Shown here piece by piece: positions 1-34,749 of a stretch of DNA of 34,749 nucleotides. Below the pieces are notes generated by a model. That model saw only the letters and a list, made by a program, of their open reading frames with translations. It was not told the origin of the DNA and searched no databases. Location of the stretch: IMG/VR virus record IMGVR_UViG_3300030376_004140, positions 1 through 34,749 of that record. The stretch is one strand, 5' to 3'. Origin of the DNA: a virus (Duplodnaviria; Caudoviricetes). Made by a program: the position numbers and the translations under genes. Within the stretch, counting starts at the first letter, position 1; every line of letters begins with the position of its first letter.

Positions 1-1
1 A

Positions 2-310
2 CATGAGAATGGGTTTGATTTGGGAAGAATTAACAGCAAGGTGCCTGTTGATACAATCAAGCAGAATGTTAAGAACTGGGCTAACCAGTGTGCATCTGTT
101 TGGATTTCTTGTTCTGATAAGCCAGATGCTAGGCAGATAGCCAAGACAAAGCTTATGAACATAGGCATGTCTCAGAAGTTTGAACAAACTGAGCCTACTG
201 AGGTTGAGAGCCAGTTTGAAGGACAGGTTTCTTTCGTCATGAATCGTGTTCCTTTGACCAGTGTTGAAGATAACACTGATTGGGCTGTTGAAATGCTGAT
301 GGGGAACTAA
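2..310 (+). CDS. Hypothetical protein, 5'-truncated by window edge
   Basis: Frame of ORF 20..310 stays open back to position 2; followed by a terminator; visibly more GC-rich than neighbours. Confidence 0.75.
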   Translation, partial: HENGFDLGRINSKVPVDTIKQNVKNWANQCASVWISCSDKPDARQIAKTKLMNIGMSQKFEQTEPTEVESQFEGQVSFVMNRVPLTSVEDNTDWAVEMLMGN

Positions 311-316
311 TCAATG

Positions 317-342
317 AGGGGTTGCTAACGTGACCCCTTTTT
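317..342 (+). terminator. Rho-independent terminator
   Basis: AGGGGTTGC-TAAC-GTGACCCCT stem-loop followed by a T run just after the stop at 310. Confidence 0.8.
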
Positions 343-393
343 AAATCCGTGCATAAAAACACTTGCACATAAAAACGTAATAAAGGAGTTACA

Positions 394-555
394 ATGCATA
401 TAGTTACAGAAACTAATGAATATATTACCACAGCATCATTGTCATATTGGTTGTTTGAGACGCCTAATGGCACTGTAAACGTGAGTAAAGTTAAATACCC
501 TAGTTATCTTAAAGCGATGGCTAGGTTTAGACAGAAAACTGCAAATAGTAGATAA
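394..555 (+). CDS. Small hypothetical protein (53 aa, MHIVTETNEY...)
   Basis: Translated by hand; AAGGAG SD upstream of ATG 394; below ORF-track cutoff. Confidence 0.7.
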   Translation: MHIVTETNEYITTASLSYWLFETPNGTVNVSKVKYPSYLKAMARFRQKTANSR

Positions 556-650
556 TAATCTGTTTATTTGATGAAGATGAAAACGATGAATTCATTCTTT
601 ATATCTGTCCTTTGAGGTTGTTCGGTTAAACCTCAAGATTTAAAAAATAA

Positions 651-721
651 GAGTAGGGGTTGTTTTAAATATTTAGTGGATTCATTGAAATTATTCAACG
701 CTAAATGTTCAGCCCCTACTT
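651..721 (+). ncRNA. Rod-like structured RNA element
   Basis: 12-bp outer stem 651-662/710-721, 11-bp inner stem 668-678/699-709, both with G-U pairs, apical TTGAA/TTCAA stem. Confidence 0.55.
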
Positions 722-741
722 AAACTTAATAAGGATAAAAT

Positions 742-912
742 ATGTGGCAAATTATTGTAGGAAAAACAAAGAGTGGTAAAAAAGAATATCAGGTATCTAA
801 TGGGGAGGCTTATGATGGTACTAATAATTTTAACGAAAGAACTTGTTCTTATGATTTTACCAATTTAGAGAAAGCAAAAGAATTATGTAACAAGTTAAAT
901 AAAAGGAAATAA
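742..912 (+). CDS. Small hypothetical protein (56 aa, MWQIIVGKTK...)
   Basis: AAGGA SD; stop abuts ATG 914. Confidence 0.75.
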   Translation: MWQIIVGKTKSGKKEYQVSNGEAYDGTNNFNERTCSYDFTNLEKAKELCNKLNKRK

Positions 913-913
913 A

Positions 914-1390
914 ATGGGATTAGATATGTATTTAAACAGACATCATTATTATGGTGGTTGTTATAAAGATGATAATCATGAGAATGATTACTACAAACAC
1001 ACATTGGAGATTGGTGGGCCTTTTGCTAAAAAGAATGGTATTACTAAAAATAATGTCAATGAAGTGATTGTTAAACAAGCTTACTGGAGAAAAGCAAATG
1101 CTATTCACGGTTGGTTTGTAAGAAATGTTCAAGATGGTAATGATGATTGTAAAGATTATTACGTAACAAGAGAAAAACTTGATGATTTAAGAGATTTATG
1201 TATTGAAGTATTAGAATATCTTGATGATGAAAACTATGATAAAGCAATTGAATTATTGCCTCCTAGTGAAGGGTTTTTCTTTGGTCAATATGATGTAAAA
1301 CACCCTTGGTATCGTGAGGAAATTAAAGAAACTATTGAGATGTTAAACGATATTCCAGAAGAAACGTACTGCTATTCAAGTAGTTGGTAG
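914..1390 (+). CDS. Conserved phage hypothetical protein (MGLDMYL / YWRKANAIHGWF / GFFFG family)
   Basis: Motifs recognised from a widespread uncharacterised phage family; AAGGA SD. Confidence 0.85.
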   Translation: MGLDMYLNRHHYYGGCYKDDNHENDYYKHTLEIGGPFAKKNGITKNNVNEVIVKQAYWRKANAIHGWFVRNVQDGNDDCKDYYVTREKLDDLRDLCIEVLEYLDDENYDKAIELLPPSEGFFFGQYDVKHPWYREEIKETIEMLNDIPEETYCYSSSW

Positions 1391-1419
1391 AGAATTATTA
1401 AAAATAAAAGGAAAATAAA

Positions 1420-1584
1420 ATGGAAATAACAAAAAAACAGTTTATAGAGTATGTAGATGTCCAAAATAGCGGAGATTTTAATATGTTTGACCCTAGAGCA
1501 AGAGAAGAGACATCATTATCTAAACCTCAATGGTTAAATATAATGAGTAATTATTCTCTGTATAGTTCAAAATGGAATATTTAG
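1420..1584 (+). CDS. Small hypothetical protein (54 aa; VQNSGDFNMF motif, DUF5049-like)
   Basis: Translated by hand; leader nearly identical to that of ATG 914; family call tentative. Confidence 0.7.
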   Translation: MEITKKQFIEYVDVQNSGDFNMFDPRAREETSLSKPQWLNIMSNYSLYSSKWNI

Positions 1585-1607
1585 TGATAACAGAAAAGGA
1601 TATTATT

Positions 1608-1793
1608 ATGGATAATATATTTAAAGCATTGCCACTAAATGATTATTTAAATGATTTAGAGGATGATTTAGTAAAGAAAAATGAAGTAGTTCACTCTATG
1701 ATGAAAGACTTTGATTTAAGTAGAGACCAAGCTGGAGAGTTATTAGAGATGTATTATATGTCTAATCAAGACTTAGAACCAACTTGGAAATAA
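1608..1793 (+). CDS. Hypothetical acidic protein
   Basis: ORF 1572..1793; ATG 1608 has AAGGA SD and avoids overlap with the upstream gene. Confidence 0.7.
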   Translation: MDNIFKALPLNDYLNDLEDDLVKKNEVVHSMMKDFDLSRDQAGELLEMYYMSNQDLEPTWK

Positions 1794-1795
1794 CA

Positions 1796-2311
1796 TATTG
1801 AGGAGCTGACCGAAGTATGAAGTTACACACAGGAGTTCTTTGCTATATCGTTCGGGTGAATCGGTAGTGTTATCTCCGCCGTTTAATAGATAGTAGGAGG
1901 CTCCTCAATAATATTTAAATGTTTTTTAACCTATCATATCTCCTGCGACTCAATGTACCGAAGTCTAGACTAAAAACACTAACAGCATCGGTGTGTTCTT
2001 TGAGCGTATACAGTTAAGATTAAATGATAGGCTAAAAAGTGTTTTTGGCAGTGATACACTTTCAAACAAAAACTGCTGTTTATGTAAGATACAGAGAACA
2101 CTAGTAGGTTCAATTTATAATGAGTGTACGCTCCTACGATAATGTGTTACTCAAACAAGGTCTGCTCTGTACCTTGACACCAAAACAGAGCAAAAATTAG
2201 CTAATGGGATGGGTTTCTGAGATTAAAACTCAGGGTCTGATGAAACTGCGGTTGAAGGACAAATCAAATAAGTTAAATGCGAAAAGCATAACTGCAAAAC
2301 TCATCCCTATA
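1796..2311 (+). ncRNA. Array of four structured RNA elements (1796-1910, 1923-2038, 2083-2179, 2206-2307)
   Basis: About 530 bp without a tracked ORF, tiled by ~100-nt units each closed by a long stem and containing internal helices. Confidence 0.55.
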
Positions 2312-2330
2312 AATTAAAAATGGAGGTTAA

Positions 2331-2867
2331 ATGATATTAGAATATTATGTAAAAAAAGAAATTAATAGTAAAAACATTAAAAATATTGAATTTCATAGTA
2401 TTAACAATAAAGAAGGCACGATAGACTTATCAAATATGTATGTAGTTATACATCATGACTTTATTTATTTATCACCAGAAGATTGCAATTCACTGCAAGA
2501 GGAAAACCATGAATGGTTTGTTACTCGCGCTCTTGAAACTGCAATAACAGACAAAAACAATGAAAATAAAACTATATCAATCTCAAATAAAGATAAAAAC
2601 AAAATAGTATCCGAATTAGTGCCAATATATGATAAAGTAAAGAATAAAACTCATATTGAAGAATACCACCATATTACATTGGATAATGGAACAGTGGTTG
2701 ATGGGTGGATTAGGAATGCTAGTGGATGGGAATTAGAAGAAGATGATGGAAAAGTCATATGTGCAGTATTTCCCACTAGTATCGAAGATAATTGTCGTGT
2801 TACTGATTCTTGTGATGCTCTTTGGGAGTTTGATATAAATAGAGAAAGGAATATTTATGGAAAATAA
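2331..2867 (+). CDS. Hypothetical protein
   Basis: 178-aa ORF with GGAGG SD. Confidence 0.8.
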   Translation: MILEYYVKKEINSKNIKNIEFHSINNKEGTIDLSNMYVVIHHDFIYLSPEDCNSLQEENHEWFVTRALETAITDKNNENKTISISNKDKNKIVSELVPIYDKVKNKTHIEEYHHITLDNGTVVDGWIRNASGWELEEDDGKVICAVFPTSIEDNCRVTDSCDALWEFDINRERNIYGK

Positions 2868-3075
2868 TATATTATCTAAAAAGTCTGGATTAATGTATGG
2901 CTATAAACCAAATAGGTTAAGCTTTTATTTGATTTTATTAGACGCAGGAAGATTGGAAATGCTTAGAAATACTCTTTATAAAGATATGGAAAGATATAGA
3001 TTAACTGAAGTAGAACTAAAAGGGATAGAATATGAAGAAGTTGAAGGCGGAGAGCTTGAATCGGGCAAAAAGTAA
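2857..3075 (+). CDS. Hypothetical protein
   Basis: 72-aa ORF with AAGGA SD, overlapping neighbours. Confidence 0.65.
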   Translation: MENNILSKKSGLMYGYKPNRLSFYLILLDAGRLEMLRNTLYKDMERYRLTEVELKGIEYEEVEGGELESGKK

Positions 3076-3274
3076 TCTAAAAGTACCGTGGTATGTTGCT
3101 GAAGATATGAATTATTATGGTGGAAGTACTAGAAAGACTACGTTTAAAGTTAAATACTGCACTAAATGTAGCCATGCGTGGGAATACCATAGATTCAAAA
3201 AAGATGAAATATACAAATACGAAGATTTTCCTTCGTATGGATGCCAAAAGGCTACTTGTATAGATTGCTTGTAG
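3032..3274 (+). CDS. Zinc-finger-like protein (CxxC...CxxC)
   Basis: CTKCSHAWE...FPSYG...CIDC; resembles 11407..11715. Confidence 0.75.
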   Translation: MKKLKAESLNRAKSNLKVPWYVAEDMNYYGGSTRKTTFKVKYCTKCSHAWEYHRFKKDEIYKYEDFPSYGCQKATCIDCL

Positions 3275-3277
3275 TAA

Positions 3278-3301
3278 ACTGGGCTGTTAAATCAGCCCAG
3301 T
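3278..3301. terminator. Hairpin between convergent genes, likely terminator
   Basis: ACTGGGCTG-TTAAAT-CAGCCCAGT perfect 9-bp stem; U tracts weak. Confidence 0.65.
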
Positions 3302-3307
3302 AAGCTA

Positions 3308-4009
3308 TTAATCATCTATAATAAATTGAGTTTTAGACTCAATAGATTTATTTGGCCAATCAACTTTATTATAAGTAATAGAATGTTGTATACTTTTATC
3401 TTTACAAATAAAACTAACTGGAACTGGAATAAAATGACTACCAATCATATTTTTTAAACTATCAAATAAAGTTGGCATAGTAGATACTTGTTTATCTATA
3501 TCTTTTAATGATTGTTTAGCAATAATAGCATTAATTGGATGGTTATTAAAAACCTTATAATAAGTACCTATTTGCCATAAATCTTCAATATCTTGCTGAT
3601 TATACCCTAAATAATGCTCAATTCTATCACGATTTTCTAATATAGTCATTGTTCTACCAACGATATTAGGAAAACTATAAGTGACTTTTACAACACTATA
3701 CATATGATATTCTAAACTATCCCATTGTGAAGTTTGAATAGGACGATTTTTATGTTGTTCTAAATCTTTTTCTAATCGTTCTATTTTTTCTTTTTGTAAA
3801 TCAATTAAATATTGATGGTTGGCCATATTGTCCTCATTATCGTTTTTGTTTAAAAAATCATTTATTTTATTTTTATTTTTCAAACGAATCTTTCCACCAT
3901 TTTGCCAATTATAAAGTGTATTCCTAGAAACACCTAATTCCTTACTAATTATACTATAAGGAATATCAGTTGTGTTTAAAAAATTTAATAATCTTTGTTT
4001 AGTATCCAT
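3308..4009 (-). CDS. XRE-type HTH repressor with coiled coil and PAS-like C-terminal domain
   Basis: ISKELGVSRNTLYNWQNG HTH; the only - strand gene in the early region, divergent from the replication operon; GAGG SD. Confidence 0.8.
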   Translation of the reverse strand: MDTKQRLLNFLNTTDIPYSIISKELGVSRNTLYNWQNGGKIRLKNKNKINDFLNKNDNEDNMANHQYLIDLQKEKIERLEKDLEQHKNRPIQTSQWDSLEYHMYSVVKVTYSFPNIVGRTMTILENRDRIEHYLGYNQQDIEDLWQIGTYYKVFNNHPINAIIAKQSLKDIDKQVSTMPTLFDSLKNMIGSHFIPVPVSFICKDKSIQHSITYNKVDWPNKSIESKTQFIIDD

Positions 4010-4034
4010 TGTTACGCCTCAATTGATATATCCA

Positions 4035-4123
4035 AAGATAACAAAACTTTACAGTATTTGTCAAGTATTGAATTATTATGTACAGTTTAATACTTGACAT
4101 ATATGTTAATTAATATGTAAACT
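4035..4123. promoter_or_regulatory. Divergent sigma70 promoters with operator-like palindromes (genetic switch)
   Basis: + strand TTGACA 4094-4099, 18 bp, TAAACT 4118-4123; - strand TTGACA 4064-4059, 18 bp, TGn-TATCTT 4040-4035; 11-bp inverted repeat 4059-4069/4089-4099. Confidence 0.75.
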
Positions 4124-4135
4124 AAGAGGTAACCA

Positions 4136-4462
4136 ATGAAACTAAAATATATACTAAGTCAAAAAATTAAGCAACAGATGTTATCTCATGCTTATAATAA
4201 TATGTCTAGTAATAATGATAAGTTAAGAGCAAGACTTAAATCAAAACATTACGCTCAAGAAGTAACAAAAATTAGACACATGTCTAAAAAACAACTTGTC
4301 AAGTTTATTGATAAGTACAATAACAAGCCAAGTATAATACTTGCTAAGAAAGTTTACGCCCACTCAAGTTCTTCTTATATGTATAGAATGTTAGATGATA
4401 ACATTAAAAATGATATGGAACTCTATAATTACGCCCAAAATAGAAAGACATGTTTAACATAA
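4136..4462 (+). CDS. Basic hypothetical protein (Cro-position gene)
   Basis: First gene after the rightward promoter; GAGG SD; Lys-rich. Confidence 0.75.
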   Translation: MKLKYILSQKIKQQMLSHAYNNMSSNNDKLRARLKSKHYAQEVTKIRHMSKKQLVKFIDKYNNKPSIILAKKVYAHSSSSYMYRMLDDNIKNDMELYNYAQNRKTCLT

Positions 4463-4477
4463 TAAAAAGAACAAAAT

Positions 4478-4547
4478 ATCTATCCCTCCTTTGTGTTTAT
4501 CCTCACTGTGACTCCCGTTATGTATTAATAAACCTGGAGGGATAGAT
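4478..4547 (+). promoter_or_regulatory. SD-sequestering leader hairpin
   Basis: Perfect 12-bp stem ATCTATCCCTCC/GGAGGGATAGAT containing the GGAGG of ATG 4549. Confidence 0.65.
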
Positions 4548-4548
4548 T

Positions 4549-4755
4549 ATGAATAAAGAAATAATAAACTTAATAACTCAGCGCTTAGAGTATGGTAAAA
4601 AAGAATATAGCGATGAGCTTGATATAAATGATGGAAGAGATTGGGAACAGGAAGCTCTAGAAGAAATTCTAGATACTATGGTTTATATCTCTGCAAAGTT
4701 ACTACAACTAAAAGAAAGGAAAATACATGAAAAAAGTAACTCAAACTCAAATTAA
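4549..4755 (+). CDS. Conserved phage protein, possible all-alpha NTP pyrophosphohydrolase (MazG-like)
   Basis: RLEYGKKEY...DGRDW...ALEEILD..VY with EExxD acidic motif. Confidence 0.55.
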   Translation: MNKEIINLITQRLEYGKKEYSDELDINDGRDWEQEALEEILDTMVYISAKLLQLKERKIHEKSNSNSN

Positions 4756-4927
4756 AAAACAATTCAACGAAAGAGGCATTCAAGTTGGTTCTGACGTAAT
4801 GGAAATGATTAATTATGAAATTATGCAGTTCGTAAATAGAATGGCTAAGCGTTGTGTTGATGGTAATATAAAAAGACTATCCTCAAAAGACTTTTGGATA
4901 GCCATGGGAAGATTAAATCATAGCTAA
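4727..4927 (+). CDS. Putative histone-fold protein
   Basis: 66 aa; short helix, long helix, KRLSSKDF pattern aligns by eye with prokaryotic histones; AAGGA SD; TAATG coupling to the next gene. Confidence 0.6.
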   Translation: MKKVTQTQIKKQFNERGIQVGSDVMEMINYEIMQFVNRMAKRCVDGNIKRLSSKDFWIAMGRLNHS

Positions 4928-5928
4928 TGGCTCATTTAATTGAAAACATGTTTTATGTCGGGGACACTCCTTGGCACGGATTAGGAACTCCATTAAAGGA
5001 ATCTCCTAATGATATAGAAAAGGCATTGAAATTAGCTGGTATGGATTGGAAGGTAAGTAAAGAACCTACTTTCTATAAAAATACTAGGTTTACCAATGTA
5101 GCTCCTGATATTGCAACAGGGCATTTTGTAACTATTCGTTCTGACAATGGTAAAGCAATAGGTAATGTAGGTTCTAAATATGAAGTCCTACAGAACATAG
5201 ATGCTTTTAAACCATTTGATGTTATTAAAGACTACGGATACAACCTAGAAACTGCTGGAGTAATTGATGGTGGTAAGCGTGTGTGGATACTTGCTAAAAC
5301 ACCTGACCACTACCTTGTTGGCGATGATAAAATAGAGGATTATGTTTTATTATATACTAGTCATGATGGTAGTTCTGGTAGTTGTTTTCGTGATGTATTT
5401 ATTCGTGTGGTGTGTCAAAACACATTAAGTGCCTCTTTAGAAGGTAGAAAGACGTTTGAATACAAACTAAGACATACTAAAAGCATCAATGATAGAGTTA
5501 ATGAATTAACTGATAAGCTAAAAGATAGAAAAGGCAATATAGCTCAAGCTGTTGATTCAATGAATTCATTTCTTGATGTACCTATGGATGAAAAATCTTT
5601 AGATATTTACTTAGAAGCAGTAATGCCTTATTTAGTAAATAGACATAGAGAATCAAATAAAGAAATGGGTATTCTTCGTAGAAATAAATCATTACCAGTT
5701 TATAATGCCATTAAGGGAGCATTTTATCATGGTAAAGGAAATAAAGGAGAAACATTGTGGGATGCTTATAACGCAGTTACTGAGTATCATGACCATATAG
5801 CTTCTCATAAAGACTGGGTAAAGAATACTCAGTTTGGAGCGTCTGCTAGGTATAAGAAAGAAGCTTTCTTTGTAGCTAGTAAGATTGCAAATAAACATAA
5901 GAAAACAATGATTGGAGGAACTGCTTAA
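4927..5928 (+). CDS. DUF932 / TIGR03299-type phage-plasmid protein
   Basis: TPWHGLG, YEVLQN, ETAG..GGKRVW, SHDGS, RVVCQNTL, RHT, TLWDAYNAVTEY motifs. Confidence 0.9.
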   Translation: MAHLIENMFYVGDTPWHGLGTPLKESPNDIEKALKLAGMDWKVSKEPTFYKNTRFTNVAPDIATGHFVTIRSDNGKAIGNVGSKYEVLQNIDAFKPFDVIKDYGYNLETAGVIDGGKRVWILAKTPDHYLVGDDKIEDYVLLYTSHDGSSGSCFRDVFIRVVCQNTLSASLEGRKTFEYKLRHTKSINDRVNELTDKLKDRKGNIAQAVDSMNSFLDVPMDEKSLDIYLEAVMPYLVNRHRESNKEMGILRRNKSLPVYNAIKGAFYHGKGNKGETLWDAYNAVTEYHDHIASHKDWVKNTQFGASARYKKEAFFVASKIANKHKKTMIGGTA

Positions 5929-6758
5929 TGGAGGAAATTCAAGCAATTCATCCTTATCAGTTGAGTAGTGAAAATTATGAAGCTGAAAAGGAAACATTAA
6001 AAACAGGGTATTCTGCTGATTACTTATCTTGGTCTGTTTGTTGGGATAAATTAAAACAGCTCTACCCTACTGCCACTCATGAGCAGGTAATCTATGAATA
6101 CGATGGGAAACCATTGTTTGGGATTATGATGCCAGATGGTACTATGCAAGTACATTGCAAAATAGTATATGAGACCGCAGATGGTAACTCATATACTCAT
6201 AATGAGTACTTAGCTGTTAGGGATAAGCGTAATCAAGCATTAAGCAACCCTAACTCTGCTCAGATAGAAAATACATATCGTAGAGCATTAGCTAAAGGAG
6301 TATCTACCTTGACTGGTTATGGTATTAGTTTGTGGATGAATGAAGATTTACGTGAACTAATGACTGAAACTAGAATGAATGGTGATATTCCTAAAGAAGG
6401 TGAAATAACAGTAGACCAAAATGTCAAACTAGATAAGCTAATGAGAGATAGGTATACTGAAAAATCAGATAAACAGAGAATAAAAGAAGCGAAAGATAAT
6501 GGTTGGAAGGTTAATGGTATTGTTATGACAGAAATTGTTGCACAACACTTAATAGAAGATGTGGAAATTGGTCGTAAAAACAATATGAAAGCACCTAAGA
6601 AAACTATAACTGAGCTTAAAGTTGTTATCACTAATGATGAAAATCTTGATAGTAAGCAAAAAGAAAAAGTGCTTACTTGGTTAGAAGAAGATAGAACTAA
6701 TGGTGAAATCTTAGCTTTAATGCAAAAACTAAAAATAGAATATGAAGGAGACAAATAA
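5928..6758 (+). CDS. ssDNA annealing protein, Sak3/DUF1071-like
   Basis: YLSWSVCWDKLKQLYP...RALAK...G.GI.LW..ED motifs; replication-module context. Confidence 0.75.
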   Translation: MEEIQAIHPYQLSSENYEAEKETLKTGYSADYLSWSVCWDKLKQLYPTATHEQVIYEYDGKPLFGIMMPDGTMQVHCKIVYETADGNSYTHNEYLAVRDKRNQALSNPNSAQIENTYRRALAKGVSTLTGYGISLWMNEDLRELMTETRMNGDIPKEGEITVDQNVKLDKLMRDRYTEKSDKQRIKEAKDNGWKVNGIVMTEIVAQHLIEDVEIGRKNNMKAPKKTITELKVVITNDENLDSKQKEKVLTWLEEDRTNGEILALMQKLKIEYEGDK

Positions 6759-6759
6759 T

Positions 6760-7389
6760 ATGAAAGACTTTTCATTAAATGTTGAACCTAGAAAGAAAAG
6801 CAATGGTAGTGGTTTTCCTAAAGGTGTTTATATAGATAAGATAAAAATAACGAATATGATGAATAAAAAATCTGAATGGAATGATATTAATCTATATATT
6901 GAAGGTGAAGACGTTTCTGGTAAAAGCTTATATCCAAAGAAATTCTTCCTTGGCGGTAAACACGCTAAAGATGGAGATAAATTTGTTGGATGGGGTGATA
7001 CTAAAAATGGAGTTTCTGGTGGTAGTTGGAAGGTAAGAGACTTTCTTCTAGCTGTTGGTATAGAAAAAGACAAACATACTAATATGGTTTTAGAAGATGG
7101 TTCGCTATCTGAAGAGGTCATTGGAGATTGTCTTGGTAGAACAGTATATATCCTTCAGTACGAATCTAATGGTAAATACTCAAGAGAAACTTGGTTCTAT
7201 TTTGAATCAGGAGAATCAACTGATAGTGTTAAAAATCTATTAGATAAGTGGAATGGATTTGACGATAAGCCAAATAAATATCTCCATAGCAATAAAACTG
7301 AAGTTCAAAATAAGAAGTTAAATGCTATGTGGGATAATCTTCCAGATAATAACAAAACCAATAAAGAACTAGACGGATTAGGCATATAA
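6760..7389 (+). CDS. Probable ssDNA-binding protein
   Basis: PKGVY..KI start, beta-rich body, position after the annealing protein; AAGGAG SD favours ATG 6760. Confidence 0.5.
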   Translation: MKDFSLNVEPRKKSNGSGFPKGVYIDKIKITNMMNKKSEWNDINLYIEGEDVSGKSLYPKKFFLGGKHAKDGDKFVGWGDTKNGVSGGSWKVRDFLLAVGIEKDKHTNMVLEDGSLSEEVIGDCLGRTVYILQYESNGKYSRETWFYFESGESTDSVKNLLDKWNGFDDKPNKYLHSNKTEVQNKKLNAMWDNLPDNNKTNKELDGLGI

Positions 7390-7392
7390 ATA

Positions 7393-7728
7393 ATGTCTTT
7401 CGATTTTAGTAAAATTGTTGGTATGAGCAATGGTTCCAAGGGGCGAGGCAATTCTGTCTTGCTCCTTGACTTTCTTAAATCTAAGAGAGGTTCAACTATT
7501 GCCAATCATATGATTCAAACAGATGCTGTTATGTATTTACATAAAATGTATAACAAAAGAGTTTCTCCTGATACGATGAGTAGACTATGGAGAAAGCTAC
7601 GTGAGGATTATAATGATGATAGATATAACTCTTCTCTTCATTTACATGGTATTAGTGTATCTGAAGTAAGAAGAAATGGCTCAATTCAAAAACACTATCA
7701 AATAGGATTTTCAGATGGAAGAAATTAA
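7393..7728 (+). CDS. Hypothetical, possible winged-HTH DNA-binding protein
   Basis: 111-aa ORF; SPDTMSRLWRKLRE helix followed by a likely beta hairpin. Confidence 0.6.
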   Translation: MSFDFSKIVGMSNGSKGRGNSVLLLDFLKSKRGSTIANHMIQTDAVMYLHKMYNKRVSPDTMSRLWRKLREDYNDDRYNSSLHLHGISVSEVRRNGSIQKHYQIGFSDGRN

Positions 7729-7861
7729 AGAAATAAAGACAGGCATAAATAAAGCATTATCCAGTCTAAATAATGCAAGAATGGCTATTGAAGAGTATCA
7801 AAAGTTAGTAGAAAAACTTGATGAGCTAAATCAATTAATGTCTAGTCAAAGGCTTAAATGA
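7715..7861 (+). CDS. Small coiled-coil protein (48 aa)
   Basis: Translated by hand (MEEIKEIKTG...); ATGA overlap with the primase start. Confidence 0.65.
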   Translation: MEEIKEIKTGINKALSSLNNARMAIEEYQKLVEKLDELNQLMSSQRLK

Positions 7862-9714
7862 ACTCTGATATACGTATGGTAGAAGTTGCCACAGGACATG
7901 TTTCTAATAGACATCAGGCGATAATGTTAAATGACTTATCGTCTTATGTCTTTCCTAAAGAACAAAGAACAGAAACATATCATAGTTGGTATTCTTTTGA
8001 TGAACAACTAGACCAGCATATTAAAGCTACTGGTTCAATACAAGGATATAATGGTGTTTATTATATCAATAAAATCATATTAGACTATGACAAGAAAGAC
8101 TTAGATGATGATTCTTTATTAAATGCGGTAAAGTTTCTTGTTAATACTGAAATGATAAATGATTTAAGTATTGATTCTGAGCATATATTAATTTGGTATA
8201 GTGGAACAGGGTTTCATATTGAAATGCCTGATATTTTCGGATTTACTCCTTCTACTACCTTACCTTCTACTGTTAAAGAAACATTATCTTCTTTATTTCC
8301 AGACTGTGATGTTATTTATGATGGCGCTCGGTTAATACGAGCAAATTATTCATACAATCAGAAAAAGGGAAACTTTAAAATACCATTATCTGTGAAACTA
8401 TTGAATGAAACCAATATGGAACAGGTTAAAAGTTTCTCTAGGGACTGTATGTCTATTTATTTTGATGATAACATATATGAACAATGGTCTGATGTAGAAC
8501 CTTATTTAGGAGAATATATTAAATATCCTTCTTTTGATAGCAAACAATCATCAACTGTTAGGACTGAATTTAAAATTGACCCTAATAGTGTTGTTACTTG
8601 TATGCAAAGTGTATTGGGTTCTGCTCCTCCTGCTGGAGAGAGAAATGAAACTATGATGCGTATTGCGTCTTGGATGAGGCGTAATGGAATGCCTGAAAAG
8701 ATTGTAGAACATACATTGTCTGAATGGTCAGGATTACCTGCTGAAGCAAAAAGATGTTCTAGCAGAGTCTTTGATGAAAAATATGAATATAGTTGTAGTG
8801 ATTACATTATGTCAAAACATTGTAAGCCAAACTGTATTCATTTTAAACACAAAGATTACAATTTAAATATATTAAATCCAGCAGACATGGAAGAAAAGTT
8901 TGAAGAGTTTATGTCTAAAGACTTTACCAACATGGCTTTTAATTTTGCTGATATATATGATATTGATTGTGATTTTTGGGTATACCCTGGTGAACTGGTG
9001 ATAGTTACTGGTAATACTGGTTTGGGTAAATCTACTTGGGTTATGAATCTGGTTGCTAACCTAAAGAATATGGAATGCTTATTCTTATCTTTAGAGAACA
9101 GTTTCCACTTAACATATCGTAGATTTGTTCAAATGACTGCTAGGATGACTAAGAAAGAAGTCCTAGAGGCTTATCAAAAGCCTAGTCAACCTGAATTAAA
9201 CTTAGATAACGTGCCTAAGCCTGAATATTATAAGGCCTTTAAACATATAAATATCTTATGTGAGTCTCCTGAATTAAAGAAACTTCAAGAGACAATTGCT
9301 AGGATACAGCCAAAGATAGTAGTTGTTGATACTACTGATATGGTGTGGGTTAAAGGTTCTAGTCAAGATGAATTAAGCAAAATGAATGATATTATTAATG
9401 GATTAAAGTCGACAGCTCAAAACCAAGAATGTATCATTATTGCTGTTCATCATATTAATAAACAGGCTATGCACGAAGGTATTACAAAGATAACAAGTTT
9501 AAAAGGTAGTACTAACGTAGTTCAGAAAGCAGATAAGGTCTTAGCTATTAATGGAGATAATAACGATAACCTTCGTTCTCTTCATTCTGAAAAAGCTAGA
9601 GACGATGGACATATTAAGATAATGTTTGATTTCAATAAACGATATATGACATTTGAAGAAAAAGATACTGATGGATTTATAATTGAAGGAAATGAAATTG
9701 ATACAAATAAATAA
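7858..9714 (+). CDS. AEP primase-polymerase fused to DnaB-like SF4 helicase
   Basis: LDYD and YSGTGFH AEP motifs; GERN PriCT-like region; Cys cluster; Walker A GNTGLGKS, FLSLE, Walker B IVVVD, LKGS..VVQKAD. Confidence 0.9.
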   Translation: MNSDIRMVEVATGHVSNRHQAIMLNDLSSYVFPKEQRTETYHSWYSFDEQLDQHIKATGSIQGYNGVYYINKIILDYDKKDLDDDSLLNAVKFLVNTEMINDLSIDSEHILIWYSGTGFHIEMPDIFGFTPSTTLPSTVKETLSSLFPDCDVIYDGARLIRANYSYNQKKGNFKIPLSVKLLNETNMEQVKSFSRDCMSIYFDDNIYEQWSDVEPYLGEYIKYPSFDSKQSSTVRTEFKIDPNSVVTCMQSVLGSAPPAGERNETMMRIASWMRRNGMPEKIVEHTLSEWSGLPAEAKRCSSRVFDEKYEYSCSDYIMSKHCKPNCIHFKHKDYNLNILNPADMEEKFEEFMSKDFTNMAFNFADIYDIDCDFWVYPGELVIVTGNTGLGKSTWVMNLVANLKNMECLFLSLENSFHLTYRRFVQMTARMTKKEVLEAYQKPSQPELNLDNVPKPEYYKAFKHINILCESPELKKLQETIARIQPKIVVVDTTDMVWVKGSSQDELSKMNDIINGLKSTAQNQECIIIAVHHINKQAMHEGITKITSLKGSTNVVQKADKVLAINGDNNDNLRSLHSEKARDDGHIKIMFDFNKRYMTFEEKDTDGFIIEGNEIDTNK

Positions 9715-9874
9715 ATCAATAAATGATGAAACACGTTCAGTAAGGATTACCTTATTATGGTTATTACACCTTGATATTGGAATGCATTATTTGAACGGAT
9801 ACCATTTAAATACTGGTGTTGGTCTGGGGCCTTGTGAGGTTTCCATGTCGTTACATACTTGGGATAAATGGTAA
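9692..9874 (+). CDS. Hypothetical protein
   Basis: ORF 9683..9874; AAGGA directly before ATG 9692; start uncertain. Confidence 0.6.
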   Translation: MKLIQINKSINDETRSVRITLLWLLHLDIGMHYLNGYHLNTGVGLGPCEVSMSLHTWDKW

Positions 9875-9884
9875 TAATAAACTG

Positions 9885-9906
9885 GGGGGAGTCTTTTGGC
9901 TCCCCC
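9885..9906 (+). promoter_or_regulatory. GC-rich intergenic hairpin (pause, processing or stabiliser)
   Basis: GGGGGAGTC-TTTT-GGCTCCCCC without a downstream T run. Confidence 0.5.
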
Positions 9907-9922
9907 TGTAGATTGGAGAATA

Positions 9923-10138
9923 ATGAGTAAAAAGATATTTGCAAACATTGCAACAGACAGATATAAAAAGCTTATTGAGACTTTATCTGACTTAGAAACA
10001 TGCGATAGACAAAGAATGTCTCAAAGTGGAAAAACAATGATGGATAAAGTTTGGGAATTGTTAGGTCAGCCTACATTTGATGAGGTACAAGCTATGGGAG
10101 AAGCCCAGATGAAAGAACAAGATGGCAAGTCCCAGTAA
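9923..10138 (+). CDS. Hypothetical protein
   Basis: ORF 9896..10138; GGAG SD before ATG 9923. Confidence 0.75.
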   Translation: MSKKIFANIATDRYKKLIETLSDLETCDRQRMSQSGKTMMDKVWELLGQPTFDEVQAMGEAQMKEQDGKSQ

Positions 10139-10424
10139 GCAAAAAGGCAATGCCTTTGAACGTGAACTTGTAAATCTTGCTAAAGATTATGGTTTAAAAG
10201 CTGTTCGTGCATGGGGTTCTAATGGTCAAGCATTAGGACTCCATGAAGAAGTAGACTGCACCATAGAAGAATATAAAGTTCAAGCTAAACGAAGAAAAAA
10301 GATTGCCTCATTTTTAAAATGTGAGCATACAGATATAGTAGCATTCAGAGAAGACCGTGGAGATACTTATGCTCTTATGGATATGAATGTTTTCTTAACT
10401 CTATTAAAGAAACTGAAAGGGTAA
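10122..10424 (+). CDS. Holliday junction resolvase, Hjc-like PD-(D/E)XK nuclease
   Basis: KGNAFERELV...EVD...VQAK motifs. Confidence 0.8.
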   Translation: MASPSKQKGNAFERELVNLAKDYGLKAVRAWGSNGQALGLHEEVDCTIEEYKVQAKRRKKIASFLKCEHTDIVAFREDRGDTYALMDMNVFLTLLKKLKG

Positions 10425-10426
10425 AT

Positions 10427-10699
10427 ATGTTGGAAATTAAAACAGAAACTGAAACAATAACTAAACACAAGGTTGGTGTATGGTTAACTATGGAAGAAAT
10501 AGACAGGTGTGTTATAGTATTAGCTGAACATCCTCATGTTACAGAAGGTGATAGAATACTCGCTGAAGAGTTATCTGCTATACTGCATACAGCTAGAAAA
10601 AGAACTAAAGAATTAGACAAGATTGAATCAAAAACTTTAACTGAAGATAGAGTTATTGAAGCTCAGTCTGGTACTTGTACTACAGGAAACTGTGACTAA
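10427..10699 (+). CDS. Hypothetical protein
   Basis: 90-aa ORF within the operon. Confidence 0.7.
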   Translation: MLEIKTETETITKHKVGVWLTMEEIDRCVIVLAEHPHVTEGDRILAEELSAILHTARKRTKELDKIESKTLTEDRVIEAQSGTCTTGNCD

Positions 10700-10703
10700 A
10701 GAA

Positions 10704-10914
10704 TTTGAGGCTCTTATTATTTAAATAAATTAATAACATAAATAAGAAAGGATATTTGGTATGTTTCCAAATTGGTTTTTTCTTATACAATGTATTATTA
10801 ATCGAACTTAAGTGATAACAAATAACTAGATTGGCGTCTAGAGCCTCAAAATAATAAGTGTAAGGCAGAAACACTAAGAGAGATTACATCCCTTTCTCTC
10901 TGACCTTTCTGCCT
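10704..10914 (+). ncRNA. Two structured RNA elements (10704-10850; 10863-10914)
   Basis: TTTGAGGCTCT/AGAGCCTCAAA closing stem with nested helices; AGGCAGAAA/TTTCTGCCT stem with AGAGAGA/TCTCTCT inner stem. Confidence 0.5.
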
Positions 10915-10946
10915 GAGCTTTAAAATAAAAAAAGGAGAAAACACAT

Positions 10947-11150
10947 ATGTGGCATTACTTTACATCTATAATGGAAAATACAGTTCCATTTTTATTAGCC
11001 TGGGAAGCCTATGTTCTTTTCATGTTGCTATTCTTTTTAAGCATAGTAATTAGGTTAAATAGAATGGAAAATAAAATAGAGGCAATGTTAAGACATAATA
11101 ACATTACTGAATATGATGAAAAACCAAAAAGAAATGAAGTTATCTTATGA
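10947..11150 (+). CDS. Small membrane protein
   Basis: One hydrophobic helix; AAGGAG SD. Confidence 0.75.
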   Translation: MWHYFTSIMENTVPFLLAWEAYVLFMLLFFLSIVIRLNRMENKIEAMLRHNNITEYDEKPKRNEVIL

Positions 11151-11317
11151 TAATACTTGATGTACCAAACTGGATAATTTCATTTACATGGTTTTCATTT
11201 GGCTGTCTCATGCTATCTGTTGCAGGAGGAATAGCTTTAATAATTAGCGGTTCGATTACTGATTTACTTTTCGGTTTTCAACCTTTTAATTATCTAAGAA
11301 ATAAGTTTAATAAATAA
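11147..11317 (+). CDS. Small membrane protein (56 aa, MIILDVPNW...)
   Basis: Translated by hand; ATGA overlap; hydrophobic core with basic tail. Confidence 0.65.
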   Translation: MIILDVPNWIISFTWFSFGCLMLSVAGGIALIISGSITDLLFGFQPFNYLRNKFNK

Positions 11318-11320
11318 AAT

Positions 11321-11389
11321 TAAAGGGCTGTACATATAGTTAGGCATAATAGTCGCTTCACTCCATTAGAGCTTATGTATAGCCCTTTA
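11321..11389 (+). ncRNA. Long-stem structured RNA element
   Basis: 16-bp stem 11321-11336/11374-11389 with one G-U pair. Confidence 0.55.
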
Positions 11390-11406
11390 TAAAATAAGGA
11401 TATAAA

Positions 11407-11715
11407 ATGGACTCGTCAAAAGAAATGGCGAGTGGGCATTGGAAATACAAAGAAAAAACAAGGGCAAAAATAAGAGACTTGATACACTATCTAGGAGAAG
11501 ATTGGATTGATTATGGAACTATTGGAAATGATGTTATTATTGATAAATATAAAAACACAGCTACAAGTGCCTATCAACCTAATAAATGTCCAAAATGCCA
11601 TAGATATTGGCATGTAACATTAGATAATGAGAATCATTTTAAAGTAGAGGAATATTTAAGAAACAGTATATTTGGTAGTTTACCAGCATTAAAGAAAAAA
11701 TGTAAAAACTGCTAA
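11407..11715 (+). CDS. Zinc-finger-like protein
   Basis: CPKCHRYW...LP..KKKCKNC; AAGGA SD. Confidence 0.75.
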   Translation: MDSSKEMASGHWKYKEKTRAKIRDLIHYLGEDWIDYGTIGNDVIIDKYKNTATSAYQPNKCPKCHRYWHVTLDNENHFKVEEYLRNSIFGSLPALKKKCKNC

Positions 11716-12608
11716 ATATTAAAATCCTCAATATCTGACACAAGTAAAGGAGTATAATGTTGTTCTGTTACTTTTACGCTACTGTGTCCTAAAAGTTTAC
11801 TTACTTTAAAAATAGGCATACCACTTTTAATAAGGTTTAGACCGAAAGTTCTACGTAAGTCATGAAACCTTGCATCTTTTATTTCAAGTCTTCTGCTGTT
11901 TTTTTTAAAATTCTTTGTAATAAAACCAGCTTTATAATCCCATAATGTCTCTTGTTCCATTAATAAAGCCCTAGCTTGAGCATTTAGTTTTACAACCCTA
12001 TGTCCTGTCTTTCCTTTGACTTTTAATTGTGCTGGGTCTACCTGATGTGGCTTTAAAGAATGTATTTCTCCCCTTCTAGCTCCAGTATAATATGCAAAGC
12101 GAATAAAAGACTGAAAGTTATCATCTTGAAATTCATTCATAATAAGATTCATTTCTCTATGAGTAAAAACTCTTTGTCTACCTTGTTTTGGAAATATTGA
12201 CATTTTCTTTACATCAGTTATATAGTTTTTTTCTTCTGCCCAATTTAATAACGCATTAATTCTAATTTGATAACCTCTTGCTGTTTCCCTATTTTGTGGT
12301 ATTCTTCTTGTTTTTGAATACTTTCGTAAAACATACTCAGTTACCTTTTTTGTTTGCTCTGTCCATCTAACTAATACATCATTATCGTTTAAATATAACT
12401 CTGCTAATTGATTAAAACTTCTATATCTCTTTTTTTCTTTTGGAGCGTAATGTTCCATTAAAGCTTGATACTCTAATGTACTGTGTAGTTTATTAGCTAT
12501 AGCAATCTTTTTTGTATAAGTTGGTATTATAACTCGATTGCCACGAATCATTTTTCTATAATAGATGTTACCATTCTGGTCTTGGATTAAGTTTGATTTT
12601 AACGCCAT
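11712..12608 (-). CDS. int: Tyrosine integrase
   Basis: TGARRGE, K, HDLRR, LGHSS and HY catalytic set; adjacent att site; GAGGG SD favours ATG 12608 over the ORF-track start 12638. Confidence 0.95.
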   Translation of the reverse strand: MALKSNLIQDQNGNIYYRKMIRGNRVIIPTYTKKIAIANKLHSTLEYQALMEHYAPKEKKRYRSFNQLAELYLNDNDVLVRWTEQTKKVTEYVLRKYSKTRRIPQNRETARGYQIRINALLNWAEEKNYITDVKKMSIFPKQGRQRVFTHREMNLIMNEFQDDNFQSFIRFAYYTGARRGEIHSLKPHQVDPAQLKVKGKTGHRVVKLNAQARALLMEQETLWDYKAGFITKNFKKNSRRLEIKDARFHDLRRTFGLNLIKSGMPIFKVSKLLGHSSVKVTEQHYTPLLVSDIEDFNI

Positions 12609-12704
12609 TTTGCCCTCTTTTTGGTTATATATTGCCAATACATAATAGAAGGAATTAAATATAATGCTAATTTACTCTCGTGAAACTAGCTAAATGGCTG
12701 TTCT

Positions 12705-12754
12705 CGACCTCTACGATGTCACCGTAGCGCTCTAACCAACTGAGCTAATCGCCC
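12705..12754 (-). other. attP core: 5' 50 nt of tRNA-Val(GAC)
   Basis: Reverse complement GGGCGATTAGCTCAGTTGGTTAGAGCGCTACGGTGACATCGTAGAGGTCG gives acceptor 5' strand, D arm, anticodon arm (GAC) and variable loop; no T arm or 3' acceptor strand follows. Confidence 0.88.
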
Positions 12755-12766
12755 TTAGAGTAAATA

Positions 12767-12799
12767 TTGGCAGTATTTTGGCTATCATTTGGCTATCAC
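12767..12799. repeat. Three 11-bp tandem repeats, probable integrase arm-type sites
   Basis: TTGGCAGTATT-TTGGCTATCAT-TTGGCTATCAC next to the att core. Confidence 0.7.
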
Positions 12800-12872
12800 T
12801 TACTACACTTAATCATTATATATAATATCCATCTCGTATAATTTAATATATATAATGTGTAAAAAAGAATTA

Positions 12873-14063
12873 TTAATCTATTCTAATACTTGGGTCGAAT
12901 TGCTTTATTCTTTTTGCTGTGCCCTTAAACTGTAAATCTCTAACAAGAGCATTACCTAAAATTCTTTGAATTACAACTGGAAGATTATGTTTTATAGAAT
13001 TTCCATCAGATGTTAATTGTTCTTTAAAATTTCTGTTTAATCCAAAATCCCAATTATCATAATAATGAACCTTATGAATTCTTTTTTTAGAATCTTCAAC
13101 AGCTTTAGCATGAAAATAATCATCTAAATCTTTATATTTTTTTCTTTCTACTTTTGATGTGTTTGGTACATAATCTTTCCAAGTTGATTTTTTAGAATAA
13201 TATCCAAAAAGATTATGTTTATCTGTGCTTCCTAATAACCCAGAAGGTTTAATTGCTTGTGCTTGTGGACTAGAACCCCATGTCCGAACTTTTTGCATTG
13301 TGTCAAAAAAGTCTTTTGAGTTTTTATAATGATAATATTCTTTACCGCCCTCTGTATGTTTTCCAAATTTATCCCAAATTCTATCTAATGGAGCTTTATA
13401 ATTTTTTATTCTATCTTTCATTTCTTTAATTTCGGAAAATTCTTCATTGTAGTTTTTAAAATCATTAACAGTTTTTTTACTAGCTGTATATTTATTGTAA
13501 CCTACAGGGTCTAATATTCTATTATATTTTTCATTTGGCTTCCCTAATCCGAATTTTTTTCTCCAAGCAAATAATCTATCTTCAGCCCCAGGGTGAAGTT
13601 TGTATTGAGGCATATCATTGATAACAGCATCTTTAAATACTTTTGGATTTTTTAAAGTTCTTTTTATTGCTCCCCATTTATTATTATAATTAATAGGTTC
13701 TATAGAATTAGCAATAAGTTTTCCTATAGGTGTGCCATAAGTTTTATCTCCAAGTTTAATGCCACTAACTGCCATCTTAGCGCCTTTTAAATATGCGTAT
13801 GGATTAGCAAAATAAGATAAAAGACCTCCTGTATCCATTTCATTTGTTGGTATTTCTTTGTATTTACCACTTGGTAATGCTCCAAATAAAGCATCATCTA
13901 ATCCACCATAAAGACCTTTTAAAACTCCTAATGGGCCTGTGCTAGGGATAGCGTCTTTTACTTTATCTATAAAATTTGGTTTATATTCCTTTATACTGCC
14001 ATAATCAGGTTCACCATCAGGGAGTAATTCATAAGTTGTTTTTGTTTTATCTGGTTTAAACAT
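12873..14063 (-). CDS. Hypothetical protein, probably virion-internal
   Basis: 396 aa, last gene of the virion operon, overlaps the giant gene; Gly-rich N-terminus and basic C-terminal domain. Confidence 0.7.
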   Translation of the reverse strand: MFKPDKTKTTYELLPDGEPDYGSIKEYKPNFIDKVKDAIPSTGPLGVLKGLYGGLDDALFGALPSGKYKEIPTNEMDTGGLLSYFANPYAYLKGAKMAVSGIKLGDKTYGTPIGKLIANSIEPINYNNKWGAIKRTLKNPKVFKDAVINDMPQYKLHPGAEDRLFAWRKKFGLGKPNEKYNRILDPVGYNKYTASKKTVNDFKNYNEEFSEIKEMKDRIKNYKAPLDRIWDKFGKHTEGGKEYYHYKNSKDFFDTMQKVRTWGSSPQAQAIKPSGLLGSTDKHNLFGYYSKKSTWKDYVPNTSKVERKKYKDLDDYFHAKAVEDSKKRIHKVHYYDNWDFGLNRNFKEQLTSDGNSIKHNLPVVIQRILGNALVRDLQFKGTAKRIKQFDPSIRID

Positions 14064-17000
14064 TTTCTTCTTCTTTTTTAGATGCTCTGATTTTTCTTCC
14101 TAATTTATGTACTGGCATTCCAAACATGTATTCAGGAAACATTTCAGGAGTTTCCATTGTTTTAATTAAACTTTTTGCAAGTCTTCCTGCTGGGAATAAT
14201 GTATGTATATAATATCTTGAGTATTTTTCCCAGTCACCATTAATCATGGCAGTAATAACTGGTAAATAAAACCTGTGTATTGGTGCTGTAACTACTTGTA
14301 AAGGAGCCATGGCTGGATGTGGATAGCTACTAAAGAAAGCTCTTTCTCTTTCATCAGGGTCTCCGAATAATAAATCTGCTGATGACTGTAGCCAAGACAT
14401 AGGTGGCGGTAGAGTGCTGTCAAACAATGATGCAACAAAAATGTTTGCTAATGACGCCACCATTAAGTCTTGTGCCATAAATCTTTTTAATCTGTCAACA
14501 GATTGTTTATCTGTCATTCCATATCTTTTAGCTGTTTTATAAATATGTCTTCTAAATTTTACTGAATTCCAAGCGAATGGTTGAAATCGTGTTAACATTT
14601 TTCCTAAAGCAGAACGCCCTATCCCTGGTCTATTTACATTGTGATATATAAACTGTGTTGCTTCAACTCCTTTTAAAGCATGTCTAACTAAGTACGGATT
14701 ATCAAACTTTAAATTAGGTACAAGCTGTGAATAGACTTCTTTTGCATGTAGGTAATGAGCTAAAAACGCATCTGCTCTTAATTTTGCTTCTGATGTTCTC
14801 ATAAAATACCCACCAGATGCTACAATAGAATCCCATACCCTATGTTTTTTTGCTATTTCTTTCCATGTAGTATCATTCATTTCCTTGGTAAATAATTTTT
14901 TACCCATCTCATTTATAAAAGGTCTCATTCTAGTAATAGATAAACTTTTATCCATTGATGCTTCTGTTACATAAAAAGATTCCAATGCACCAACTTCACT
15001 TATCCATCTTCTTATAGTGTTTTTATCAGTGATTTTAGTACCATCTTTTAATTTAGCATCTTTAAATACATGAGTTAAAAGCCACTTTGTATCATTTGCT
15101 TTGTAAAAATTTCTTAACCCAGCATTTGTTATGGTATTTTGAGAACCACCAAATATATTTGCAAGTGCTGTTTTTGGATGAGCTAATAGAGAAAGCAATG
15201 ACATTTTTGCTTCAAAGTTTCCAACATTAGTTACAAATTGATGAATTTCTCTCTCTCTAGCTCTTTGAGATGTAGGTAATTCCCCAATTAATGGCAATTT
15301 AGGGTTTTCAATTGTCCCAAATCCTTTGAGTTTTCCAGTAAGCCTACCTAAACCTTGTGATTTTAAGTCCAGCCAATCGATAATAGATTGGTCTGAGATT
15401 GCAAATCTTAAATTCTTTACTCTTTTTGTTTTCTTAAAAGAATCATCTTTTTTCAGTCTTTCTTTAAAATTAAAAACAGTACCAGCTACTTCTTTATTAT
15501 CTTTATTGTCTTTTATATAAGCTGACATTCTAGCTCTTTGATAATTACTAAGACCAACATAATGCATTGGCATTATAGAGCCTTGTCCCATTTGTTCTTT
15601 TATAAAAAGTCTCATTTCGTTTGCCCAAGGTTCTAAAACTTCTTTAGGCATTGGATTTTCATTTTCATATTTTCTTATAGTTTTTCTAGCCATAAGTGCT
15701 AATGTGTTTTTAAAAAAAGAACTAGTCCATTGTTCTGCATATTTTTTCATAACTTCAGGTGAATAACTAAAATGAGGCATAGGTATTTGACCTCTAGCTC
15801 CTCCTGTTCCTGGTCTAGTTGAAAAATTACTATCTTGCCAATCTTTTTTAGAGTCTCTATATCTAGAATTGAGCCATTCTTGCGCCCATTCTCCTGTACC
15901 ATCTCCCTCTACTCTTCTTCCTGTCAATATCTGAAAATCTTGATTTTGAATAGTTAAGTATTTTTCTAATATTTCAGTTTTGCTCATTTTTTTATTTGGT
16001 ATTAATCCTAAATAAGCTTTTATTTCATAATCTGTAGGTCTATATCTCTTTTTTATGTCTTTAATTCCAGATAATTTGCCTTGACTAGATACTGAATTCA
16101 GATAATTTTCTAATTGTATTTTTAATTGAGCTGATTCTTCTTTTATCCATGGCATTAATTTTTCTTTATTATGTAGCATTTGAGGCCAATAACCATCTTT
16201 TATTTGACCAATTCCAACAAAGGCAGTTTCATTAAATATAAATTCACCTGTAGCCTTGTCTTTTTTATATGTTTTTCTATAATCGTTTCTAAAATTCTGA
16301 GCTTCTTTACTGTTAGGTTTTAGCTTATTGAATTGAATCATTTCTTCTAAAGCTATTTCATATTGAACTCTATTTAAAAGCTCAACACTTAATGGATTAT
16401 TTCTATTGCCAATTAAATGCCCAAAAGATATGTCCCCCTCAGATGCTTTCTTAATAACTTTGTTTTCAAAGTTTTCAATATCAAACCTTCCAAATTTGTC
16501 ATACTTAATTATATCATGTATAAACAAGCCTTTGTCTTTATACTCATGTAAATCATCAATTTTACTCCAATCTATTTTTTCCCATTTTCCATCTTTGTTA
16601 AATAACCCAGAACCAATCCATGATTCATACATATCTTCTTTAAAAAATTTATCTACTTGGTCTTGTATGTCTTTAATTAATTCTTCACCAGTTTTTTGTA
16701 CTGTTTTACCATCTCTAGTAACTCTAAATACTTCACCTGATATTTTATGTAAATCTTTTGCGCTTTTTAAATACTCTGATTGATAAAAGTCCATCTTAGT
16801 TTTAGAAATATCTCTTTTAATATTTTTATCTTTAATTGCTATCTCTAATAATTTTTGAAATTTTTCTATTCCATTAGGAAGTGCTTCTATTTCTCCTTTT
16901 ACACTTACAGATTTAAATAAATCTTCTTGTAATTGGTTTTTAATAGCATCTTCAAATCTTCTTATGCTGTTAGATGAGCGCTGTAAGTAAGACATAGCTG

Positions 17001-20000
17001 ATAGAGGTATTTTTATACTACTTTCCCCCATACTGCCATCTAGGTTTTTTATAGGAACTTTAACTGAATATAAATGAGCTAAGTCATGTGTAGACATTCT
17101 TTGTCCTAATCTGTCTGGAAAAAGATAGTTGTATATATTTTTATAAAAAGCCATTGGCTTTCCATCAGATTTTCTTTTTTGTACTACTGCTCCTTGCTCT
17201 ACAAATTCTTTTAACATTCTATCAAAGTTTCTTAAATCACTCCACGTAGCTCCTCTGATACTTGTTATATTTTTAAATCCCTCTTCCGTTTTCATAAGAA
17301 CAAATAAATCATCTATTCTACCTGATAATTCAAATGGTAAGGTCTTTAATGTATTTTTAATACTTGGCAGTACTTTGTTTTGAATATCTGCTGGTATTTT
17401 ACTTTTATCAACACTTACATCGCCTATATCGCTAAGCCTATCAATTCTTAATTGTTTATTTTCTATAAACTCTGGTATGCTTTCTGGTGCATCTTTTTCA
17501 ACTACATTCTTATCTCTAAAAAAGAACTCTGGTTTAATAGTCTTTAACTCTTCAGGTGTCCTAGAGTTTAAAAGGTCAAATAAATCAGCATATCCTTTTA
17601 AAAAGTCATTTTTACTTTTGTCTGGAATAGAACTTAATTCCCACGCAAACTTAGGAATGCTTGTACTTTCGTAATTTTTATCAATGTTGTCTATATAACT
17701 CTGTATTAAATCTTTTTCTGACTCAGTCTTTGCTTCTAATAAGTCTTTTTTAAGAGTGTGTAGTCTATTTTTTTTGTGATGTGCTTGTGGACTTATACTA
17801 CCAAGTAAGAATGAATTAAAATAATCTACTGCATATGTTGGATTTATGCCATATTCTTCAGCTTTTTTAGTTATATCTACTATTTTATTATCTATTAATT
17901 TATTTGCAGATTCTTGAGTTTCATAAACAGCGACTTCTTTATTTTTATACCCTTTTCTAAATAATGCTTTTATGTGCTGTGCTGATTTTCCAATGTAGTC
18001 TCTAAATACTATCCAGTCATTTTCTACTTTTTCTACTGGCTTTTTGTATCCAGCATAAGTATCTACCGCTTCTTGTACTTTTCTTCTCCATGATAATTTA
18101 ATTGTTTGTTCTGAATCAGTAAGTTTTTCTCCATTAATTAATTTAAAAGCAACTGTATTTATGTCTTGATAAGGAACTTTTGAGCCATCATCAACTCTTC
18201 TTCCTTGTTCAGCCATTGCATTTTTTACTTTTTGACCAATCTCTAAATTCTTAAGCGCACTAAATATATCCCATGTATCATTTATTCTAAAATCTCTTTC
18301 AATACTACTATGAAATTTGCTAATTGGCAGTCTATGAAAGTTTTTTAAATTGGCTCTTTCATTGGTATACATTAAATCAAATGTTTTTTGAACCTCTTTT
18401 GGTAGTTTGTTTTCTATACCTTTCCATAAAAAGTCAATATAAATACTTTTACCTTTTTCAGAAGTAATTTTAGGCAGAGTTGTTTCATTTTTTGTCCCCT
18501 TATACATAACAAATTCAGGATGATTATTTTTCATCTGCTCATAAACTCTTAGGTAGTCTATATTCCAATATTGAGGCTTTATAAGAAGATTTTCTCTAAT
18601 AGAAAACTCTAATAAGTTATTATCTTTCCATATGTTTCTACCTAAAGCTCTAATAGAATTATCTAAACTTCTAAAATTAAAATTCTTTAATGGATTCACG
18701 TCTATATTATTGGCACTCATATGCTTTGCAATAGTAAGAATAGAACTCATATAAGTATCGCCAACTTGTAATTCTTTTAATGATTCTTGAACTTCTGCTG
18801 TAGTCCAATTTCTTCCTTTGTCCCAATTATATCCATATAGCTTTTGATTTAACTCATTAACTGCTTTATACTCTATTGAATTAGTTAAATGCCTATATTT
18901 TGGTTCTGTTTTGAACTTCATTTTTTTGGCGTATTTAGCATGTTCTTTAGTTGGGAAAAAATTAAGATTTTCAAAAGCGCTTTTAAACAATATTTCTTGC
19001 ATCTGTTCTGCTGTTGCCATCCTGAAATAATTAGCACTATCTGCTGTTCTTGAAGATGCTTCAACACCCATCACATAGTATCCTTCTGGAGATTTAAGAA
19101 ATTCTTCGCTAGTAGTACCTTTTAATTTCCCTAGTAACACTGGTCTTCCTAAACTATCAGGTTTTTTTCTATATACTGGTATATCTAACTTGCCATTTTT
19201 ATTAGTAATTATATCAGATAAAACTGTATTTAAGAAAGACTTGGTATTTACGACTCTTCCCATACCTTGTTTTCCAAAATAAGAAGATTGACCTGCTTTT
19301 CTTAATGCACCAGGAGACCATTGAGAGATGGGATTGTTTTTAACATAATCAAACTCACTTAATCCATAAGTTTCTGTCAGTCTTTTTTTACTTAACTCAC
19401 TATTAAATACTTTATCAAGCTTTTCAGCTTTATTTTCAAAGAAAACTCCTTTTTTGTTTTCAAGAAAACTATCGTTTTTTATTAAATCTTTGATGTATTC
19501 TTTTGGTAATCCTTGATAGAAAAAGACTTTATCGCCATCAACATCAGCGCCATCTATGTAAAAATGGTCTCTGCCTTTCATATATACGCCATAATCTGTT
19601 ATGTCTTTATAGTCTGTTTTTACAAATCCATCAAATAATAATGCTCTTGTGCCAGAAACTGCATTAGCTGGAACTCTCATTACTGCCAACATTAATCTAT
19701 TTCTCATTCTTGCTATAGATTCTTCTGTTGCAATTGGTGTGTTTGATTTCAAATCTTTTAATGCATTTTGGTATTCATTCCAAGCATCTTCAAGGGTTGT
19801 AGTTTTATCATTTATCCATTTAATTTTTCTAGTTTTGTGAGATTCTCCTAACATCACATGGCCAACTTTTTGAGTTTCTAGTGATTTACCATTCCAGAAT
19901 TTGTAACTTGCATTATCTTTTATTCCCCCTGTAATAGCTTCCATGACAGGGTCTACTCCTGCTACCCACCCACTTGCACTGTATTCCCATTTAGGCTGAG

Positions 20001-23000
20001 TAAATCTATTTAATCTATATTGATGAACAGCTCTCTGATATAAATTCATATTTAACACTTCAGCAAGGGGATTATAATTTGTAGCTTTATAAATACTAGA
20101 AAAACCATCTACATATTCTTTTAATTCTTGAAATTTTCCCTGCATCTCTGGAAACTCATTTTCAATTTCCATTTCTTTTAATTTTTTAAATATTTCAAAG
20201 TTTAATTCTTTATGCAGAGGATGAGTTGTATCATTAACAATATCAACAAAGTCTTTATCTCTCAATTTGGATATGTCAAAATTCTTTGGCAGTGGTAGTT
20301 TATCATTAGTTTTTAACTGCTCTATATATAGATTATTCTCAGGAGTGCCACGCAAAGGTACTTCTAAGACATCGTTCATAAAGTTTTCAAATCCAGGCTT
20401 GGTCATTGTTATACTATCAAAGAACGAATGCATTTGTTTTTTAATTGTAGTTGCCTGTGCAGAATGGCTGTCTCCATATACTCCGTAGTTTATTCTAAAA
20501 TCTTTAATTGGCATTTTTAATGATGGAGCTGAAGCCTTATTTCCCTTACTATCTATTAGGTCATATATTGTTTTACCCCTTGCTTGACCTTTAAATATTT
20601 CTGCTCCTTTAGGTATATGTTTAGATGCAGAGGTTACTACAATCATTGAATTGGGGTTTTTTAGTACCTTATCGTAAGCTTTTCTTGAAGGGTGGACACC
20701 ACCTTTGATTAAAAATAATTGACCCCCTATTTCGACTGCTACTGCTGGTTTCATATGGGAAGTGCTTTCGTCTAAAAAGTTTGATTTTAAGAATTGTTTA
20801 TACAAGTCAGAATGCATTACAATCCAGCCATCAACTTTACTTTCCCATGCTTGTTCTACTATTTTCCCATTCTTATCTACAGTTTTAAATGTCTCAGGAG
20901 CTTTTCCTTTTACGTTTAAAAACTTTTTAATTTTTTCTTTTGTACCATCTATTTTTTCTTTAACTGTATCTAGTAAGAACCTTTCAGCTTCTACTAAATA
21001 AATGTCAATTTCGTCTGTACCTTTAGTTAATTTTGTAAAATCTTTTGGATTAACTTGAAAAAATGCTTTAGAGGCAAATAACGCTTCTCTTTTTACCCTA
21101 GCTACAGCATCTTTAAAGTTGTAATTCTTTTCATAGAGATAATTTGACCTAAATGAGGCGTCAAATACTTTATCTAAAAACTGTCTATCTGCACTATTCC
21201 ATTGTGAGCGAGGCTTTCCCATTGTTTCATACCAAATATCTCTATCATATCTGTAAAACTTTTTTAATAAATCTAAATTTATTTCTTTGCTTTTAGAATT
21301 TTTTGAAACTTCTGATAATATATCTTTAGTAGACGTCTTTTTTGTATCACGATGGAATTTGTATATTCTTTCAACGCCATTATCTTTTTTAGGTATTTTT
21401 AAATATTCATGCCCAATATCTTTACCTCTGTCTCCTCTTTTATTCCACAAAACAGAGTTAATCTGTAGCCAATCACTTGGAGACACTTCATTAACCCACT
21501 CACCTTTATAAAAATTAAATTTCTTATCATAAGGTTTAACAGTATAGTAATCTCCATTCCTATTTTTATTAACTACTTCTGAAAATTCAAAAACTGTTAC
21601 ATTATCAGACCATAGTTTTTTATCTACATTTATTACTTCATCTGCTGGTTTAGGACTTAATGAAGAAACTATTTTATTTAATATATTTTTATACTTAACC
21701 CTAGTTGAAGCCTGTTCTGATATATTCCAAGAGAGTATTGGTCTGTGTTGTTCCTGTTGTATGCGATTAAATAATTGTCCTAATGCTGTAATATCTTTTT
21801 TAGGGATAATTAAACCAGGGTATTTATTTGTTAATGCCCCTAAATAGTCTTTTATCGACTGTCTTATGTCATTTGACTCTCTAATTTCTTTTTTATTAAA
21901 TAATTCTACAGCATCTTTACCAATTTCTTCTGCTTTAAATGGTAAATCACGTGATGCTTCCTGAATTCTATTGATAAACCTTCCTATCATCCCCTGATTA
22001 CTAACTTCAGGTTGGCCTTCAGATAGTCTTTGTTCTGCTCTTAATATGTCATTTAAAGTTGTCTTTGCTGGTTCATGTGGCTTTGATTCAAAATAATCAA
22101 CTATTGCCTTATCTAATGGGGCAATATCACCGTTTTTTACATCAGCTAATTCTTCTGGAGTAAGAGATTTAGATATTTTTTCAATTTCTGGGGTCTTTTT
22201 TGTTTCATCAATAATGCCTTCATATACCTTATTAACAATAAGGTCTCTTGCTTCCATTTCAGCACTTTTTCTAGAGGACTCTAGCGCTTGTTCTGCATCA
22301 GCTTGTCTTACTTCATACTTATCAAGTTCTTCTACTTTTTTACCTTTTTCATCTGCAATTCTTTGTCTAGCAGATAACTTACTTGATTCAATAGTTTCTT
22401 TTAACGTAGCACCAGCAACTGTAATTGTATTATCATAGAATTCTCCTAAGTGATTAAAGTGAGATTCTTTTACAATATCTTGAGCTTCTTTGCTTAATTT
22501 AAAAAACTCAGGTCTATCCGTCATTTTCATTATATCATCAAAATTGTACTTTAACGTACCATCTGAATTTTTTTCTGAATTAAACTTATTATAATAACTA
22601 TTTGCTTCTTTAATGGCTGTACCTTGAGCTTGAAAGCCAAAAAATCCACCTAGTAAATATTCATATATCTGAGTAGCTGTAGGTGCGCCTTGCATTGTAG
22701 CCATCCCACCTTGAAAAGCACTACCAGCACCCATACTTATTAATCTTTCTTTATTCGCAGTTGCAAATTCTTTACTATATTTCCATAATCCTCTTATTCC
22801 AGCTCCTTGAACTTTTACATTAGGATGCTGAATCATTTTTCCCATAGTCACAAAGTTTCCTAACCCACCAAAAGCACCACCAGCAACTGCGCCAAAAAGC
22901 ACATTATTTAATTCATCATTCTCTCCATTAAATAGACCACTAACTCCACTAGCTACCCCCAAATGCGCTGATTGGAATGCAATATCTAAAGCTTTTCCTT

Positions 23001-23628
23001 TTCCAGTAGATTTTCCTATATGTTTTGCAACTTCCCATCCATGCTTTGTTAGTTTGTCCTTTATCCATTTTTCTCCATAATCAGCAACAGCCAAAGGCAC
23101 TGATTTAATAGGAATTTCAGCCATGCCTTTAATATTTACTTTAGACCCTTGTCTAGCTACTTTCCCAACAGATTGCATTCCTTCACCTACATAGCCAATA
23201 CCTCTTCTTGCAGTATTAATAGCACCACCCACTTTACCAACAGAAGATGCTCTAGTAGCGTATTTACTTGCAGATAGCCCTAATCTAGCTATACCTGAAC
23301 CACCTAATGTTAATACAGAACCAGCTAATGGCAATGCAAATCCTAATAAATGCCCCATACTATGAGCAATAGACTGAGTTTCATCGACAGGGTCTTCTGA
23401 CCATCCACCAAATGCAAGTGGCCCTAATACACCCTCTGTAAATCCTGAAGAAAATTGGGAAATTACACCGCTACTTTTTTGCGCTCTTTTTGCACCTTCA
23501 ATAGAATTATCAAAAGGTATACCATAGATGTCTGCGTACTCTTTTAGTTCTGCAACTTCAGATTCGTCATATCTATTAGGACTTAGGTTGTAGGCAGTTA
23601 TCCTACTATGTATATCGAGGGGACTCAC
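14056..23628 (-). CDS. Giant virion/ejection protein containing a single-chain two-barrel RNA polymerase
   Basis: 3190 aa; Gly/Ala hydrophobic N-terminus; D933-G...K975-G...K1003 and R1318-x-P...D1362-V-D-G-D1366; helical ejection-protein-like C-terminus. Confidence 0.8.
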   Translation of the reverse strand: MSPLDIHSRITAYNLSPNRYDESEVAELKEYADIYGIPFDNSIEGAKRAQKSSGVISQFSSGFTEGVLGPLAFGGWSEDPVDETQSIAHSMGHLLGFALPLAGSVLTLGGSGIARLGLSASKYATRASSVGKVGGAINTARRGIGYVGEGMQSVGKVARQGSKVNIKGMAEIPIKSVPLAVADYGEKWIKDKLTKHGWEVAKHIGKSTGKGKALDIAFQSAHLGVASGVSGLFNGENDELNNVLFGAVAGGAFGGLGNFVTMGKMIQHPNVKVQGAGIRGLWKYSKEFATANKERLISMGAGSAFQGGMATMQGAPTATQIYEYLLGGFFGFQAQGTAIKEANSYYNKFNSEKNSDGTLKYNFDDIMKMTDRPEFFKLSKEAQDIVKESHFNHLGEFYDNTITVAGATLKETIESSKLSARQRIADEKGKKVEELDKYEVRQADAEQALESSRKSAEMEARDLIVNKVYEGIIDETKKTPEIEKISKSLTPEELADVKNGDIAPLDKAIVDYFESKPHEPAKTTLNDILRAEQRLSEGQPEVSNQGMIGRFINRIQEASRDLPFKAEEIGKDAVELFNKKEIRESNDIRQSIKDYLGALTNKYPGLIIPKKDITALGQLFNRIQQEQHRPILSWNISEQASTRVKYKNILNKIVSSLSPKPADEVINVDKKLWSDNVTVFEFSEVVNKNRNGDYYTVKPYDKKFNFYKGEWVNEVSPSDWLQINSVLWNKRGDRGKDIGHEYLKIPKKDNGVERIYKFHRDTKKTSTKDILSEVSKNSKSKEINLDLLKKFYRYDRDIWYETMGKPRSQWNSADRQFLDKVFDASFRSNYLYEKNYNFKDAVARVKREALFASKAFFQVNPKDFTKLTKGTDEIDIYLVEAERFLLDTVKEKIDGTKEKIKKFLNVKGKAPETFKTVDKNGKIVEQAWESKVDGWIVMHSDLYKQFLKSNFLDESTSHMKPAVAVEIGGQLFLIKGGVHPSRKAYDKVLKNPNSMIVVTSASKHIPKGAEIFKGQARGKTIYDLIDSKGNKASAPSLKMPIKDFRINYGVYGDSHSAQATTIKKQMHSFFDSITMTKPGFENFMNDVLEVPLRGTPENNLYIEQLKTNDKLPLPKNFDISKLRDKDFVDIVNDTTHPLHKELNFEIFKKLKEMEIENEFPEMQGKFQELKEYVDGFSSIYKATNYNPLAEVLNMNLYQRAVHQYRLNRFTQPKWEYSASGWVAGVDPVMEAITGGIKDNASYKFWNGKSLETQKVGHVMLGESHKTRKIKWINDKTTTLEDAWNEYQNALKDLKSNTPIATEESIARMRNRLMLAVMRVPANAVSGTRALLFDGFVKTDYKDITDYGVYMKGRDHFYIDGADVDGDKVFFYQGLPKEYIKDLIKNDSFLENKKGVFFENKAEKLDKVFNSELSKKRLTETYGLSEFDYVKNNPISQWSPGALRKAGQSSYFGKQGMGRVVNTKSFLNTVLSDIITNKNGKLDIPVYRKKPDSLGRPVLLGKLKGTTSEEFLKSPEGYYVMGVEASSRTADSANYFRMATAEQMQEILFKSAFENLNFFPTKEHAKYAKKMKFKTEPKYRHLTNSIEYKAVNELNQKLYGYNWDKGRNWTTAEVQESLKELQVGDTYMSSILTIAKHMSANNIDVNPLKNFNFRSLDNSIRALGRNIWKDNNLLEFSIRENLLIKPQYWNIDYLRVYEQMKNNHPEFVMYKGTKNETTLPKITSEKGKSIYIDFLWKGIENKLPKEVQKTFDLMYTNERANLKNFHRLPISKFHSSIERDFRINDTWDIFSALKNLEIGQKVKNAMAEQGRRVDDGSKVPYQDINTVAFKLINGEKLTDSEQTIKLSWRRKVQEAVDTYAGYKKPVEKVENDWIVFRDYIGKSAQHIKALFRKGYKNKEVAVYETQESANKLIDNKIVDITKKAEEYGINPTYAVDYFNSFLLGSISPQAHHKKNRLHTLKKDLLEAKTESEKDLIQSYIDNIDKNYESTSIPKFAWELSSIPDKSKNDFLKGYADLFDLLNSRTPEELKTIKPEFFFRDKNVVEKDAPESIPEFIENKQLRIDRLSDIGDVSVDKSKIPADIQNKVLPSIKNTLKTLPFELSGRIDDLFVLMKTEEGFKNITSIRGATWSDLRNFDRMLKEFVEQGAVVQKRKSDGKPMAFYKNIYNYLFPDRLGQRMSTHDLAHLYSVKVPIKNLDGSMGESSIKIPLSAMSYLQRSSNSIRRFEDAIKNQLQEDLFKSVSVKGEIEALPNGIEKFQKLLEIAIKDKNIKRDISKTKMDFYQSEYLKSAKDLHKISGEVFRVTRDGKTVQKTGEELIKDIQDQVDKFFKEDMYESWIGSGLFNKDGKWEKIDWSKIDDLHEYKDKGLFIHDIIKYDKFGRFDIENFENKVIKKASEGDISFGHLIGNRNNPLSVELLNRVQYEIALEEMIQFNKLKPNSKEAQNFRNDYRKTYKKDKATGEFIFNETAFVGIGQIKDGYWPQMLHNKEKLMPWIKEESAQLKIQLENYLNSVSSQGKLSGIKDIKKRYRPTDYEIKAYLGLIPNKKMSKTEILEKYLTIQNQDFQILTGRRVEGDGTGEWAQEWLNSRYRDSKKDWQDSNFSTRPGTGGARGQIPMPHFSYSPEVMKKYAEQWTSSFFKNTLALMARKTIRKYENENPMPKEVLEPWANEMRLFIKEQMGQGSIMPMHYVGLSNYQRARMSAYIKDNKDNKEVAGTVFNFKERLKKDDSFKKTKRVKNLRFAISDQSIIDWLDLKSQGLGRLTGKLKGFGTIENPKLPLIGELPTSQRAREREIHQFVTNVGNFEAKMSLLSLLAHPKTALANIFGGSQNTITNAGLRNFYKANDTKWLLTHVFKDAKLKDGTKITDKNTIRRWISEVGALESFYVTEASMDKSLSITRMRPFINEMGKKLFTKEMNDTTWKEIAKKHRVWDSIVASGGYFMRTSEAKLRADAFLAHYLHAKEVYSQLVPNLKFDNPYLVRHALKGVEATQFIYHNVNRPGIGRSALGKMLTRFQPFAWNSVKFRRHIYKTAKRYGMTDKQSVDRLKRFMAQDLMVASLANIFVASLFDSTLPPPMSWLQSSADLLFGDPDERERAFFSSYPHPAMAPLQVVTAPIHRFYLPVITAMINGDWEKYSRYYIHTLFPAGRLAKSLIKTMETPEMFPEYMFGMPVHKLGRKIRASKKEEENV

Positions 23629-23639
23629 TAATAATTAAA

Positions 23640-24434
23640 TTAATATTGTGGCTTATTTGGGCTTATTCCTAATCCTGACATTATTTTTTGTAATTCCAAT
23701 AAGTGACTTAATGCTTTTTCAGATTCACCAGTTATAAAATCAAAAGGGCCACCATCAAGAAAATCAGCACCTCCATCATCTCCTGTTAATTTTCTATAAA
23801 CATCTAATATATCTTTTTCAAAAGCTTGACGCTCATAATTGCTTTTAGGAACTGGTTTATTTGTCCCCATACCAGTCATAATATCTTGGTATCCTTTTCT
23901 AATAGTTGGAAATCCAGCATCTAACCCTTCTATATAATCTGATTCATTTAAACCAAGTCCAGGGAACATACTTGGGTCTTCACTAAACATTTGATGCATA
24001 AGACCTCTCAACATAGGAGCCATAAAAGAATTACGAACCTTATCTTCTTCTCTATCTTTTTCTTTATCCTTATAAAACATAGTATCAATCCATTGTTGCC
24101 TAGCTACAGCATCATCTATTTTTCTATTTTTTCTTGCATCTTCCAATAATAATTTTTTCTCTGCAAGTTCGCTTTTCATAAGGTTTTTTGCATTTTCATG
24201 AGACAAACTATCAGCGCTTCTTTGGTTTTTTAATTCCTCTTTTAAGATTTCAATTTCTTTAGCAAATCTTAAACTATCTCTTGTTTCAGCACTTTCATTA
24301 GCGCTTTCTTGAAGTTTTTGAGTTGCTAAGTTATTTGCTCGGTTTATGTCGAATTGAGATTGATTGTTTACTGCGGTATTAAGACCTTGTCCAACTTCTC
24401 TAATTAGACTATTAAATAATAATTCTGGTTCCAT
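23640..24434 (-). CDS. Probable internal virion/ejection protein
   Basis: Charged coiled coil; lies between the tail gene and the giant protein. Confidence 0.6.
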   Translation of the reverse strand: MEPELLFNSLIREVGQGLNTAVNNQSQFDINRANNLATQKLQESANESAETRDSLRFAKEIEILKEELKNQRSADSLSHENAKNLMKSELAEKKLLLEDARKNRKIDDAVARQQWIDTMFYKDKEKDREEDKVRNSFMAPMLRGLMHQMFSEDPSMFPGLGLNESDYIEGLDAGFPTIRKGYQDIMTGMGTNKPVPKSNYERQAFEKDILDVYRKLTGDDGGADFLDGGPFDFITGESEKALSHLLELQKIMSGLGISPNKPQY

Positions 24435-24913
24435 TATACTTGCCTCTTTATTTGTTCTTTTGCAAATATCCTATCATCAGTAGCTTGTCTTCTATCTGCA
24501 TGTCTAATGATAGTTCTATTGTAATCTGCATTTACATTGTTTATTGTGTCTTGAATAGCATCTGTTCTTAGTTTTTCTCTATTTGTATCAGTAGCTAAAT
24601 TTGAAAAATTTGATGAATGAATAATGCCTTTTCCTTTTTTAAATGTATTCCCTGTAGATGTATCAAAATTCTTCCAACTGGCTTTTTCGGCAAGTTTGTC
24701 ATTTGCTTTTAAAGCCTTTATATCTTTATTTAAACCAGTTATCATTCCTTGTCTTGCATCTCTAGTAGTACCACTTTCCCATAATCCAGTCATATCACCA
24801 ATTCCGCCCCAAACACCTTCTCTTCCAATATGAGTATCCCAAAATGTTCCTAAGTCATCAAATAAGTTTCCTGTACCAAGAACATCACTTATGCCTTTAA
24901 TTAAGCCTAGCAT
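24434..24913 (-). CDS. Probable internal virion (pilot-like) protein
   Basis: Gly-rich amphipathic N-terminus, helical C-terminus; TAATG coupling. Confidence 0.6.
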   Translation of the reverse strand: MLGLIKGISDVLGTGNLFDDLGTFWDTHIGREGVWGGIGDMTGLWESGTTRDARQGMITGLNKDIKALKANDKLAEKASWKNFDTSTGNTFKKGKGIIHSSNFSNLATDTNREKLRTDAIQDTINNVNADYNRTIIRHADRRQATDDRIFAKEQIKRQV

Positions 24914-24914
24914 A

Positions 24915-25514
24915 TTAATACCTCCCTGAGTTCATATCTAATCCACCACTAGGATTAAATAGTTTTTGCATTGTTGTATTTTTATTTCCTGCACCTATAC
25001 CAATACCAAGCAATGCCATCAACCCTAACCCATAAGGATTAGACAGCATTGATGAAAAAGCACCACCTGCTCCCATTTCTGAAGGAGCTAGGAGAGTATC
25101 CATACCTTCAATTCCTAAATCAGTTAATTCACTTGGATTTAAAGATGCAATATCAGTTCCAAAGCCAGTTATTTCTTTAGATGCTGAACTAGGAGAAAAT
25201 GCATTGCTAAAATAATTGATTAAACCATTTCCTTCTTTTCCAGTTGTCATTGGGCTATTGGCAATTTTATTTATGACTTCAGGAGAATAATTAAATTTAT
25301 CTTTTAATAGTTTTTGCGCTCCAGCATTGTCTTTCATAAGCTTAGCAAGTTCAATAGCATTGTTATATTTTTTTTGAGTATTTATTATATTTCCACCTAC
25401 TTTTCCAAAATTATATAAATTCATTAAGCCTTTTTGACTTTTATTAAGCCCTTTTTGCCTGTCTTGCCAATCCATACTTTCTTTGGCGTAATTATTTGTT
25501 GATTGATAATCCAT
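24915..25514 (-). CDS. Probable internal virion protein with hydrophobic segment
   Basis: NPYGLGLMALLGIGIG segment; operon position. Confidence 0.6.
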   Translation of the reverse strand: MDYQSTNNYAKESMDWQDRQKGLNKSQKGLMNLYNFGKVGGNIINTQKKYNNAIELAKLMKDNAGAQKLLKDKFNYSPEVINKIANSPMTTGKEGNGLINYFSNAFSPSSASKEITGFGTDIASLNPSELTDLGIEGMDTLLAPSEMGAGGAFSSMLSNPYGLGLMALLGIGIGAGNKNTTMQKLFNPSGGLDMNSGRY

Positions 25515-25515
25515 G

Positions 25516-25950
25516 CTATTTCCTTATAATTGTTCTAAATGTAAATGTTATATCAGATAATTTAAAATTTTTAAAATCTGTTCCATCTGCTCCAGTAATT
25601 CTTAAATAAAGCCTAACAGCAATAGAACGAGCTTTTGCTTTTCCAGGTATAATTAATTCTGCTGTTGATAACTTTCCACCAGTTCTTTTTAATTTTGTAT
25701 GGGTATTTTTTATCGCATTTGGATTATTAGGACTTGGTTCTAAAGTTTTCCATTGATAATTATCATCTGTTTTGTAGTGAATCTCTAAAGGACTCGCTCC
25801 AACCCCATCAATAGAATATGTAATGTGAATTCTACTATATTTTTTTATTAAACTAGCATCTCCACCATCATACATTTTTGTTTCTAACGTACCACTAGTA
25901 ATATCTTTTTTAGTACGTGACGTTGCTTTTAATCTTATTTCTGTTCCCAT
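25516..25950 (-). CDS. Detached C-terminal domain of tail nozzle/stabilisation protein
   Basis: LETKMYDGG...KKYSRIHITY motif typical of the C-terminus of podoviral tail tubular B / P22 gp10-like proteins. Confidence 0.6.
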   Translation of the reverse strand: MGTEIRLKATSRTKKDITSGTLETKMYDGGDASLIKKYSRIHITYSIDGVGASPLEIHYKTDDNYQWKTLEPSPNNPNAIKNTHTKLKRTGGKLSTAELIIPGKAKARSIAVRLYLRITGADGTDFKNFKLSDITFTFRTIIRK

Positions 25951-28900
25951 TAGTCTGTTATGTTTTGATTTTGTCTTGCTTTATTATTTACTGATGAGGT
26001 TGTTTGATAAACCCTATTTGTTTGTGCTACATCAATTCCTGAATTTGAACTATTTTCAAATTCTTCTGCCCACATTAAATGACCTTGACCTGTTTGTGCA
26101 AATCCTGTTTTTTTACTAGCAGTAAATAAACTATCAGAAGAGCTAAATGCTCTATTATTAAATGAAAAAATTAAAGTTTTATTATTACTAACTGTATCTC
26201 TGGCAATCAATACTTGGTTCCAATAAGCATCGTACCCACAATGAAGTCTTTTCCCATAGAAACTTTCCCATTCAGATTTAGAAATAGTACTACCTTCGGG
26301 GTTTTCAGTTAATCTTTCTATAAGTTCACCATTGTATAAATAGATACCACTCCTACTTACCCAAAATAATCCATAAGGAGTTTGGCAAACTTGAGAATCA
26401 GACTCTACTCCAACTTGATGAACTATCTGTTCAATAACCTCCCTAGATTCTCCATTTTCTAATATCTTAATTCCCATGATAGTTAAACCATGTCTTTTAA
26501 ATTGTAATAATTTATTACCAACTACTTGCAAGGATGTGATTTCATCCCCATCATTTATACTTGCTTCAATTAAATTAGAAACACCTACTGTGCTATACAT
26601 TCCTTTAGCAGACTTTAGAATACCATCTGGGAAATAATTTACTGTACCATCTTTACCAATAATAGATACATTTCCATAATAAGCTCTTCTATTAAACATA
26701 CAAGCAGTTTTCCACCCTGTTTTTACAGCATTAAACCCTATATCATCGCCATAGTGCAATTCATATCTTGATGTAAATGATTCTATTGTGTTTTTTACAG
26801 TATAAATCATATAGTTACTTCTGTTTTTTGCAACAGGAGTAATACTTGACATATCACCTGTTGTGTATGCAGACAACGGACTACCGCTTCCAAAAAAGGA
26901 TTTATTAGACAAAGCCATCCAATCCCCGTTTAAAGAACTTCTCCAGCCTTTATTTAAATCTATGTCACATATTGAATATATTTCACCAGGACTTGTAGAA
27001 TACTTAGCCCATATCTCAATGCCTTTTAATCTGGAATTATACATACCAGAACCAGTTCCTCCTAATAACTGCTTTCCAACCATAACCATCACTCCCATTG
27101 CGCAATTATCATTAGCTGGTGAAGAGCTTTGAAAATTTGTACTATTAGCAACACCATCTACTTGAAACCTTTTTGGCTTACTAATGTATCCTCCGTGATA
27201 AACATAATTCCAATAAAATTCAACAGAGTCTGATTTTTGAAATGAACCAGCTATTTTATCTTTATCCTCATCTGTGTTAGTTGCTTCATCTGTAAATTGG
27301 CAATATAGTTTTAGACCAGTTTTTTCTACCAAAAGAAAATTCTGGTCAAATCCTCTAACATTTACAGAATTAGTATCTTCTATTATTCCACTGCTGTTTT
27401 TTCTAAAAAATATCTTAGAATCACCTACATTGTAATTTAAAGTTTCTCCACTTTCTGAAGCAGTTACATTAAAAAAAGAATCTGCTGTTTCAGGGTCAAA
27501 TGCCATATGTGACCATTGTTCTTTATATTTAGGGGTTTTAGGACTGTTTGTACCATAACTGTAATGCTTTGCTACAGCTCCAGTATCAATAAGTTCCTCA
27601 TAAGGAGTTGGGCATAAATCAGTATATTCATAACCATCAGCATTAACATCTGTTTCTAAATATGTTTTATTAAACGTAAACATGCCAAAAAATCTAGGTT
27701 TATGATTGGCTTTCATTGTTGAGTCACAAACAAATAAATTTCCTTCCGCATCAAAAAAAGACAAATCAGGACTACTTGTTGTAACAGTGTCATCTTCTCT
27801 TAAATCAATTGCCCAATTCATCCATTGGTCGTTTTCCATTTGATATATAGTAGCTGTTGCATTAGAATTTGCTATCGCTATAAATCTTCTGTCTCTATCA
27901 GCCTCTGTTAAGCTACTTGAGTTGTCAGTTTCACTAGTTCTAGTAACTGTAATAGTTTTTATTCCATAAGGTATTTCAGTTCTTGAGTCTTGATAAATTT
28001 CAACTCCACCATCAACTCTTTTCCAAAATACTTGATGAGCTTCAGTACCTCCACCTATTTTATCTTCTTCTCCAGCGTACAATCCAGCTATAATTTCTTC
28101 TACTGTATCGCCATAAATAGAAGTATATGATAAATTTATTGTTTCAAAACCAGTTTGTATAACATTTGTATAAACTTGAATAGCAACAGTGTAAGTAAAG
28201 CCACTTTTAATATCAACATTACCCATTGCCCATTTCCATTTTGAAAAAGCACCATAATGAGGATTGTCATTCATACTAAAATTATAAGCACCTGGTCTTT
28301 GGTTAAACGTACCTGCCCAACCATCCATAAAATATTTAGTTCCCCAATCTTGCCATTTCATAGTTAGACTTCCATCTGTAATGTTTCCATTAGCAATCTC
28401 ATGCTCTAATGAAGATTGATAGATATCATTTGTGCGAGTTGCCTTCCAAGAATTTGAGCTATCTGGAACAAGTATATTTATTTGACCATAATAATCAAAT
28501 ACCATTTCCATTTTCCAACTTGGATAATCTGCTATATTAGAAGTAGCTCCTCCTAGTTCACCTTCTGTTGTGTCTCTTAATACTACAAATTTATTAACAC
28601 CATCTACTGCATTAGAATATGCTGTAGAGGTGCTTAATTTGTTTGTGTTATTAGTTGAATCATAACTAACAGCATCTGTTGAGCTAGGGTCGTATGTTTT
28701 CCAATTCCAATCAATAGAACCGTGAATAGTAGAATCATAATCAACACTTGTTTTTTTATTGGCTAAGTCTTCTAATTTTTTTACAGTAAGGCCCTGTATT
28801 AACGCATCATGCCATTTATATCCAGAAGTTTCATCAATAGTTCTGTCTATAATATTAATTATTTCATTTTTATCTTCATTCCACATCTCAAATGACCTAT

Positions 28901-29558
28901 CACCAACTGGCTGATGTATATATTGACTTATAGTTTGATTTGTAAGAAAAAGAGCAAAAAGACCAGCTGAATGGTACTGCCATACAGAGTGTGTATTAGA
29001 CCAACCAGTAACTCCAGTAAATTTATGATGAGTATAATCAACACCAGTGTATGATAAAATTTGAGTGTGACCATGGAGGTCTTGAAAAGTTATTTTTCCT
29101 TGTGAGGTGAACTTTGTGCTATCGGTTACGCTTATTACAGTTGCATATCCAGGATATCCATCCACTCCATTAGTAGTTCTACTACCTTGTCCATCTGCAA
29201 TTGCATTTGTACTAACTTGGGTTCCCCATTCTGAAGAAAAATAAAATAACACTCTTGCTCTTACAGAAGCTTGAAGTTCTGTAACTGTAGGAGTTGCTAT
29301 ATTACTAGTTTGACCGCTAATTGTAAAATCAGTATCACTTTTCCAAGCATGAATATTTCTTTGATTTCCTAGAGGTAAATTAGCATCTAAAGAGTTTTGA
29401 GCTATTCCTGTTTCATCCTGTATCGTTGTAACTTGACCAACTGAATCTGCAATAAAGTTTCTGCTTTCAACGAGTTGATTATCTTTTAAGTTCTTTTTAT
29501 TAGAACCTCGATTAATGCCACCACTAAAGTCTCTTATTGATTGTTGCTGTTTAGGCAC
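25950..29558 (-). CDS. Tail tubular protein B / nozzle-like beta-propeller protein
   Basis: DFSGGIN N-terminal motif; DGDEITSL...LLQFK...GV...GLFW...GIYLYNG C-terminal blades. Confidence 0.75.
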   Translation of the reverse strand: MPKQQQSIRDFSGGINRGSNKKNLKDNQLVESRNFIADSVGQVTTIQDETGIAQNSLDANLPLGNQRNIHAWKSDTDFTISGQTSNIATPTVTELQASVRARVLFYFSSEWGTQVSTNAIADGQGSRTTNGVDGYPGYATVISVTDSTKFTSQGKITFQDLHGHTQILSYTGVDYTHHKFTGVTGWSNTHSVWQYHSAGLFALFLTNQTISQYIHQPVGDRSFEMWNEDKNEIINIIDRTIDETSGYKWHDALIQGLTVKKLEDLANKKTSVDYDSTIHGSIDWNWKTYDPSSTDAVSYDSTNNTNKLSTSTAYSNAVDGVNKFVVLRDTTEGELGGATSNIADYPSWKMEMVFDYYGQINILVPDSSNSWKATRTNDIYQSSLEHEIANGNITDGSLTMKWQDWGTKYFMDGWAGTFNQRPGAYNFSMNDNPHYGAFSKWKWAMGNVDIKSGFTYTVAIQVYTNVIQTGFETINLSYTSIYGDTVEEIIAGLYAGEEDKIGGGTEAHQVFWKRVDGGVEIYQDSRTEIPYGIKTITVTRTSETDNSSSLTEADRDRRFIAIANSNATATIYQMENDQWMNWAIDLREDDTVTTSSPDLSFFDAEGNLFVCDSTMKANHKPRFFGMFTFNKTYLETDVNADGYEYTDLCPTPYEELIDTGAVAKHYSYGTNSPKTPKYKEQWSHMAFDPETADSFFNVTASESGETLNYNVGDSKIFFRKNSSGIIEDTNSVNVRGFDQNFLLVEKTGLKLYCQFTDEATNTDEDKDKIAGSFQKSDSVEFYWNYVYHGGYISKPKRFQVDGVANSTNFQSSSPANDNCAMGVMVMVGKQLLGGTGSGMYNSRLKGIEIWAKYSTSPGEIYSICDIDLNKGWRSSLNGDWMALSNKSFFGSGSPLSAYTTGDMSSITPVAKNRSNYMIYTVKNTIESFTSRYELHYGDDIGFNAVKTGWKTACMFNRRAYYGNVSIIGKDGTVNYFPDGILKSAKGMYSTVGVSNLIEASINDGDEITSLQVVGNKLLQFKRHGLTIMGIKILENGESREVIEQIVHQVGVESDSQVCQTPYGLFWVSRSGIYLYNGELIERLTENPEGSTISKSEWESFYGKRLHCGYDAYWNQVLIARDTVSNNKTLIFSFNNRAFSSSDSLFTASKKTGFAQTGQGHLMWAEEFENSSNSGIDVAQTNRVYQTTSSVNNKARQNQNITD

Positions 29559-30312
29559 GTATTATTTTTCCTGCATATGAAGTAACTCCATTTACTATAT
29601 CTAGAACTACTAAATTAAAATTGCCATCATCAAAAATATCTACTATACCAACATTGTGAGTCCAATTTGTTGGTCTTCCTTTTAAATAATCTTTAGTCAT
29701 ATCAGTTAAGCATCCCATTGAATATGCCATATGGCTTCCTGAGATGTGGGTGATGACTGCTTTTTGGGAGTCGTGAGTATGCCCATAGATGACGTTGCAT
29801 CCCATTTGTAATGCGTGAGTTCTTGCATGGGCAATTCCCATGTAGTGTCCTCCGTGGTAAGCGTATAATTTGCTTCCGAACACTTTAAAGACTTCACCAT
29901 AGTCATGCCATTCGTAGCCACGCTCATCGAATTTGAAAGCTTTTCTGGAACCGAGATGTTCAAGGTATGGATTTTCTTCGACAAAGTGGTCAAACCATTT
30001 TTCATGGTTTCCTTGTGCAAATTGTTTCTTTTTGCACCCCACTTTAACCAACGCTCTATCAATTCTATCCAGCCCTTTATTACCTTCTTTAATTTCTTGC
30101 TTAATCGCAGGAAGTTGGTATTCAAGAGGAGGGCGCTTTTTTTTGCTCCATTGCCAATGACTGACTGATTCACCATCAATTGTGTCTCCTAATAGGAGAA
30201 AAGCTGTTGGTTTTACAGCTTTTAAGACTTTTAAAGCGCATTTAAAGGCTCTTTCATCATGATTGGGAAAGTGTAAGTCTGGAAAGACAACTACTCGTTC
30301 TTTTATTTTCAT
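29551..30312 (-). CDS. Calcineurin-like metallophosphoesterase
   Basis: DLH, GD, GNHE, HG and GHTH motifs. Confidence 0.92.
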   Translation of the reverse strand: MKIKERVVVFPDLHFPNHDERAFKCALKVLKAVKPTAFLLLGDTIDGESVSHWQWSKKKRPPLEYQLPAIKQEIKEGNKGLDRIDRALVKVGCKKKQFAQGNHEKWFDHFVEENPYLEHLGSRKAFKFDERGYEWHDYGEVFKVFGSKLYAYHGGHYMGIAHARTHALQMGCNVIYGHTHDSQKAVITHISGSHMAYSMGCLTDMTKDYLKGRPTNWTHNVGIVDIFDDGNFNLVVLDIVNGVTSYAGKIIRA

Positions 30313-30331
30313 TAAATATCCTTATCACGCC

Positions 30332-30730
30332 CTATTCCTTAATTTCAAAATGTACTAAATCGTCAAAATTGTTATCTTTAGTAGTTCTTGCACTTTGACT
30401 CAAACTAGAGTCACTCCAGTCACCTCCCCAACGAATGTCTACACCCATTTTTGAGGCTACACCAAGAACGAAACCGCCAAGATAATGGAAATCATCACGA
30501 GAGTTCCAATCGATTGGATAAGGAGCAATATCAACAGCTTTTCCCTGGACATGCTTTCCGAATTTTGTTTTACTTTTTCCTTGAGCGACCAATTCATCCT
30601 GTCTCTCTTGGCTCCTTAACCCTTCAATTACTGTTATATCAAAGTATTTGACTACCTCATTTAACACATTTACTAAGCGAACATCTACGCCTTTTAGTCT
30701 TTCTTTAGACTTTTTACCGAATATTGGCAC
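30332..30730 (-). CDS. Endolysin, peptidase M15 (L-Ala-D-Glu peptidase type)
   Basis: EGLRSQERQ, KH..G.AVD, WGGDW, D..HFE; GTG 30730 overlaps the upstream TAG. Confidence 0.9.
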   Translation of the reverse strand: MPIFGKKSKERLKGVDVRLVNVLNEVVKYFDITVIEGLRSQERQDELVAQGKSKTKFGKHVQGKAVDIAPYPIDWNSRDDFHYLGGFVLGVASKMGVDIRWGGDWSDSSLSQSARTTKDNNFDDLVHFEIKE

Positions 30731-30900
30731 TATATTTTTTTCATTAATACAGATTTTAAAACAGTCCAAATTGCTATCATGATTTTTCTCTCTACCTTTT
30801 CTGAAATAAATGGTATATCTACAGATTTATTCCATCCATCAATCACTTCATCTCTTACTTCATCAGATAGTAACTCATTTGCTATCATAGCTTTTATCAT
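30730..30900 (-). CDS. Small hypothetical protein (NKSVDIPFISEK motif)
   Basis: AAGGA SD before ATG 30900 within ORF 30730..30999. Confidence 0.7.
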   Translation of the reverse strand: MIKAMIANELLSDEVRDEVIDGWNKSVDIPFISEKVERKIMIAIWTVLKSVLMKKI

Positions 30901-30902
30901 AT

Positions 30903-31049
30903 TTAGTTTTCCTTTATCTTTTTTGTTTTTAAGTATAAATAATAAATTTGTATTGCAAACATAAGGCACATCAAAACTCCAGATATAATATCTGTCCAAT
31001 AAACAAACCCTAATCCTGTGCTAACCCCTGTTGCTCTTAAACTATCCAT
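30903..31049 (-). CDS. Holin-like membrane protein (48 aa)
   Basis: Translated by hand (MDSLRATGVS...YLKTKKIKEN); TAATG coupling; hydrophobic with basic tail. Confidence 0.65.
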   Translation of the reverse strand: MDSLRATGVSTGLGFVYWTDIISGVLMCLMFAIQIYYLYLKTKKIKEN

Positions 31050-31366
31050 TAATGTTTTCCATTTACTCGTGACAAACTCCCTTTAATTTCAGATACTTGA
31101 TTATCTAAATCATTTATCTCTTTATTTAATGAATCAAATTTTCTATCAAGCTTATCATCTGATTGATTCCATCTAGTAATTAGTTTTATTATCATGCCTT
31201 CCATATTTTCTAATGTTTCAGACTGACCTTTGTTTTCAATTTTTAAATTTTGTAAAGACTCGGCTTGTTCATTGCCTCTTTTATTCATAGAATACACCAT
31301 AAAAACAAACATAGCTCCCACTACGCCTATCATTCCAGCTTCTGAATAAATTGCTAAGAAATCCAT
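31049..31366 (-). CDS. Holin-like protein (TM helix plus coiled coil)
   Basis: N-terminal TM segment then heptad repeats; GAGGA SD. Confidence 0.6.
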   Translation of the reverse strand: MDFLAIYSEAGMIGVVGAMFVFMVYSMNKRGNEQAESLQNLKIENKGQSETLENMEGMIIKLITRWNQSDDKLDRKFDSLNKEINDLDNQVSEIKGSLSRVNGKH

Positions 31367-31459
31367 TTATTCCTCTTCTTCTTTGCATTTATCACAAACT
31401 CCATTAAAAGCCTCTTCTACTGGGTTATCACATTCTATACAATGAAATGGAAATGGCAT
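31367..31459 (-). CDS. 30-aa zinc-ribbon mini-protein
   Basis: MPFPFHCIECDNPVEEAFNGVCDKCKEEEE; tightly coupled at both ends. Confidence 0.65.
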   Translation of the reverse strand: MPFPFHCIECDNPVEEAFNGVCDKCKEEEE

Positions 31460-31560
31460 TATTTTTTCTTTCCATATGTTGTTTTTTTATTCCTTGGACT
31501 ACTTTTTTTCTTTGGTGGCCTTCCACGCTTTGAACCATATGTTCCTTTTCCTTCTGGCAT
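31459..31560 (-). CDS. 33-aa basic AT-hook peptide
   Basis: MPEGKGTYGSKRGRPPKKKSSPRNKKNNIWKEK; AAGGA SD; TAATG coupling. Confidence 0.75.
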   Translation of the reverse strand: MPEGKGTYGSKRGRPPKKKSSPRNKKTTYGKKK

Positions 31561-31573
31561 AATAACTTCCTTT

Positions 31574-31840
31574 TTATTTATTCCTCATAGTTAAATCAAT
31601 ATAAACTTTTAAATCAGATTTAATTTCTGCATTCCACTTCTTTACTTTACCAAGCTCGTCCATAATAATATCTAATCTGTGTTGTAAGTTTTCGTGCTTC
31701 TCATCAAATCTTTTTAAAGTATCTTCTACTTTTTCTTTTAAGATAAATCTTACTACGCTATATAATGCAAAAGCCAATCCAACGCTAATAGCAACTGGAA
31801 AGCCTAACTCTTGTATTAATGTTATGACTTCAGATGTCAT
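31574..31840 (-). CDS. Holin-like protein (GFP motif, YvrJ-like)
   Basis: IQELGFPVAISVGLAF TM segment plus coiled coil; ATGA overlap at 31837-31840. Confidence 0.6.
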   Translation of the reverse strand: MTSEVITLIQELGFPVAISVGLAFALYSVVRFILKEKVEDTLKRFDEKHENLQHRLDIIMDELGKVKKWNAEIKSDLKVYIDLTMRNK

Positions 31841-32160
31841 TTTTTCTTCTTTCTCCAACTAAATGGGTTAAGGTTTAATTCTTGTTCAAAAAATGAAATA
31901 CGTTCTTCCATTTTTTGTCTTGTTTTTTGTTCTTCTATCATGTGCTTACTGACAAGCTCCTCAATGTTGGTATCAGCAAGTTCAACTCTTCGCTCAAGTT
32001 CTGCAATTCTATTTTCAATTTGTAAGTACGAATAAACAAGTCCAGCCACAAGTACAAGTACTTGCCCAGCCCACTTAGCATTAATATGCAAAGAAAGATT
32101 GTCGTCAATGACAGATGCTCTATAACTCCTTGCTGTCTTTGATGCATTCTTTTCACTCAT
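31837..32160 (-). CDS. Membrane-anchored coiled-coil protein (lysis accessory / spanin-like)
   Basis: One TM segment, coiled coil, basic C-terminus. Confidence 0.55.
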   Translation of the reverse strand: MSEKNASKTARSYRASVIDDNLSLHINAKWAGQVLVLVAGLVYSYLQIENRIAELERRVELADTNIEELVSKHMIEEQKTRQKMEERISFFEQELNLNPFSWRKKKK

Positions 32161-32419
32161 TTTTCTTTCTTACATCTTCCCAAATATGATGTTTATAACA
32201 ATAATTATCTCCCATTTTAATACTTGGTTCATACCAATGTTTAGAACTGTCTTGGTCTATTATTACTAGATAAGAAATTTCTACAGAATCAGACGGAGTT
32301 ATTTGAACTCCAGCAACTGACCATCCACTATTACATCCAGTTATTGTGGTAATTACTCCCAGTATTAACAGTAGCATCACTATCCACCAAAATAATAATT
32401 TTCGCTCATTCGATTTCAC
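32153..32419 (-). CDS. Lipoprotein (possible o-spanin)
   Basis: Signal peptide ending in ITG-C lipobox. Confidence 0.6.
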   Translation of the reverse strand: MKSNERKLLFWWIVMLLLILGVITTITGCNSGWSVAGVQITPSDSVEISYLVIIDQDSSKHWYEPSIKMGDNYCYKHHIWEDVRKKNE

Positions 32420-32954
32420 CAGACCACTCTTCCTTTTTCATTTCTTCAAGAGCTTCACTATGTGACAAAGCAGTAATACCACTTGTACCTTTAACTGCGT
32501 CTAATGTGCCATCTGCTATTGATAATTCATATTTAATAAGAACTTTTGTATTATCTTTGTTCCATCTTGGCGCTCCAGTCTTTCCAAACTTAATTGAAGA
32601 TTCTTCCCAAGTTGGGTCTTGCAATGTAGTAGTATCTACTTCTTGAACTGTGTATGTATACTCTTCTTCAACTTGTGGTGTAGAATGAGGCTCTGCATTG
32701 AATTTTTCTAATAACTCGGCTTTAGTATCGCTTGATGAATAATCTACGTCACAATCGTCCATATAAGCCTTTATTTCAGCTTTTGTGTTATCTTCACTGG
32801 GATACCAATCATATTTATTCACTTGTCTGGTCGATGTCTTTTCCACATCCTTATAAGTATATTCATTCCAAGACAATCTATCAGCAGTCTTTAATTTTGC
32901 GGGTAGCTTACCTTCCCATTTAGCTTTAGTTAATATCAAATATGTATTAGTCAT
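32406..32954 (-). CDS. Phage protein with inserted HeH/LEM-like motif
   Basis: TKAEIKAYMDDCDVDYSSSDTKAELLE; C-terminal RWNKDNTKVL...SHSEALEEM...EW. Confidence 0.65.
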   Translation of the reverse strand: MTNTYLILTKAKWEGKLPAKLKTADRLSWNEYTYKDVEKTSTRQVNKYDWYPSEDNTKAEIKAYMDDCDVDYSSSDTKAELLEKFNAEPHSTPQVEEEYTYTVQEVDTTTLQDPTWEESSIKFGKTGAPRWNKDNTKVLIKYELSIADGTLDAVKGTSGITALSHSEALEEMKKEEWSGEIE

Positions 32955-34749
32955 TTTTATGTTTACCTTTTTGGTGTTTATAGTTTTTCTGAATTTCTGC
33001 TAATGATAATGCACGATTGTAAATTCTAACTTCATCAAGCAATCCATTATATAAATCAGCAATAGAAGTTCCATTTACAGAACGACCTCCTACAAAAAAA
33101 TCTTTATCAATTTCTATACTGCCTATGTCAACTCCACTTAATAAATTTGCTCCATTTGATGCTTCAACACTATCATTTACATATAAAATCATACTTTCAC
33201 TATCCGCATCTTGAACCATATTTATATACTTCCAAGTACTTTCTTTATCAGCATAAACTGCTGAATCTGAAGTTCCACTTTTTGTTGTACCCTCATATTC
33301 GACTTTTAATCTTATTTCTCCATCTGATTTTAATACTGCTTCTACATTTGAATCAGCACCCGAACTATCTTTTACTCCCATCATAACTTGACTACTTGAA
33401 GGTTGTCCATCAGTAGGTTTCATCCAAAAAGAAAGAGTAAATGATTTTTTCCAAATATTTTTATTTAATGTTTTAAGATTTACATACTCATTAACACCAT
33501 TTAACCTTAATACATTGCCACTTGGGTTTTTTAACGGAAATCCTAATCCATCTTTATTAGAGTTTAATCCCTCACGAATTGTGATTGCTTCTGGACTACC
33601 TTGCACAGAGCCATTTCCACTTACATAAGTTGCTCCATTATTAGTAGCATTATTACTACCTACTAAATCAACAATAGTCGTTCCATTGTCCATAACATAA
33701 TGATGAGTCATTCCACTTGTAGTAAATTTGCTTGATATGCCATTGCTAAATTGTTCTGATACTTCAGATGCTGATAATGATTTATTATGATATATAGCAA
33801 GTTGTGATATTTGACCATCTATAAACCCACCACTTGTTACATAACTTCCTATGTTAAGATAACTTGCCGCTTTCCAATTAGTTGCTTCTGTAGCGGTATT
33901 TATTAATGCACCATCAATATACCACTTTGATTGATTAGTTCCTGTGCCTTCTCTAACATAAGTAACTAAATGCCATTTATTTGTTTGTATTAAAGCAGTA
34001 TCAAATTTATGTTTCCACGAAGAGTAATTACCAAGTCCAAGTAACCCAGAGCCACCAGAGCCAATACTTGCAAAAAACCAATCTTGGTTATTATTCCATT
34101 GAGCATTTGAAAAAATTGCTTGTTGAGCTGTAGAATGCTGATTTATCCAAACTGAAAAACTAAAAGGATTAGTTCCAAAAGCATCTACTGCACTTGCAGT
34201 TTGTAAATAATCATTAGTAACAAAATCTAAATAACTCCATCCTCGTCTATCTTGCCATTTAGACACGCCATCATTACGCCAGTAACCTAATAAATTTCCA
34301 TATTTGCTATGTGTAGTAGCATCAAGTGCAATACCGCTATTATATAATTCAAGCATTTCAGAATTTGACAATGCAGTACTCCAAGCACTTACTTCGTTAA
34401 TAAGACCTTTGTATGGTCTTGAACCATTACTACTTCCTATTCTACTTAACTGAAAAGTTTGATAATTGGGTTGATTAGTTTGTGTCCAAGATGTTTCTTT
34501 ACTGCCATTAACCCATATACTATAATCATTTCCTTCTCTTTGATAAGCTATCATATAAGTTTTACCATCATTAATGTATGTTGTACTATAATGGTCAGCA
34601 CCTTGATACCACCATACTCTATTGCTATGCATTTGAAAATTATCATTACCAGAAGCACCCATAAAGATATGTGCCTGTCCTGTGTTTAATGTATTAATCC
34701 ACCCTACTAAAGTGTAATTTGATGCAGATGTTATTGTACTTGGTAAAGT
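32947..34749 (-). CDS. LamG/concanavalin A-like repeat adhesin or tail fibre, 5'-truncated
   Basis: Three LamG modules (e.g. YNGLLDEVRIYNRALS); frame open to the window end. Confidence 0.9.
   Translation of the reverse strand, partial: TLPSTITSASNYTLVGWINTLNTGQAHIFMGASGNDNFQMHSNRVWWYQGADHYSTTYINDGKTYMIAYQREGNDYSIWVNGSKETSWTQTNQPNYQTFQLSRIGSSNGSRPYKGLINEVSAWSTALSNSEMLELYNSGIALDATTHSKYGNLLGYWRNDGVSKWQDRRGWSYLDFVTNDYLQTASAVDAFGTNPFSFSVWINQHSTAQQAIFSNAQWNNNQDWFFASIGSGGSGLLGLGNYSSWKHKFDTALIQTNKWHLVTYVREGTGTNQSKWYIDGALINTATEATNWKAASYLNIGSYVTSGGFIDGQISQLAIYHNKSLSASEVSEQFSNGISSKFTTSGMTHHYVMDNGTTIVDLVGSNNATNNGATYVSGNGSVQGSPEAITIREGLNSNKDGLGFPLKNPSGNVLRLNGVNEYVNLKTLNKNIWKKSFTLSFWMKPTDGQPSSSQVMMGVKDSSGADSNVEAVLKSDGEIRLKVEYEGTTKSGTSDSAVYADKESTWKYINMVQDADSESMILYVNDSVEASNGANLLSGVDIGSIEIDKDFFVGGRSVNGTSIADLYNGLLDEVRIYNRALSLAEIQKNYKHQKGKHKND

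What the first reader, a model, noticed from the sequence alone, without database searches (positions are those of the whole stretch)
19030..20840. Single-chain two-barrel RNA polymerase hidden inside a 3190-aa virion protein
Seen: in order, VDGWIVM (D933), LIKGG (K975), VTSASK (K1003), MRVP (R1318), GADVDGD (D1362/1364/1366, nt 19531-19551), then GKQGMGRVVN and SSRTADSAN. Known: this order matches the two double-psi beta-barrels of QDE-1-type RdRPs, SPbeta YonO and the crAss-like phi14:2 virion RNAP gp66 (DG..KG..K in one barrel, RxP..DxDGD in the other, then bridge-helix and trigger-loop equivalents). Inference: an active DNA-dependent RNAP that is packaged and injected, given its position after tail and pilot genes.
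Basis: partly seen in the sequence, partly recalled or inferred. Interest (0 to 1): 0.92.

Follow-up and report, generated by a model that had tools for sequence, protein, structure and literature searches.

The report
Giant phage protein carries RNA polymerase
A 3,190-residue, cysteine-free protein of an uncultured marine phage contains a region predicted to fold like the single-chain RNA polymerases of crAss-like phages and of eukaryotic RNA silencing, and it is likely packed in the virus particle and injected to start viral gene expression in a host that is probably a Marinisomatota (SAR406) bacterium.

Summary
Observation confirmed; interpretation supported. All seven motifs lie where stated in ORF 14056-23628(-). 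D933, K975, K1003, R1318, P1320 and D1362/1364/1366 are invariant in 56 of 56 aligned close homologs. An AlphaFold model of aa 850-1600 (pLDDT 86) matches two-barrel RNA polymerases: QDE-1 Z 17.7, phi14:2 gp66 Z 12.8. No sequence or profile search detects this. Packaging is inferred, not shown: the gene ends a conserved tail-to-ejection block, has no cysteine (78 of 80 giant family proteins likewise), and its C-terminus resembles LPD38/39 domains. The phage is not crAss-like by head genes: complete relatives are about 50 kb with a P22-type portal and SU10-type capsid. An integrase beside a 53-nt tRNA-Val piece that matches only two Marinisomatota genomes points to that host. Activity, packaging, template and active-site distances are untested. 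The scan found this family before on other DNA (e1-6312193). In passing: conserved, covarying structured-RNA modules, without an Rfam match, lie in the early region. Verdict: new variant of a known kind, interest 0.55.

The parts
14056..23628 (-). Giant protein, 3190 aa, no cysteine; predicted virion (ejected) RNA polymerase
22429..23628 (-). N-terminal region aa 1-400, Gly/Ala-rich (23-24%), two moderately hydrophobic segments (aa 95-113, 243-261); conserved; likely membrane or ejection part
20479..21015 (-). First double-psi beta-barrel (beta-like, aa 872-1050) with D933, K975, K1003; by order equivalent to QDE-1 D709, K743, K767
   Evidence: stand-alone barrel matches at model 23-201, Z 5.6-5.8; QDE-1 residues from PMC9508822 passages; residue equivalence inferred
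19435..19992 (-). Second double-psi beta-barrel (beta-prime-like, aa 1213-1398) with R1318-x-P1320 and D1362-x-D1364-G-D1366
   Evidence: match to beta-prime/Rpb1 barrels Z 8-11 and stand-alone barrels Z about 7
19531..19551 (-). GADVDGD, predicted Mg-binding aspartate triad
19201..19314 (-). 38-residue helix (aa 1439-1476) holding GKQGMGRVVN; predicted bridge helix
   Evidence: helix 590-627 of the model; identity as bridge helix inferred from position
19030..19056 (-). SSRTADSAN, predicted trigger-loop start; D1530 invariant in 45 of 45
   Evidence: QDE-1 trigger-loop D1116 in PMC9508822; equivalence inferred
14059..15711 (-). C-terminal all-helical region aa 2640-3190, among the best-conserved parts; resembles LPD38/LPD39 and PLxRFG-type C-terminal domains of injected polyvalent phage proteins (weak)
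25950..29558 (-). 1202-aa protein, likely tail nozzle or muzzle
   Evidence: tail-protein clusters 0.95; crAss_MUZ set 0.91; upstream of the giant gene in 46 of 53 loci
23640..25950 (-). Four small genes (144, 199, 159, 264 aa), all without cysteine; likely co-ejected channel proteins, no family match
12873..14063 (-). 396-aa cysteine-free protein after the giant gene; likely a further cargo protein
11712..12638 (-). Tyrosine integrase
12702..12754 (-). 53 nt identical to the 5' part of a Marinisomatota tRNA-Val(GAC); attP-like core and host clue
1..11715 (+). Convergent early and replication block (DUF932, Sak, primase-helicase, resolvase, small ORFs, structured non-coding stretches); the likely template of the polymerase

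Best explanation
The middle of this 3190-aa phage protein is predicted to be a single-chain two-barrel RNA polymerase that is likely made late, packed in the phage head, ejected into the host with the DNA and used to transcribe the early genes. Shown by tools: motif conservation, the predicted two-barrel fold, the gene's place at the end of a conserved tail-to-ejection block, the absence of cysteine. Inferred, by analogy with phi14:2 gp66 and N4/DEV virion polymerases: the small cysteine-free neighbours build a channel through the envelope; the giant protein passes partly unfolded; its Gly/Ala-rich N-terminus stays at the inner membrane; the polymerase refolds in the cytoplasm, binds Mg through D1362/D1364/D1366 and transcribes the convergent + strand block, while the host enzyme would transcribe the late block. 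My odds by step: fold 0.97, active enzyme 0.9, packaged and ejected 0.8, early genes as template 0.65.
For: Fold: model pLDDT 85.9, pTM 0.86 from 45 sequences. Foldseek on PDB: rank 1 gp66 6vr4 E 9.8e-8, then QDE-1 and RDR2. VIA on 48,161 chains without Foldseek: ranks 1-18 are all two-barrel RNA polymerase chains; QDE-1 Z 17.7 (419 aligned, rmsd 5.4), gp66 Z 12.8 (533, 4.4), P74-26 gp62 Z 11.3, P23-45 gp96 Z 10.3; best QDE-1 chain by rmsd 345 aligned at 3.6. Conservation; spacing D933-K975-K1003 of 42 and 28 against QDE-1 D709-K743-K767 of 34 and 24, P-to-D 42 against 43. Packaging: nozzle-family gene upstream in 46 of 53 loci, the other 7 end shortly upstream; order parallels phi14:2 g075-g071-g068-g067-g066-g065, whose products were found in virions; 0 Cys in 3190 aa against 1.4% in early proteins, 78 of 80 family proteins over 2500 aa have none, a trait reported for the N4-like ejection operon (PMC11445570 passages); C-terminus nearest named Atlas clusters LPD38 0.94 and LPD39 0.93; relatives carry inserted SLOG, AlkB-like and HhH domains as polyvalent injected proteins do.
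Against: Foldseek's own superposition on gp66 is poor (TM by query 0.33, rmsd 26) and identities are about 10%. No sequence or profile link to gp66 or its neighbours, to PDB sequences, Pfam, PHROGs or NCBIfam. Lack of cysteine is not specific: the window's integrase and its tail-fibre fragment also have none, and gp65/66/67 have 1-2. The C-terminal model is weak (pLDDT 61) and its matches to polyvalent proteins have E 0.01-0.4; the Atlas marks the LPD clusters as often chance. No repeated promoter motif was found in the early region. The hydrophobic N-terminal segments are only moderate (1.44-1.48).
Confidence: 0.7

Rival explanations
1. Packaged and active, but its main job is mechanical or priming: it pulls the genome into the cell by transcription, or makes short RNAs on single-stranded DNA, while the host enzyme expresses most early genes.
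For: Giant ejection proteins act in genome entry in T7 and N4-like phages (PMC13434306 passages); gp66 transcribes single-stranded DNA far better than double-stranded DNA in vitro (bioRxiv 2020.03.07.982082); sigma-70-like sites flank the repressor-like gene at 4035-4123.
Against: Sigma-70-like sites in 300-5000 are barely above shuffles (36 against 28.3 +/- 5.4); gp66 does transcribe early genes in vivo. The two roles are not exclusive.
Confidence: 0.13
2. A non-virion polymerase like SPbeta YonO that transcribes late genes from inside the cell.
For: YonO is a single-chain two-barrel enzyme of a temperate phage (PMC5467207 passages); this phage has an integrase and an attP-like site.
Against: The gene lies at the far end of the late block, so it would have to be made before its own operon; YonO is about 100 kDa, this protein about three and a half times longer, cysteine-free and flanked by ejection-like regions.
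Confidence: 0.08
3. An RNA-templated or dual-template polymerase like QDE-1/RDR2 that copies host or phage RNA.
For: QDE-1 gives the highest Z (17.7 against 12.8 for gp66).
Against: gp66 is also closest to QDE-1 in structure yet DNA-dependent; gp66 aligns over more residues (533 against 419); Z favours the shorter target.
Confidence: 0.05
4. A catalytically dead polymerase fold kept as a structural part of the ejection machine.
For: No activity shown; most of the protein is non-polymerase.
Against: The Asp triad, R-x-P and the trigger-loop Asp are invariant in 45 of 45 sequences down to 18% identity.
Confidence: 0.04

Closest known systems
[quoted passage not shown]
   Same: Single chain with both barrels, connector, bridge helix and trigger loop (533 residues aligned, Z 12.8); R-x-P then DxDxD; gene at the end of the late block after muzzle and cargo genes, facing a convergent early block.
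   Different: About 10% identity and no profile-detectable homology; fourth motif position G, not I/V (55 of 56 close homologs; distant members have S, A, I or G); 3190 aa with its own N-terminal hydrophobic and C-terminal helical regions instead of separate gp65/gp67; genome about 50 kb against 100 kb; P22-type portal and SU10-type capsid; integrase; probable Marinisomatota host.
Neurospora QDE-1 and plant RDR2 (PF05183 RdRP; PDB 7Y7P, 2J7N, 7W84)
   Same: Best structural Z (17.7); same order and similar spacing of D, K, K, R-x-P, DxDGD and trigger-loop Asp.
   Different: Eukaryotic RNA-silencing enzymes; only 1 of 45 core sequences touches PF05183, at E 0.059.
Thermus phage P23-45 gp96 (tape-measure-fused virion RNAP) and gp64/gp62 (PMC10770324)
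   Same: Two-barrel polymerase inside a giant virion protein; Z 10-11.6.
   Different: Long-tailed phage, polymerase at the N-terminus of a tape measure and without clamp; here a short-tail ejection block and a long helical connector.
N4 gp50 / DEV gp71 virion RNA polymerases (Schitoviridae; PMC11445570, PMC13434306)
   Same: Layout: about 3,200-3,500 aa, membrane-type N-terminus, central polymerase, helical C-terminus, no cysteine, small cysteine-free neighbours.
   Different: Their catalytic domain is T7-like, unrelated to the two-barrel fold; they have a zinc-binding HExxH region, which the window's protein lacks.
SPbeta YonO (PMC5467207)
   Same: Single-chain two-barrel polymerase in a temperate phage.

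Membership tests
Two-barrel RNA polymerase superfamily, single-chain type | Two double-psi beta-barrels in one chain | tested here: met
   (predicted model)
Two-barrel RNA polymerase superfamily, single-chain type | [RK]xP-x(20-100)-DxDxD motif (filter named in PMC10770324 supplement), conserved in homologs | tested here: met
Two-barrel RNA polymerase superfamily, single-chain type | Conserved Asp and two Lys in the other barrel | tested here: met
   D933, K975, K1003 in 56 of 56 and at least 90% of 45; equivalence to QDE-1 residues by order, not by measured geometry
Two-barrel RNA polymerase superfamily, single-chain type | Asp triad faces the Lys residues across the barrel interface | not testable with these tools
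   model coordinates not available; one-body superposition on QDE-1 spans both barrels
Two-barrel RNA polymerase superfamily, single-chain type | Template-dependent, Mg-dependent RNA synthesis | not testable with these tools
   needs bench assay
Virion (ejected) RNA polymerases | Gene in the tail/ejection block | tested here: met
Virion (ejected) RNA polymerases | Suppression of cysteine in the ejection operon | tested here: met
   trait from PMC11445570; not specific
Virion (ejected) RNA polymerases | Present in virions and delivered to the cell | not testable with these tools
   no cultured phage, no proteomics
gp66 family of Crassvirales RNAPs | Ile or Val at the fourth position of DxDxD (bioRxiv 2020.03.07.982082) | tested here: not met
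   G1365 in the window and 55 of 56; some distant members have Ile
gp66 family of Crassvirales RNAPs | Sequence-profile homology to gp66 | tested here: not met
   hmmsearch and hhalign of A2 against gp66 give nothing; one gp66 sequence only
gp66 family of Crassvirales RNAPs | Cleft-blocking domain | not tested
   aa 1-850 were not folded
Order Crassvirales | Capsid, terminase and primase group with crassviruses (PMC10136315 passages) | tested here: inconclusive
   No tree was built. Against membership: relatives' portal is PF16510 P22-type, capsid PF17236 SU10-type; 21 capsid matches in GenBank phages, none named crAss-like; no profile match to phi14:2 capsid or partial portal. 27 of 925 terminase matches are Bacteroides phages that were not inspected. 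These genes lie outside the window and were read from relatives.
Order Crassvirales | Bacteroidota host, genome near 100 kb or more | tested here: not met
   near-complete relatives 44-51 kb; host clue Marinisomatota
N4-like (Schitoviridae) virion RNAP | T7-like catalytic domain | tested here: not met
   the core folds as two barrels
YonO-like non-virion RNAP | Small stand-alone polymerase transcribing late genes | tested here: inconclusive
   size and gene context disagree; no YonO comparison made

The most novel reading that the evidence does not exclude
A widespread, undescribed group of roughly 50-kb, partly temperate podophages of Marinisomatota injects a two-barrel RNA polymerase built into an N4-style ejection protein, and the first things it transcribes include an array of modular structured RNAs (window 555-742 and 1793-2331) that are swapped letter for letter between phages whose polymerases are only about 19% identical and that act on a conserved host factor.
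Probability: 0.2. Interest if true: 0.85.

Novelty: new variant of a known kind. Interest (0 to 1): 0.55.

Why it matters
Giant two-barrel virion polymerases are described as a hallmark of crAss-like phages (PMC10136315 passage), with P23-45 gp96 as a second case. This family has the same catalytic core in a phage with other head genes, half the genome, an integrase in part of the family and a probable host in an abundant uncultured marine phylum. It joins the catalytic fold of gp66 to the layout of N4 gp50, which bears on an open question stated in PMC13434306 (common origin or convergence of ejected polymerases) and on the proposed phage origin of eukaryotic RNA-silencing polymerases. The window's canonical DVDGD, against the distorted DFDID of gp66, gives a direct comparison for self-inhibition. 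The enzyme can be expressed and assayed without culturing the phage. It is an extension of a known strategy, not a new one.

Tried and rejected
Sequence searches that found nothing: PDB by phmmer and by profile (chance hits only), Pfam, PHROGs, NCBIfam for the core, GenBank phages by tblastn for core and C-terminus. No relative in the GTDB genome collection (600 pattern stretches, none confirmed) and none in 301 genomes of the probable host phylum: no integrated copy was found in those searched. C-terminal model against 48,161 solved chains: best Z 6.5 over 44 residues, uninformative. Desulfofustis phage LS06-2018-MD01, the best capsid match, has no giant gene in the 38.7 kb shown (largest 1577 aa; not folded). 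Promoter hunt: no repeated motif family in 1-13000 and none shared across six genomes' intergenic regions beyond the RNA-like blocks and a short stretch near the start of the early block. Antisense idea for the conserved non-coding blocks: block A 3' strand 0 of 301 host-phylum genomes at 3 mismatches, block B 0 of 2; shorter pairings were not tested. Expression: no RNA holder listed; one RNA run held four short contigs, uninformative; runs X2 and X3 give identical contigs and are not independent. tRNA-Gly of relatives matches the host phylum at 93-95% in 9 of 151 genomes, without control, so not used. Literature: nine searches listed no paper on this family; the library lacks most subscription papers. 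Supplements of PMC10770324 hold no hit for four terms, but its alignments of 23 RNAP families (.7z) could not be read and might include this family; bioRxiv supplements were not seen. No complex prediction was run.
Full report
Observation. The window is a 34,749-base virus record, 32% G+C, with a + strand block (1-11,715) facing a - strand block. The ORF 14056-23628(-) has 3190 codons. All seven motifs are at the stated places. By themselves they are weak: DxDGD arises in 3.2% and RxP...DxDxD in 21% of 2000 shuffles. A contig from another run covers the motif region with one differing letter.

Conservation. A search with aa 850-1600 gave 59 proteins including the query among 4602 candidates; a full scan of 1.84 billion representatives gave 54. 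In A1 (window plus 55 of the 58 homologs; P0036, P0050, P0052 left out; 34-69% identity) D933, K975, K1003, R1318, P1320, D1362, D1364, D1366, R1527 and D1530 are invariant in 56 of 56, G1365 and K1453 in 55 of 56. IMG/VR gave 53 loci from 384 pattern hits; 27 have DVDGD and 26 have DKD[S/A/I/G]D. In A2 (window plus 44 of the 53 loci, down to 18% identity) R-x-P, the triad and D1530 are invariant and D933, K975, K1003 are kept in at least 90%. Of 28 further proteins over 1500 aa, 27 keep RxP...DxDxD; the miss is a fragment.

Fold. AlphaFold2 on A2 gave pLDDT 85.9 and pTM 0.86. Foldseek ranked gp66 first (E 9.8e-8, though TM 0.33 and rmsd 26), then QDE-1 and RDR2. VIA realignment gave QDE-1 Z 17.7 and gp66 Z 12.0 over 510 residues. 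The independent wide search put two-barrel polymerases at ranks 1-18 and matched each barrel separately to stand-alone double-psi barrels, at model 364-549 and, more weakly, 23-201. In BFVD the best matches are unnamed viral proteins (E 5e-29), then crAss-like proteins. The order and spacing of the conserved residues fit QDE-1 D709, K743, K767, R962-x-P964, D1007/1009/1011 and D1116 (PMC9508822, passages); the one-to-one equivalence is my inference, and distances could not be measured. No sequence or profile method sees the relationship.

Is it a virion protein? Not shown, but four indirect lines agree. (1) A nozzle-family gene lies upstream in 46 of 53 loci, with two to five small genes between; the window's 1202-aa copy resembles tail proteins and, at 0.91, the crAss muzzle. 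The order parallels phi14:2, where these products were found in virions and crAss001 (PMC10172136, passages). (2) The protein has no cysteine, nor have 78 of 80 family proteins over 2500 aa (the window's included), against 1.4% in early proteins; among proteins over 140 aa, the genes between nozzle and integrase are cysteine-free in the window and five relatives except one residue in one small protein. This trait marks the N4-like ejection operon (PMC11445570, passages). It is not specific: the integrase and a tail-fibre fragment also have none. I took this lead from earlier scan notes and tested it. (3) The N-terminal 400 aa are Gly/Ala-rich with two moderate hydrophobic segments. (4) The C-terminal 550 aa weakly resemble LPD38/LPD39 and PLxRFG-type domains (model pLDDT 61); LPD38 is confined to phage-type injected polyvalent proteins (PMC5512222, passages). 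Five of 14 long relatives scanned carry a SLOG domain and two an HhH domain; one locus has an AlkB-like domain inside the core.

What phage is it? The window lacks head genes. Five near-complete relatives (44-51 kb) were read; those scanned have a P22-type portal, SU10-type capsid and adaptor and a phrog_38 terminase. Capsid matches in GenBank are 21 records at 25-28% identity, none named crAss-like; profiles of capsid, portal and nozzle do not match phi14:2. No tree was built, so placement outside Crassvirales is likely, not proven. No DNA polymerase was seen among the genes scanned; not all genes of the relatives were scanned. An integrase follows the giant gene in the window and in 15 of 53 loci. 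Beside it lie 53 nt identical to the 5' part of a tRNA-Val(GAC); a 48-nt pattern from it matched 2 stretches in the whole GTDB collection, one titled Candidatus Neomarinimicrobiota and one in a genome drawn with the same phylum. Integrase homologs of 33-46% identity occur in 5 of 301 genomes of that phylum (no control phylum). No integrated copy of the polymerase was found in those 301, so lysogeny is suggested only.

Mechanism. Most likely the protein is made late, packed in the head, ejected partly unfolded after the small neighbours have formed a channel, and then transcribes the convergent early block, as gp66 does (bioRxiv 10.1101/2020.03.07.982082, parts 1-2 of 6 read). Confidence 0.7. 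Rivals: mainly a genome-entry or priming motor (0.13), a YonO-like late enzyme (0.08; PMC5467207, passages), an RNA-templated enzyme (0.05), a dead scaffold (0.04). No phage promoter motif was found; none was found for gp66 either.

Known and new. It works like gp66 but fails the family tests that could be run (fourth motif residue, profile homology, genome size, host). It has the layout of N4 gp50 with an unrelated catalytic fold (PMC13434306, passages). P23-45 gp96 is the other described case (bioRxiv 10.1101/2022.12.01.518664, parts 1-2 of 6; PMC10770324 supplement list, two searches and part 1 of file 3). Nine literature searches listed no description of this family; PMC9948707 mentions putative Marinimicrobia viruses in one passage only. 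The unreadable alignment supplement of PMC10770324 may bear on novelty. Earlier notes of this scan reached the same reading on related DNA; they are not counted as support. The labels SAR406 and Marinisomatota for Neomarinimicrobiota are recalled.

Side finding. The early non-coding stretches hold short blocks shared nearly letter for letter with a phage whose polymerase core is 19% identical. Block A (core 1935-2026) is a fixed 16-nt and a fixed 24-nt strand around a variable 17-72-nt arm; the 24-mer occurs in 29 viral stretches. In 28 distinct copies the flanking stems covary: inner pairs 83 of 112 against 48.6 +/- 5.2 in shuffles, outer pairs 186 of 196 (best of three registers) against 155 +/- 4; 0 of 2000 shuffles reach either, though shuffles ignore kinship. 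Block B (676-699) occurs in 18 stretches and is sometimes nested in A. The regions fold better than shuffles (z -3.7 and -5.7) and match no Rfam family. Eleven of 41 carrier records, and 5 of 7 that are at least 90% complete, encode this polymerase family, so the link is partial; relative G001 (66% identical core) showed no such block. Expression is not shown. phi14:2 has abundant long non-coding early RNAs of unknown role.

Verdict. Real feature, correctly read. New variant of a known kind; interest 0.55. Boldest reading not excluded: probability 0.2, interest 0.85.

Noticed in passing
window 1927-2034 (+), core 1935-2026: Structured RNA-like module A: two fixed strands around a variable hairpin arm, closed by a covarying stem; 24-mer in 29 viral stretches, 28 distinct copies; no Rfam match; not antisense to 301 host-phylum genomes.
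   Followed up: partly
window 655-722 (+), core 676-699: Module B: fixed 24-nt hairpin inside a long stem (z -5.7), in 18 viral stretches, sometimes nested in module A.
   Followed up: partly
window 2145-2195 and 1797-1912, 2206-2309 (+): Further hairpin modules; 2145-2195 is 50 of 51 nt identical in distant relative G004; the others are stem-bounded with shorter shared blocks.
   Followed up: partly
G002 11236-11386 and G003 13303-13453: 151 nt fully identical in the early non-coding region of two relatives from different subclades: recent exchange of such a module.
   Followed up: no
window 12702-12754 (-); L011 near 12090; L016, L017, L019, L027: tRNA-Val(GAC) 5' piece beside the integrase; L011 has a one-letter variant; four other loci carry a whole tRNA-Gly(GCC) there.
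   Followed up: partly
window 3308-4135: Repressor-like HTH gene (233 aa) on the - strand inside the early block, with a 49-nt imperfect palindrome and divergent sigma-70-like sites upstream: a possible lysogeny switch.
   Followed up: no
window 335-359 and G001 5714-5738: 25-nt identical stretch just after a hairpin near the start of the early block, with looser copies in G002 and G005; candidate early promoter or terminator.
   Followed up: no
L053:8492-11614; P0005, P0021, P0073, P0096, P0100, P0091, P0103: Variable domains inserted in the giant protein of relatives: AlkB-like 2OG-Fe(II) oxygenase, cpYpsA/YAcAr SLOG, HhH, weak DUF4326.
   Followed up: partly
L032-L053, gene just upstream of the giant gene: In many distant-clade loci the 150-270-aa upstream protein shares its N-terminus with the giant protein's N-terminus, suggesting a common sorting or packaging signal.
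   Followed up: no
window 29551-30312 (-): 253-aa metallophosphoesterase of fixed length between endolysin and nozzle genes in nearly all relatives that reach that far; phi14:2 has one at a similar place.
   Followed up: no
G001 4793-4902, G003 11998-12129, G004 14023-14092, G005 44726-44854: AT-rich palindromic repeats upstream of the small-terminase-like gene at the late/early boundary; possible packaging or origin site.
   Followed up: no
window 7858-9714 (+): Primase-helicase fusion with Sak and resolvase; no DNA polymerase seen among the genes scanned.
   Followed up: no
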